A DNA stretch of 64,000 nt from Dehalococcoidia bacterium (GCA_050010555.1 JBEKKV010000004.1:12266-76265), one strand, 5' to 3'. Shown: positions 1-64,000, counted from the first letter of the stretch. Numbers and translations are program-made. The notes: generated by a model not told the origin, from the letters alone.

Positions 1-29
1 AAGGACGTCGTTCGCGATGAGTCCTGCCA

Positions 30-1181
30 TCACTCAGCCACGTCGCGCTTTGTCAGCCTGTTTCGCATCCGCGCGGCGGCAGCTCGGGCGGAGAGCGCCA
101 TTCGATACTGGAGCTGCGAGCGCCGATTGCGGAATATCAGCAGGTCCTGGTTGAGTTGGGTATCCATCCGGTAGTGGTCCTTGTAGTGGCTTTCGCCGCG
201 CATCAGGTCGATGCAGTGCAGGCCGTGCGCGAACGCGTCCTCCATTACCTGGAAGTCGAGTATCATGCCGAGGCGGAATCGTTTCCATTGCTCGTCGGGG
301 CTGAAGCCGGTGGTGTAATAGTAAACAGTCCCATTGCTCTGGAAGCCGTACTTGATGGCGATAGTTTCGTCCCGGGCCTGGAGCAGCGACAACGCGAGCA
401 TGCCGCGCTCAGCGAAGCGTCGCGCTACTTCCAGGTGAAAGTCCCGCCGGTTCTGGCTGCGGAAAATGCCCGGCTGGCCCATCGCCTGCCAGCGCCGCGT
501 ATGGAGCTCGAATAGCTGCTCCATCGCCTGGCGGGCAACCGTCTGGTCATCGCCGACGTTGGCAAATGATGCCTCGCACTCGCTGAACAGCTTCCGCGCC
601 TGGCGGCCGGTGTCGTTGCGCACCGAGCGCGAGAGCGAGGCCTTGTAGGCCGCCCAGTCGCCGCTTATGTTCAGCATATGGACGTCGCTACCGGACTGAA
701 GGATCACGGGCCAGCCGCGTCGCGCCGCCGCGGACATCAGATCCGCAGCCGTTTTTGATGAAGCTGGCAGCTCCTGGAGATGAAGAACGTCCCAGCCGCG
801 ATCCAGGGCCAGCACGCCGGAGAGAGCGGCGATAACCTCGTCGCGGCGGTCCTCGGCGATGGGCAGGTCCTGATAGTCGGCAATCGAGTACCGGCCCGCG
901 GCGGAGCTCAGCAGCCGGTACAGGCGCAGCCCGGCGAAGTGCGTCGCCGCAAAGGGCGCGACGCCCAGCATCTCGCCCTGGTCTCGTAGCGCGAACACGG
1001 AGAACGGCCGGCCGTCGAGGCGATACCTGGCGACGGCGTCGCACCACTCCCAGGTCGAGAACGGCGTCAGGCCAGCGCAGCGCGACTCGAGTTCCCGCCA
1101 CTCGTCCTTGAGCGCCTCCAGATCATCGAGGGAATCGAGTTGCGAGGCTTGTAATGGCGATTCGGACAGTGCTGCTCTCAT
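30..1181 (-). CDS. GNAT-family acetyltransferase, CelD/BcsL-like (polysaccharide modification)
   Basis: W..L...TPF.TWEW, D(Y)QD, LH..RW, YY..GF, GM.L, DL.RG...YK motifs of the Acetyltransf_6 family; start moved to ATG 1181 (ATGA overlap with the upstream stop). Confidence 0.8.
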   Translation of the reverse strand: MRAALSESPLQASQLDSLDDLEALKDEWRELESRCAGLTPFSTWEWCDAVARYRLDGRPFSVFALRDQGEMLGVAPFAATHFAGLRLYRLLSSAAGRYSIADYQDLPIAEDRRDEVIAALSGVLALDRGWDVLHLQELPASSKTAADLMSAAARRGWPVILQSGSDVHMLNISGDWAAYKASLSRSVRNDTGRQARKLFSECEASFANVGDDQTVARQAMEQLFELHTRRWQAMGQPGIFRSQNRRDFHLEVARRFAERGMLALSLLQARDETIAIKYGFQSNGTVYYYTTGFSPDEQWKRFRLGMILDFQVMEDAFAHGLHCIDLMRGESHYKDHYRMDTQLNQDLLIFRNRRSQLQYRMALSARAAAARMRNRLTKRDVAE

Positions 1182-1966
1182 CTGCCCACCTCCACGATCT
1201 TGTCCGGCGGACGCGCCGGAGTAAGTACATGTTTCAGTTGTCGAAGCGGGGCGTTCCTCTGCAGGGCGAAGCGCCAGCCCCAGATACGCAAGAGGGCCGA
1301 CGGCCACCGCGCCTGCGACACGTTAATCCGATGCAACAGGAACGGCTCGTTGGTCGCCTGCTCGCCGCCGAAGGCCGCGCGATAGCCGGCGCGGCGGGCG
1401 AGAGTCTGTACCGCGTCGTCGCTATCCATATGCGGATAGCAGAAATAGGAGACGGAATGGCCCAGCATCGCCTCCAGCGCCTTCCGCGAATCGATGATCT
1501 CCCGCGCCTGCTCTGGGGCGCCGAGCTGCGTCAGCCGCGGATGGCTCAGCGTGTGCGAGCCGAGCTCGATCCCGGCCGCGTCTAGCTCCCGCACCTGCCG
1601 CTGGTCCATCAGGGGCACCGGCGGCAGCCCGTAGCCGTCGTCCCAGCGGTTCGTATCGCCCAGACGGTCGACGACGAGGAAGACGGTAGCGGATGCGCCG
1701 TGCTTCTGGAGGATGGGGAAGGCCGTGGTGTAGAAATCGCGATAGCCGTCGTCGAAAGTGAGGCAGGCCAGCCGCTGGCCCTTGGCCTTACCGGCGACGA
1801 GCGCGCGCAAGGCGGCGTCCAACGAAACGAAGCGGTATCGGTGGACCGTAAGATAGCGGAGGACGCGATCGAGGTCCTGCGGCTGTGTGCAGAGGCCGAG
1901 CGGGTCTTGGGAGCGCGGCTGGTCGCAGACGCGATGGTACATCAGGATCGGCAGCCAGTTGTTCAC
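1178..1966 (-). CDS. Polysaccharide deacetylase (NodB/CE4)
   Basis: PILMYHRV, LTFDDGY, GSHTLSHPRL, FCYP motifs. Confidence 0.92.
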   Translation of the reverse strand: MNNWLPILMYHRVCDQPRSQDPLGLCTQPQDLDRVLRYLTVHRYRFVSLDAALRALVAGKAKGQRLACLTFDDGYRDFYTTAFPILQKHGASATVFLVVDRLGDTNRWDDGYGLPPVPLMDQRQVRELDAAGIELGSHTLSHPRLTQLGAPEQAREIIDSRKALEAMLGHSVSYFCYPHMDSDDAVQTLARRAGYRAAFGGEQATNEPFLLHRINVSQARWPSALLRIWGWRFALQRNAPLRQLKHVLTPARPPDKIVEVGR

Positions 1967-2691
1967 GACCGAACCGCCTCCGGCTGCGGAAGGCCTTGCT
2001 CTTCGCCGACGGGGAGCTCGCGGATCACCCGCGCCGGAATGCCGCCGACCATCGTGTTAGGAGGCACGTCCTTGGTCACGATGGCGCCCGCGGCCACTAT
2101 CGCTCCATCGCCCACGTTGACGCCCGCGACGAACGCATTGCGCTGAATCCAGGCGCCGTTGCCGATTCGCATCGGCCGGCTCTTGATCATGCCCATGCGT
2201 CGTCCCGGCGGACCGATCTCGTGCGTATCCGTCGTGAATGTGACGCCCTCGCTGACGAACGCCCAGTCGCCGATCGTTATTGGTGCATTCAACTCGAAGC
2301 GGACGCGACGGAGCGTGCAGTGCTCGCCGATCGTCAGGCGGTCGTAAGGCTTACCCATCCCTTCCACATGCCAGGGGTTGTTCAGGAGGGTGCCGCGACC
2401 GATGTGCATTCCCAGGCGCCGGTAGATCATGGGCCGAAGCCGTCGCCCAAGCGCCATCGGCAGCGGCGCCAGCAGGACGTTGGCGACCGTGAAAGCAACG
2501 TGCATCTCCGCCGCTTCCATCGATATTTGAGCGCGAATGCCCTTCAGGCGTTGCCGCAGCGACCGCCGCTCGCCACCGTTCGCGTAAAGCTCTTCCAAGG
2601 CCTGCAATGCCCCCGACGAGCCGTTTCCGCTGCCGTTTCCGTTGATTGCCATGACCGCACTCCTTACGGCGGGGTTATCATTCGACCTCAA
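1963..2691 (-). CDS. Hexapeptide-repeat O-acyltransferase (LbH)
   Basis: IGNGAWI, VGDGAIVAAGAIVTKDVP, VGGIPARVIR; start may instead be 2652. Confidence 0.88.
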   Translation of the reverse strand: MRSNDNPAVRSAVMAINGNGSGNGSSGALQALEELYANGGERRSLRQRLKGIRAQISMEAAEMHVAFTVANVLLAPLPMALGRRLRPMIYRRLGMHIGRGTLLNNPWHVEGMGKPYDRLTIGEHCTLRRVRFELNAPITIGDWAFVSEGVTFTTDTHEIGPPGRRMGMIKSRPMRIGNGAWIQRNAFVAGVNVGDGAIVAAGAIVTKDVPPNTMVGGIPARVIRELPVGEEQGLPQPEAVRS

Positions 2692-3322
2692 CCAGCGACA
2701 GTTCCAACTCGCGTCGCGCCTCCTCCGGCAATTCGCGCAGCACAGCCGCCGGCACGCCTCCGACCAGACAGTTCGCCGGCATGCTCTGCGTGACGACCGC
2801 CCCGCTGGCGACGACGCTGCCGGAGCCGATGGTCACGCCGGGCAGGACCGTCACGTTGCTGGCTATCCAGACGCCGTCCTCGATGCGCACCGGCAGCGGC
2901 CGCCGCTCGCCGCAACGTCGCATCGCCGGGCCCACGTCATGCGTGTCCGTGATGACGCGAACGTAGTGCCCGAAGACCACGTTGTCGCCGATGTCGACGG
3001 GCGCGTTCAGGCTGAAGTGGCAGCCGATGCCGACCTGGGAGCGCCGTCCCATGCGGAAGTTCGCGTAAGGATCGCCGAGGGCGTCGAACGTCGCGTTGCC
3101 CAAGAATTTGCTGCGAGCGCCGATCCGCAGGCCGGCGGCGCGATAGACCACTACCCGCAGGTGCTTGCCAACGAGCAGCGGCAGCGGCGCCAGCAGTATG
3201 TTGGCCAGCCACAGCTTGAGATGGAAAGCGCCCAGAGCCTCCGCTGTCTTGCGTCGGAGCAACTCCGGCGTCAGGCGAATGGCGTCCTCCGGAGCGTGAT
3301 GACCGTTGGAGCCGTTAGTCAT
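2678..3322 (-). CDS. Hexapeptide-repeat O-acyltransferase (LbH), paralog of the downstream gene
   Basis: IEDGVWI, PGVTIGSGSVVASGAVVT, VGGVPA; shares ANILLAPLP and TDTH segments with 1963..2691. Confidence 0.88.
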   Translation of the reverse strand: MTNGSNGHHAPEDAIRLTPELLRRKTAEALGAFHLKLWLANILLAPLPLLVGKHLRVVVYRAAGLRIGARSKFLGNATFDALGDPYANFRMGRRSQVGIGCHFSLNAPVDIGDNVVFGHYVRVITDTHDVGPAMRRCGERRPLPVRIEDGVWIASNVTVLPGVTIGSGSVVASGAVVTQSMPANCLVGGVPAAVLRELPEEARRELELSLVEVE

Positions 3323-4844
3323 CGTCTCCCCTTTCGGACGGAATCGCTTCTTCGGCCTTCTCGGGCTCTTGCAGATGCGGCAGGGCGAAGACGACGCCCA
3401 TCAGCACGCCGACGAAGATCATCGCGCGCATGCTGAAGAGGCCCTGGTCGACCATGGCAAAGACCAGCAGCGCAGACAGCATCACCAGCGTGAAGGCGGC
3501 AATCCCCCTGTCGCCGGGGCGCGACAACCGTCGCGCCGCCTGCAACATTCGAATGATCGCCGAGCCGAGGAAGTACCAGAACGCGGCAAAGCCGACGACA
3601 CCGAGCGTCATGAGGATCCAGAGGATGGAGTTATGCGGGGCTATCTTGTACCAAGCGAATTGCGCGCTGATGTTCGGCAGAAGCTTCGCCTGCGTCATCT
3701 CCTTGCCGTAGCCAATTCCTATCAGCGGGCTATGCTTCGCCGTGTACATCAGGTCGTAGTTCTCGATGTCGCGATAATCGTTCGACAACTGGTCGCGCGT
3801 GTCCGGCGTGACGCCCGACTTCAAGGCCTGCACCGGCTCGGTGACCAGCGACTGCGTGTTCCAGGACGCGCCCACGTAGAAGGGCAAGAACGCGCCCGCG
3901 AGGACGAGGCCGCCGATGAGGATGTGCCGCCGGTTTGGCAATAGCGAAAGCGTCACCACGCAGAGCAGCGGCAAGGCGACGATGAGGGCGAGGACACCGG
4001 CACGGCGCTGGTTGGCGAAGAACGGCAGAAGCACGAGAGGCGTTGCCAGCAGAGTCGCTATTCGCTGCCCGCGAGGGGCACCGTACAGTATCTGAACGAC
4101 TGCCAGCAGCATCAGGCCGGCGTAGAAGAACGACTCCTCGTGTGCCATCAGCGAGTTCATCCCAGTGACGCTGCTCAGGCCGGCCAGGCTGCCGCCCAGG
4201 TCTACGTAGTAGCGGTACCAGCCAATCGCCCCCTTCAGGGCAACGCCGAGGATAAATATCCAGAGCAGGGCTGTAACCTGCCGTCGGTCGCGCACCAACT
4301 GGAACGTCAGCAGGTAGGCGAGATAGAAGTAGGCAAGCGGACGCACCGTCCAGAGAGCGATCTTCAGGTTTCCGTGCGTCAGCGCTCCGTGGATCACTCC
4401 GAACGCGACGACGGCGATGAACGCGGTGAAGGGCACGAACAGGGGCACGGGCCTTCGGGCCAACTTATCGCGCGAACGCAGGAGCCAGCCGACGCCGGTG
4501 ACGACGATGATGAGCTCGGCAGGGTTGGCGGAGATGCCGCCGATGTCCCGGAAGATCGGGATGGAGGACGTGACGCTGAGGCCGAAAGTGAGCTTGTCGG
4601 TCTCGACAATGACGGCAGCGGCGAAGACGAGGAAGATACCGGCGATTGGTTTTCGCAGGATGATGGGCACGGCGATCATGCCGGCCAGCAAGCCCGCCGG
4701 CACGACCAGATTGCCACTGCCAACGCCGAACATGACGAGGAGCCCGGCCAAGACCAAGGTGAGGCCTATGGCCGCTGCCAGGAAGAACCTCTGCGTGGTC
4801 TTCTCCCCTCGCGGAAGCGGTGCGGACAAAGCGTCAACGGTCAA
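3315..4844 (-). CDS. O-antigen ligase/Wzy-type polymerase family membrane protein
   Basis: About 12 hydrophobic segments, PLIGIGYG and PHNSILWI..TLG..G motifs; EPS operon context. Confidence 0.82.
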   Translation of the reverse strand: MTVDALSAPLPRGEKTTQRFFLAAAIGLTLVLAGLLVMFGVGSGNLVVPAGLLAGMIAVPIILRKPIAGIFLVFAAAVIVETDKLTFGLSVTSSIPIFRDIGGISANPAELIIVVTGVGWLLRSRDKLARRPVPLFVPFTAFIAVVAFGVIHGALTHGNLKIALWTVRPLAYFYLAYLLTFQLVRDRRQVTALLWIFILGVALKGAIGWYRYYVDLGGSLAGLSSVTGMNSLMAHEESFFYAGLMLLAVVQILYGAPRGQRIATLLATPLVLLPFFANQRRAGVLALIVALPLLCVVTLSLLPNRRHILIGGLVLAGAFLPFYVGASWNTQSLVTEPVQALKSGVTPDTRDQLSNDYRDIENYDLMYTAKHSPLIGIGYGKEMTQAKLLPNISAQFAWYKIAPHNSILWILMTLGVVGFAAFWYFLGSAIIRMLQAARRLSRPGDRGIAAFTLVMLSALLVFAMVDQGLFSMRAMIFVGVLMGVVFALPHLQEPEKAEEAIPSERGDDD

Positions 4845-5730
4845 CAGCGTGTCTCTCTTTCACAAGCGTCAGGGCCACGCCGACAGCGCGCTCGTGGCGG
4901 CCGCGGTCCAACTCCCGCAAGAAGGCGCGCTCGAAAAGCGGCTGCAGCCAGGCAAGGCCCGACCGAAGCGGCAGAGGAACGCGGTTCCAGTAGCGGTCGA
5001 GGCGAATGCCGGGCTCGCCGAAATAGCGGCGCCCATCCTCCCGCAGCCCGGACGGCGCGATGAGCCTCCGCGCCAGCGTCTCGTCGTCATAGCGACGCTG
5101 GTAGAAGACCTTCTGGTTGCCAAGGCGCCGACGCTCGAAGACGTCGCGGCGGACCCAATCTTCCTCGTAGCGGCTCGCAAAGGGAACGGTGAGACAAACT
5201 CGACCGCCGGGCCGCAACACGCGCGCTATCTCCCGCATCGCCTGGCCGTCGCCGTCGCCCGGGATGTGCTCGAGGACGGAGATCGAATAAGCGACGTCGA
5301 AGCTGCCGTCCGCGTAGGCGAGCGAGCGAGCGTCCTGCCGCTCCAGCCGGAGGCGGCCGCCGATCTCCTCACCAAGGCCGAGGCTCTCCAGCAGGTCCCG
5401 GGTCGGCGCAATGAAGCTTTCGAGGATGTCGGTCGCCGCGAGGTCGAGCCGCGTATTCGCCGCCAGCCAGACGAACAAAAGCTTGGGACTGGCCACGTCC
5501 AGCACGCGCTCGCGCCCGCTGAGGGCCATCTCCTGCAGCGCAAGGCGAAACTCCATGCCGCGCGGATAAGACATAGGGTTCATCAGGCGCGGCAGCGCGG
5601 CGTGGAACCGACGCTGTCTCAAAGCGCGCAGGCCGAGGCCGAGGCTGAAGCGATAGAGCTCGGCCGTCGAGGGCAGAGACGCCCGCGAAGAGACGCCTGC
5701 CAGCGCCGCCTGCTTACCGGCGACCGTCAT
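4834..5730 (-). CDS. Class I SAM-dependent methyltransferase
   Basis: RVLDVAS, DARSLAYADGSFDV, SVLEHI, RVLRPGG. Confidence 0.88.
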   Translation of the reverse strand: MTVAGKQAALAGVSSRASLPSTAELYRFSLGLGLRALRQRRFHAALPRLMNPMSYPRGMEFRLALQEMALSGRERVLDVASPKLLFVWLAANTRLDLAATDILESFIAPTRDLLESLGLGEEIGGRLRLERQDARSLAYADGSFDVAYSISVLEHIPGDGDGQAMREIARVLRPGGRVCLTVPFASRYEEDWVRRDVFERRRLGNQKVFYQRRYDDETLARRLIAPSGLREDGRRYFGEPGIRLDRYWNRVPLPLRSGLAWLQPLFERAFLRELDRGRHERAVGVALTLVKERHAVDR

Positions 5731-6755
5731 GATACATCCTCCACTGCCCGCAGCCCGTCGAGCCCATCGGCGACGCCCTTCCAGTACGTCAGGTCATAGA
5801 TTGCGCCGTAGGCTTTCCGCTCCAGCGAGTGAACGCGGGCGACGCCACACGTGAAGGCCACCGCTCGACAGCCCGCGACGAAGGCACCCAAGCGCCGCTG
5901 GCTGCCGAGGACGAAGCGAATGACCCGTCGCCGCACGGGGCCGCGGTCCCGGAATTCGCCGCGCAGACGCTCCAGCGCGGAAGGGAACTCCGCCTTGAAG
6001 ATGAGATCGGCGTCCCAGCGGCCATAGGTGTAAGCCATTTCGCGCCAGGAGGCGTAGCTGCGGTATCCCCAGTGCTCGGCGCTGGCGTCGAGGGCGAGGC
6101 GGAACGGGACGGCCGCCTTCTGAAGGCGCAGGCCAAGCTCGATGTCCTCGGAGTGCAGCAGCTTCTCGTTGAAGCCTCCCGCCTCAAGGAATGCCCGGCG
6201 GTTAATGGAGCAATTGCCGCTGTACAGGCAGAGACCGTTCGCCTCCCGCTGTTCGCCGATCAGCGCACGGTATTGCTTTTCGAGCTGCGTCTCCAGCCAG
6301 CGCCACCAGCCGGGGACGCCGCGCACGGAAGCCGGCGCCAGACGGCCGATTGCCACCGCCGGTCTCCCGTCCTGGTGCGCGGCGAGGTGCTTTTCGATCA
6401 GATCGGGAGCTGCCATGACGTCATCATCGAGAAAGATGAGCACGGGCGCCTGTGCGACCGCGGCGGCGGCGTTGCGCGAGGCAGCGGGACAGCGCCGGGC
6501 ATGCTGAACGGTGCGCAGCGAGAAGGGCCAGCGCCGGACCTCAAGCATGTCCGGCGTCCCGTCGTCGCAGCAATCCGCAACGACGATGACTTCGACGGCG
6601 GACATGTCTACGGTCTGGCGGCAGAGGCAGTCGAGGGTCGCTTCGAGGAGCTGTCGTCGGTTATGCGTCGGGATGATCACGCTGCAAAGCAACTTCCCGA
6701 CGGCCTTTTGGTCCGGCACGGCGGCCTCGTTTCGGCGGTAGCCTGCAATCGTCAT
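5727..6755 (-). CDS. Glycosyltransferase family 2
   Basis: SVIIPTHNR, VIVVADCCDDGT, LIFLDDD, GGFNE..EDIELG.RL; start trimmed to ATG 6755 just after the flippase stop. Confidence 0.92.
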   Translation of the reverse strand: MTIAGYRRNEAAVPDQKAVGKLLCSVIIPTHNRRQLLEATLDCLCRQTVDMSAVEVIVVADCCDDGTPDMLEVRRWPFSLRTVQHARRCPAASRNAAAAVAQAPVLIFLDDDVMAAPDLIEKHLAAHQDGRPAVAIGRLAPASVRGVPGWWRWLETQLEKQYRALIGEQREANGLCLYSGNCSINRRAFLEAGGFNEKLLHSEDIELGLRLQKAAVPFRLALDASAEHWGYRSYASWREMAYTYGRWDADLIFKAEFPSALERLRGEFRDRGPVRRRVIRFVLGSQRRLGAFVAGCRAVAFTCGVARVHSLERKAYGAIYDLTYWKGVADGLDGLRAVEDVS

Positions 6756-6757
6756 GA

Positions 6758-8260
6758 TCAGACTCCTTCGCTCCCCAGCGTCGTGCCGGGGGCGCCGGCA
6801 TGCCCCCTGGAGAGAGCGGCGTTTATCAGGAACCGCAGCTCGGCAGGCGTCACGCCGCGAACGGCGACAAGGGAGACGAGATACACGGGCCCGCCGAGCA
6901 TGACCAGGGGGATGAAGCCCGGGTCGTGCAGCAGCTTGACCCCGCCCATCACGACGAACATGACGAGCGACGCAGCGATGGTACGCGCAAGCCCAACGGC
7001 GATTTCCCGGCCGACGATTCCCTTCGGGATGAGCCGTATGCCCAACGCCAGCATGAAGCCTTCGCTGAGGACGGCCGCTACCGATACGCCGATGGCGCCG
7101 TTCCCGTAGGCGCGGTCGAACACGATAATGAAGGGCACTTCGATCGCGATGCTCACGACGGTGGTGATCGCCATTACTATCGCCCACTGCTTCTGCTTGT
7201 CCGCAGCGATAACGACCGTTCCGACGAGCATGAGCGAGCCGGTGACCGGAAGCGTTAGCGCCAGGATGGCCAGAAGCGGGACGGAGTGGCTGAATTCCGC
7301 AGGGTAGTGCAGCATGCGGATAAGGTCGCCGGAGAGGAGGATGCAGCCCGCGGCAATGGGCACGCCCGTCATCAGCACGGCCAGCATCCCCTTCTCCACG
7401 GCGACGCGCATCGTCTGCTTGTCCTCCTTATGGAAGCGCGTCAGCGCGGGCAACATCGCGGTGACGATGAGCAGCGGAACGAAGTTCAGCGTCCCGTATA
7501 GCTGGTTTGCCGCGCCGTACCAGCCAACGACCGCATCTCGGGTGAGGAAGCGCAGCATCACGGCGTCCGATGAGCTGTAGAACTGGTAGATGGCTCCCGT
7601 CATGAGAAAGGGAAAGCCTCCCACGAGCAGGTAGCGGGCCGCCGATCGGCTGAAGGACGGCCACCGCAGGTGATGTCGTGCCAGATAAGAGAAGTTGACA
7701 AGGAAGCCGACGAAAACGCCGCAGAGCATCGCCATAGCGTATGCCACGACGCCCCAGCCGCTGACCAGGACGGCTATGCCAACGACCAGCAGCGTCGCCT
7801 TGTTCGCGACTTCGGCCATGGCAATCCGGCGCATATTCTCAAGGCCCTGGAGCGCGGATACCTGGGCGGCATCGAGACCCATGACAACCAGCATCGCTGT
7901 GGCAATGCTGAGCACGCGCTTCGTGTCCGCGTCGACGCCCGACATTTGGACGCCAAGCACCATGCCGGCGCCCAGCAGCACTCCCAGGACGAGGCGGATC
8001 GCATAAGCATGCCAGAGCATCTGGGAGAGTCGGCTGCGGTCAAGCGCCACTTGCTTGACGGTGAAGGTGACCGTGCCCAGGTTCGTGACGACAAGGAGCA
8101 TGGGCAGGAGATTGATGGCGAAGGTGATCTTGCCCAGGCCCTGATCGCCGAGAAGACGGGGCAGGAAGAAGATCATGAGGATGCCCGTCAGCGACCAGGT
8201 GAGCAACTGGCGCACAAACAGGGCTATGACGTTGTCGGCCACCTTCGCGAGTTGTCTCAT
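6758..8260 (-). CDS. wzx: Wzx-type polysaccharide flippase
   Basis: 500 aa, about 14 TM segments, RLLG..G.G and VVGWYGAA motifs typical of MOP/PST flippases. Confidence 0.88.
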   Translation of the reverse strand: MRQLAKVADNVIALFVRQLLTWSLTGILMIFFLPRLLGDQGLGKITFAINLLPMLLVVTNLGTVTFTVKQVALDRSRLSQMLWHAYAIRLVLGVLLGAGMVLGVQMSGVDADTKRVLSIATAMLVVMGLDAAQVSALQGLENMRRIAMAEVANKATLLVVGIAVLVSGWGVVAYAMAMLCGVFVGFLVNFSYLARHHLRWPSFSRSAARYLLVGGFPFLMTGAIYQFYSSSDAVMLRFLTRDAVVGWYGAANQLYGTLNFVPLLIVTAMLPALTRFHKEDKQTMRVAVEKGMLAVLMTGVPIAAGCILLSGDLIRMLHYPAEFSHSVPLLAILALTLPVTGSLMLVGTVVIAADKQKQWAIVMAITTVVSIAIEVPFIIVFDRAYGNGAIGVSVAAVLSEGFMLALGIRLIPKGIVGREIAVGLARTIAASLVMFVVMGGVKLLHDPGFIPLVMLGGPVYLVSLVAVRGVTPAELRFLINAALSRGHAGAPGTTLGSEGV

Positions 8261-8270
8261 TTCGATTCGC

Positions 8271-8411
8271 TCAAAACAGCAGGTACCAGCCGGTGATTGC
8301 GACCGCCATCATGGCAACAACCAGCCGCACGGGGCCGCTCACCTCTTTGACTCGCAGGCCCAGGACGACAAACAGGAGCAGGAGGAGTATCAGCAGTGCC
8401 AGCCCTTGCAT
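8271..8411 (-). CDS. Small 46-aa membrane protein (not in ORF track)
   Basis: GGAGG RBS then ATG; MQGLALLILLLLLFVVLGLRVKEVSGPVRLVVAMMAVAITGWYLLF*; two hydrophobic helices; fills the gap between kinase and flippase. Confidence 0.75.
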   Translation of the reverse strand: MQGLALLILLLLLFVVLGLRVKEVSGPVRLVVAMMAVAITGWYLLF

Positions 8412-8420
8412 TGCGCCTCC

Positions 8421-9158
8421 CTAGAACCAGCGCCTCAGCCAGCGCGGCAACGGCGGCCTTTCCTGGTTGAGGACAACGCCCACCAGCTTCCGCGAATCTA
8501 TGGTCTCGAGCGCCTGCTGGACCGCCAAGGAGCCCGTGGAGTTGGCGCGGACGACCATGATGGCGCCGTCGGACCAGTCACACAGCGCCACCGCCTCGTC
8601 GTTTGACAGCAGGGGCGGCAGATCGACGATTGCCAGGTCGTAGCGCTTACGAACCTCGGTCAGCAGTTGCTTGGCGGAGCCCGAGTGCAGCAGGCGGCGG
8701 GAGTCGTCGCCCCCTCCGGCCGGCAGCACGTGCAGCTTGTCGACTTCGCTGACCGCCTCCTGCAGCGTCGACTGGCCGCGCAGGCAGTCGCCCAGACCGG
8801 GGGAGACAGCAAGTCCGAAGAGCTGGTTGATGCTGCGGTTTCGCACGTCGGCGTCTATAAGCAGGACCTTCTTCCCCGCTGTCTCCGCTAGGATGACGCC
8901 AAGGCTGGCCGCCACCAGCGTCTTCCCCTCGCCGGGCTGCGCGCTCGTGACGACGTAGACCGACGCCGCACGGGCCTCAGCCAGCAGCCGTTGAGCGACC
9001 GGCTGAAGCGCTCGACGGACAGCCGGCGAGGCGACCAGAAGCGGCAGGGTATCTTGACCGCGCCGCCGCCTCGCCCACATTTGCGACAGACTGGCGATTT
9101 CGTCGGGGCGCATCGACCTGCCTTCCGGCACCTGGCTTCTGGCTTCTCTTATTGCCAT
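8421..9158 (-). CDS. CpsD/CapB-like P-loop (BY-kinase) domain protein
   Basis: Walker A QPGEGKT, Walker A' LLIDAD.R, Walker B IVDLPP, GVVLN. Confidence 0.88.
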   Translation of the reverse strand: MAIREARSQVPEGRSMRPDEIASLSQMWARRRRGQDTLPLLVASPAVRRALQPVAQRLLAEARAASVYVVTSAQPGEGKTLVAASLGVILAETAGKKVLLIDADVRNRSINQLFGLAVSPGLGDCLRGQSTLQEAVSEVDKLHVLPAGGGDDSRRLLHSGSAKQLLTEVRKRYDLAIVDLPPLLSNDEAVALCDWSDGAIMVVRANSTGSLAVQQALETIDSRKLVGVVLNQERPPLPRWLRRWF

Positions 9159-10195
9159 CAGTCTCCGCCTTTCTTGAAGCTGGGCATCGTGGCGAGCGCG
9201 TCACGGCCGAACAGCTTCCGCACGTCCTCAGGCTCTCGCACCGTGTCGTCGAACCAGGTGCGGAGGACGACCAGGAGCCCGGCGACTCCGAACCCGAAGA
9301 CGATGCCGGCGAACATGAGCATGGCGGTCATTTTCAGTTGAAGCGTCGGGCCCTTCGCGCTGGGCTGGTCGACGACCTGGAAATCGGTGTTCGACGAGGA
9401 GACCGACGCCTGCGCCCGCGCCTGGGCGTCGCTCAGCCGGCCGAGGGCGAGCTCGTACTGGGAGAGCCCGATGTTGTACGTGGACTGCAACTGCGCGAGC
9501 TGCTGGGCTTCGGAGGGAGGCCTGGGCGAGGTCAGCGACGCGGGATGCAGCGTTTCGAAGGCCTGCAGGTCCGTGTCCGATTGCGCCAGGCTCTGCTGGT
9601 CGGCGGCGACCTGCTTTGTATAGAAGTCGATGATGGCCGCGGCCTGTGTGCTGTCCTGCCCCAGGTTCTGTTTCTGGTAGGTGTCCAGCGCAGCCTTGAC
9701 CAGGGCTACGTCAGCGTCGGAGCCGCCGCCCTTATAGGTAAAGAGAAGCAGGTTATCGCCGCGCACCTGAGCGCTGAGGTTGGACTTCAGGGCCGCAAGG
9801 GCGCGGGCGTGGTTCGCCGCGACGTCTGATGAGGAAGTGCCGAACAGCGGCTTCGTCAGCGGGAAGTTGGCCAGCAGGCTGCCCAGCGTCGATCTCTTCG
9901 GCCACTGGCCGCTGTTAACCTGGTCGTCGAGGCCGGCAGCGGTGATCAGCGACGAGCGAAACGCCTCCGTGTTCAACCACTGGTTGAAGGCGTCGGCCTG
10001 GACCTGGGCCGGGGGCGCCAGGTTTGTTGTTGCCGTGGAATCGAGCAGGGACGAGGTCTCTGTCCAGGCGGTCGCCTCCACGCTGCTTTGCCGGCCCATC
10101 ATTAGTGCTCCAACGGCAACAAGCAGGGGCAACAGGATCGCTGGCACCAGCCACAACAGCGGATTTCGGAACGCGGTAATCAGATACGGCTTCAT
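9158..10195 (-). CDS. Polysaccharide co-polymerase / chain-length determinant (Wzz/CpsC-like)
   Basis: N- and C-terminal TM helices, coiled-coil, FQVVDQP motif, DDTVR..EDV tail; adjacent to the kinase domain. Confidence 0.8.
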   Translation of the reverse strand: MKPYLITAFRNPLLWLVPAILLPLLVAVGALMMGRQSSVEATAWTETSSLLDSTATTNLAPPAQVQADAFNQWLNTEAFRSSLITAAGLDDQVNSGQWPKRSTLGSLLANFPLTKPLFGTSSSDVAANHARALAALKSNLSAQVRGDNLLLFTYKGGGSDADVALVKAALDTYQKQNLGQDSTQAAAIIDFYTKQVAADQQSLAQSDTDLQAFETLHPASLTSPRPPSEAQQLAQLQSTYNIGLSQYELALGRLSDAQARAQASVSSSNTDFQVVDQPSAKGPTLQLKMTAMLMFAGIVFGFGVAGLLVVLRTWFDDTVREPEDVRKLFGRDALATMPSFKKGGD

Positions 10196-10213
10196 GATTC
10201 CTCTCTTTCTTGC

Positions 10214-11641
10214 TCAGCAGGCGCCTTTGCCGCTGATAACGCAGGGCACCGTTTTCGCCAGGATGATGATATCCAGCAGGAGCGAACGCTTCTGGATGTA
10301 GCGGACGTCCAGCCCCAGCATCTCCTCGAAGGTCAGGCCGCTGCGACCGCTTACCTGCCAGAGGCCGGTAATGCCCGGCTTGACCATCAGGCGGCGTCGC
10401 TGCAATTCGTTATAGCCCGGTATCTCGCGCGGCAGCGGCGGGCGCGGGCCGACCATACTCATATCGCCGCGAAGAACGTTGAATATCTGCGGTATCTCGT
10501 CGAGGCTGGTCTGTCGAAGGAAGCGGCCGACGCGCGTGATCCGCGGGTCCTCACGCATCTTGAACATGGGCCCCGTCGCCTCGTTCATAGCGCGCAACTC
10601 TTCCGGTATCTCCTCCGACCCCACGCGCATGGTGCGGAACTTGTACATGTTGAAGCCTCTGCCGCCGCGGCCGATACGGCTCTGCTTCAGGAGAATCGGG
10701 CCTTCGGAGTCCAGCCGAACGGCAATGGCCGCCACGAGGAGAGGCGGCAGAAGGAAAGGTAGCAGGACGAGGGCGCAGACGAGATCAACGGCGCGCTTTC
10801 CCGTCTCGTACAGGCGCTGCGAGATCGGCTCAGCGAGCTGGATGACCGGCGTACCGTCCCACGTGTGGAGCGAGGCGACGGTCATCGGCAAGCCGATTGT
10901 GCGCTGGAGCCAGGCCACGCGCAGGCCGTTCTCCTGGCAGTACTCCGCCATCTCCGCGACGAACGTCTGGTTCTCCTTTGACGCCGTTATGATCACGTGG
11001 CGGATTTCGTTCTGCTGGACCAACTGCCGCAGATCTTCCAAACTGCTCGCCGCGCCGGCGACCACTTTCACCGGCAGGAAGTCGAGCTCCGGAACAGAAT
11101 CGATACGCTGGAGCAGGCGTTTCGATTCTTCCGATTCGCCGAGCAGGAGGACCGGCACCGTGAGCGTCGACATTGGGAGAATCTGCCGTCGCAGACCCCG
11201 CAACGCGCCGCGGGCCATGATTATCGCGGGCGGCGCAATGATCCACGTCATTATGTATACCGCCGCGGAACACTCGGCGCGGATTAGCAGCGCCACCGCC
11301 ATCGTCAGGACGATGCTCACCGTAATGGCGCCGTATAGATCAGTGAGCTCGGAGTTGCGCAGCAGCGTCCGGAGACGGTCGTGGAAGCCAAACAGGCTCA
11401 GGACGGTGAGCGAAATGAGCGAGAAGAGCAGCGGGTGGACAAAGTTGACACCCGGAAAGACCGCCAACCAGCCGGAGGTGTCGGCTTGCCCCGGGAGCCA
11501 GTGCCCCACCGTCGCCGCCGCGACAAGGGCGAAAGTGTCGGCGACGAGGAAGGACGCCGGGAAGCACAAGCGGGCAACGGCAGCCGCCAGCGGGCCGGTC
11601 ATCGGGAAAGTGAAGGCTTCCCGCGTGTCACTCAGCCTCAA
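10214..11641 (-). CDS. Priming undecaprenyl-phosphate glycosylphosphotransferase (WcaJ/CpsE-like)
   Basis: KRAVD, YKFRTM, DPRITRVGRFLRQTSLDEIPQ, MSMVGPRP, KPGITGLWQVSGRS. Confidence 0.95.
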   Translation of the reverse strand: MRLSDTREAFTFPMTGPLAAAVARLCFPASFLVADTFALVAAATVGHWLPGQADTSGWLAVFPGVNFVHPLLFSLISLTVLSLFGFHDRLRTLLRNSELTDLYGAITVSIVLTMAVALLIRAECSAAVYIMTWIIAPPAIIMARGALRGLRRQILPMSTLTVPVLLLGESEESKRLLQRIDSVPELDFLPVKVVAGAASSLEDLRQLVQQNEIRHVIITASKENQTFVAEMAEYCQENGLRVAWLQRTIGLPMTVASLHTWDGTPVIQLAEPISQRLYETGKRAVDLVCALVLLPFLLPPLLVAAIAVRLDSEGPILLKQSRIGRGGRGFNMYKFRTMRVGSEEIPEELRAMNEATGPMFKMREDPRITRVGRFLRQTSLDEIPQIFNVLRGDMSMVGPRPPLPREIPGYNELQRRRLMVKPGITGLWQVSGRSGLTFEEMLGLDVRYIQKRSLLLDIIILAKTVPCVISGKGAC

Positions 11642-11704
11642 TGGTTCGTTCCACTCCTACAGAACGTTCGGGTTCCTCCCGCCACCAGCGTCTTCTCCAG
11701 ACGC

Positions 11705-12460
11705 TTAAGGAGGGCCGACGCGAGACACCAAAATGCGCAACACGACCGCTGTGTCGTGGAGCAGGTACCGCTTCCAGAGCCGGCGCGGCTCCATGACCAA
11801 CCGAAATGACCATTCGAGGCCGCGGCGCCGCATCCACATCGGCGCTCTGGACACCTCGCCGCTCAGCATGTCGAAGGCGGCGCCGACGCCTATAACCACA
11901 GGCACGTTCCAGCGCCGCGCATTGGCGTAGTTCCAGAGCTCCTGCCGCGGCGTCGGCAGCGCCACAAGAAGGATGTCCGGCTTTGCAACCGCAATGGCCT
12001 GGCGAATCCTCTCTTCTTCCTCTGGTGAGAAGTCCCCGATTGGCGGTGTATAGCAACCGACCACCGTGAGCCCGGGATAGCGCTCACGCAGGACCTTCGC
12101 CGTCGATTGCGCGACGCCGGGGCCAGCGCCGAGAAGGAACAGTCGATAGCCTTTTTCCGCTGCCAGCCGCGCGCACTGCTCGGCGAGATCGACGCCGGCG
12201 ATTCGCTCGGGAAGCCGACGCCGAAACAGGCGCGAGGCCCAGAGCAAGGGCATGCCATCGGCGACGGCGAGGTCGGCGGCCTCCAGCGCCTCGCGGAAGC
12301 CGGGGCTGGAGCGCGCGTGCCGGAGGTATTCGAGGTTTACCGTCACAATGCGGCGCGGCTTGCCCTCTGCGATGAAGCGCTCAATATGCTGGAGCGTCTC
12401 CCGCAGGGTTACGCTGTCCACGCGCACGCCGGTCACACGAAGACTGTTCTTTGGCATCAT
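11705..12460 (-). CDS. WecG/TagA/CpsF-family glycosyltransferase
   Basis: IVTVN, DGMPLLW, ERIAGVD, PRQE, GVGAAFD, RAP.WM...GLEW.FRL..EPRRLWKRY; start taken at MMPKN. Confidence 0.92.
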   Translation of the reverse strand: MMPKNSLRVTGVRVDSVTLRETLQHIERFIAEGKPRRIVTVNLEYLRHARSSPGFREALEAADLAVADGMPLLWASRLFRRRLPERIAGVDLAEQCARLAAEKGYRLFLLGAGPGVAQSTAKVLRERYPGLTVVGCYTPPIGDFSPEEEERIRQAIAVAKPDILLVALPTPRQELWNYANARRWNVPVVIGVGAAFDMLSGEVSRAPMWMRRRGLEWSFRLVMEPRRLWKRYLLHDTAVVLRILVSRVGPP

Positions 12461-12717
12461 TTGAAACTCAGAATAAAGGCTCGCTGTTAAAACGCTGTGA
12501 ACCGCGCTGCCCGCAGCGTGATCGTCTTGTGAAAAAGCATGCACGAGAGACGCTGGCTTAGCTTCTCGCATAGCGAGATCCCGCCGCCACCGGGCCACCC
12601 TGGGAGTTTAGGGTTGGATCTTCACGGCTACGCGCCGCCACCGGGTCCGCAACCGTGCAAGTGAAGAGGCAGCTTCCGTGCTGCCAACTCTGCGGAGGCG
12701 CTCTGAGTTATGACCCC

Positions 12718-12746
12718 ATGTTAGCCATGAGCGGGAGGTCTGTCAA
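12718..12746 (-). promoter_or_regulatory. Sigma70-type promoter of the EPS operon
   Basis: TTGACA-N17-TAACAT on the minus strand, about 250 nt upstream of the first gene. Confidence 0.7.
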
Positions 12747-12847
12747 TGAACTCTTCCGGGCAACAACCGGGGTGAGGAAAGATAGTTCTTCGTCATCGAG
12801 GAAGTCACCGCAGCCGCCGTGTGACAGCTCGCCCTGGGAGGATTGAG

Positions 12848-12879
12848 AGGGGCGAGGGCCCTCCCTGGCCCTCACCCCT
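12848..12879 (-). terminator. Hairpin downstream of the secreted GH/CBM gene
   Basis: AGGGGTGAGGGCC-N6-GGCCCTCGCCCCT; weak U-tract. Confidence 0.5.
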
Positions 12880-12901
12880 AATAACCTGTTAACCGACGCG
12901 A

Positions 12902-14674
12902 CTAGTAGGACAGTGAGAACCTGTCGACGCGCAGGTTGCGGTCGCATGTGCCGTAGTAGTCGTTGTCGAAGATGATCTTGATCAGATGGCCTCCCGCCGG
13001 TATCGATACGGGCGAAGTGTAGGGAGCCCATCGCGTCGCGTATACGTACGTGGACATTACGGTTGCTCCGTCAACGTTGACCACCATGTGGGGCGCCCCA
13101 TTGCATTGGTCGCCTTTGGCCCAAACCGTCAAGCTGGTCACGCCCCTCGGCAGGGTCAGCGTTCGCCAGATCAGCGCGTTGGACCAGATTAGCATTGCTC
13201 GGCCGTCGCTTGCACTGGGGCTTACGTAGACGGCGCCTGCGTTGCTGGGGAACAACCGCATCGCGTCACCGTCGAAGGCGAGCGCGGTGCCACCGACCGG
13301 CGTCGGCGTGATTGTCGGCGGAACGGGCGTCGCTGTCGGAGTCCACGGCACGGGTGTCGCAGTGGGCGTCGGCGGCACGGATGTTGCGGTTGGCGTCGAC
13401 GGCGCCAGCGTGGCCGTCGCTGTCGGGCGGACCGGCGTAGGTGTTGGAGTCTTGGGCACCGGCGTACTCGTCGGAACCAATGTCGCGGTTGGCGTCGACG
13501 CCGCCGGCGTGTTCGTGGGACGCGGCGTGGCCGTCGCTGTCGGGAGGGCCGGCGTAGCTGTCGGAGTCCGCGGCACAGATGTCGCAGTGGGTGTCGGCGG
13601 GACGGAAGTCGTAGTCGGCGTCGACGGCGCCGGCGTGTTCGTCGGACGCGGCGTGCTCGTGGCTGTCGGCGGCAGCGGCGTGCTTGTGGGACGCGGCGTG
13701 CTCGTCGCGGTCGGCACAACGGTCAGTGGTGGTGGTGTCGCAGTCGCCGAGGACCCGTTGGCAAGAGCATTTACCCTGGAGTTGAACATGCCGCACTCGT
13801 ATTTGATGTCTTGCGGCAGGTTCCAGCTCTGGGTGTTCGTCGCGTCGTAGTCTTCGATCCCCGGACCGAAGAGCAGCTTATCGATGTACGGCGAAAGCCC
13901 TGTCAGTTTGTCCTGTACCAACCAGCTCTCGACGAAGGTGGAACGCCGACCATTCAGACACTGGGAGTTGCCCAGCGGTATCTGCCAGACACCGATCTTG
14001 CGACCCATCGTTTGGCTGATCGCCTTGAACCAGTCCTCGAACATCTGAATCTGCGAGGCGGGCCAGGGATAAGTCCCCTTGTATTCCTGGTCGCGGTCCG
14101 AAACGTCAACGTAGATTGATTGCATGCGATCGCCGCCGGCGGCCAGCCAGCAGTCCTTCCAGCTTGCAGCGTCGGAGTCTGCCCCGACGTACGGGAGATT
14201 CCAGGGGCTCATGAAGAAGCCAAGGTTGGCGTTCGACGGGGCTGTCGACAGGAACCTGTCGACCACCTGCTTGCCCGTCGTAGCACAGGCGTTGGCGTTG
14301 CGGATGTAGCCGAACATGTCCGGCTCGACGACGACATCGACGGCGCGCCCGTCGGCCCGAATCGCATTCATTGCGTCGTCCCAAGTCGTCAAGTCAGGCG
14401 TCGTGCTGTCGTAGTTCGTGTAGATGACCAGCACGGGCTTCTTGCCGTTTGCGTAGGCGGTGTTGATGTAGTCGGGGATGATACTTGTGCCGCCGGGGAC
14501 GATGTACTTGTAAACATAGGTCAGCCCTGACGGCTCACTCGGAATCTGACTGGAATAGGCATCCACGCCTATTGGTATGGTTGTTTGGGCGCTGGACGGC
14601 GCCGTCCGAAGCGCCAGGAACGACACAAACGCAGTCGCAGTCAGCGCCAGGCTGAAAAGAAGATACTTCCTCAT
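12902..14674 (-). CDS. Secreted protein: putative glycoside-hydrolase-like domain, Pro/Thr linker, C-terminal CBM60-like domain
   Basis: Signal peptide; VVVEPDMFGY motif; long P/T repeat; C-terminal KGDQCNGAPHM.V.VDG...FDND...DRNL.VD typical of CBM60. Confidence 0.75.
   Translation of the reverse strand: MRKYLLFSLALTATAFVSFLALRTAPSSAQTTIPIGVDAYSSQIPSEPSGLTYVYKYIVPGGTSIIPDYINTAYANGKKPVLVIYTNYDSTTPDLTTWDDAMNAIRADGRAVDVVVEPDMFGYIRNANACATTGKQVVDRFLSTAPSNANLGFFMSPWNLPYVGADSDAASWKDCWLAAGGDRMQSIYVDVSDRDQEYKGTYPWPASQIQMFEDWFKAISQTMGRKIGVWQIPLGNSQCLNGRRSTFVESWLVQDKLTGLSPYIDKLLFGPGIEDYDATNTQSWNLPQDIKYECGMFNSRVNALANGSSATATPPPLTVVPTATSTPRPTSTPLPPTATSTPRPTNTPAPSTPTTTSVPPTPTATSVPRTPTATPALPTATATPRPTNTPAASTPTATLVPTSTPVPKTPTPTPVRPTATATLAPSTPTATSVPPTPTATPVPWTPTATPVPPTITPTPVGGTALAFDGDAMRLFPSNAGAVYVSPSASDGRAMLIWSNALIWRTLTLPRGVTSLTVWAKGDQCNGAPHMVVNVDGATVMSTYVYATRWAPYTSPVSIPAGGHLIKIIFDNDYYGTCDRNLRVDRFSLSY
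13290..13745 (-). repeat. Pro/Thr-rich coding tandem repeats (TATPTP-type)
   Basis: Degenerate repeats encoding PTATSTPRPT/TPTATPVP units within 12902..14674. Confidence 0.85.
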
Positions 14675-14850
14675 ACTCTACCCTCCTCCCTCACTCGGAA
14701 CTGGCCACCCGACGGGACGCAGACAAAACGAGAGGCCTTCCGGAATGTCCGGCCGGCCTCCACGTCAGTCGCGAAAGGTGTCCCGCGGGCGATGTCTGGA
14801 TGGATGGACGTTAGGCTAAGAGGACCGCCCCTTTCTTCGATACTTCTCAT
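14671..14850 (-). CDS. Putative 59-aa upstream ORF/leader peptide coupled to the GH/CBM gene
   Basis: GGGAGGAGGGG RBS, ATG at 14850, open frame to a TGA overlapping the next ATG (ATGA). Confidence 0.35.
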   Translation of the reverse strand: MRSIEERGGPLSLTSIHPDIARGTPFATDVEAGRTFRKASRFVCVPSGGQFRVREEGRV

Positions 14851-15091
14851 TCACCCCTCCTCCCAGCAACGACGAAGTATTGATGTCGATGCGGATGCTA
14901 GCCGAGGGAACTCAAGGAATTGTTGTCGATTTGTAAAAATCCCTGGATTCGCCTTCGGCTCGCATAGATTCGGGCGGCGCCCGTCTATGGCACGAGCCGA
15001 GCAAGCGCGCTGATGGGACTTTTGGAGGATTGGTCGAGACCGCGCCCTCAAATGTGCGCTGCACTGCTTCCGCCCCTCCTCGACTCGACTT

Positions 15092-15116
15092 GAATATCGG
15101 CATAAGCCCGATATTC
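15092..15116. promoter_or_regulatory. Palindromic putative operator
   Basis: GAATATCGG-N7-CCGATATTC perfect inverted repeat in the divergent intergenic region. Confidence 0.45.
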
Positions 15117-15185
15117 TGCTGTTCTTCCCTGAAACCCCAACCCCGCGAGCCAGCATACATCAGCGGCTCCGGCAAGGGGAATAAG

Positions 15186-15240
15186 GATTTGCCCTCAATT
15201 CTTGGCCGGCGGGAAGAAGAAGATTTGCCCTCAATTCTTG
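15186..15240. repeat. 19-bp direct repeat upstream of marR
   Basis: GATTTGCCCTCAATTCTTG at 15186-15204 and 15222-15240, just before TTGACA at 15259. Confidence 0.85.
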
Positions 15241-15369
15241 CAGAAAAACGCAAAAGGCTTGACAATTCGGTATCATTCAAGTTACCAAAGAAGTACGTCC
15301 GAATGACCGCCCAAGGACAAGGCTCCAATCGAAGGAGCGCCAAGTAAAACGAAAGGAAGGACCTGACTA

Positions 15370-15867
15370 GTGCCAAGAAAAGCCCCTGCCGCAAAGACCG
15401 CCGGAGCAGGCAAAGCCCAAGTGAATGGTGAGTGGCAGCCGTTGTATCAGGCATACAACGCTGTCTTCAAGGTGCAAGAGTCTGCGCTCATACCGCAGGG
15501 AATCTCCCTGCCACAGTTGCAGCTCCTGGGCCTTCTCGCCCGCGAGCGACGGCCGCTGACCATCAGCGCCCTCGCCAAGTGGATGGTGAAGGAGCCGAAC
15601 AGCCTGACCGGCCTCGTCGACCGCACGGAGGCGAAGGGTTGGGTGCACACGCACGGCGACCCCAAGGACCGCCGCAAGAGGCTGGTTGAGTTCACGAAGC
15701 CCGGCGTCAAGAAATTCGAAGACGCTTCGGCAGTGGCCGACCAGGCGGCAGCGAAGCTGTTCAGCGCGCTGACTCCCGCTGAGAAAGAGCACCTGAAGTC
15801 GTCCTGCGAGAAGATCCGCGACGCCGCTGCGGCCGATCTCTCTCGCAAGCCCGGAGTTCGCGCCTAG
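15370..15867 (+). CDS. MarR-family transcriptional regulator
   Basis: wHTH pattern: LTISALAK...NSLTGLVDR.E.KGWV...DPKDRR...VEFTKPG; AGGAAGG RBS. Confidence 0.92.
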   Translation: MPRKAPAAKTAGAGKAQVNGEWQPLYQAYNAVFKVQESALIPQGISLPQLQLLGLLARERRPLTISALAKWMVKEPNSLTGLVDRTEAKGWVHTHGDPKDRRKRLVEFTKPGVKKFEDASAVADQAAAKLFSALTPAEKEHLKSSCEKIRDAAAADLSRKPGVRA

Positions 15868-16203
15868 AGAACGAGGCACGTCCGCGCCGTCGCCGGCCGC
15901 CGGCACCTCACCGCTCGACCCGCCGTTTCGACGGCTGAGCGAAGTGGAGCTGTAACCGGCCGACGCTGCGATCCCTGGGCCGCTCGGCCTGCCTGGTGAT
16001 AGGCCTGCCGAGCGGCCCTCCCCTGCCCCCGACTTGACATTGCCCCGGTTTCCGCGGATCATATAAGCAGGCTAACGGTAACCGGTTGCCGCATTCGACA
16101 AGCTGGGCGAAGCATTCTTGCCCCGTGGTGGGCCGTTCCCTTGTCTCGATGATTGTGGCAGACTAGATTGCAGCCCGTTGCAATCGGAGGGACGTCTGCG
16201 GAT

Positions 16204-16674
16204 ATGGAAGGCAGCTTGAACGAGAGCGGAGCCGTTGCGGCTCCTCCTTCCGACCCCACGCTGGACGTCGTCTTATTCCGCTGCGTCACGTTGCCGCCGG
16301 GCGGCGCGATCCGGGAAGCCGCGCCCGCCAGACAGCCCGCCCCGCCTTCTGTGCGGGAGATCCGCGTCCCCTGTGCCGGGAAGCTCCAGCCGGAGCACTT
16401 CCTCAAGGCATTCGAGCAAGGAGTCGACCTCGTGCTCGTGGCGACTTGCGGCGACGGCCGCTGCCGCTACCTAGAGGGACGACGCCGCGTCGAACGACGA
16501 ATCGACTTCGTGAAAGACATCCTGGACGACATCGGCATCGGCGGGAAACGACTGGCTCTGATCGAGCCGGCGCCGGACGGCGGCGAGGGCGACCTCGCTC
16601 AAGCCGCAGCCACGGCGCTTGCCGGCCTCCAGCCGAGCCCGCTGTCCAGGAGCGCTAACCAGAGAGGCGGTTAA
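16204..16674 (+). CDS. MvhD/FlpD-like iron-sulfur protein (divergent N-terminus)
   Basis: IRVPCAGK, KAFEQGVD.V.V.TC..G.C.Y.EG, LDDIGIGG.RL; N-terminal CxxC not intact; GGAGG RBS before ATG 16204. Confidence 0.8.
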   Translation: MEGSLNESGAVAAPPSDPTLDVVLFRCVTLPPGGAIREAAPARQPAPPSVREIRVPCAGKLQPEHFLKAFEQGVDLVLVATCGDGRCRYLEGRRRVERRIDFVKDILDDIGIGGKRLALIEPAPDGGEGDLAQAAATALAGLQPSPLSRSANQRGG

Positions 16675-16675
16675 G

Positions 16676-17566
16676 ATGAGTCAGGCTACGGAGACATCGA
16701 CTCTGGCGCGGACGCTGGAAGACGGCCGCCGCGTCGTTACCGCGGAGCTCGTCGCGGCCGGCGTCCGAGACGCGGACGGCGTGAGAACGCTTGCCGCCGC
16801 GTTTCCCTCCTCGCTGGACGCACTCGTCGTCTCCAGCGGCGGCGAACGGGCCATCTCCGCCGTTGTCTCCTCCACGCTGCTGGCGGCGCAAGGCGTCGAG
16901 CCCGTGCTGGCGCTGCTGACCCGCGACCGCAACCGCGAAGCCCTTCTTGCTGACGCCGCCGGAGCCGCCGCCATGGGCGTCCGGAACATCCTTTGCCTGC
17001 CCGGCGACCACCAATCGCTTGGGTTCCAGCCGGAGGCCGCCGGTGTTTACGACGTCGATCCGGTCCAGCTCATCCAACTGCTCGCCGAGGCCGCGGACGG
17101 TGCGCCCTTCTCGCTCTTCGTCGGCGCCGAAGCTTATCCGCACCTGCGCCCGCTGGAGCTGAGCCTCATCGACGCGCGCAAGAAGGCGAAGGCCGGCGCC
17201 CGCTTCCTTCTGACCAGCCCCGTTTTCGATGCCGCGTCATTCGTCGAATGGCTCGACGCCGCGCGGCAGGAGAAGATTGACGAGCATGCCGCCATCATCG
17301 CCTCTGTCCAGCCTTTGGCGGACGTAGCGCAGGCGGAAGCGCTCCAGCGCCGCGGCCGCGTCCCGGAAGCCGTCGTTGCGCGCCTCAGGGACGCGACAGA
17401 CGCCGCATCCGAAGGTATCGCTATCTGCGCGGAGACCGCGTCGAAGCTGGCCAGCCTTGAGGGCGTACGCGGCGTGCATATCGCCTGGGGCGGGACGCCG
17501 GGCGTCGCCGCCGAGGTCATCTCGCGCGCGGGCTTGAACGGCAGCGCGGGGAAAGGCGCTTCATGA
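16676..17566 (+). CDS. metF: Methylenetetrahydrofolate reductase-like flavoprotein (divergent MetF)
   Basis: VVTAEL, TRDRNR..L, GVRNILCLPGDH, KK.KAGA.F..T.PVFD, EGVRGVHI. Confidence 0.8.
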   Translation: MSQATETSTLARTLEDGRRVVTAELVAAGVRDADGVRTLAAAFPSSLDALVVSSGGERAISAVVSSTLLAAQGVEPVLALLTRDRNREALLADAAGAAAMGVRNILCLPGDHQSLGFQPEAAGVYDVDPVQLIQLLAEAADGAPFSLFVGAEAYPHLRPLELSLIDARKKAKAGARFLLTSPVFDAASFVEWLDAARQEKIDEHAAIIASVQPLADVAQAEALQRRGRVPEAVVARLRDATDAASEGIAICAETASKLASLEGVRGVHIAWGGTPGVAAEVISRAGLNGSAGKGAS

Positions 17567-18129
17567 CGACCGTCATCGAACGCCCGCTCTCCCTTTCGAC
17601 GCCGCCCGCGGCCCTGCAGGCGCTCCTCAAAAGCGACGCGCTCTCGTTGTGCTTCCAGTGCCGCAAGTGCACCGCCGGCTGCCCCGTCGCGGCCGAAGCG
17701 GACGTAAAGCCGCACGAGATCGTCCGCCTGGTTCAGCTCGGCGCGACCGACGAGCTCCTGGCCAGCCGCTTCATCTGGGAGTGCACGTCCTGCGGAACCT
17801 GCGAAGCCCGCTGCCCGCAGGCGGTCGCACTGCCCGCGGCCATCGACGCGCTGCGACGCCTCTCGCGCGAAAGGAAAGTCGCCGCCGATCCCGCTGTTCC
17901 CGCCTTCAACGACATCTTCCTCGCCACGGTGCGACAGCTCGGCCGGACGCATGAGCTGGCGCTGATGGCGGCGTTCAAGCTGCGCACGCGCCGCTTCTCG
18001 CAAGACTTCGCCAGGTTCCCGACGATGCTGCGCAAGGGCAAGTTCGCGCTCCTGCCGCGCCTGCACGGCGACCGGGCCAAGCGTCAGCGCATCTTCCGTC
18101 GCGCGCGAGAGCAAAGGAAGGCGCCGTGA
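17563..18129 (+). CDS. hdrC: Heterodisulfide reductase subunit C-like
   Basis: CFQCRKCTAGCP and IWECTSCGTCEARCP [4Fe-4S] motifs. Confidence 0.9.
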   Translation: MTTVIERPLSLSTPPAALQALLKSDALSLCFQCRKCTAGCPVAAEADVKPHEIVRLVQLGATDELLASRFIWECTSCGTCEARCPQAVALPAAIDALRRLSRERKVAADPAVPAFNDIFLATVRQLGRTHELALMAAFKLRTRRFSQDFARFPTMLRKGKFALLPRLHGDRAKRQRIFRRAREQRKAP

Positions 18130-19013
18130 GCTACGTCTTCTACCCGGGCTGCTCGCTGGAATCGACGGCGAAGGACTACGCGCTCTCCACGAACGCGGTT
18201 GCCGCGGCCCTGGGAATCGACCTGCCGGAGCTTGCCGGCTGGACTTGCTGCGGCTCCACGGCCGCCCACCAGACCGATGCCCTGCTGGCGCTGGCGCTGC
18301 CGGCCGCCAACCTCGCCGCCGCTTCGGGAAAGACCGTGGCCGTTGCCTGCGCCGCCTGCTACAGCCGCCTGAAACTGGCGAACCATGAGATAGCAGGCGA
18401 CCCGGATAGCCGCCGCCGTGTTGCCGACGCCCTCGGCGCCGACTACGACGGCTCGACGCCGGTGAAGCACGTCCTGGAGATACTGCGGGACGACGTTGGC
18501 ATGGCCGCTATCGCCGACAAGGTCAAGAGGCCGCTCGCCGGCCTGCGCGTTGCCGCCTACTACGGCTGCCTCCTCGTGCGGCCGCCGTCGATAATGCGCT
18601 TCGACGACGCCGAGAACCCGGCGGTCATCGACAAGCTGATGACCGCCGCCGGCGCCGAAGCCATCGACTGGTCCGCCAAGACGGACTGCTGCGGCGCCAG
18701 CTTCTCCATAACAAAGACAGAGATCGTCCTCCGCCTCTCTCGCGCGGTCCTGACAGCAGCGCGAGAGGCCGGCGCCGACTGCATCGTCACGGCCTGCCCC
18801 CTCTGCCAGTTCAACCTGGACATGCGGCAGAGCGACATCGAGAAGAAGAACAACGAGCATTTCGGGCTGCCCGCATTCTATTTCACACAGCTCCTGGGCC
18901 TCGCGCTTGGCCTGCAATCGCAGCGACTGGGCCTGCAAAGCCTACTGGTCGACCCGCTGCCGCTGTTGACGCGAAAAGGCATCCTCCAGCCGGAGAAGGC
19001 GGTAGCGCGATGA
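18126..19013 (+). CDS. hdrB: Heterodisulfide reductase subunit B-like
   Basis: YPGCSL, two CCG domains (WTCCG, DCCGA), YYGCLLVRP, TACPLCQFNLD. Confidence 0.93.
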   Translation: MSYVFYPGCSLESTAKDYALSTNAVAAALGIDLPELAGWTCCGSTAAHQTDALLALALPAANLAAASGKTVAVACAACYSRLKLANHEIAGDPDSRRRVADALGADYDGSTPVKHVLEILRDDVGMAAIADKVKRPLAGLRVAAYYGCLLVRPPSIMRFDDAENPAVIDKLMTAAGAEAIDWSAKTDCCGASFSITKTEIVLRLSRAVLTAAREAGADCIVTACPLCQFNLDMRQSDIEKKNNEHFGLPAFYFTQLLGLALGLQSQRLGLQSLLVDPLPLLTRKGILQPEKAVAR

Positions 19014-22000
19014 CGGACGAACGACCCAGCGGAGCGGTTCTCGTCTACGGCGGCGGCATCGCCGGGATACAGGCGTCGCTGGACCTGGCCGACTCCGGCT
19101 TCAAGGTCTACCTCGTCGAGCGCTCCTCCGCGGTCGGCGGCCGCATGCCGCAGCTCGACAAGACGTTCCCGACCGGCGACTGCTCCATGTGCATCCTCTC
19201 GCCCAAGCTCGTCGAGTGCGGGCGCAACAAGAACATCGAGATCATCACGCTGGGCGAGATCGAAGGGATCAGCGGCGAGCCGGGCCGCTTCGACGTCACC
19301 GTCAAGCGGAACGCCCGCTACGTCGACCTGGCGAAGTGCAACGGCTGCGGCGACTGCGCGGAGGTCTGCCCCGTCAGCCTGGAAAGCGCCTTCGACCGCG
19401 GGCTGGGCCAGCGCAAGGCCATCTTCCGCGAATACCCGCAGGCCGTGCCCAACGCCTTTACCATCGCCAAAGCGGACGGCGAGGCGCCCTGCAAGCTGGC
19501 CTGCCCGGCCGGCGTGAACGCGCAGGCGTACGTCGCCCTTATCGGGCAGCGGCGCTTCAAGGAGGCCTATGAGGTCATTCGCGAGCAGTGCCCGCTGCCG
19601 GCGGTCTGCGGCCGCATCTGCCAGCACCCCTGCGAGACGGAGTGCAACCGCGCCGAAGTCGACGCCCCCGTCGCCATCCGCGACCTGAAGCGCTTCGCCA
19701 CCGACTGGGTATACGCCCACCGCGACGAGCTCGGCGACGACGAGCCGGAGGCCTTCGCGGATCTGCGCGATCAGCGGGTCGCCGTTATCGGCGGCGGGCC
19801 GGCGGGCTTGACGGCGGCGCACGACCTCAGCCGTCTGGGCTACCGCGCCACGATTTTCGAGGCGCTGCCGTTCCTCGGCGGCATGCTGCGACTCGGCGTG
19901 CCCGCCTACCGCCTGCCTTACGACGTGCTGGATTTCGAGATCGGCCGTCTGTTGAACGACCGCATCGACGTCCGCCTGGACTGCCGCGTCGGCCGCGACG
20001 TGACGCTGGACAGCCTACGCGAGGAAGGGTACGGGGCGTTCTTCGTCGCTTGCGGCGCCCACAAGAGCGAACGCCTCAGCATCGAGGGCGTCGACCTGCC
20101 CGGCGTCGTGCAGGGCCTCGACTTCCTGAAGGCCGCGAACCTGGGCGAGCCCGTCTCCATCGGCAGGCGGGTCGCCGTTATCGGCGGCGGCAACGTGGCG
20201 ATGGACGCCTCCCGCACGGCGCTGCGGCTCGGCGCGGAGAAAGTCACTGTCGTCTACCGGCGTTCGCGCGCGGAGATGCCCGCCCTGGACGAAGAGATCC
20301 GCCTGGCCGAAGAAGAGGGCGTCGAGTTCCTCTACCTTGCGAACCCCGTGCGCGCCATCGGCGAAGGCTCCGTCACGGGCCTCGAATGCCTGCGCATGAA
20401 GCTGGGTGAGCCGGACGAAAGCGGCCGGCGGCGTCCCCAGCCAATCGAAGGCTCCAATTTCATTTTCAACGCCGATACGGTCATCCTCGCCATCGGCCAG
20501 AGCTCGGACCTGGAGGGCCTGCCTTTCGCCGGCGCTTCTCGCATCGATTGCGACGACTGCCTGTCGACGTCGCTTCCGGGCGTTTTCGCCGGCGGCGACG
20601 CGGTCCTCGGCCCGGCTTCGCTCGTCGAGGCGATGGCGCACGGGCATCGCGCCGCCCAGGCGATCCACGACTACCTGCGCGGAGCGTCGCCTCAGCCGAG
20701 GCAAAGCGATGCCGGCAAGACAGCGGCGCCGAACCCCAGCCCGAACGCCACTGTCGAGGCGCGACACGCCATGCCGCAGTCGCCCGTCGTCGAGCGCCAG
20801 CGCGATATGCGCGAGATCGACCTCGGCTACTCGGAGGACGAGGCAGTGGCCGAAGCCCAGCGATGCCTCAACTGCGGCCTTTGCTCCGACTGCCGCCTCT
20901 GCGAGACGGTCTGCGGCCCGGGCGCCATCGTCCACGACATGCAGCCGCGGACGGAGACGCTGCGGGTGGGTGCCGTCATCCTGACGCCCGGTACGGAGGA
21001 GATCGAAGCGTCGCTGCGCGGCGAGTACGGCCACGGGCGCTACGCCAACGTCCTCAGCTCCATCCAGTTCGAGCGCATGCTCAGCGCCTCCGGCCCGACG
21101 GAAGGCACGCTGCTCCGTCCCTCCGACGGCGGCCCGGTTCGGCGCGTCGCTTTCATCCAGTGCGTTGGCTCCCGCGACAGCGCCTGCGGCAACGGCTACT
21201 GCTCGGCGGTCTGTTGCATGTCGGCGACGAAGGAGGCGATGGTCGCGCTGGAGCACGATCCGAACATGGAGATCGCCGTCTTCTGCATCGACGTGCGCGC
21301 CTTCGGCAAGGAGTTCGACCGCTACGTCAGCCGCGCCCAGAGCGAGTACGGCGTCCGCTACGTCCGCGCCATCCCCTCACGCGTCGTCGAGAGGCCGAAC
21401 ACGAAAGACCTCAGCCTCCGCTATTTCGACGAGGAGGGCGCGGAGAAGCTGGCGGACTTCGACCTCGTGGTGCTGTCCATCGGCCTGAAGCCCGGAGCGA
21501 GCGCCGGCGAGCTGGCCCGACGCCTCGGCGTGGAGCGCGACGAGTTCGGCTTCTGTCGCACCGACCGCCTTACGCCCATTACCTCGTCGCGGCCCGGCGT
21601 TTTCGTCGCCGGCGCGTTCCAGGAGCCGAAGGACATTCCGGAATCGGTGGCGCAGGCAAGCGCGGCGGCCGCGGCGGCGATGGAGCTGCTGCGGGAAGGC
21701 CGCGGCACGGAGGTCACGCGCCACGAGTACCCCTGGGAGCGCGACGTCACGGACGAAGCGCCACGCGTCGGCGTGTTCATCTGCCACTGCGGCCACAATA
21801 TCGCCTCCGTCGTCGATGTCGAGGCGGTGAAGCGCGAGGCGGCGGCGATGGGCAACGTCGTCCACGCGGAAACGGACCTTTACACCTGCTCCGACAACTG
21901 CCAGGAGGCGATTAAGCAGGTCATCAAGCAAAAACGGCTGAACCGCGTCGTCGTAGCCTCCTGCTCGCCGCGAACGCACGAGCCCTTGTTCCAGGAGACG

Positions 22001-23434
22001 CTGCGCGAGTCCGGCCTCAACCCGTTCCTCTTCGCTATGACGAACATCCGCGACCAGTGCTCGTGGGTGCACCGCGACGACCCCGTGCAGGCGACGGAGA
22101 AGGCCTGCGACCTGATGCGCATGGCGGTCGGGCGGGCGCGAATGCTGCGCTCGCTGGAGCGGAGCCGCCTGCCGATAACGCGCTCGGCGCTGGTGCTCGG
22201 CGGCGGGCTGGCCGGCATGACGGCGGCGCTTTCGCTCGCCGATCAAGGCTTCGAGACGCACCTGGTGGAGAAGACCGAGGCGCTCGGCGGCAACCTGCGC
22301 CAGCTCCACTACACGCTGGAAGGCGACGACATCCAGCAGTTCGCGGCGGGCCTGATCGAGCGGGTCCAAGCGCACAGGTTGATTCATACGCATATCAACA
22401 CGGACCTTCTCGAGCTCAACGGTCACGTCGGCAACTTCAAGAGCGTCGTTATGTCGAACGGGCGCGAGGAGACGATTCCCCACGGCGTCGCCATCATCGC
22501 GACCGGGGGCATCGAGCGCGCGACAGAGGCGCATCTGCATGGGAAGAACGAGCGCGTGGTAACCCAACGCAAGTTGGAGGCACGACTCGCCGCCGGCGAC
22601 GCGGCAGGCCTCGGCGAAAGCCCGACGGTGGTGATGATCCAGTGCGTCGGGTCACGCACCGAAGAGAACAACTATTGCAGCCGCGTTTGCTGCGCAGAGG
22701 CGGTCAAGAACGCCCTTGCCCTCAAATCGGCGCGACCGGACGCGCGTGTCGTTGTCCTTATGAAGGACATGCGCACTTACGGCTTCCGCGAGACGTACTA
22801 TCAGAAGGCGCGGGAGGCGGGCGTGCTGTTCATCCGCTACCGCGAGGACGAGGAGCCCATAACCAGCGACGACGGCGGCCTGACGGTGCGCGTCACCGAC
22901 GCCGGAACGCGTCGAAAGCTCGTCTTGCGACCGGACCTGCTCGTGCTCAGCACCGGCATCGCGCCGGCGGCGGACAACCCGAAGCTGTCGTCCATCATCC
23001 GAACGTCGCTAACCGCCGACGGCTTCTTCCTGGAGGCGCACCCCAAGCTGCGACCGGTCGACCTGGCCAGCGAAGGCGTTTTCGTCTGCGGGCTGGCGCA
23101 TTCGCCCCGCTTCGTCGATGAGACGATTGCGCAGGCGCTGGCGACGGCCGCGCGGGCGGCGACGGTGCTTTCCAAGCCGTACCTGGAAGTCGGCGGGCAG
23201 ATCGCCAAAGTCGACGCCTCCGCCTGCACGGCCTGCATGACCTGCGTCAAGGTGTGCCCATACGGCGCTCCCGTCCTAGTCGGCCACAAGGTCGTGATTC
23301 AGGCGGCGGCGTGCCTGGGCTGCGGTAGCTGCGCCGCGGCCTGCCCCGCGCAGGCGATTCAGCTTCAGAACCAGGAGGAAGGCCAGGTCTCGGCCATGCT
23401 GGACGAGCTCCTGGTGGGAATTCGACATGATTGA
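19010..23434 (+). CDS. hdrA: Large HdrA-like flavoprotein with inserted GltD-like NAD(P)H-binding module (HdrL type)
   Basis: GGGIAG..DKTFPT.DCSMC; ferredoxin; PCKLACPAG..CGRICQHPCE; GGGPAG and GGGNVAMD; two CVGSR/CS.VCC modules; CHCG.NI; C-terminal ferredoxin. Confidence 0.93.
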   Translation: MTDERPSGAVLVYGGGIAGIQASLDLADSGFKVYLVERSSAVGGRMPQLDKTFPTGDCSMCILSPKLVECGRNKNIEIITLGEIEGISGEPGRFDVTVKRNARYVDLAKCNGCGDCAEVCPVSLESAFDRGLGQRKAIFREYPQAVPNAFTIAKADGEAPCKLACPAGVNAQAYVALIGQRRFKEAYEVIREQCPLPAVCGRICQHPCETECNRAEVDAPVAIRDLKRFATDWVYAHRDELGDDEPEAFADLRDQRVAVIGGGPAGLTAAHDLSRLGYRATIFEALPFLGGMLRLGVPAYRLPYDVLDFEIGRLLNDRIDVRLDCRVGRDVTLDSLREEGYGAFFVACGAHKSERLSIEGVDLPGVVQGLDFLKAANLGEPVSIGRRVAVIGGGNVAMDASRTALRLGAEKVTVVYRRSRAEMPALDEEIRLAEEEGVEFLYLANPVRAIGEGSVTGLECLRMKLGEPDESGRRRPQPIEGSNFIFNADTVILAIGQSSDLEGLPFAGASRIDCDDCLSTSLPGVFAGGDAVLGPASLVEAMAHGHRAAQAIHDYLRGASPQPRQSDAGKTAAPNPSPNATVEARHAMPQSPVVERQRDMREIDLGYSEDEAVAEAQRCLNCGLCSDCRLCETVCGPGAIVHDMQPRTETLRVGAVILTPGTEEIEASLRGEYGHGRYANVLSSIQFERMLSASGPTEGTLLRPSDGGPVRRVAFIQCVGSRDSACGNGYCSAVCCMSATKEAMVALEHDPNMEIAVFCIDVRAFGKEFDRYVSRAQSEYGVRYVRAIPSRVVERPNTKDLSLRYFDEEGAEKLADFDLVVLSIGLKPGASAGELARRLGVERDEFGFCRTDRLTPITSSRPGVFVAGAFQEPKDIPESVAQASAAAAAAMELLREGRGTEVTRHEYPWERDVTDEAPRVGVFICHCGHNIASVVDVEAVKREAAAMGNVVHAETDLYTCSDNCQEAIKQVIKQKRLNRVVVASCSPRTHEPLFQETLRESGLNPFLFAMTNIRDQCSWVHRDDPVQATEKACDLMRMAVGRARMLRSLERSRLPITRSALVLGGGLAGMTAALSLADQGFETHLVEKTEALGGNLRQLHYTLEGDDIQQFAAGLIERVQAHRLIHTHINTDLLELNGHVGNFKSVVMSNGREETIPHGVAIIATGGIERATEAHLHGKNERVVTQRKLEARLAAGDAAGLGESPTVVMIQCVGSRTEENNYCSRVCCAEAVKNALALKSARPDARVVVLMKDMRTYGFRETYYQKAREAGVLFIRYREDEEPITSDDGGLTVRVTDAGTRRKLVLRPDLLVLSTGIAPAADNPKLSSIIRTSLTADGFFLEAHPKLRPVDLASEGVFVCGLAHSPRFVDETIAQALATAARAATVLSKPYLEVGGQIAKVDASACTACMTCVKVCPYGAPVLVGHKVVIQAAACLGCGSCAAACPAQAIQLQNQEEGQVSAMLDELLVGIRHD

Positions 23435-23888
23435 GACGGAAGAGATGAAGGCCGGCCCGACGACGCAGCGCTGCGAAATCCTGGCGTTCTGCTGCAACTT
23501 CTGCGCCTACGCCGCCGCCGATCTGGCCGGCTCCCGGCGCATGCAGTACCCGGCGAACGTACGCATCGTCCACGTGCCGTGCAGCGGCAAGATGGAGGTG
23601 CAGCAGATACTGGCAGCATTCGAGCACGGCATCGACGGCGTTCTCATCGCGGGCTGCCTGGAGGGCGGCTGCCACTTCACCGAGGGAAACCTGCGGGCGA
23701 AGCGTCGCGTCGCGGCCACGCGAAAGCTTTTGGACGACATCGGCATCGGCGGCGAACGTCTGCGGATGGTCAACCTCTCCGCGTCGGAGGCGCCGACGTT
23801 TGTGGCGCGGGTGCGGGAGATGGTGGAGACCGTTGAACGGCTGGGACCCAGCCCGCTGCGTCTGGCTGAGAATAGAGGGCAAGAATGA
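23427..23888 (+). CDS. mvhD: MvhD/FlpD [2Fe-2S] subunit
   Basis: FCCNFCAYAAADLAG, VPCSGK, GCLEGGCHFTEGN. Confidence 0.93.
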   Translation: MIETEEMKAGPTTQRCEILAFCCNFCAYAAADLAGSRRMQYPANVRIVHVPCSGKMEVQQILAAFEHGIDGVLIAGCLEGGCHFTEGNLRAKRRVAATRKLLDDIGIGGERLRMVNLSASEAPTFVARVREMVETVERLGPSPLRLAENRGQE

Positions 23889-24553
23889 TAGTCGCAACCG
23901 GAAAATCAATCGCAGAAGTCAGAAGTCTGCTCATGCGTCATGACAAGGTGCTGTTCGTCGGCTGCGGGACGTGCGTCACCGTCTGCCTTGCCGGCGGCGA
24001 CCGGGAAGTCGGCATCATGTCCTACGCGATGCGCATGGCGCGACGCCTGGAGGGCCGGCCGATCGAAATCGAGCAGATGACTATCGAGCGGCAGTGCGAG
24101 AACGAGTTCATCGCCGACCTGGCGGCGGCCGCGGCCCGCAACGAGGCGATCCTGTCGTTCGGTTGCGGCGCCGGCGTCCAGGCGATAGCGGAGCGCTTCC
24201 CGGACAAGCCCGTCTACGCCGCGCTCGACACGCAATTCATCGGCATCCTCGAAGAGCAGGGCGTCTGGACGGAGAAGTGTCTGGGCTGCGGCGCCTGCGT
24301 CCTGGCCGACTTCGGCGGCATCTGCCCCATCACCCGTTGTGCCAAGCGAATGCTCAACGGTCCGTGCGCCGGCTCCAGCGAAGACGGCTGCGAGGTCGAC
24401 CCGGAACGACCCTGCGCCTGGCAGATAATCTACCGTCGACTGGAAGCTATCGGGCAACTCGACAGGCTGGCGGCGATCGTTCCGGCGCGCGACTGGCGGA
24501 CGAGCTGGCACGCGGGCGCCCGACGCGTCGTGCGGGAAGAGCACAGAATCTAA
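23885..24553 (+). CDS. metV: MetV (methylene-THF reductase Fe-S/Zn subunit)
   Basis: GCGTCVTVC.AGG, ERQCE, CGAGVQ, C.GCG.C, GICPITRCAK.MLNGPC.G, CEVD...CAW. Confidence 0.9.
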   Translation: MIVATGKSIAEVRSLLMRHDKVLFVGCGTCVTVCLAGGDREVGIMSYAMRMARRLEGRPIEIEQMTIERQCENEFIADLAAAAARNEAILSFGCGAGVQAIAERFPDKPVYAALDTQFIGILEEQGVWTEKCLGCGACVLADFGGICPITRCAKRMLNGPCAGSSEDGCEVDPERPCAWQIIYRRLEAIGQLDRLAAIVPARDWRTSWHAGARRVVREEHRI

Positions 24554-24583
24554 CCGGCTTTCGACGCCCCTAAGGGCCTCCCG

Positions 24584-25903
24584 TCAGCCGCTGACGACCC
24601 CCGTCGCCTGCAGCACGGCCGTGAACGCGTATACGACCGTCAGCCCGATGAGCGCGCCCGTTACGGCCCATGCCCCGACGTTCCAGCCGGTCGAGTTCGT
24701 CCAGCGCCCCATTATCTTCGAATCGTTCAGCACCTTCACCATCATGATGAGGATGACCGGCAGAAGGACAGCGCCGACAACGTTGGGGATGAGGAGCAGG
24801 ATGAGGAGCGGCATGCCCGGGATGAGCACGGCAGCCGCGCCGACGACGAGCAGCCCGCCGAACAGGCCGAAGAACACAGGCGCCTCGCGGATCGGCAAGT
24901 TGACGCTGCGCTCCCAGCCAAACGCGCCGCATACGGCGTAGGCCGTCGTGAGCGGTAGAACCGCCGCCGCCAGCAGCGACGCGTTCAGCAGGCCGATAGC
25001 GAAGAGATTGGCCGAGAAGTCGCCAGCCAGCGGTCGCAGCGACTGCGCAATCTCCTCCACCGTCCCTGAAGGCTCAGCGTGCGCGTGCAGCGTCGCGGCT
25101 GTCGTCACGATGATGAAGAAGGCGATCGTCGCGGATGCGAACGCCCCGACGAACACGTCCAGACGCTCCAGCTTGAACTCGCGCTCCCCCAGGCCTTTGT
25201 CCACAACCGTCGATTGCAGATAGAACTGCTGCCACGGCGTTATCGTCGTGCCGATGACGCCGATGAGGATGGAGAGATACGCCAGGTTGGCCTGAACGTG
25301 CGGAACGACCGAATGCGTCGCCACGGCGCCCCAATCGGGCCTCGCCAGGAAGCCGGTGATGATGTAGGCCACGGATACGGCCGAGAACGCCAGCAGCACT
25401 CTCTCCATTCGCCGGTACGAGCCGTAGGCCACGACGACGAAGACCAGGAGCGCCGCCAAGGGCACGGTTATATAGCGCGACACGTGAAATATCTCCGATG
25501 CGCTGGCAATTCCGGCGAACTCCGCAATCACGGTAGCGGTGTTGGCAACTAGCAGAATGAGCAAAGCGAAGGATGTGATGCGGACGCCGAAACGCTCGCG
25601 GATTATCTCGCCGAGGCCTTTGCCGGTGATGGCGCCCATTCGAGCCGCCATCTCGCCGACAATCGCCAGGGCGGCGGCAGCGAGGATCAGCGTCCAGAGG
25701 AGGTCGTAGCCGAAGCGTGAGCCGGCGATGGAGTAGCCGGCAATCCCCGTCGAATCATCGTCGACGATGCCGGTAATCAGGCCCGGCCCCATGACGGCCA
25801 GGAACAGCGCCGCCCGCCGCCAGGGGCCCATGCGGTTCAGATACACCAGGAGGCACAACACAGACCGCCCAAGTCGCGTCGGAGGGATAGCCCGGTTTAT
25901 CAT
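24584..25903 (-). CDS. Nramp-family divalent metal transporter (NrmT-like Mg/Mn type)
   Basis: MGPGLITG..DDD..GI, GTTITPW.QFY.QS, about 11 TM segments. Confidence 0.9.
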   Translation of the reverse strand: MINRAIPPTRLGRSVLCLLVYLNRMGPWRRAALFLAVMGPGLITGIVDDDSTGIAGYSIAGSRFGYDLLWTLILAAAALAIVGEMAARMGAITGKGLGEIIRERFGVRITSFALLILLVANTATVIAEFAGIASASEIFHVSRYITVPLAALLVFVVVAYGSYRRMERVLLAFSAVSVAYIITGFLARPDWGAVATHSVVPHVQANLAYLSILIGVIGTTITPWQQFYLQSTVVDKGLGEREFKLERLDVFVGAFASATIAFFIIVTTAATLHAHAEPSGTVEEIAQSLRPLAGDFSANLFAIGLLNASLLAAAVLPLTTAYAVCGAFGWERSVNLPIREAPVFFGLFGGLLVVGAAAVLIPGMPLLILLLIPNVVGAVLLPVILIMMVKVLNDSKIMGRWTNSTGWNVGAWAVTGALIGLTVVYAFTAVLQATGVVSG

Positions 25904-25917
25904 CGTCCCTCATCCGT

Positions 25918-27153
25918 CTACCCTGCCATTCGACGTGGCTGGTTTTGCCAGGCGCGCGGCGTCACGAGGTCCAGCACGTCGTCAACGGTCACCATGCCCT
26001 TCAGATGGCTGTGCTCATCGACGACGGGAATGGCGAGCAGATTGTAGTGGATTAGCTTGCGCGCCACCTCCTCCTTGGAGTCGTCCAGGCGGACGAACGC
26101 CACGTCCTGGCGCGCGCAGTCGGCGATGAGCGTGTCCGGCTCGGCGACGACGAGGTCGCGCAGAGAGAGGACGCCCCATAGCCGCCCGCTGCCGTCGACG
26201 ACGTAAAGGTAGTAGATCTCGTCTTCCGGCGGGGACGTGCGTCGCAGGTCCTCCAGGACGCGGCCCGCCGTCTCCATCTCGGCGACGGCGAAGAGACGGC
26301 TGTTCATCAGACCGCCGGCCGTGTCGTCTTCATAGATCAGCAGCGAGCGCACTTCCTGCGCCGTGTGCGGCTCCATCAGCCGCATGAGCTCGCCGGCGCG
26401 CTCGTGGTGGACGTCGCCCAGGATGTCCGCCGCCTCGTCCGGCGCCATGCGCTCCAGCACATCAGCGGCTTCTTCCGGCTCCATGGCGGTCACGACGGCC
26501 GCCTGGTGCTCGTCCGATAGCTCCGCCAGGGCATCCGCCGCGATCTCGTCGTCGAGCGCCTCCAGTACGTCCGCCGCCTCGCCGGGCGACATCTGGCTGA
26601 TGACCGACGCGATGTCCGCCGGGTTCATCCGACGCAGGCGGTGGAACGGCACCTTCAGACGGATCTCGTCGACCGCAGGGCCGATGTCCACCTGCTCCCA
26701 GTCGATGAGTCGCGGCCGCCCGCGCGCGGCAAGGTTTGCCAGCCACTCGATCCCGAGCCGTCGCAGGAGGCCGGCCACGCTGTTGTCGACGCCGGCGAGG
26801 CGCAGGTCGCCGTTGATAGGCGTCAGCGCGAGGTCGTTCACTCGCACCAGCTTCACGCCGTGCGTATCGACGATCTGCTTGTCCAGCAGGTCGCGCCCAA
26901 GCCAGATCAGGTCGTCGGTCGGCGCGGGAAACGCCTCCAGGCGGACGCGGCTGCGCAGCACCGCCCCGCGCGGCGTGACGGAAGCGACGTGAATCCAGGG
27001 AATGGCGTGCATATGCCCCTTATCGGCGACGATGATTGCGCTCAGCGCCGGATAAGGGCTATCGCTCGCTACCAGGAGGTCGCGCAGAACGCCGACGCGC
27101 GCGCCCTCGGCGTCGACGGTGGGGCGGCCCAGGAGTTGGCTGAGGAAAGGCAT
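25918..27153 (-). CDS. MgtE intracellular N-domain/CBS/PRC protein
   Basis: DLLDKQIVD..G..LVRVND, MNPADIA, M.PDEAAD, TAGGLM, YNLLAIPVVD, GMVTVDD; no TM part; start MPFLSQ after AGGAGG. Confidence 0.9.
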   Translation of the reverse strand: MPFLSQLLGRPTVDAEGARVGVLRDLLVASDSPYPALSAIIVADKGHMHAIPWIHVASVTPRGAVLRSRVRLEAFPAPTDDLIWLGRDLLDKQIVDTHGVKLVRVNDLALTPINGDLRLAGVDNSVAGLLRRLGIEWLANLAARGRPRLIDWEQVDIGPAVDEIRLKVPFHRLRRMNPADIASVISQMSPGEAADVLEALDDEIAADALAELSDEHQAAVVTAMEPEEAADVLERMAPDEAADILGDVHHERAGELMRLMEPHTAQEVRSLLIYEDDTAGGLMNSRLFAVAEMETAGRVLEDLRRTSPPEDEIYYLYVVDGSGRLWGVLSLRDLVVAEPDTLIADCARQDVAFVRLDDSKEEVARKLIHYNLLAIPVVDEHSHLKGMVTVDDVLDLVTPRAWQNQPRRMAG

Positions 27154-27358
27154 GAAAAACCACCTCCTCAAAAAGGTCGTGACAGGAGGTGGTTCGCCGC
27201 GGACGAGCCGCGGCCGGGCGCGCTAGCGCTCTACCAGCGACTCATCGACGGTGAATCGCCTCCTCTGTGTTCTGTTTGGCGGCTACGATCGCCGCCGTCG
27301 TCGGCTTCCATCTTTACCGTTTAGTGCCTCACGCTGCGCTACAAGACGCAGCTCCGCC
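27154..27358 (-). promoter_or_regulatory. Structured 5' leader with RBS-sequestering hairpin (candidate metal-responsive switch)
   Basis: AACCACCTCCT/AGGAGGTGGTT 11-bp stem over the SD sequence; competing upstream AGGAGG; short uORF. Confidence 0.55.
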
Positions 27359-27364
27359 GGATTG

Positions 27365-27394
27365 ATAATACCCTTGCGACTCTAAGGGCGTCAA
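27365..27394 (-). promoter_or_regulatory. Sigma70-type promoter for the mgtE-nramp operon
   Basis: TTGACG-N18-TATTAT; spacer contains a CCCTT-N8-AAGGG inverted repeat. Confidence 0.55.
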
Positions 27395-27437
27395 CCCTGT
27401 GTAGAATCGGCAGCGCTTTTGTCCGCTGAACCTGCGA

Positions 27438-27446
27438 TGCTATAAT
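27438..27446 (+). promoter_or_regulatory. Extended -10 promoter for larBC
   Basis: TGcTATAAT upstream of larB. Confidence 0.55.
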
Positions 27447-27471
27447 TCCATTCGCGGTCAACGAAATATGT

Positions 27472-28245
27472 TTGGAGCGTGACACTATCGACGAGCAAAG
27501 CCTACGACAGCTACTCGAGTCCGTATCGAAAGGGACGACGGACATAGAAGGCGCGCTGGAGAGGCTGCGCCACCTTCCATATGAGGACATCGGCTTCGCC
27601 AAGCTGGACCACCATCGCGCCCTCCGCGACAGCCTGCCGGAGGTCGTGCTGGGCCAGGGGAAGACGGCGGAGCAGGTGGTGACGATCGCGGAGCGCCTCG
27701 CCGAGCGGGCCGGACGCCTGCTGGTGACGCGAATCGACCGCGACGTATTCGATCAAATCGTGAAAAAAGTCCCCGACGCCGTCTACCACGACATCGCACG
27801 GGCGGCGACGGTGGACCGCCATCCGACTGAGGCGCTGCCGGGCGTCTGCCTCGTCTGCGGCGGTACGGCGGACCTGCCGGTGGCGGAGGAGGCGGCGGTC
27901 ACGGCGACGCTTATGGGCAGCGGCGTCGAGCGCGTTTACGACGTGGGTGTCGCCGGGCTGCATCGTCTTCTCGACCATCTTCCGATGCTGCGCGAGGCCC
28001 GCGTGCTCGTCGTCGTCGCCGGTATGGAGGGCGCCCTTCCCAGCGTCGTCTCCGGCCTCGTCGCGATGCCGGTCATCGGCGTGCCGACGTCCGTGGGCTA
28101 TGGCGCCAGCTTCCAGGGGGTCGCGCCCCTGCTGACGATGCTGAACAGTTGCGCGCCGGGCGTCGCCGTCGTCAACATCGACAACGGCTTTGGCGCCGGC
28201 TACCTGGCGGCCGTCATTAACCGGCTCGCCCACGCCCAGGGCTGA
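27472..28245 (+). CDS. larB: Nickel pincer cofactor biosynthesis protein LarB
   Basis: FAKLDHHR, PEVV...GKT, GGTADLPVAEEA, DVGVAGLHRL, AGMEGAL, PTSVGYG, MLNSCAPG..VVNIDNGFGA. Confidence 0.93.
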   Translation: MERDTIDEQSLRQLLESVSKGTTDIEGALERLRHLPYEDIGFAKLDHHRALRDSLPEVVLGQGKTAEQVVTIAERLAERAGRLLVTRIDRDVFDQIVKKVPDAVYHDIARAATVDRHPTEALPGVCLVCGGTADLPVAEEAAVTATLMGSGVERVYDVGVAGLHRLLDHLPMLREARVLVVVAGMEGALPSVVSGLVAMPVIGVPTSVGYGASFQGVAPLLTMLNSCAPGVAVVNIDNGFGAGYLAAVINRLAHAQG

Positions 28246-28262
28246 GCGCGAAGGAGCCGAAT

Positions 28263-29456
28263 CTGACGCGCATCGCTTATCTCGACTGCTTCTCCGGCAT
28301 CAGCGGCGACATGCTGCTCGGCGCCGTCGTCGACGCCGGTCTGCCGCTGGCGACGCTACAGGCGGAGCTGGCGAAGCTGAACGTCTCCGGCTACCGGCTG
28401 ACGGCGGAACGGACGCAGCGCGCCGAGCTTGCGGCCACGAAGGTGACGGTCGAGCTTGCGCCGGACGCGCCGTCCCTTCCACGGCTCCGCGACGCGCTGG
28501 CCGTCATCGAAGGCAGCAGCCTGCCGACCGCCGACAGGGAGAAGGCATCGGCCGTTGTCCGTCGCCTCGCCGAGGCGGAGGCGCGCGTCCACGGCGTCGA
28601 AGTCGACTCCGTCGTCCTGCACGAGTTGGGCTCTGTCGACACGCTGATCGACGTCATTGGAGCGGTGGCAGGCCTACGTCTCCTGGGCGCCGAGCAGGTC
28701 TTCGCGTCTCCACTGCCCGCCGGCCGCGGCGAGGTGCGAGGCGCACACGGAGCGCTGCCGGTCCCGGCGCCTGCGACGCTGGAGCTCCTCGCGACGGCGA
28801 ATGCGCCCATCTCCGACGCCGACGAGCCGGGGGAACTCGTGACGCCGACGGGCGCGGCCATCGTCGCTACGCTGGCGAGCTTCCAGCGACCGGCGATGAC
28901 GCTCCAACGAGTCGGCTACGGCGCCGGCAGCCGCAACACGGCTGGTCGGCCCAATGTTCTCCGTCTCTGGCTGGGCGAGCCGTTGCCGGACACAGGCAAC
29001 GCCATCCTCCTCATTGAGACGAACATAGACGACATGAGCGCGGAGCTGCTGGGCTTCGTGCAGGAGCGTCTGTTCGCGGCGGGCGCGGCGGACGTGTGGT
29101 TCACGCCCATCCAGATGAAGAAGAACCGTCCGGCAATCAAGCTTTCACTGCTTTGCAGCGTCGAGCGGGAAGAGGGAGTCACGCGCATCCTGCTGGAGGA
29201 GACGTCGACGCTGGGCGTGCGGGTGCAGGAGGTGCGCCGTCACGAGGCGCAGCGCGAGACATTCGATTTCGAGTCGAGCCTTGGCCCGGCGGCTGTGAAG
29301 GTCAAGCGGCTGCCCGGACGCAAGCCGCAGGTCTCGCCGGAGTACGAAGCGTGCCGTCGCCTGGCGCTGGCGCACGGGATGCCGCTGGCGGAGGTCTACC
29401 GCATCGTCGAATCGGAAGCGCTTGCGCAGCTCGATGCAGGCGCGGCGGGGCGATAG
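28263..29456 (+). CDS. larC: Nickel pincer cofactor biosynthesis protein LarC
   Basis: IAYLDCFSGISGDMLLGA, AEA.VHG, HE.G..D, HG.LPVPAPAT, ELVTPTGAA, ETNIDD, IQMKKNRP, PEYE; probable CTG start at 28263. Confidence 0.92.
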   Translation: MTRIAYLDCFSGISGDMLLGAVVDAGLPLATLQAELAKLNVSGYRLTAERTQRAELAATKVTVELAPDAPSLPRLRDALAVIEGSSLPTADREKASAVVRRLAEAEARVHGVEVDSVVLHELGSVDTLIDVIGAVAGLRLLGAEQVFASPLPAGRGEVRGAHGALPVPAPATLELLATANAPISDADEPGELVTPTGAAIVATLASFQRPAMTLQRVGYGAGSRNTAGRPNVLRLWLGEPLPDTGNAILLIETNIDDMSAELLGFVQERLFAAGAADVWFTPIQMKKNRPAIKLSLLCSVEREEGVTRILLEETSTLGVRVQEVRRHEAQRETFDFESSLGPAAVKVKRLPGRKPQVSPEYEACRRLALAHGMPLAEVYRIVESEALAQLDAGAAGR

Positions 29457-29474
29457 CGCGGGGGTTCGTGCCAC

Positions 29475-29975
29475 CTACTGCGAGGCGGCCCAGAGTGTGA
29501 GCGACGCGGTCCCGTCGTCGTTATTCGCCAGAATGATCCAGGCAGCCGTCTTGCCGCCGTCCTTCGTCCAGGCCGCCGACAAAAGCGTTGGGTCGTCGAA
29601 GTCGCCGCCAGTGGGATGAACCTCAGTCCAACCGCTCATCTCCTCCTTGTACCAGGCGAAGACCACCAGGGCGTTATCGTTCGTGTCATACATCGTGCTG
29701 GCGGCCGTTCCGTAGACCGTCCCGCTTCCATCCGTCCCGATTACCGGGATCGCCGCGTCGGCGCCGGACCACTGGTTGCGGGTGACTTCCGTGGCCCCCG
29801 GATAGACCGGCACATCGTTCAGGGACATGCTCGCGGCGTTATCCTTCGGCGTTGCCGTCGCCTGAGAAAGAGGCGTCGCCGATTCGCTTGCCTTCTCGCT
29901 CCCACCGCAGGCGGCGAGAGACGCAGCGGCTAGGGCCAGGAGGGCAAGAAAGGCAAGACTCCAGAACCTTCGCAC
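29475..29975 (-). CDS. Lipoprotein of unknown function
   Basis: Lipobox LAAC; DVPVYPGAT and VF.WYK..MSGW motifs shared with 30236..30772. Confidence 0.8.
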   Translation of the reverse strand: MRRFWSLAFLALLALAAASLAACGGSEKASESATPLSQATATPKDNAASMSLNDVPVYPGATEVTRNQWSGADAAIPVIGTDGSGTVYGTAASTMYDTNDNALVVFAWYKEEMSGWTEVHPTGGDFDDPTLLSAAWTKDGGKTAAWIILANNDDGTASLTLWAASQ

Positions 29976-30235
29976 GAATCGTCTCCTTGCGCGCGCCGGC
30001 AGCGTCGATGTCGCCGCATTATCGTCGGAATCCTGGAGGCCGTCAATTAGAGGGGACGATTAGGTGAATGCCCGACGGCCGGACGGGGCTGCGGTGGCCG
30101 CGAAGCCCAGCCCCGTTCCTTGAGGTCAGGAAGCGCTCGCTACGATATAGACCTCTGAAGAGGAGCGGGCAACGCAATCCCAAGGGCGCGCTGCCCGCGC
30201 AGATAGCCAACTAGAGCCCAGGCTTGGGGGCGATG

Positions 30236-30772
30236 CTACTTAGAGCCGACCCAGATACTAAGCGAAGTCGTACCGCCGCTTGCCCCGACGGTTATCCAGG
30301 CAGCCTCGTTGCCGTTGTCCTTCGACCAGGCTGCAAAGGCACCGGTGTCGCTCCCGGTGCCGCCGCTGAACGATCCTTCGTCTTTCCAGCCGCTCATGTT
30401 GCTCTTGTACCAGTCGAAGACCTGCTGCGGGCCATCGTTCGTCTGGTAAATAGCGTAAGCGACGTTCGTGTAGTCTGCCGCGTTCAAATCGGAGCCAATA
30501 GCCGGTATTGACGCCGAGGAGCCGGAGTACTCGCCGCTGCTGAGCTTCGTGGCCCCGGGGTAGACAGGTACGTCGCTCAGGGAGCCGCCACCCGTGCCGC
30601 CGCTACTGGTCGACGCCGGCGCGCTTGTCGCACTGGTTGACGGCGTCGATGCCGTTTGCGCCGGCTTAGCTGTTGCAGTCGGCGACGAGCTACTGCTGCC
30701 GCCGCAAGCGACGAAAGTCCCGCTGGCAACGATTGCCAGCACCATCAACAGGCAAATCCATGACCTCTTCAC
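30236..30772 (-). CDS. Lipoprotein of unknown function (paralog)
   Basis: AAGGAGG RBS and GTG 30772; lipobox FVAC; S/T linker; DVPVYPGAT motif. Confidence 0.8.
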   Translation of the reverse strand: MKRSWICLLMVLAIVASGTFVACGGSSSSSPTATAKPAQTASTPSTSATSAPASTSSGGTGGGSLSDVPVYPGATKLSSGEYSGSSASIPAIGSDLNAADYTNVAYAIYQTNDGPQQVFDWYKSNMSGWKDEGSFSGGTGSDTGAFAAWSKDNGNEAAWITVGASGGTTSLSIWVGSK

Positions 30773-30880
30773 CAGACACCTCCTTGTGTGCAGACCGTAT
30801 AGCAAACTTAGCCTATTATCCCGCGAAAACGCCGGGCCCGTCAATTTGAGAGCGGGTTGAAGGACTGGCTGCGCGCTGAG

Positions 30881-31624
30881 CTACGCCGTCGAGAAGCCCA
30901 GGCCCTGCTCCTTCAGGCTGAGATACCGCCCCTGCCCTATCACGACGTGGTCGAGCACCTCGATATCCAGCAGCTTGCCCGCCTCCACCGCCTGCTTGGT
31001 CATGGCGATGTCGTCATTTGAGGGCGTCGGGTCGCCGGAGGGATGATTGTGGACGAGGACGACCGCCGGGCAGTTCTGACGGATCGCCTCCCGGAACACT
31101 TCCGCTATCCGGATGAGCGACGTGTTGACGCTGCCGCGGTACACCTCCGGCACACCGAGCACCTGGTTGCGCTGGTTGAGCAGTACAATGCGCAGGTGCT
31201 CTTGCTCCAGAAGGCCCATCTCGCTGAGCAACAGGTTGGCTATGTCTTCCGGCGAGCGCACCACTGCCCGCTCCTCGGGCTGCGTCGAAGAGAGGCGGCG
31301 GCCCAGCTCCAGTGCCGCTTTCAGTTGCGCCGCCTTCGCCTCGCCGAGGCCGTGCTCGTTGCACAGCTCGCCGAAGCTCACCCGCGCCAGCCCGACGAGC
31401 CCCCGATGGGACGACAGCAGCCGCGAGGCCATCGCCAGCACGCTTTCCTTGTGCGCGCCGGTGCGCAGGATTATCGCCAGGAGCTCGGCGTTGGAGAGGG
31501 CGCTGGCGCCGAAGTCGCGCAGGCGCTCGCGGGGGCGCTCCGACGACGGCAGGTCCCTGATGAGCGTGTAGTATTCGGCTTTGCGCGGCGTCCCCGCCGA
31601 CGAGAACGGCTCCTGCTCCTCCAA
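30881..31624 (-). CDS. radC: RadC (UPF0758) JAB-domain protein
   Basis: ERPRERL...[36 protein letters not shown]; TTG start after GGAGG. Confidence 0.93.
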
Positions 31625-31737
31625 CCTTACCCTCCAGGACTCGCTTCTACGCCATCGAGGAGATCGGCGTACACGCTGCGGCGGCCGGACCAGGCGGCGT
31701 CCGGCGAGCAAAGGCCCTCTTTCAAGAGATTCCCTGC

Positions 31738-32277
31738 CTACTGGGGAAGGTTCAGTATCTGTCCGGGCTGAAGAATCGGGTTCGACGGGTCGAGGCCGTT
31801 ATGGGTGGCTATCTGCCACATGAAGTCGTTGATGCCCATGCCGGTCGGCAGGTAGCGGGTCGCGATGTCGACGAGGGTGTCGCCGGGCTGCACCGTGTAA
31901 GCGATTACGCCGCCGGCCGTAGGCGTCGCCGCCGGCGAGGCGTTCGGCGATGCGTTGGGCGACGGGTTCGGCGATGCGTTGGGGGTCGGCGTGGGTCCGC
32001 CCGTCGGCGTGCGGACGATGGCGGTCGTGGCCGTCGGCTGGACGATGTTGAAGGTGGACTGGCTTGCTTCTTGCGGCGGCTTGAGGAGCAGGTAGAGGGC
32101 GACAACGGTCCCCAGGAGCAGCGCCAGCAGAGTGCCGCGATAGAGCAGGAAGGAGGGGAGCGCCCCAGCCGGCTTGAGGCAGCGCTCGCACAGCTCGTCC
32201 CCGTGCTCGTCACAGTAGAGCCTACCGCAGCGTCGGCATTCGCGCGTCGCATCCTTGTCGCAGCTAAAGCACCTCAT
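31738..32277 (-). CDS. Zn-finger, TM, PT-linker, LysM-domain protein
   Basis: N-terminal CFSC..CRRC..C.EH..CERC; hydrophobic helix; [12 protein letters not shown]...LQPGQIL.LP. Confidence 0.85.
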
Positions 32278-32347
32278 GCAACGGAGAATATAGCAGCTTT
32301 CCCGCTCTTTCGCTAGACGCTAGCGTTATTTTCGCTGAAGAAAATGG

Positions 32348-32776
32348 CTAGCGAAGCTCGACGGTGGCGCCAGCGTCCTTCAGCTTGTTGACCGCGACCT
32401 CTGCCTCTTCCTTGCTCACGCCCTCTTTGACGTTCGTCGGCGCGCTCTCGACGAGGTCTTTCGCCTCCTTGAGTCCAAGGGTCGTCACCTCGCGGACTGC
32501 CTTGATGACGTTGATCTTGTTGGCGCCCATGTCCTTGAGGACGACCGTGAACTCCGTCTGCTCCTCGGCTTCCTCCGCAGGGGCGGCGGCAGGCGCGGGC
32601 CCGGCGGCGGCCATCGGCGCAGCGGCCATGGCGACCGGCGCGGCGGCAACGACGCCGAACTCCTCCTCGATGCGCTTGTTCAGGTCGCGCAGCTCAAGGA
32701 TGGTCATCTCCTTGATCAGGTCGAATGCCTGGTCTACGCGGTCGCCGTCTTTCTTGGCTGTCTTTGCTACTGGCAT
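32348..32776 (-). CDS. rplL: 50S ribosomal protein L7/L12
   Basis: [28 protein letters not shown]. Confidence 0.97.
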
Positions 32777-32821
32777 CTGAATCTCCCTTCGAAGCGATTA
32801 CCGTTTGGATGAAATGGGTTG

Positions 32822-33379
32822 TCAGGCCTCCAACTGCTGCGCCCGCGCATCGAGGAGGCCCTGGAATTGCCGCAGGCTGGAGTTCAAGAGCTGTGGCGTC
32901 GGCTGGACAAGCGCGCCGGCCAGCAACTGCGCCAGCCGCCACACGGGCGACCGCAGCGCTCCGGCGACCTGGCCGGCGAGGACGGGGCGCGGCGGCAGCG
33001 TCGAAAGCTCGCCGAGCTCCTTGGCCGTCAGCAAGCGGCCCTCGACGAAGGCTCGACGCGGCGCGAAGGCGTTTTTCGCCGACTGCACGTACTCGGTGAC
33101 CGCCTTCGCCACCTCAACGGCGTCGCCGTAGCCGATCATGACCGCCGTTGGGCCCTCGCCGAGCTCGCCTATCTCCGGCTTTTCAGCGGCGGCGGCGGCA
33201 AGTCGAAGCAGGGTGTTCTTCGTGACCTGCACTTCGACGCCTTTGGCCCGCATCTGGCGTCGCAGCGTGGTCATTTCCGCGACCCGCAGCCCCTGATAGG
33301 CGGCGCCGATGGCGATGGTTGCGCGCGTAAGCCGCTCCGTCAGCTCTTCGACGATTCGTAACTTCTTTGGTGCCGGCAT
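32822..33379 (-). CDS. rplJ: 50S ribosomal protein L10
   Basis: YQGL.V, V.KNTL, GPTA, LSTLP; start trimmed to MPAPKK. Confidence 0.93.
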   Translation of the reverse strand: MPAPKKLRIVEELTERLTRATIAIGAAYQGLRVAEMTTLRRQMRAKGVEVQVTKNTLLRLAAAAAEKPEIGELGEGPTAVMIGYGDAVEVAKAVTEYVQSAKNAFAPRRAFVEGRLLTAKELGELSTLPPRPVLAGQVAGALRSPVWRLAQLLAGALVQPTPQLLNSSLRQFQGLLDARAQQLEA

Positions 33380-33394
33380 GTTTCCCTCCCGGGC

Positions 33395-33530
33395 AACGAA
33401 AAGGCCCTTGCCGTCACAGACAAGAGCCGAGCACATCGGGCGCCTACCAGCGGGATTTCGCCCGACCGTCATGCTTCGCCTCGGCGGGCTGCTTTAATCC
33501 GCTTTCAGGCGGAACCCGCTGTCTGTGGCG
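33395..33530 (-). promoter_or_regulatory. L10 leader (autoregulatory r-protein leader)
   Basis: CCACAGACAGCGGG...TTAA...CCCGCCGAGG matches the L10-leader pattern, between rplA and rplJ. Confidence 0.75.
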
Positions 33531-33587
33531 TATTGCTTAGTCTATGTTCAATCGGCCGCGCGGACAACACGTCCGCGTCAGGCGATG

Positions 33588-34304
33588 CTACGACGTGGTG
33601 AGAGCGAGCGTCGAGTTAAGCTCCAGCTTGATCCCCGGCCCCATCGTCGTTGCAAGAGTAATGCTGCGGATGAACTGGCCCTTGGCGCCGGCCGGCCGCG
33701 CCTTCACCAGCGTCTCGACTATCGACGCCAGGTTCTCCAGCAGCTTCTGCTCCTCGAAGCCGATCTTGCCGATGGGGACGTGGATGATGGCGCTTCGGTC
33801 CAGCCGGTATTCGACCTTTCCCTGACGGGCATCCTGCACCGCCCGCGCCACGTCCTGCGCTTCGACGACGGTGCCGGAGCGCGGGTTGGGCATGAGGCCG
33901 CGCGGCCCGAGGACTCGACCCAGGCGTCCCACCTTGCCCATCATCTCCCGCTGGGCGAGGGCAACGTCGAAGTCTGTCCAGCCGCCTTCGACCTTCTTTA
34001 TCAGCTCGTCCGCGCCGACGTAGTCGGCACCCGCCTCCTGCGCCTGCTTCTCCGCTTCGCCCTCCGCGAACACCAGCACGCGGACGGTTTTGCCCAGACC
34101 GTGCGGCAGCAGCACGGAGCCGCGGATCTGCTGGTCGGCGTGGCGAACGTCCAGCCCGGTGCGAACGTGCAGCTCCACCGTCTCGTCGAAGCGGACGTGG
34201 GCTGCCTTCTTGGCGAGCGCTATCGCCTCCGCTGGCGCGTAAGTCGCCTCGCGGTCTACGAGCGTCAGCGCCTCCTGGTGCTTCTTGCCAACCTTCGTTA
34301 CCAC
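33588..34304 (-). CDS. rplA: 50S ribosomal protein L1
   Basis: [31 protein letters not shown]. Confidence 0.98.
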
Positions 34305-34726
34305 TATTTGACCTCTATTCCCATGCTGCGGGCCGTTCCCTCGACCATGCGCATCGCCGCCTCGACGTCCGTCGCGTTCAGGTCGCGGAGCTTGACTTGG
34401 GCAATCTCGCGGACCTTATCGCGAGAGAGCTCGCCGACCTTCTCGCGCTTCTGCGCCGCGCTGCCCTTGTTGAGGCCCGTCGCCTTCTTGAGCAACTCCG
34501 ACACGGGCGGCGTCTTGAGCACATAGGTGAAGGAGCGGTCCTCGAAGACTGTGATTTCGACTGGAACGATCGTTCCCGGCTGCGAGGCCGTCTTCTCGTT
34601 ATAGTCCTTGCAGAACGACATGATGTTGACGCCGTGCTGGCCCAGAGCCGGCCCGACGGGCGGTGCGGGATTGGCCTTTCCGGCCTCAATCTGCAACTTG
34701 ACGATTGCGCGGACTTTCTTTGCCAA
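34304..34726 (-). CDS. rplK: 50S ribosomal protein L11
   Basis: [29 protein letters not shown]. Confidence 0.98.
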
Positions 34727-34727
34727 T

Positions 34728-35369
34728 TTACAGCCTCTCCACCTGGAGGAAATCGAGCTCTACCGGGGTCTCCCGGCCGAAGAAGGAGACCAGCACGCGG
34801 ACGCGGCCCTTCTCCAGGTTTATCTCGTCGACCTGGCCGACGAAGTCCATGAACGGCCCGTCGATGACGCGAACGCTCTGGCCGATGGTGAAGCCGACCT
34901 TGACGCGCGGCTCCTCCGAGCGCATCTGGCGCACGATCTTGCGCACCTCGCTCGACTCCAGCGGCGTCGGCTTGACGCCCGAGCCGACGAAGCCGGTGAC
35001 ACCCGGCGTGTTCCGCACGACGAACCAGGCCCGGCTGGATTCCGGGTCATCGTCGCGCAACTCTATCATCTGTACCAGCACGTAGCCGGGAAACACCTTC
35101 TTCTCGACCGTGCGGCGCTGTCCGTCGCGGATCTCGATCTCGTCCTCCGTCGGCACGATCACCTGGAAGACGAGCTCTTTCGCGTCCATGGACTCGATGC
35201 GGTGCTCCAGGTTCGCCTTCACCTTGTTCTCGTAACCCGAGTAGGTGTGGATGACGTACCAGGCACGGCCCTCGACCGGCGCGGCTATGTCTTCCTCGGC
35301 GGCCTGCGCTTCCGCCTGCGCTTCTTTCTTTTCTGCGTCTATTACTGCTGTCTTCTTTTTCCTCGGCAC
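34728..35369 (-). CDS. nusG: Transcription termination/antitermination factor NusG
   Basis: [33 protein letters not shown] domain FGRETPVEL. Confidence 0.97.
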
Positions 35370-35380
35370 TTTAGTCCCCG

Positions 35381-35683
35381 TCAGCGTAATATCGTAGCAT
35401 TCATGAACCAGTTGAACAGGACGTCGATTCCGCCGAGCAGCCCGCCGATGGCCGCGGACACGACGATGACGAGGATCGTGAGGTTCACGGTCTCGCGACG
35501 CGTCGGCCAGGTGACCTTGCGCAGCTCACTGATGATGTCATCGGCCCAGCGCGGAAGGAAGCGGCGCCAGCCCTTGCGGGTGCGCGTAGGCGCGCCGCCC
35601 TTCGGGGGCCCTGACGCTCGCAGCGAAGGCGCCTTTTTCGATGGCTTGCTAACGGCGGGATGCCGTCTAAGCGCACGACTCAT
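35381..35683 (-). CDS. secE: Preprotein translocase subunit SecE
   Basis: ELRKVTWPTRRE plus C-terminal TM helix; synteny. Confidence 0.93.
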   Translation of the reverse strand: MSRALRRHPAVSKPSKKAPSLRASGPPKGGAPTRTRKGWRRFLPRWADDIISELRKVTWPTRRETVNLTILVIVVSAAIGGLLGGIDVLFNWFMNATILR

Positions 35684-35739
35684 TATCTTCGCCTCCCACG
35701 CCCTTCGCCCCGTACCGCTCGCATCCGACCGACACCGAC

Positions 35740-35904
35740 TTACCTGACCTCACGGTGCGCGCGGTGACAGCGGCAGCGCGGGCAGTACTTGCGCAGCTCG
35801 ATACGTTCGGAGTCGTTGCGCCGGTTCTTCTCGGTTACGTAGTTCCGCTCCCGGCACTCTGAGCATGCCAGGGTGATGATCGCTCGTTCTTCTTTCTTCG
35901 CCAT
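35740..35904 (-). CDS. rpmG: 50S ribosomal protein L33 (Zn-binding C+ form; not in ORF track)
   Basis: [54 protein letters not shown]. Confidence 0.95.
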
Positions 35905-35943
35905 CTAGCTCTCGACCAGCTTCGGGCCGGCCCCTCTCTCTTC

Positions 35944-37143
<1,200 letters not shown>

Positions 37144-37166
37144 GTCGCTTTGTTCCTCCTAGATTA

Positions 37167-37242
37167 TGGAGCCCACACTCGGACTCGAACCGAGGACCCC
37201 GTTCTTACCAAGAACGTGCTCTACCTGCTGAGCTATGTGGGC
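37167..37242 (-). tRNA. tRNA-Thr(GGT)
   Basis: GCCCACATAGCTCAG...TTGGTAA...GGTTCGAGTCC...CTCCA cloverleaf with encoded CCA. Confidence 0.95.
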
Positions 37243-37335
37243 ACCTGAACTACGGCGGCTTGCGCGGCGATCCTGCCTCCCTGCCGCCCCCTGGTCCGGT
37301 GCTTCGTTCTTCGGTTTCCCGTCTGAGCCTTCGAG

Positions 37336-37423
37336 TGGTGGAGGGGGCAGGATTCGAACCTGCGTAGCCTGTCAAGGCAGCGATTTTACAGACCGCCGGT
37401 TTTAGCCGCTCACCCACCCCTCC
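37336..37423 (-). tRNA. tRNA-Tyr(GTA)
   Basis: GGAGGGG...CTGTAAA, long variable arm, GGTTCGAATCC...CCA. Confidence 0.95.
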
Positions 37424-37436
37424 GCCTGCATCAAGC

Positions 37437-37512
37437 TGGAGCCCGAGGGGGGATTCGAACCCACCAACCTACCGATTACAAGTCGGTTGCGCTACCATTG
37501 CGCCACTCGGGC
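37437..37512 (-). tRNA. tRNA-Thr(TGT)
   Basis: GCCCGAG...CTTGTAA...GGTTCGAATCC...CTCCA. Confidence 0.95.
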
Positions 37513-37595
37513 TTGCTGCGCTCCACCCAAGGGCCCAATCCCTTTCGGGCGTAACAAAAGTAGGCCCCCGACAATCGGGGCTCTTAGCATACGTA

Positions 37596-37624
37596 AGTAT
37601 AGGGATTGCCCCGCCCTAAGTCAA
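37596..37624 (-). promoter_or_regulatory. Sigma70 promoter of the tRNA-tuf operon
   Basis: TTGACT-N17-TATACT. Confidence 0.7.
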
Positions 37625-38982
37625 TCCTTGCGCTTCCAGGTTGTGCCCTCGCGGCCGTCCTCAAGCACGATGCCCAGCGCTTCCAGGCGGCTGCGGACCT
37701 CGTCCGCCAGAGCGAACTGCTTAGCTTGTCGAAGGCCTTCGCGCGTCTCGATGAGCAGCTCGATGAACGGCGCGGCGGAAACGGCGGTCTCCCCTTCTTC
37801 CAGCGTCAGCCCGAAGATGCCCGCCAGCTCCAGTAGCGTCGCCTGGGCCTCCCGAATGCTCCGACCTTCGTCGCGGGCTCGGTTGATCTCGCGCGCCAGG
37901 TCGAACAGCGCGGCCAGCGCCTGGGCCGTGTTGAGATCGTTCTCCATCTGCTCGACGAAGCGCTCCCGGAACGGCGCCGCGTCCAGCGACTCGCCGCCGT
38001 CCGGCGAGGGCGCATGCGCCGCCGTCCGGAGCCGTTCGACGCCGCGCTTGGCCGCTGTCAGCGCCTCGTCTGCGTAGGTGAGCGGGCTGCGATAGTTGGA
38101 GCTGAGGATGAACAGGCGCAGCGTGTCGGCGCCGTGCTGGTCGAGGGCGTCGGTGATGGCGACGAGGTTGCCCAGCGAGCGCGTCATCTTCTCCTCGCCG
38201 TCGCTCAGGCGGGCGAGACCGTTGTGCACCCAGAAGCGCACGAACGGCTTGATCCCGGTGTAGCACTCCGATTGCGCCAGCTCGTTCTCGTGATGGGGGA
38301 AGATGAGGTCCTGGCCGCCGCCGTGGATGTCCAGCCGCCCCAGGTAGCGCAGCGACATGACGGAGCACTCGATGTGCCAGCCCGGCCGGCCCGGCCCCCA
38401 CGGGCTCTCCCAGGAAGGCTCACCTTCTTTCGAAGCCTTCCACAGGGCGAAGTCCATCGGGTGCTCCTTGCGCTCGTCGACTTCGATACGTGCGCCCGCC
38501 TGCAGGTCGTCCAGCGAGCGCCCGGAAAGCTTGCCGTACTCCGGATCGCTCCGGACGCGGAAATAGACATCGCCGTCGACGGGATAGGCGTGCCCCTTGG
38601 CGATGAGTCCCTGGATCATCTCGATCATGCCGGGTATCTCGTGCGTCGCCAGCGGGTAGACGTGCGCCCTCTGGATGCGAAGCCGGTCCATGTCGGCGAA
38701 GAAGCGGTCGACGTACTGCCGCGATAGCTCTTCCGTGGAGACGCCCGTCGCCTGCGCCCGCGCGATGATCTTGTCCTCGATGTCGGTGAAGTTCTGGACG
38801 TGGCGCACCTTGTAGCCGCGCCACTCCAGGTAGCGGCGCAACACGTCGAACACGACGTAGCTCATGGCGTGCCCGACGTGGCAGGGCGCGTACAGGTTGG
38901 GCCCGCAGACGTACATCTTCACCGTGTCGTCGGAGGGCGCGAACTCGTCTTCCGTCCGCGTCAGCGTGTTGTACAGCCTCAT
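37621..38982 (-). CDS. cysS: Cysteinyl-tRNA synthetase
   Basis: [58 protein letters not shown]. Confidence 0.98.
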
Positions 38983-39659
38983 GCTTCGCTTTCCTCGCTA
39001 GCCCTGATTTCGGTTGTCTCCGGCGGTTGCCCGTTAGTCGGGAGCAGGCGACTCTCCAGCCGCTCGACTCGCTTCTCCAGCGCCCGGATCCGGTCCCATT
39101 CCGGGTCCGGCATCCGCATCACCGTCTCCTCGCCCGGCTCCTGGAAGGCGGCGATGTGTCCCGGCACGCCGACGACGGTAGCGTTGGCGGGAACGTCGGT
39201 GATGACGACGGAGCCGGCGCCTATGCGCGCGTTCTCGCCGATCTCTATCGCGCCTATGACCTCTGCGCCCGCGCCGACGGTGACGTTGTTGCGCAGCGTC
39301 GGGTGGCGTTTCTCCCGCCTGTGGCTGGTGCCGCCCAGCGTCACGCCCTGGTAGAGATGGCAGTCGTCGCCGATCTCCGCCGTCTCGCCGATCACCGTCC
39401 CCATGCCGTGGTCGATGAACAGCCCCTCCCCGATCTTCGCGCCCGGGTGTATCTCGATGCCGGTCAGGAAGCGGCCTGCCGCCGAAACGAGGCGCGGCGC
39501 CAGCGGAACGCGTCGATTGTAAAGCGTGTGCGCCAGGCGGTGGAACTGGCGAGCGTGGAAGCCCGGGTATGCCAGGATAACTTCCAGATTGCTCGTGGCC
39601 GCCGGGTCACTTCGCCTAGCGGTCTGGATATCACGAACTATGCTCTGTAAGACTTTCAT
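38979..39659 (-). CDS. cysE: Serine O-acetyltransferase
   Basis: [38 protein letters not shown]. Confidence 0.95.
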
Positions 39660-39839
39660 CTTGCCCTCGATTTCGATTCAGAAGATAGGCCCGCGCGTGC
39701 GGGCTGTGCCGCTTTCCGGGCGTCGCTCAGCGCGACCGCCCGCTGCTACAGACGCAGCGACATCTCCTGCCCTTCTGCGAGGGCCGCGGCAGGTCCGGCT
39801 TTCGGACCGATCTTTGTGAGGAATTAGCGTCCACTACCT

Positions 39840-40307
39840 CTACTCTATCAAGGCGACAGCCATCGCGGCAATCCCTTCGCCTCTGCCTATCGCCCCCAGG
39901 CCTTCATGGGTGGTCGCTTTCACGCTTACCCGCGACGTGTCGATCTCCAGCGCGGCGGCGATCGCCTTCCGCATGGATGGGATGTGCGGCGCGAGCTTCG
40001 GCGCCTCAGCAATCACCGTCGCATCGACGTTGCCGACGGCATGGCCGCTCTTGGCTAGCAGCGCCCGCGTTCGCCGGAGCAGCTCCGCGCTGTCGATGTC
40101 TTTGTACGCCGGATCGCCCGGGGGGAAATGCCTGCCGATATCGTCCAGCCCGGCGGCGCCCAGCAGCGCATCGATGACGGCGTGCAGGAGGACGTCGGCG
40201 TCGCTGTGGCCGCTCAGGCCCGGCGACCCTTCGATCCGAACGCCGCCAAGGATGAGCGGCCGCGCTGCGTCGAAGGGGTGGACGTCGTAGCCGATGCCGA
40301 CCCTCAT
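39840..40307 (-). CDS. ispF: 2-C-methyl-D-erythritol 2,4-cyclodiphosphate synthase
   Basis: [46 protein letters not shown]. Confidence 0.97.
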
Positions 40308-40308
40308 G

Positions 40309-41025
40309 CTACATCCGATGCCACTTCAGAAGCATCTGCGCCAGCACGAGGTCTTCGGGCGTCGTCACTTTGATGTTGTGATATGAGCCCATGAAGACCT
40401 TGACCTCGTAGCCCATGCGCTCGACGAGAGCGGCGTCATCGTTGGCGAAGGTCCGGCCGTCCGCCTTGCGGTGCGCCTCCATCAGCAAGTCGTAGCGGAA
40501 GACCTGCGGCGTCTGGATCAGCCAGAGACCGTTGCGCTCCAGGCTCTTTTCGACGATCTGGCGCTCATTGACGAGCTTGAGCGTGTCGTGGACGGGAACC
40601 GCGCAGGTAGCGGCGCCGGTCTGACGCGCCGCTGCCAGCCCCTGCTCGATGAGCTTCGTCGTGACCAGCGGGCGCGCGCCGTCGTGCACTATCACCCACT
40701 CGCAGGGACCGAGGGCCTCCAGCCCGGCGCGGACCGACTGCTGCCGCTCCTCGCCGCCGAAGCAGATCTCCGTAACCTTGCCGAAGTGCGCGCCCTTGAT
40801 GAGCGACAGCCCGAGCTTCTGCCTGTCCGACGAGAGCACGAGCGCGATCTTGTCTACCGCCGAGCAGAATTGGAACATGGAGACGGTGTGGGCCAGCAAT
40901 GGCCTGCCGCCAACGGAGACCCATATCTTGTCGCCGCCGCCCATGCGCAGGCTTCGACCGGCCGCCACGATTATGGCGCCGACCCCCCTCTTCGTCCGTA
41001 CCGCGGCCTCGGCATCGTCAGGCAT
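40309..41025 (-). CDS. ispD: 2-C-methyl-D-erythritol 4-phosphate cytidylyltransferase
   Basis: [34 protein letters not shown]. Confidence 0.96.
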
Positions 41026-41034
41026 GCTTCAAGC

Positions 41035-42093
41035 TTACCCCTTCGGCTGCGCGAAGATCATCCGTCCCGCTACGGTCTGCAACACGCGCGTGACGGTGAT
41101 CTCGATCTCCTCGTTCAAACGGCGGCGTCCGCCTTCCACCACTACCATCGTCCCATCTTCTAGAAAGCCTACTCCCTGGCCAAGTTCCTTGCCTTCCTGG
41201 ATAACGCGGACCACCATCTCTTCGCCCGGGAGGACGATGGACTTGACGGCGTTGGCAAGCTGGTTGACGTTCAACACCGAGACGCCCTCTATCTCCGCCA
41301 CCCGATTCAGATTGAAGTCGTTGGTGATGATCGGGCAGCCAAGAATCGAAGCCATGCGAACCAGCTTGCTATCGACCTCCGGCACGTCCTCGAAATCCCT
41401 GTCTGTGATCTCTATCGGTACGGGCGACTCCTTCTGAAGACGGTTCAGCACCTCTAAGCCGCGACGCCCCCGATTACGTCGAAGAGCGTCCGGCGAGTCG
41501 GCGATGTGGCGCAACTCATCGAGGACGAAGCGCGGCAAAACGAGCGACCCCTGGATGAAGCCGGCCTCCGAGACGTCGGCGATGCGGCCGTCGATGATGG
41601 CGCTCGTGTCCACCAGGAAGCGCTGCCCCTTGCTCCAACTCCTGCTGCCGTAGCCGTTACCGCCGTTCTTTGGCCGGCTGCTCATCAGCGCCGTCAGCTC
41701 GTCGGCGCGGCCGGCAAACAGCAGCAGACCACCGCCGCCGGCGATGAAGGCGGTAACCAGCGGCGCAATCCAACCGGCCGGATCAGGCAGGCGCGAGAGG
41801 GCGGGCACCAGCAACACAGACACGATGAGACCGGAGGTCAGGCCCAGCGTCGCCAAGCCGATCTGCGGCAACGAAAGACGCCTTAGATAGCGTCGCATTC
41901 TCTCCACCGGCGCAAGGAAGATGATAGGGAATATGCCTGCCCCAAGAATCGCCCCCACCACGAGAAAGATTGCCACGAACGCCGGCTTCGTCGAACCGCT
42001 CTCCCCCGCGGTCGCGAGCCAGCCCAGCCCGAAGCCGGCCCCACCGAGGAGAAGAGCTCCCACTCCACATAAGAGCACTTTCATACCGACCAC
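41035..42093 (-). CDS. PIN/TRAM-domain membrane protein (YacL family)
   Basis: N-terminal TMs, DTSAIIDGRI, RGRRGL..L, TND.NL, GVGFL.DGTMVVVE; yacL-ispD-ispF synteny. Confidence 0.92.
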   Translation of the reverse strand: MVGMKVLLCGVGALLLGGAGFGLGWLATAGESGSTKPAFVAIFLVVGAILGAGIFPIIFLAPVERMRRYLRRLSLPQIGLATLGLTSGLIVSVLLVPALSRLPDPAGWIAPLVTAFIAGGGGLLLFAGRADELTALMSSRPKNGGNGYGSRSWSKGQRFLVDTSAIIDGRIADVSEAGFIQGSLVLPRFVLDELRHIADSPDALRRNRGRRGLEVLNRLQKESPVPIEITDRDFEDVPEVDSKLVRMASILGCPIITNDFNLNRVAEIEGVSVLNVNQLANAVKSIVLPGEEMVVRVIQEGKELGQGVGFLEDGTMVVVEGGRRRLNEEIEITVTRVLQTVAGRMIFAQPKG

Positions 42094-42371
42094 TCCCTTC
42101 CCAGGAGAAAACGAAAAGAGCGCAGCTCAGCACGCTCTTTACAGAAGCCAAGACCCTTCCGACCCAAGGGCAGGCGGGATAGCCTGGGGCGAACAACATC
42201 GGACCCGGCCTACTAAGTCTTACGTCCTACAAGATTGATGATAGCAGGCGCAGCAACACGCCGTAAAGCAAGGATTTCCCCTATTCCTGCGGGTAGAGGA
42301 CTCGAAATTGCGGGCGCGACGGCGCTTCGGGTATGATCTCCATAAGCTTCGCAATCGCCGGAAAGGCCCCT

Positions 42372-44219
42372 ATGCCGGACTTCGATTCCGTCCTCAAGAA
42401 CGTCAGCCGCCCCGCCCGTTACGCCGGCGGAGAGTGGAACGCCGTCGTCAAGGACTGGAGCGCCACGCCCGTGCGCCTGGCCCTTGCCTACCCCGACGTC
42501 TACGAGATCGGCATGTCGAACCTGGGCATCGCCATCCTGTACGACATCCTCAACAGCCAACCTGACGTGCTGGCCGAGCGCGTCTGTGCGCCCTGGCCGG
42601 ACATGGAGAAGGAGTTGCGGACGCGCGGCCTTCCCCTCTTTAGCCTGGAAACGCGTCATCCGCTGGCGGAGTTCGACGCCATCGGCTTCTCGCTCGGCTA
42701 CGAGCTCACCTTCACCAACGTGCTCAACATGCTCGACCTCGCCGGCCTGCGGCTGCGCAGCGCCGACCGAACCTCGGAGCATCCGCTGGTGCTCGCCGGC
42801 GGGACGGCTGCCCTCAATCCGGAACCGCTGTCCGCCTTCATCGATGCATTTGTGCTCGGCGAGGGCGAAGAGGCCGTGCTCGAAATCGCCGAAGTCTTGC
42901 GACAGGAGAAGGCGTCGGGAGGCAAGCAGCGGGCGGACGTTCTCCGGGAGCTTTCGCAGATTCCGGGCGTCTACGTCCCCGGCCTCTACGACGTTGCCTA
43001 CAATAGCGACGGCACGGTGGCGGAGATTCGACCGCGGGAAGGCGCGCCAGCAAAGGTGAGGCGCCGCTTCCTGGAGCGACTCTCGCCGCCGCTGCTACGA
43101 CCCATCGTCCCTTTCATGCAGACGGTGCACGACCGCGCCGCCGTCGAGATCCAGCGCGGCTGCGTGCGCGGCTGCCGCTTCTGTCAGGCGGGCGTCATCT
43201 ACCGGCCGCGTCGGGAGCGGTCCTGCGACGAGGTGCTCGACGCCGCGCGCGCCCTCCTCGCCGCCACGGGCTACGATGAGCTCGGCCTGCTCTCCCTCAA
43301 CACCGCCGATCACTCGGAGATCGGCCCGATAGTCGAAGCGCTGCGCCGTGAATTCGGCGAGCGCCTCGCCATCGCCTTGCCCAGCCTGCGCGTCGACAGC
43401 TTCTCGGTGCGCCTCGCGGCGTCGGCTTCGGGCCCGGGGCGTCGCAACATCACTTTCGCGCCGGAAGCAGGCAGCCAGCGGCTGCGCAACGTCATAAACA
43501 AGCCGACAACGGACGCCGATCTCCTGCAGGCGGCGGAGACGGCGTTCGAGCACGGCTGGACGAGCCTGAAGCTGTACTTCATGGTCGGCCTGCCGACGGA
43601 GACGCTGGAGGACGCGCAGGGCATCGTCGACCTGGCGGCCGCGGTGCGCGACGCGGGCCGACGGCGGCACGGCGGCCGAGCCCAGGTGAAGGTAAGCACG
43701 TCTATCTTCGTCCCCAAGCCGCACACGCCCTTCCAGTGGGCGCCGCAGATGCCCGCCGACGAAATCGAAGCGCGCCACGACCTGCTGCGACGCGGCCTCA
43801 AGCGCATCGGCGTCGCCTTCACCTGGAACGACCCGAAGCAAAGCCTTATCGAGGCGATGCTGTCGCGCGGTGACCGGCGTCTGGGCACAGTCATCGAGAG
43901 CGCCTGGCGGCACGGCGCCCGCTTCGACGCTTGGAACGAGCTGCTGAACGTGGGCGCCTGGCAGTCGGCGCTGGCGGAGTCGGGGCTATCGGCCGAGTCC
44001 TACGCCCGGCGTCAACGCGATGAGTTCGAGGTGTTGCCCTGGTCGCACATCGATAGCGGCGTCAGCGAGGCGTTCCTGCGGGGCGAGTGGCGCAAGGCGC
44101 TCAGCGTTGAGACGACGCCGGATTGCCGCGTGGAGGGCTGCAACGTTTGCGGCCTGCAGGCGTACTCGGAGGCGTGCGCGGAGCGGTTGGCGGTGGTGAG
44201 GAGCACGACGAGACGCTAA
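42372..44219 (+). CDS. B12-binding radical SAM protein (TIGR03960-like)
   Basis: PARY.GGE.N, YPD.YEIGMSNLG, RGCVRGCRFCQAG, TFAPEAGS.RLR, KLYFMVGLPTE, C-terminal C...C..CG. Confidence 0.9.
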   Translation: MPDFDSVLKNVSRPARYAGGEWNAVVKDWSATPVRLALAYPDVYEIGMSNLGIAILYDILNSQPDVLAERVCAPWPDMEKELRTRGLPLFSLETRHPLAEFDAIGFSLGYELTFTNVLNMLDLAGLRLRSADRTSEHPLVLAGGTAALNPEPLSAFIDAFVLGEGEEAVLEIAEVLRQEKASGGKQRADVLRELSQIPGVYVPGLYDVAYNSDGTVAEIRPREGAPAKVRRRFLERLSPPLLRPIVPFMQTVHDRAAVEIQRGCVRGCRFCQAGVIYRPRRERSCDEVLDAARALLAATGYDELGLLSLNTADHSEIGPIVEALRREFGERLAIALPSLRVDSFSVRLAASASGPGRRNITFAPEAGSQRLRNVINKPTTDADLLQAAETAFEHGWTSLKLYFMVGLPTETLEDAQGIVDLAAAVRDAGRRRHGGRAQVKVSTSIFVPKPHTPFQWAPQMPADEIEARHDLLRRGLKRIGVAFTWNDPKQSLIEAMLSRGDRRLGTVIESAWRHGARFDAWNELLNVGAWQSALAESGLSAESYARRQRDEFEVLPWSHIDSGVSEAFLRGEWRKALSVETTPDCRVEGCNVCGLQAYSEACAERLAVVRSTTRR

Positions 44220-44234
44220 CCCATCGCGGGCAGG

Positions 44235-44259
44235 AAAAAGCCCCGGGATTCCGGGGCTC
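44235..44259 (-). terminator. Intrinsic terminator of rpoC
   Basis: AGCCCCGG-AATC-CCGGGGCT followed by TTTT on the minus strand, between convergent genes. Confidence 0.8.
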
Positions 44260-44284
44260 TCTCGCATTGAAATGAATTTGCCGG

Positions 44285-52541
<8,257 letters not shown>

Positions 52542-52669
52542 ATTAGTCTCTCCTCAAGAGCCTTTAAGTCCGCAGTCTCTTGTGGTCAAAGGGCGGAAAC
52601 TACCATAAGTCCTTTTTCTGGGGAAAAAGACGACAAAGGGGGTTCTTCTGTCTATTTGCAACCAGGTTC

Positions 52670-52699
52670 AGTATAGCAGAGCTGGAAGCGCCGAGTCAA
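52670..52699 (-). promoter_or_regulatory. Promoter of rpoBC
   Basis: TTGACT-N18-TATACT with an extended -10 TG. Confidence 0.65.
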
Positions 52700-52817
52700 C
52701 CGTTAAATATACAGTCTTCCCCCCGATACCGCAATCCCCACCCCCTATTTTTGGCCCCGTCTCGCCGCCGGGCCGCGCGCCTGCTAGAATCAAGCAACGT
52801 CTTTGTAGAAGGACCGC

Positions 52818-53357
52818 ATGGACGCATCGACAGAGCCCGCCAAGAAGTCCCTCGTCCTCCTCTTCACCGGCGACGGCAAGGGGAAAACTACGGCCGCCCT
52901 CGGCGTCCTCCTGCGCGCCTGGGGAAGAGACCTGCGCGTCACGATGCTGTCGTTCATCAAGGCGGCGGACGGCGACTACGGCGAACAGCGCGCCGCCCGA
53001 AAGCTGGGCATCGAGATCAGCGCGGTCGGGCGCGGCTTCACCTGGCTCTCCGACGACATCGAAAAGGACCGCGCGATGGCGCTGGACGGCTGGCGGCAGG
53101 CGCGGGAGAAGATAGCCGCCGGCTCGTACGACGTCGTGGTGCTCGACGAGCTGACCTACCCCATCGCGCTGGGCTGGCTCTCCGTCGACGAGGTCGTCGA
53201 CGCGCTGGGGCGGAGGCCCGAGGGCGTCCACGTCATCATCACCGGCCGAAAAGCGCCGGAGCGTCTCATCGCCTTCGCCGACCTGGTGACGGAGATGCGG
53301 GAGGTCAAGCACCCCTTCCAGCAGGGCAGCGAAGCGGTCGCGGGAATCGATTTCTAG
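52818..53357 (+). CDS. cobO: Cob(I)alamin/corrinoid adenosyltransferase (CobO/BtuR)
   Basis: TGDGKGKTTAALG, FIK, G.GFTW, VVLDE, TGR.AP, ADLVTEM..VKHPF..G...GIDF. Confidence 0.93.
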   Translation: MDASTEPAKKSLVLLFTGDGKGKTTAALGVLLRAWGRDLRVTMLSFIKAADGDYGEQRAARKLGIEISAVGRGFTWLSDDIEKDRAMALDGWRQAREKIAAGSYDVVVLDELTYPIALGWLSVDEVVDALGRRPEGVHVIITGRKAPERLIAFADLVTEMREVKHPFQQGSEAVAGIDF

Positions 53358-53399
53358 CACTTTCGAACGACCCTGGCGTTCCGTCTGATGACCGGCGAC

Positions 53400-53435
53400 G
53401 CTATGAAGCGACGGGGCGGGCCGTCGCTTCATAGC
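53400..53435. terminator. Hairpin between convergent cobO and htrA
   Basis: Perfect 15-bp stem GCTATGAAGCGACGG/CCGTCGCTTCATAGC. Confidence 0.7.
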
Positions 53436-53460
53436 ACCGAGAAGGGGGATCAAAGAATCG

Positions 53461-54645
53461 CTAGGAGCTCCACTGAGCCAACGTCACGTCGATATCCTTC
53501 TTGTCGCCGTTCCGCAGGATGTGCAACGTTACCTTGTCGCCAGGCTGCTTCCCGTCGATGTAGTTGACCAGGTCATCGAACGTGTTCGTCGTCACGCTGT
53601 CCACGCCGGTAATGACGTCACCGCCGGGCGGCACCGACAGCGAATTCGACGAGGACTGAGAAGCGCCCTGAACGCCCGCGGCGGCCGCAGGCCCGCTGGA
53701 GTCGACTGTCACCACGTAGACGCCCTGCGTCACCGGCAGGTCCAACTGCTTCGACAGCGAGACGGTAACCGACTGGCCGGAAATGCCCAGCCGCGCGTGC
53801 TGCACCGTCTTGCCACCCTCCAACTGCGGCAGCGCTTGCTTTGCCGCATTGACCGGAATGGCGTAGCCGACGCCGGCGAACGTTCCCGACCCGCTGGGGT
53901 TCTCAATGGCGGTGTCGATGCCGATCACTTCGCCGTTCATGTTCACGAGCGGCCCGCCGGAGTTGCCCGGGTTGATGGCGGCGTCCGTCTGGATGAGCGC
54001 TCGCAGCGGCATGTTCTGCTGCTCCGCGAGAGTTCGGTCCAGACCGCTGACGATCCCCTCCGTAACGGTACCGTCGAGGCCGAAGGGGTTGCCGATGGCG
54101 ATGACGCTCTCACCGATGCGGATCTGGTCGGAATCGCCCAGCGTGGCCGGACTGAGCGTGACGCCGGGGGAGCCGGAGAAGTCCGCCTTGATGACCGCCA
54201 GGTCGCCGGTCGGGTCCGTGCCGACGACCGTGGCTGACGCGCTGGTCTGGTCGAAGAGCGTTACCGTCAGTTGGTTGGCGCCCTCGACGACGTGGTAGTT
54301 CGTCAGGATGTCGCCGCTGGTATCGAGAATGATGCCCGAGCCCAGCCCTTGCGTCGGCTGCGTGCCGAAAACACTTTGCGTAGCCCCGACGCTCGCGACG
54401 TCCACGACGGAAGGCCGTACTTTGTCATACAGATCGGGAATCGCGCTTTCGTCTCCGCCCGCGCTTCCGCCTGGCGCCGGCGTGCTCGTCGCCTGCGATC
54501 CGGTCGACGACGTGGTCGGTGATGTCGTCTGCTGCGCGCTGGTACTGTCGGAGCCGCAGGCGACCATCGCCGACGCCAGCAACGCCATCAGCCCAAGGAT
54601 TACGATGCCCAGGAGCGCACGGCTCCCACGAGTCATGCTGTGCAT
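53461..54645 (-). CDS. HtrA/DegP-like serine protease with PDZ domain (lipoprotein)
   Basis: Lipobox MVAC, GSG, LTNYHVV, DLAV, IQTDAAINPGNSGGPL, PDZ; AGGAGG RBS before ATG 54645. Confidence 0.94.
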   Translation of the reverse strand: MHSMTRGSRALLGIVILGLMALLASAMVACGSDSTSAQQTTSPTTSSTGSQATSTPAPGGSAGGDESAIPDLYDKVRPSVVDVASVGATQSVFGTQPTQGLGSGIILDTSGDILTNYHVVEGANQLTVTLFDQTSASATVVGTDPTGDLAVIKADFSGSPGVTLSPATLGDSDQIRIGESVIAIGNPFGLDGTVTEGIVSGLDRTLAEQQNMPLRALIQTDAAINPGNSGGPLVNMNGEVIGIDTAIENPSGSGTFAGVGYAIPVNAAKQALPQLEGGKTVQHARLGISGQSVTVSLSKQLDLPVTQGVYVVTVDSSGPAAAAGVQGASQSSSNSLSVPPGGDVITGVDSVTTNTFDDLVNYIDGKQPGDKVTLHILRNGDKKDIDVTLAQWSS

Positions 54646-54778
54646 TGTTCTAGCCTCCTCAGGATAGACGAAATGTTCGATTTCACCTTCTATATAATCT
54701 GTCGCCAATCCTTAAATCTTGGCCGCAGAATGATTAGAAAAGTGTTACAGGCAGCAAAACTGTGTGAAATGGAAGGCG

Positions 54779-55573
54779 TCAACGAGGTCTGCGGTATTCG
54801 ATGCGTCGCTGGAGGACCTGTTCGATCTGGATGCTCACCTCCTCCACCATCGCCGTGGCCACCCGCGACATGAGGAGCGCGCGCAGCCCTCGACGCGGTC
54901 GCACGTAGCGGACGCGGCGCGGCGCGTGGCTCACCTCCGCCGCCAGGTCGATGGCCGAATCGAGGTCACCCAACTCGTCGACCAGTCCCGCCTCCTTGCC
55001 CTTGACGGCCGTGAAGACCTCGCCTGTCGCCAGCGAGCGGACCTGCTCTACCGGCAGCTTGCGTCCGTCGGCGACGATGCGGACGAACTGCTCGTAGAAC
55101 TCGTCCAGCAGCGCTTGCTCGCGTTCTCGCTCCTCCTCCGTCGACTCACGGAACGGCGACCACATGTCCTTCAAGCGGCCGGACTTCGTCACCGACACGC
55201 GCACGCCGATCTTGTCGAGCATATCGTACACGAGCGGTCGAATGGAGATGACGCCTATGGAGCCGACGATCGCCGTCGGCAGCGCGACGATCTTGCTGGA
55301 GGCGCAGCCGACCATGTAGCCGCCAGAAGCCGCCGTCCCCCGCACGAAAGCGATGACCGGTTTCTTCTCGACCAGCTTCTTGACCGACCGATGGAGGTAC
55401 TCGGAGGCAGCCACCGTGCCGCCGCCGGAATCGATATCGACGACGACGGCGCGGGTGCTATCGTTCTCGCGCAGCGATTGGAGAAGGCGAATCTGCTCGG
55501 CGGTGCGTTGCGGCTGGCCGAGCATCCCGTAAAGCTCGATGACGGCGATCCGTGGAGACGAGAACAAAGTCAT
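54779..55573 (-). CDS. sppA: Signal peptide peptidase SppA (S49, short form)
   Basis: IDSGGG, AASGGY, VGSIGV, KSG..KD, GLVDELG. Confidence 0.92.
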   Translation of the reverse strand: MTLFSSPRIAVIELYGMLGQPQRTAEQIRLLQSLRENDSTRAVVVDIDSGGGTVAASEYLHRSVKKLVEKKPVIAFVRGTAASGGYMVGCASSKIVALPTAIVGSIGVISIRPLVYDMLDKIGVRVSVTKSGRLKDMWSPFRESTEEEREREQALLDEFYEQFVRIVADGRKLPVEQVRSLATGEVFTAVKGKEAGLVDELGDLDSAIDLAAEVSHAPRRVRYVRPRRGLRALLMSRVATAMVEEVSIQIEQVLQRRIEYRRPR

Positions 55574-55761
55574 CAGCGTCTTCCCTGCGCTTGGGTGTCC
55601 GCGGCGTCTTGCCGCCCGCCCTTCAACTGTAGACTACCAGACGCGCGGCCAGTTGTCACGCCTACGGGCGCGCGCCTTTTGGGCAGACGCCGCGCCGCGC
55701 GTTGTGCCATCTGAGCCCGAATGATAGGATCATCAGGCTAATATCGCCCCGGAGTGTCGAC

Positions 55762-56655
55762 TTGCCTCCTTCGAAAGTGCTCCTCCGCCTGCCGGCCACG
55801 TCGGCAAACCTCGGGCCCGGCTTCGACTGCCTGGGTCTCGCCCTCGACCTGTGGTCCGCGGCGACGCTCCAGTCGCATGACGGCGACATCGAGCAGCCGG
55901 ACGACTCGCTTCCTCGCATGGCGCTCGCCGCCGCTGACGCCTTCTTCGAGGCAACCGGCGCCAGGCGACCCGGCGGTCTCTCTTTCGACTGGCGCAACGG
56001 CTTCCCGCTGGCGAGAGGTTTGGGCGCAAGCGCCGCCGTCCGCGCAGCCGCCCTCCTGGGAGCAAACGCCCTGGCGGGCAATCCCCTCGGCGTCGAAGAG
56101 ATGCTTCCCATCGGCGCCGAACTCGAAGGCCATGCCGACAACATTGCGCCGACGCTCCTCGGCGGGCTGCAGGTCGCCGTCTGGGCGGACGGGGGACGCG
56201 TCGTTCATGCGCCCGTGCCGGTGCCCGAGAACCTGCGCGTCGTCCTCCTCGTGCCCGAGCAGCCGATGCCGACGCCGGAGAGCCGTCGCCTTCTGGAAGC
56301 GCAGGTCTCGCGGGAGGACGCCATTCACAACGTCGGCCGCGCCTCTCTGCTGGTCGCAGCGCTCGCCTCCGGACGCCTCGAGCTGCTGGCGACCGCCTGT
56401 GAAGACCGTCTCCACCAGCCCGCGCGCGCGCAGCTCCTGCCGGCGATGAACGCGATTATCGCCGCTGCCTGCGAAGCCGGCGCGCTCTGCTCCTACCTCT
56501 CCGGCGGCGGGTCGACGATTGCCGCCTGGACATTGCACAATGAGAAAGCGATTGCCCGGGCGATGCTTCAGGCCGCCCTCTCGGCGAACTGCCCGGGCGA
56601 GACGATAATTACAACGCCCAGCGCGAAGGGCGCCCAGGTGCTGACGACCGAATAG
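55762..56655 (+). CDS. thrB: Homoserine kinase
   Basis: [43 protein letters not shown]; start uncertain. Confidence 0.93.
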
Positions 56656-56666
56656 GCAGGCCCAAG

Positions 56667-57893
56667 ATGGGAATCATCGTCCAGAAGTACGGCGGCAGCT
56701 CCCTCGCCGACGCCGACAAGATCAAGAACGTCGCCAGGCGCGTCGCGGCCCGCGAGAAGCAGGGCAACGAGATGGTGGTGGTCGTCTCGGCGATGGGCAA
56801 GACGACGGACCAGCTAATCGACCTGGCCCACCAGCTCAGCGACTCGCCGGAGGACCGCGAGATGGACGTCCTCATGTCCACCGGCGAGACGGTCTCCAGC
56901 ACGCTGATGGTGATGGCCCTCCACGCCCTGGGCCAGGACGCCATCAGCCTCAGCGGTGGCCAGGCTGGCATCCGCACCGACACGGTCCATCGCAAGGCGC
57001 GTATCCTGGCAATCGACCCGCAGCGCATGCACCGCGAGCTCGACGAAGGGCGCATCGTCATCGTCGCCGGCTTCCAGGGGCTGACGCAGGACGCCGACGG
57101 CGACATCACGACGCTCGGCCGCGGCGGCTCCGACACCACCGCCGTCGCTCTGGCCGCCGCCCTCAGCGCCGACGCCTGCGAGATCTACACGGATGTCGAG
57201 GGCGTCTACACCGCCGACCCGCGCATCGTCCCCGAGGCGCGCAAGCTCAACGAGATCAGCTACGACGAGATGCTGGAGCTTGCCAGCGTGGGCGCCAAGG
57301 TCATGCACTCCCGCGCCGTCGAAGTCGGCGGCGTCTATAACATCCCGATACTTGTCGCCTCCAGCTTCAAGGAGGCGAGCGGCACGCTGATTCACGGAGG
57401 CGTCTCGATGGAGCAGTTCAAGAAAGTGCGCGGCATTGCCCACGACCTCGACGTGGCGAAGGTCACCGTCCGGCACGTCCCCGACCAGCCCGGCATAGCG
57501 GCGAAGGTCTTCGAGCCGCTCACGGACGCCCACGTCTCCGTCGACACCATCGTCCAGAACGCCAGCGAGGAGAAGCTGACCGACCTCACGTTCACGGTCT
57601 CCCGCACCGACCTGAAGCGCGCCCTGACCGTCATCGAGGCGACCGCGAAGGCGATAGGTGCCCGCCAGGTCGTCAGCGACGAGAAACTGGGCAAGGTAAG
57701 CATCGTCGGCACGGGAATGCAGAGCGCGCCGGGCTACGCCTCGCGCATGTTCCGCACCCTCTCCGACGAAGGCATCAACATCGAGATGATCTCGACGAGC
57801 GAGATCCGCATCACCTGCATCATCGAAGAGGCGCGCGTGAAGGACGCCGTGAAGGCGCTGCACAAGGCCTTCGCCCTGGACGTCGCCGAATAG
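56667..57893 (+). CDS. lysC: Aspartate kinase
   Basis: [31 protein letters not shown], two ACT domains. Confidence 0.96.
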
Positions 57894-57918
57894 ACCGAAG
57901 CTTGCGGGAAATCGAATC

Positions 57919-57942
57919 GTAGGGGAGGACTTCAGCCCTCCT
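57919..57942 (+). repeat. REP-like GTAG palindrome
   Basis: GTAGGGGAGGACTTCAGCCCTCCT: GTAG tetranucleotide followed by an imperfect hairpin. Confidence 0.45.
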
Positions 57943-57952
57943 GCGTGGCGAC

Positions 57953-57982
57953 AAAAAGAGAGGCGTCGCGAAGACGCCTCTC
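57953..57982 (-). terminator. Intrinsic terminator of nfu gene
   Basis: GAGAGGCGTC-TTCGC-GACGCCTCTC followed by TTTTT on the minus strand. Confidence 0.8.
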
Positions 57983-58003
57983 ATCGTTATCCAGGTCGCA
58001 GCG

Positions 58004-58294
58004 CTATTCCGGCTCGAACCCCGGCCAGCCCGTCGTATCGACGTTCACCGCCTCGACGCCGGCAAGCTCCGGCACCTCCTCGGCGAGAACGCGCTCGATG
58101 CCGAGCTTCAGGGTAATGCTGGCCATCGGACAGCCGCCGCAGGCGCCCGTCAGCTCCAAACGGGCGATCTTCTCCGGCGTCACATCCAGCAGATTAACGT
58201 CGCCGCCGTGGGCCTGCAGCGACGGACGGATTGCGTCCAGAATCTCCTGGACCCTGTCGAACAACTCGTGGTCGGTCGTCGTATTCTCTAGCAT
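58004..58294 (-). CDS. NifU/NfuA-like Fe-S cluster carrier
   Basis: IRP.LQAHGGDV.L, L.GACGGCP.AS.TLK.GIER.L. Confidence 0.92.
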   Translation of the reverse strand: MLENTTTDHELFDRVQEILDAIRPSLQAHGGDVNLLDVTPEKIARLELTGACGGCPMASITLKLGIERVLAEEVPELAGVEAVNVDTTGWPGFEPE

Positions 58295-58442
58295 CGAAAT
58301 CCCTCTTCCCAATCCAGCGTAGCATGAGTTTCGACAAACCGTCAAACGGCCCGGGATGAGCGACATTCTCGCGATCTCCGCCTCAGATGAACATAATCTT
58401 CGTCCTTTCGACGCCGCGCAGCAGTACAATGGCGATCTGGCA

Positions 58443-61400
58443 ATGTTCTCCCATCTACACGTCCACACCGAGTTCAGCCTGCTAGACGGCCTCGCCCGCG
58501 TGACCGACCTGACGCGTCGCGCCCACGAGCTCGGCCAAGAGGCCATCGCCCTCACCGACCACGGCAACCTCTACGCCGCCATCGACTTCTACAAAGAAGC
58601 CCGCGCTCAGGGCGTCAAGCCGATCATCGGCGTCGAAGCGTACGTCGCGCCGGACTCCCGCCTGAGCCGCGAGCCGAAGGACAAGCAGTCGCGCCACCTG
58701 ACGCTCCTCTGCCGCAACATGGCAGGCTACCGCAACCTGCTGACGCTCGTCACCCGCGCGAACTTGGAGGGCTACTACTACAAGCCGCGGATGGACCGCG
58801 AGCTCCTGCGCGAGCACTCCGAAGGGCTCATTGCCCTGTCCGGCTGCCGCGCCGGCGTCCTCGCCGACCTGCTGCTGTCCGGCCGCTACGAGGAAGCGGT
58901 GGAGGCGGCCCGCTGGCACCAGGAGACGTTCGACCACTACTACCTCGAACTGCAGGAGCACAGCATGCCGGAGCTGACGGAAATCAACCGGCAGCTCGTG
59001 CGGATGTCCCGCGAGACCGGCATCCCGCTGATCGCGACGAACGACGTCCACTACGTGGACCAGGCCGACGCCGCCACGCAGGACATCCTCCTCTGCATCG
59101 GCACCAACTCGTCGCTGCTGGACGAGAAGCGCATCCGCATGCCCGACGACTCCTACTACCTGAGGTCGGAGCAGGAGATGCGCGATCTCTTCCCGGAGAC
59201 GCCGGAGGCCATCGACAACAGCGCCCGCATCGCCGAGATGTGCGACCTCGACCTGCGCTTCGGCGATCTGCACCTGCCGCAGGCGGAGGTCCCGCCCGGC
59301 ATGTCCGCCGACGACTATCTGGCGGAGCTCTGCCGCAGCGGTCTCGCCCAGCGCTACCCGGTCGACGCCGAGGAGCCGCGCCGCCGCCTCGACTACGAGC
59401 TGTCGGTGGTGCGCGAGACCGGCTTCGCCAACTACATTCTCGTCGTCCGCGATTTCGCCCTTTTTGCTCGCGGCCAGGGCATCGCCATGGGTGTCCGCGG
59501 CAGCGCCGCCGCCAGCATCATCCTCTACTGCCTCGGCATCACCGAAATCGATCCGCTCGCTTACCGTCTCGTGTTCGAGCGCTTCCTCAACGTCGAGCGA
59601 CACGAGATGCCCGATATCGACATGGACTTCGCCGACGACCGCCGCGACGAGGTGATCCGCTACGTCGCCGAGAAGTACGGCTACGACCACGTGGCGCAGA
59701 TCATCACGTTCGGCACCATGGGCGCCAAGGCGGCGATCCGCGACGTGGGCCGGGCGCTGGGCATGACCTACGCCGAAGTCGACCGCGTCGCCCGCCTCGT
59801 CCCCAACGCCCTGCACATGACGATCGAACGCGCCCTCTCCGAAAGCGTCGAGATGCGCAGCGTCTACGACCTCGACGACCAGGTGCGGCGCCTCGTCGAT
59901 ACCGCGCAGAAGCTGGAGGGCATCGCCCGCCATGCCAGCACCCACGCCGCCGGCGTCGTCATCTCCGGCGAGCCGCTGGTCCAGCATCTGCCGCTACAAC
60001 GGCCAAGCCGCAGCGCCCGCGCCGGCGAGGCGACGAACGGGGAAGAGAGCGCCATCCCGATGACCCAGTTCGCCATGGAGCAGGTCGCGGAGATAGGCCT
60101 CCTCAAGATGGACTTCCTCGGCCTGGTCAACCTGACGATCCTGGATCAGGCGGTCGATATCGTTCGCGAGTCCCGCGGCGTCGACCTCGACATCAAGGCC
60201 CTGCCCGACGGCGACCGGAAGACCTATGACATGCTTTCGCAGGGCGAGACGTTCGGCGTCTTCCAGCTTGAGAGCCCGGGCATGCGCCGCTACATCCAGG
60301 AGCTGCGCCCGGCCTCCGTCGCCGACCTGGCCGCCATGGTCGCGCTCTACCGCCCCGGCCCCATGCAGCACATCCCAACCTTCTGCGCCGCCAAACACGG
60401 CCGCGCCCGCATCCAGCACCCGCATCCCGACCTGGCGGACGTCCTCGACGAGACGTACGGCGTCATCGTCTATCAGGACCAGGTGCTACTCATCGCCCAG
60501 AAGTTCGCCGGCTACACGCTCGGCGAAGCGGACGTGATGCGTAAGGCGATGGGGAAGAAGATCGCCGCCGTCATGCGGGCGGAGAAGCAGCGCTTCATCG
60601 CCGGCGCCATCGATCGCGGCTATAGCGAGGCGGAAGCGCAGCAGGTCTTCGACCTCATCGAGCCGTTCGCCGGCTACGCCTTCAACAAAGCGCACGCCGT
60701 CTCCTACGCCACCATCGCCTACCAGACCGCCTATCTGAAGGCGAACTACCCGGCGGAATATCTGACGGCCGTCCTCCGGCTCGCCTCCAGCCATCCCGCC
60801 GGCGCCCAGGAGCGCATCGCCGCCGCCGTCGCTGAGTGCGCAAAGCTTGGCATCGCCATCTTGCCGCCGGACGTCAATCACAGCGGCGTAAACTTCCAGA
60901 TCGAGCGCCTCGACGATGGACGTCCGGCGATCCGCTTCGGGCTGGCCGTCATCAAGAACGTCGGAGCCGGCGCCGTCGAAGGACTCATCGCCACTCGCGA
61001 CGAGGGCGGGCCTTTCGCGACCGTCGAAGACCTGTGCCGTCGGGCCGGCCTGCGCAGTCTCAACAAGAGGGCATTGGAGAGCCTGACGAAAGCGGGCGCG
61101 CTCGACAGCCTCGGCGACCGGGGCACGCTTCTCGCCAACCTCGACCGCATCCTCTCGCTCGCTCAGCGCGAGCAGCGGATGCGCGACTCCGGCCAGACGA
61201 CGATGTTCGACCTCTTCGGCCAGAGCGTCAGCACGCCCTTGCCCGGCCTGGAGCTGGAGCCGGCGGAAGCGCCCCGCGCCGAGATGCTGGCCTGGGAAAA
61301 AGAGATGCTCGGCGTCTACGTCTCGGAGCACCCCTTCGCCGGCGCCGCCGCGACGCTCTCGCAACACGTCACCGCCGCCTGCAACGAAGTGACGCTGGAG

Positions 61401-62069
61401 CTCGCCGGCCGCGACGTCGTGCTGGCGGGCATGGTCGCCTCGACGCGCAACCTCCTCACCCGAGACGGCAAAACCTTCTGTGCGGCGACCATCGAGGACC
61501 TTTCCGGCAGCGTGGAAGTCACCGTCTGGCCCGACCTCTTTGAGCAGACCCGCGACCTCTGGGCAGAAGGAAACATCCTCATCCTCCTGGCGCGCATCCG
61601 TGAGCGCGGCGACCGGCTTCAGGTTAGCGCCCAGCAGGTCGCGATCTACCAGACAGGCGGCCCGACCGGGGAGCCGTTCGCCATCCCCGAGTGGATCCGA
61701 CGCGACAGGCCCGCGTCGAACGCCAGGCATGCGCCTCCGAACCGGAGAGGCGGCGGAGCGGCGCCGCACAGCCTGCCGCGTCGAGTCCTCATCGCTCTCA
61801 GAGAGACCCATGACGAGGAGGAGGACAAGCAACGCTTGGCCGGTCTGATGACGGCGCTTGGCGACTTCCCCGGCGGCGACGAGGTCCGTCTCGTCGTGCA
61901 CACGCGCGACAGCCAGCAGGTGGAGCTGTCGCTGCCGCGCGCCCGCGCCTGCGAGGAGCTGTGCGGCCGGCTGGCCACCCTCTTCGGCGACTGCGGCGAG
62001 GTCCGCCTCAGCCTCGCTACCGAAGCGCTAACCGCTGCCGGCACTCCGTCCGGCGGATACGAAGAGTAG
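58443..62069 (+). CDS. dnaE: DNA polymerase III alpha subunit
   Basis: HLHVHTEFSLLDG PHP domain, RGSAA.S, PDIDMDF, KMDFLGL, FNKAHA, OB-fold. Confidence 0.98.
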   Translation: MFSHLHVHTEFSLLDGLARVTDLTRRAHELGQEAIALTDHGNLYAAIDFYKEARAQGVKPIIGVEAYVAPDSRLSREPKDKQSRHLTLLCRNMAGYRNLLTLVTRANLEGYYYKPRMDRELLREHSEGLIALSGCRAGVLADLLLSGRYEEAVEAARWHQETFDHYYLELQEHSMPELTEINRQLVRMSRETGIPLIATNDVHYVDQADAATQDILLCIGTNSSLLDEKRIRMPDDSYYLRSEQEMRDLFPETPEAIDNSARIAEMCDLDLRFGDLHLPQAEVPPGMSADDYLAELCRSGLAQRYPVDAEEPRRRLDYELSVVRETGFANYILVVRDFALFARGQGIAMGVRGSAAASIILYCLGITEIDPLAYRLVFERFLNVERHEMPDIDMDFADDRRDEVIRYVAEKYGYDHVAQIITFGTMGAKAAIRDVGRALGMTYAEVDRVARLVPNALHMTIERALSESVEMRSVYDLDDQVRRLVDTAQKLEGIARHASTHAAGVVISGEPLVQHLPLQRPSRSARAGEATNGEESAIPMTQFAMEQVAEIGLLKMDFLGLVNLTILDQAVDIVRESRGVDLDIKALPDGDRKTYDMLSQGETFGVFQLESPGMRRYIQELRPASVADLAAMVALYRPGPMQHIPTFCAAKHGRARIQHPHPDLADVLDETYGVIVYQDQVLLIAQKFAGYTLGEADVMRKAMGKKIAAVMRAEKQRFIAGAIDRGYSEAEAQQVFDLIEPFAGYAFNKAHAVSYATIAYQTAYLKANYPAEYLTAVLRLASSHPAGAQERIAAAVAECAKLGIAILPPDVNHSGVNFQIERLDDGRPAIRFGLAVIKNVGAGAVEGLIATRDEGGPFATVEDLCRRAGLRSLNKRALESLTKAGALDSLGDRGTLLANLDRILSLAQREQRMRDSGQTTMFDLFGQSVSTPLPGLELEPAEAPRAEMLAWEKEMLGVYVSEHPFAGAAATLSQHVTAACNEVTLELAGRDVVLAGMVASTRNLLTRDGKTFCAATIEDLSGSVEVTVWPDLFEQTRDLWAEGNILILLARIRERGDRLQVSAQQVAIYQTGGPTGEPFAIPEWIRRDRPASNARHAPPNRRGGGAAPHSLPRRVLIALRETHDEEEDKQRLAGLMTALGDFPGGDEVRLVVHTRDSQQVELSLPRARACEELCGRLATLFGDCGEVRLSLATEALTAAGTPSGGYEE

Positions 62070-62165
62070 CTCTAGCCCGACCCGCACTTGCGTCGAAACG
62101 GGCTTTCGGTTATAAAGCTGCTTGCGTGAAGGAAAGAACAAACCCTAATTCAGAGGAGGAGTTAC

Positions 62166-63086
62166 ATGGGTGACAGACTAAAAGGTAGGGTAGCCATCGT
62201 TACGGGCGCCGGTGGTGGAATCGGCCGCGGCGAGGCGCTGGCCCTGGCATCGGAAGGCGCGAACGTCATCATCAACGACGTCGGCGCAGCGCTTGACGGC
62301 AGCGGCAGCAACGCGACTCCCGCCGAGCAGGTCGTCCAGGAGCTCAAGGCGATGGGCGTTCAGGGCGCCGCGAACCACGACAACATCGTCGAGACGGAGA
62401 CCGGCGAGAAGCTCGTCAAGCTGGCGCTAGACAACTGGGGCCGGCTGGACATCATCATCAACAACGCCGGCATCCTCCGCGACCGCATGATCTTCAACAT
62501 GGCGCCCGAGGACTGGGACGCCGTTATAGCCGTCCACCTGCGCGGCCACTACAACCTGTCCAAGCCGGCCTGCGCCTACTTCCGGCAGGAGCGCAAGGGC
62601 GGCGTCATCATCAACACCGCGTCCACCTCCGGCCTCGGCAACCCCGGGCAGGCCAACTACGCAGCCGCCAAGGAAGGCATCGTTGGCTTCACCCGCACGC
62701 TCGCCCGCGAGATGGGACGCTACGGCGTCCGCTGCAACGCCATCCGGCCGCAGGCAGCCACCCGCATGACCCTCAGCCCCGACATGCGTGCTCGCTTCGA
62801 GCGTGCCGGTGAGGCGGGCATGAAGGCTTTGGCAGAGATGGAGAAGCAGGTTCCGGAGCAGGTTGGCCCCATGGTCGCCTGGCTCTGCACCGACGAAGCC
62901 GCGAACGTCAACGGCCGCAACTTCCTCGTGCGCTACGGCTTCATCGGCCTCTACTCTGAGCCGGAGATCGTCGCATCCGTCGAGAACACCGAGAACTGGA
63001 CGGTGGACAGCATCTCCAAGATGATCCCGGAGAGGGTGACAAAGGGCCTCATGAACGAGTGGCCCGCGCAGCCTCCGAAGGAATAA
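62166..63086 (+). CDS. SDR-family oxidoreductase (3-hydroxyacyl-CoA dehydrogenase/FabG-like)
   Basis: TGAGGGIG, NNAGILRD, GN.GQANYAAAK. Confidence 0.93.
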   Translation: MGDRLKGRVAIVTGAGGGIGRGEALALASEGANVIINDVGAALDGSGSNATPAEQVVQELKAMGVQGAANHDNIVETETGEKLVKLALDNWGRLDIIINNAGILRDRMIFNMAPEDWDAVIAVHLRGHYNLSKPACAYFRQERKGGVIINTASTSGLGNPGQANYAAAKEGIVGFTRTLAREMGRYGVRCNAIRPQAATRMTLSPDMRARFERAGEAGMKALAEMEKQVPEQVGPMVAWLCTDEAANVNGRNFLVRYGFIGLYSEPEIVASVENTENWTVDSISKMIPERVTKGLMNEWPAQPPKE

Positions 63087-63109
63087 CTCTCAGACGAATC
63101 GACAGCCGA

Positions 63110-63139
63110 GAAGTGGGCAGCGCTCTTGCTGCCCACTTC
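63110..63139 (+). terminator. Hairpin after SDR gene
   Basis: GAAGTGGGCAGC/GCTGCCCACTTC 12-bp stem. Confidence 0.6.
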
Positions 63140-63222
63140 CCATTTCCCTTGACCCGCCGTCAATGACTTCCTGACTGCCGTGTTGAAGAATCGACTTAGC
63201 GGTCGAAAGGAGGTATGTGCTG

Positions 63223-63531
63223 ATGGCAGGCGAAACCAAGGTCACGACCGATCACGAGGCGATCAGGAAATGGGCCGAAGAGCGCGGCGGACGCCCTTCC
63301 TCGGTGGCACGGACCGCCGGCAGGAACGACGCTGGCCTTCTGCGGATCAACTTCCCCGGCTACGGCACCGAGGGCTCGCTGCAGGTGGTCTCCTGGGACG
63401 AGTTCTTCCGCAAGTTCGACGAGAAGAATCTGGCGTTTCTCTACCAGGACCAGACCCGCGACGGCAGGGAGAGCCGCTTCTTCAAGTTCGTCCGGCGCGA
63501 CCAGGCGAACCGACGCGGCCGGGCGGCCTGA
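63223..63531 (+). CDS. Conserved small hypothetical protein
   Basis: AAGGAGG RBS; TTDH..IR.WAEERGG.P, LRI.FPG, SWDEFF.KF.E..LAFLYQ, SRF.KFV pattern of a widespread uncharacterised family. Confidence 0.8.
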   Translation: MAGETKVTTDHEAIRKWAEERGGRPSSVARTAGRNDAGLLRINFPGYGTEGSLQVVSWDEFFRKFDEKNLAFLYQDQTRDGRESRFFKFVRRDQANRRGRAA

Positions 63532-63570
63532 CCGCGAACCAGCGGGTCGAAGGCGTCGAGAACGCTCGTC

Positions 63571-63993
63571 CTAGCGCGCTGCGACGCTGAGGGATGACTT
63601 AAGCTTGTTCTCTACGTCGGCCGGCGTGAAGCACACCACCTGATAGCTCCCGGCAGCCTGGACCTGGAACGGGAAGATGAACTTGCCGGGTATCGGCGTC
63701 GCGTCCGGCCGAGCCTGCGGCGAACCGGGCACGACATCCGAGCCAATCGTCTGCACGACCTCGCTGTTCTGATCGAGGTCGCATTCCACGTCAATGTTCA
63801 CGGGATACGTCTGCTGGTAATCCAACTCCACCTGCAGCGGCTGGCCCGCCGCCGGCGTGCCGATGACACGCATCGCGGCCAGAGGTTGCTGATACTTGGC
63901 GTCACTGCCGATGCCGGTGCGGATGCCGCAACCGCCGGCCACGAGACCCAAGCCCAACGAGGCGAGGAGAACAGACCACCTAATAGAGAACAT
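63571..63993 (-). CDS. Putative lipoprotein
   Basis: Signal peptide with lipobox AGGC; beta-rich mature part with two Cys. Confidence 0.65.
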   Translation of the reverse strand: MFSIRWSVLLASLGLGLVAGGCGIRTGIGSDAKYQQPLAAMRVIGTPAAGQPLQVELDYQQTYPVNIDVECDLDQNSEVVQTIGSDVVPGSPQARPDATPIPGKFIFPFQVQAAGSYQVVCFTPADVENKLKSSLSVAAR

Positions 63994-64000
63994 GTCGATT

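Follow-up and report, generated by a model that had tools for sequence, protein, structure and literature searches.

Moorella thermoacetica encodes an Hdr-type methylene-tetrahydrofolate (methylene-THF) reductase by genes in the order hdrC-hdrB-hdrA-mvhD-metV-metF. Its HdrA is described as a protein of 1487 aa in which GltD splits the ferredoxin and TrxR-like domain, with a second module that has no inserted ferredoxin and with E/K pairs at residues 696/750 and 1204/1246 (Kremp 2022, PMC9430772). The reaction of the complex is given as 2 NADH to methylene-H4F plus a second electron acceptor listed as '?' (PMC5861303). According to the published account, purification of the Moorella enzyme was not possible (PMC9430772), and which physiological donor serves MetVF-type enzymes is a matter of debate (PMC8760232). 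Our comparisons with Moorella follow its published description (passages of PMC9430772, PMC5861303, PMC5736913, and PMC6085437).

Several other systems resemble parts of the locus described below. Sporomusa ovata also has MetVF together with HdrCBA-MvhD and tandem TrxR-like modules in HdrA. However, its HdrA (101 kDa) is described without a GltD domain and with the E/K pair in one module only, and its Hdr subunits were not co-purified with MetVF (PMC9430772). HdrL of Desulfobacterium autotrophicum, compared here by its description, is a fusion of HdrA with a glutamate synthase small subunit that has an NADH-binding region and is followed by mvhD, but HdrL loci differ in their dsr or fdh neighbours and in selenocysteine (PMC2702500). 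In HdrA9-11 of ANME-1, the inserted ferredoxin domain itself contains an NfnB-like insertion of ~500 aa; these proteins are archaeal, and the passages on them do not report metFV and a second, tandem HdrA module together in a single cluster (PMC9012536). Among Chloroflexota, marine Anaerolineae have an hdrABC-mvhD-metVF cluster, which differs from ours in its Moorella-like order, its fused hdrBC, and the complete Wood-Ljungdahl pathway described for these bacteria (PMC5736913).

The window, a stretch of 64,000 nucleotides from a peat Chloroflexota bacterium, contains seven translationally coupled plus-strand genes at 16204-24553 in the order mvhD'-metF-hdrC-hdrB-hdrA-mvhD-metV (Table 1). The mvhD' stop and the metF ATG are 1 nt apart, and the following genes overlap by 4, 4, 4, 8, and 4 nt, so that stop and start codons overlap at five of the six junctions. 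The first-pass annotation had proposed this gene content and tight packing, which agree with the family matches and the overlapping junctions, as well as a second mvhD and a gene order unlike that of Moorella, both of which hold. Its placement of the locus in a Chloroflexota is likewise supported by the nearest loci, which are labelled as Dehalococcoidia and Chloroflexia MAGs with 73-95% HdrA identity. The compact order is not an assembly artefact: three further DNA runs from peat yielded contigs that span mvhD'/metF, metF/hdrC, hdrC/hdrB, and hdrA/mvhD/metV with zero differences. The neighbours of the cluster are unrelated genes on the opposite strand (polysaccharide, Nramp, MgtE, and Lar genes). 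Seven terminator-like sites were found in the cluster against 4.6 ± 2.3 expected, which is chance level. In the sole RNA run, a soil metatranscriptome (X23), contigs were 90-95% alike over parts of mvhD', hdrB, hdrA, and metV; these contigs derive from relatives and are therefore no proof of transcription in the source organism.

Table 1 Features of the Hdr-MvhD-MetFV locus, in window positions; the module boundaries in HdrA (residues 154, 612, and 905/906) are approximate.
Feature	Position	Strand	Description
sigma-70-like promoter candidate	16034..16062	+	TTGACA-17-GATCAT, 10/12 consensus matches; consensus match only
operator-like palindrome	16077..16090	.	14 nt, GGTAACCGGTTGCC
mvhD'	16204..16674	+	MvhD/FlpD-like, 156 aa, Cys-poor; FlpD 82.6 bits, profile 13-103 of 123
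metF	16676..17566	+	MetFV-type methylene-THF reductase flavoprotein, 296 aa; PF02219 (MTHFR) 71.6 bits, cut-off 24
hdrC-like	17563..18129	+	2x[4Fe-4S], 188 aa; Fer4_17 and related families; two CxxCxxCxxxCP motifs
hdrB-like	18126..19013	+	295 aa, two CCG domains; both C...CC...CxxC patterns intact
hdrA	19010-23434	+	1474 aa; two HdrA modules with GltD/NfnB-like insert
hdrA module 1, first part (residues 1-153)	19010..19468	+	TrxR-like FAD-binding start and first half of inserted ferredoxin
GltD/NfnB-like NAD(P)H-FAD-2[4Fe-4S] module (residues 154-612)	19469..20845	+	inserted within ferredoxin domain
hdrA module 1, second part (residues 613-905)	20846..21724	+	ferredoxin second half and TrxR-like domain, E688/K741
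hdrA module 2 (residues 906-1474)	21725..23434	+	N-terminal domain, TrxR-like E1190/K1233, C-terminal 2x[4Fe-4S] ferredoxin
mvhD	23427..23888	+	full-length MvhD/FlpD, 153 aa; FlpD 162.9 bits, profile 1-123
metV	23885..24553	+	Fe-S/Zn partner of MetF, 222 aa; PF12225 121.5 bits, over cut-off

The HdrA protein had been read as two HdrA modules plus a GltD-like module, and a domain scan and PDB alignments agree with this composition. The first part of module 1 matches residues 150-303 of 7bkb_A and has a GGGIAG motif and CNGCGDCAEVCP, and its second part aligns to residues 293-563 of 9sfi_A with E and K conserved. The module inserted between them consists of Fer4_20 and Pyr_redox_2 (a two-Rossmann fold) with GGGPAG and GGGNVA motifs. 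It scores 545.4 bits against PRK12771, over the cut-off of 516, and 385 bits against gltA, and its PDB matches include NfnB 4ylf_B (E 1.6e-95), GltD 6s6s_G, and 9bov_A. Module 2 aligns to residues 2-239 and 339-636 of 5odc_A; residues 240-338 of that chain are unmatched, meaning that the module has no inserted ferredoxin.

The built-in NAD(P)H module had been considered atypical. This is not supported, since Moorella HdrA is described with the same architecture and near-identical E/K positions (PMC9430772). The two loci have six protein families in common, and their HdrA proteins (1487 vs 1474 aa) have an identical domain order. The locus here differs in having metF first, metV last, and an extra Cys-poor MvhD'. 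Near-full-length relatives of this HdrA are common, and it aligns over residues 1-1468 with 46-52% identity to HdrA of 12 hdrCBA-mvhD-metV-metF loci (nine complete and three cut by contig ends). In an HdrA tree of 50 rows, from which 27 of 77 loci were left out because they lacked a single HdrA frame of 1380 aa or more, the HdrA of the window falls in a 100%-supported clade among MetVF-linked HdrA.

The small subunits were assigned by family matches and cofactor motifs. MvhD carries CCNFC...C...CxxxxC, whereas MvhD', aligned with solved MvhD chains, keeps four of the six canonical Cys and has lost the first and third Cys of CCxxC. The start of mvhD' is ambiguous, as TTG 16153 is open as well. 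For metF, the longest frame opens at TTG 16619, and the ATG given in Table 1 is the likely start, with a GAGAGG motif before it. MetF matches solved MTHFRs weakly (36.8 bits to E. coli MetF); it keeps the 'GD' Asp that corresponds to E. coli D120 in the alignment, and the residues aligned to Q183 and F223 are changed. It is 31-37% identical to MetF of loci with metVF after hdr and of four mvhD-metV-metF-X1-X2-X3 loci (X1-X3 are described below). In an alignment of 27 rows, 12 Cys of MetV are invariant, and MetV has no relative among solved structures.

Based on these results, the operon probably encodes a Moorella-type ('Hdr-type') MetFV methylene-tetrahydrofolate reductase complex. For this complex we infer assembly of the subunits, substrates, physiological direction, and bifurcation as follows. 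The GltD/NfnB-like module within the inserted ferredoxin of HdrA module 1 would oxidise NAD(P)H at its FAD, and electrons would pass to the Fe-S clusters and both TrxR-like flavins of the tandem HdrA. Both of these flavin sites carry the E/K pair, which is taken as a mark of bifurcating HdrA. Electrons may then reach MetV and the flavin of MetF by way of HdrC/HdrB and the MvhD proteins, and MetF would interconvert methylene-THF and methyl-THF. Flavin-based bifurcation or confurcation with a second redox partner probably keeps the energetics in balance. Points that weigh against this reading are the distance of MetF from characterised MTHFRs, Hdr equivalog scores under their curated cut-offs, the missing acetogenic genes and the additional genes of relatives (see below), and the co-purification result from Sporomusa. 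An NfnA/PyrK-like partner subunit was absent from the cluster in family searches of the cluster and its flanks.

We consider it unlikely that the operon encodes a plain, non-bifurcating NAD(P)H:methylene-THF oxidoreductase in which Hdr and MvhD are a mere electron wire with no second acceptor. Such an enzyme would not call for the E/K pair kept in both TrxR-like modules, and ~8 Fe-S clusters, three flavin sites, and intact HdrB CCG sites would be a large outlay for a wire. Furthermore, the Moorella enzyme with NADH alone reportedly gave no methylene-THF reduction in work by Mock in 2014. In its favour, electron transfer from NAD(P)H to methylene-THF is exergonic alone (E0' -320 vs -200 mV, the latter value from PMC5861303), and HdrA homologues are described in non-bifurcating complexes (PMC9430772).

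The Hdr subunits also raise the question of a true disulfide reductase, acting on a heterodisulfide or another thiol/disulfide pair, for which MetFV would feed or drain electrons or just share the operon. In methanogen HdrB, the CCG cluster motifs form the disulfide-reducing site. HdrB of the window keeps both motifs, and it is equally close (190 bits) to methanogen HdrB and to an SdhE-type CCG protein. However, all methanogen HdrABC equivalogs of NCBIfam score below their curated cut-offs (HdrA2, 962 vs 1100; HdrB against TIGR03288, 190.6 vs 345; HdrC against TIGR03290, 63.4 vs 160). In addition, no mvhAG, fdhAB, or thiol-cofactor genes were found among the flanking genes, and the linkage of metF and metV is constant across MetVF-linked loci, making this explanation very improbable.

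The genome context bears on what the MetFV reductase could serve. Use in the Wood-Ljungdahl pathway had been suggested, with acsB, cooS, fhs, and folD as the genes to look for. FolD is present, whereas AcsB/CdhC, Prismane-family (CooS-type), and FTHFS searches gave no match in the 97.78%-complete source genome; therefore, Wood-Ljungdahl use is not supported, unlike in Moorella. The AcsB search does find bacterial AcsB in other genomes, and it gave a strong match in 8 of 12 comparison genomes. The comparison set comprises the genomes of the 12 hdrCBA-mvhD-metV-metF loci, with L054 left out and L047 (order mvhD-metV-metF-hdrC-hdrA-mvhD) added. Contig C16 encodes a further, biosynthetic MTHFR that is fused to homocysteine S-methyltransferase, and the operon is thus not needed for methionine synthesis. 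Methyl-group metabolism had been suggested as well, and contig C33 does carry a pterin-binding methyltransferase-like gene and a corrinoid protein, but a split methionine synthase would account for these two just as well. The 791-aa protein adjoining this corrinoid protein showed a RACo-type likeness in the Atlas only (0.89, lead threshold 0.9) and zero Pfam matches at E up to 0.1. MttB was absent in the methyl-donor search of the source genome. No sink or source of methyl-THF is evident in this genome, and the sole studied pathway for this enzyme type is missing. The source organism is an anaerobe with 2-oxoacid:ferredoxin oxidoreductase (POR) and [NiFe]-hydrogenase, the large subunit of which was found; COX1 is absent from the genome.

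The synteny search named beforehand as a check recovered a ten-gene form in relatives, mvhD'-metF-X1-X2-X3-hdrC-hdrB-hdrA-mvhD-metV. The three additional genes are glutamate-synthase-large-subunit-like and separate metF from hdrC in 12 of the 77 genome loci, in Dehalococcoidia and Myxococcota MAGs. Among the best 80 of 571 X1 relatives in metagenomes, metF was directly upstream of X1 in 60 of the 63 loci with room, an MvhD-type gene was ahead of metF in 53 of 56, and hdrC came after X3 in 26 of 28. X1 and X2 combine an FMN domain with N-termini of the 2x[4Fe-4S] type, and X3 is an amidotransferase-like and GXGXG protein. Against the GltB equivalog the trio scores 206.9 (cut-off 1047), with the amidotransferase, FMN, and GXGXG domains spread over the pieces. 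The resemblance to GltBD extends to the HdrA insert, a GltD homologue (6s6s_G residues 161-563); however, the alpha part is here split over three proteins with ferredoxin-type N-termini, and the beta part is inside HdrA. It should be noted that the putative catalytic Ntn Cys of X3 lies behind a conserved 32-aa leader and is not N-terminal, and glutaminase activity is therefore uncertain. A complex prediction for MetF, MetV, and X1 scored 0.00, which counts neither for nor against binding.

Since most relatives carry three extra genes inside the cluster, the machine may comprise more than these seven proteins, and the 'self-contained' machine of the first-pass annotation is doubtful. We regard the X1-X3 trio as a candidate second redox partner of the NAD(P)H-linked MetFV reductase. 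A tentative extension is that Hdr-MvhD-MetFV and X1-X3 are one redox system descended from an ancestral ten-gene operon, with the GltD-like insert of HdrA acting as beta subunit to the trio. The duplicated parts (HdrA modules and MvhD) would then serve two donor or acceptor modules, MetFV and the trio. For Hdr-type or MetVF-type methylene-THF reductases of these lineages, the trio would be the missing second partner and would couple a reaction of the 2-oxoglutarate/glutamate type to methyl/methylene-THF and NAD(P)H. The source genus would have this system split into two co-regulated operons. If X1-X3 were an obligatory partner, which is possible but not the outcome we expect, the oxidation of methyl-THF or of NAD(P)H could power, for instance, a reductive amination; alternatively, the two exergonic reductions could together drive the reduction of ferredoxin.

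The distribution of the trio provides evidence on both sides. Apart from the regular linkage described above, eight class genomes have the arrangement mvhD-metV-metF-X1-X2-X3 without hdr, X3 orthologues occur in 15 of 15 clade genomes vs 3 of 12 Moorella-order genomes, and tblastn found no further Glu_synthase-domain gene in the source genome. However, the trio is unlinked to the hdr operon in the source genus: it is on a different contig (C1) in the source genome and 1.3 Mb away in a complete same-genus chromosome. Moreover, Moorella-order clusters function without the trio nearby, four class genomes have X3 with no MetV match, and the position of the X3 Cys also argues against an obligatory trio. 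Contig C3 has a separate gene for a GltD-like protein of 508 aa, which has no NfnA neighbour and could serve the trio; the idea that HdrA contains the only GltD-like module of the genome was thus rejected. We also rejected the idea that trio-linked clusters occur only in non-Wood-Ljungdahl genomes, as AcsB/CdhC matches were found in trio-bearing class genomes, namely six with the ten-gene order (one family) and all eight with mvhD-metV-metF-X1-X2-X3.

A further argument for a common system comes from the region upstream of both operons. The promoter candidate before mvhD' is one of two promoter-like sites in 8.9 kb (0.7 expected), and the palindrome lies 15 nt past its -10 element and 127 nt ahead of the mvhD' ATG. 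The genome has five sites with at most one mismatch to the ideal palindrome vs about one expected. Only two of the five are promoter-proximal, one before mvhD' and the other 58 nt before X1, although the trio is unlinked in the source genus. The former is kept in L007, L014, L085, L086, and L089, and the latter in two same-genus genomes. The palindrome was recognised post hoc, which weighs against its use as evidence for the larger system. A search of Rfam (E up to 1) gave no match over window positions 15400-24900 or upstream of X1, and thus no clue to a riboswitch.

By itself, the cluster of the window encodes a known enzyme with its genes rearranged, in a bacterium that is not an acetogen. 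Anaerobes that lack the Wood-Ljungdahl pathway retain Hdr-MetFV, and its role is therefore wider than acetogenesis. Our main new result is the ten-gene cluster of the relatives, with a glutamate-synthase-like flavoprotein between metF and hdrC, for which a full-text literature search found no description. The trio provides a concrete, cloneable candidate partner for Hdr-MetFV. The ten-gene cluster is widespread and very regular, with peat, wetland, and sediment records from at least two phyla, and in relatives, neither the ten-gene nor the six-gene operons have conserved flanks.

The cluster mvhD'-metF-hdrC-hdrB-hdrA-mvhD-metV, in which mvhD' is an extra, Cys-poor MvhD/FlpD-like gene, occupies window 16204-24553 as seven overlapping or abutting open frames on the + strand. 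The open frames, family matches, and junction overlaps confirmed the gene content and tight packing claimed in the first-pass annotation. Reading of the translations placed the likely metF start (ATG 16676) one base past the mvhD' stop, with overlaps of 4, 4, 4, 8, and 4 nt at the other five junctions. Contigs from three other peat DNA runs spanned the mvhD'/metF, metF/hdrC, hdrC/hdrB, and hdrA/mvhD/metV junctions with zero differences, and therefore this compact order is real. Unrelated opposite-strand genes flank the cluster, with polysaccharide synthesis upstream and Nramp and MgtE downstream.

Features of the cluster, its flanks, and related loci (plain positions refer to the window; C, contigs of the same genome; L, fetched loci)
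Feature	Position	Strand	Description or evidence
Polysaccharide-synthesis gene row	30-12598	-	GNAT, deacetylase, hexapeptide transferases, Wzy-like ligase, GT2, flippase, sugar transferase, WecG-type
590-aa protein	12902-14674		CBM60 module; after the polysaccharide row
Candidate sigma-70-like promoter	16034-16062		sequence match
14-nt palindrome GGTAACCGGTTGCC	15 nt past the -10 of the promoter candidate
Gene 1, mvhD'		+	MvhD/FlpD-like (Pfam, NCBIfam)
Gene 2, metF	likely start 16676	+	MetF, MTHFR family (Pfam, NCBIfam)
Gene 3, hdrC		+	HdrC-like di-cluster protein (Pfam, NCBIfam)
Gene 4, hdrB		+	HdrB-like, two CCG domains (Pfam, NCBIfam)
Gene 5, hdrA		+	HdrA, 1474 aa (Pfam, NCBIfam)
Gene 6, mvhD		+	full MvhD (Pfam, NCBIfam)
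Gene 7, metV		+	MetV, PF12225 (Pfam, NCBIfam)
HdrA, start of TrxR-like domain and first half of inserted ferredoxin	residues 1-152		match to solved HdrA chains
HdrA, GltD/NfnB-like module	residues about 154-612		PRK12771 (545 bits, over cut-off), NfnB 4ylf_B (E 1.6e-95), GltD 6s6s_G
HdrA, remainder of first HdrA module	residues 613 to about 905
HdrA, second module	residues about 906-1474		HdrA N-terminal domain and C-terminal ferredoxin
LarB-type and LarC-type genes, adjoining	27472-29456		AIR-carboxylase-like; nickel insertion (PF01969, 411.8 bits)
Three very long frames (1504, 1251, 1237 aa)	44285-52541 and 58356-62069	- and +
X1			about 470 aa; ferredoxin-type Cys motifs, partial Glu_synthase domain
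X2			about 520 aa; Fer4, full Glu_synthase FMN domain
X3			about 875 aa; amidotransferase-like, GXGXG
X1-X2-X3 operon, predicted split glutamate-synthase-large-subunit-like enzyme	C1:66917-72447 (= L084:8942-14472)		tblastn
Second MetV-like frame	C12:3-797 (L092)		PF12225, 93 bits
Stand-alone pterin-binding methyltransferase-like gene	C33 (L093:6078-6959)
Corrinoid protein and adjoining 791-aa protein	C33 (L093:15672-18869)		apart from the pterin-binding gene
NrpR-like nitrogen repressor genes directly after the operon	L098:13664-14662; L010:13680-14717		NRD1_2 and HTH_12
NrpR homologue	C34:20464-21450

The domain scan and solved-structure alignments bore out the view of HdrA as two HdrA modules plus a GltD-like module. 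In the alignment, the second module has no counterpart of solved-chain residues 240-338, which form the inserted ferredoxin. The Glu/Lys pair marking bifurcating HdrA is retained in both modules (E688/K741 and E1190/K1233). The complex had also been called atypical, which for HdrA does not hold against the passages describing Moorella thermoacetica HdrA (162.8 kDa, 1487 aa; Kremp et al. 2022, PMC9430772). These give the same plan: a GltD domain interrupts the additional ferredoxin and the TrxR-like domain, the C-terminal part (922-1487) is without the inserted ferredoxin, and the pairs are E696/K750 and E1204/K1246. Fusions of HdrA with GltD received the name HdrL in Desulfobacterium autotrophicum in 2009 (PMC2702500), and ANME-1 HdrA is also reported to carry NfnB-like inserts (PMC9012536). 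Matches in the protein collection were abundant (7996 of 8000 scored candidates), the best 120 all being 1438-1640 aa long with 60-96% identity and 97-100% coverage, and 379 stretches from species-representative genomes encode relatives.

No match to CdhC/AcsB, FTHFS, or the Prismane family was found in the window's own genome (2.17 Mb, 73 contigs, completeness 97.78%), and the suggested Wood-Ljungdahl role was not borne out. The AcsB search can detect bacterial AcsB, since 8 of 12 genomes with the Moorella order (hdrCBA-mvhD-metV-metF) and 144 of 401 genomes of the class were positive. Among the 15 genomes of the metF-first clade, one gave a strong AcsB match and two gave weak short ones; none of the four genomes of the window's genus did. 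In the proposed check for acsB, cooS, fhs, folD, and methyltransferases, FolD, GcvT, and pterin-binding and corrinoid genes proved to be present in this genome, and MttB was not found. COX1 was not found either; POR and a NiFe hydrogenase large subunit are present. A second MTHFR is fused with homocysteine S-methyltransferase and lies beside a Cys/Met PLP enzyme. The second MetV-like frame lies right at one end of its contig, and any partner genes upstream of it are cut off there. The 791-aa protein has no Pfam family and an Atlas lead to RACo-type activators (0.89; lead threshold 0.9), and the pterin-binding and corrinoid genes could belong to a methyl-transfer system or be the parts of a split methionine synthase. 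The cluster is best read as encoding a Moorella-type Hdr-MetFV methylene-THF reductase that would work outside acetogenesis, the host being a fermentative anaerobe. NAD(P)H would enter at the GltD-like insert of HdrA, and MetF would be the folate site.

Gene order was compared by scoring the frames of 77 loci against the window's proteins. The window's order, said in the first-pass annotation to differ from that of M. thermoacetica, was shared only by L007 and L014 (HdrA identity 95 and 94%). The Moorella order occurred in 12 loci, nine of them complete and three truncated at contig ends, and mvhD-metV-metF-hdrC-hdrA-mvhD in two. Large HdrA without metFV was found in Thermoplasmatota, Spirochaetota, and Sumerlaeota (L020-L044, L050, L052, L065, L076). 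There it belongs to another conserved cluster, hdrC-hdrB-hdrA (about 650 aa)-hdrA (about 1500 aa)-mvhD, followed about 1.1 kb further on by hdrC-hdrA (about 1030 aa). In 12 loci, from Dehalococcoidia/Chloroflexia (73-82% identity) and Myxococcota/'delta proteobacterium' MAGs (59-66%), metF and hdrC are separated by 5.4 kb holding three genes, X1, X2, and X3. A FastTree phylogeny of 50 full-length HdrA rows (midpoint root; 27 loci lacking HdrA as a single frame of 1380 aa or more were left out) placed the window HdrA and its two close kin within this trio-bearing clade (12 rows, support 100), among MetVF-linked HdrA. Under that root, the compact order is derived.

The window's own genome keeps the trio on another contig, flanked by thiolase and aldo-keto reductase genes (61, 78, and 75% identity of X1, X2, and X3 to L011), and tblastn found no other Glu_synthase-domain gene in it. 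Most relatives carry the trio within the hdr-metFV cluster. In X3 orthologues (residues about 1-45), the amidotransferase-type Cys belongs to a conserved EEGGCGVTGFAC motif, preceded by a likewise conserved leader of about 32 aa; in two Myxococcota copies this leader is enlarged by a repetitive insert as long as about 150 residues. X3 orthologues occurred in 15 of 15 metF-first-clade genomes (one with fragments only) and in 3 of 12 with the Moorella order. Across the class, 36 of 401 genomes have an X3-type gene: nine show the ten-gene order mvhD'-metF-X1-X2-X3-hdrC-hdrB-hdrA-mvhD-metV, with metV about 6.5 kb after X3 on the same strand; eight have metV about 3.9 kb upstream; three of the window's genus, its own genome included, have the trio unlinked; one more is unlinked with a weaker MetV-like match; four lack a MetV match; and 11 have their matches on different contigs. 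Four of the eight with upstream metV were fetched (L095-L098, Dehalococcoidia) and read mvhD-metV-metF-X1-X2-X3, with X1 and X2 fused in L097 and no adjoining hdr genes in any. This six-gene operon might represent another kind of partner module for MetVF.

In metagenomes, among the best 80 of 571 X1 relatives, metF lay directly upstream of X1 in 60 of the 63 loci whose contigs left 1000 nt or more of room. The gene before metF was MvhD-type in 53 of 56, and hdrC followed X3 in 26 of 28. By the order lists, two metF misses and one hdrC miss are effects of the distance rule; truly absent were metF only in L144 and hdrC/hdrB only in L141. The second redox partner of the Moorella enzyme is given as '?' in the relevant passage of PMC5861303. 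Because of these comparative data, the trio may be a concrete candidate partner of the Hdr-MetFV complex, which we propose tentatively. The ten-gene cluster did not turn up in full-text literature searches; papers beyond their reach could describe it. Confinement of the trio link to genomes lacking the Wood-Ljungdahl pathway was considered and rejected, as AcsB/CdhC is present in six genomes, all from one family, that have the ten-gene order and in all eight with the six-gene order.

The palindrome GGTAACCGGTTGCC, noticed post hoc, is a possible sign of co-regulation with the trio and recurs as a one-letter variant 58 nt before X1 in the same genome. The case for it rests on conservation and not on the genome count alone: all five Dehalococcoidia loci examined have it upstream of mvhD', two genomes of the same genus carry it 45 nt ahead of X1, and one six-gene operon has a copy with two mismatches; it is absent from the two Myxococcota loci and two other six-gene operons examined. 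Five genome sites have at most one mismatch to the ideal, with about one expected from base composition, and the remaining three are inside long frames; at up to two mismatches there are 13 sites, and only the window-promoter and X1 sites are promoter-proximal. The palindrome may resemble the methanogen NrpR operator.

Further downstream in the window, the adjoining LarB-type and LarC-type genes suggest synthesis of the nickel-pincer cofactor.
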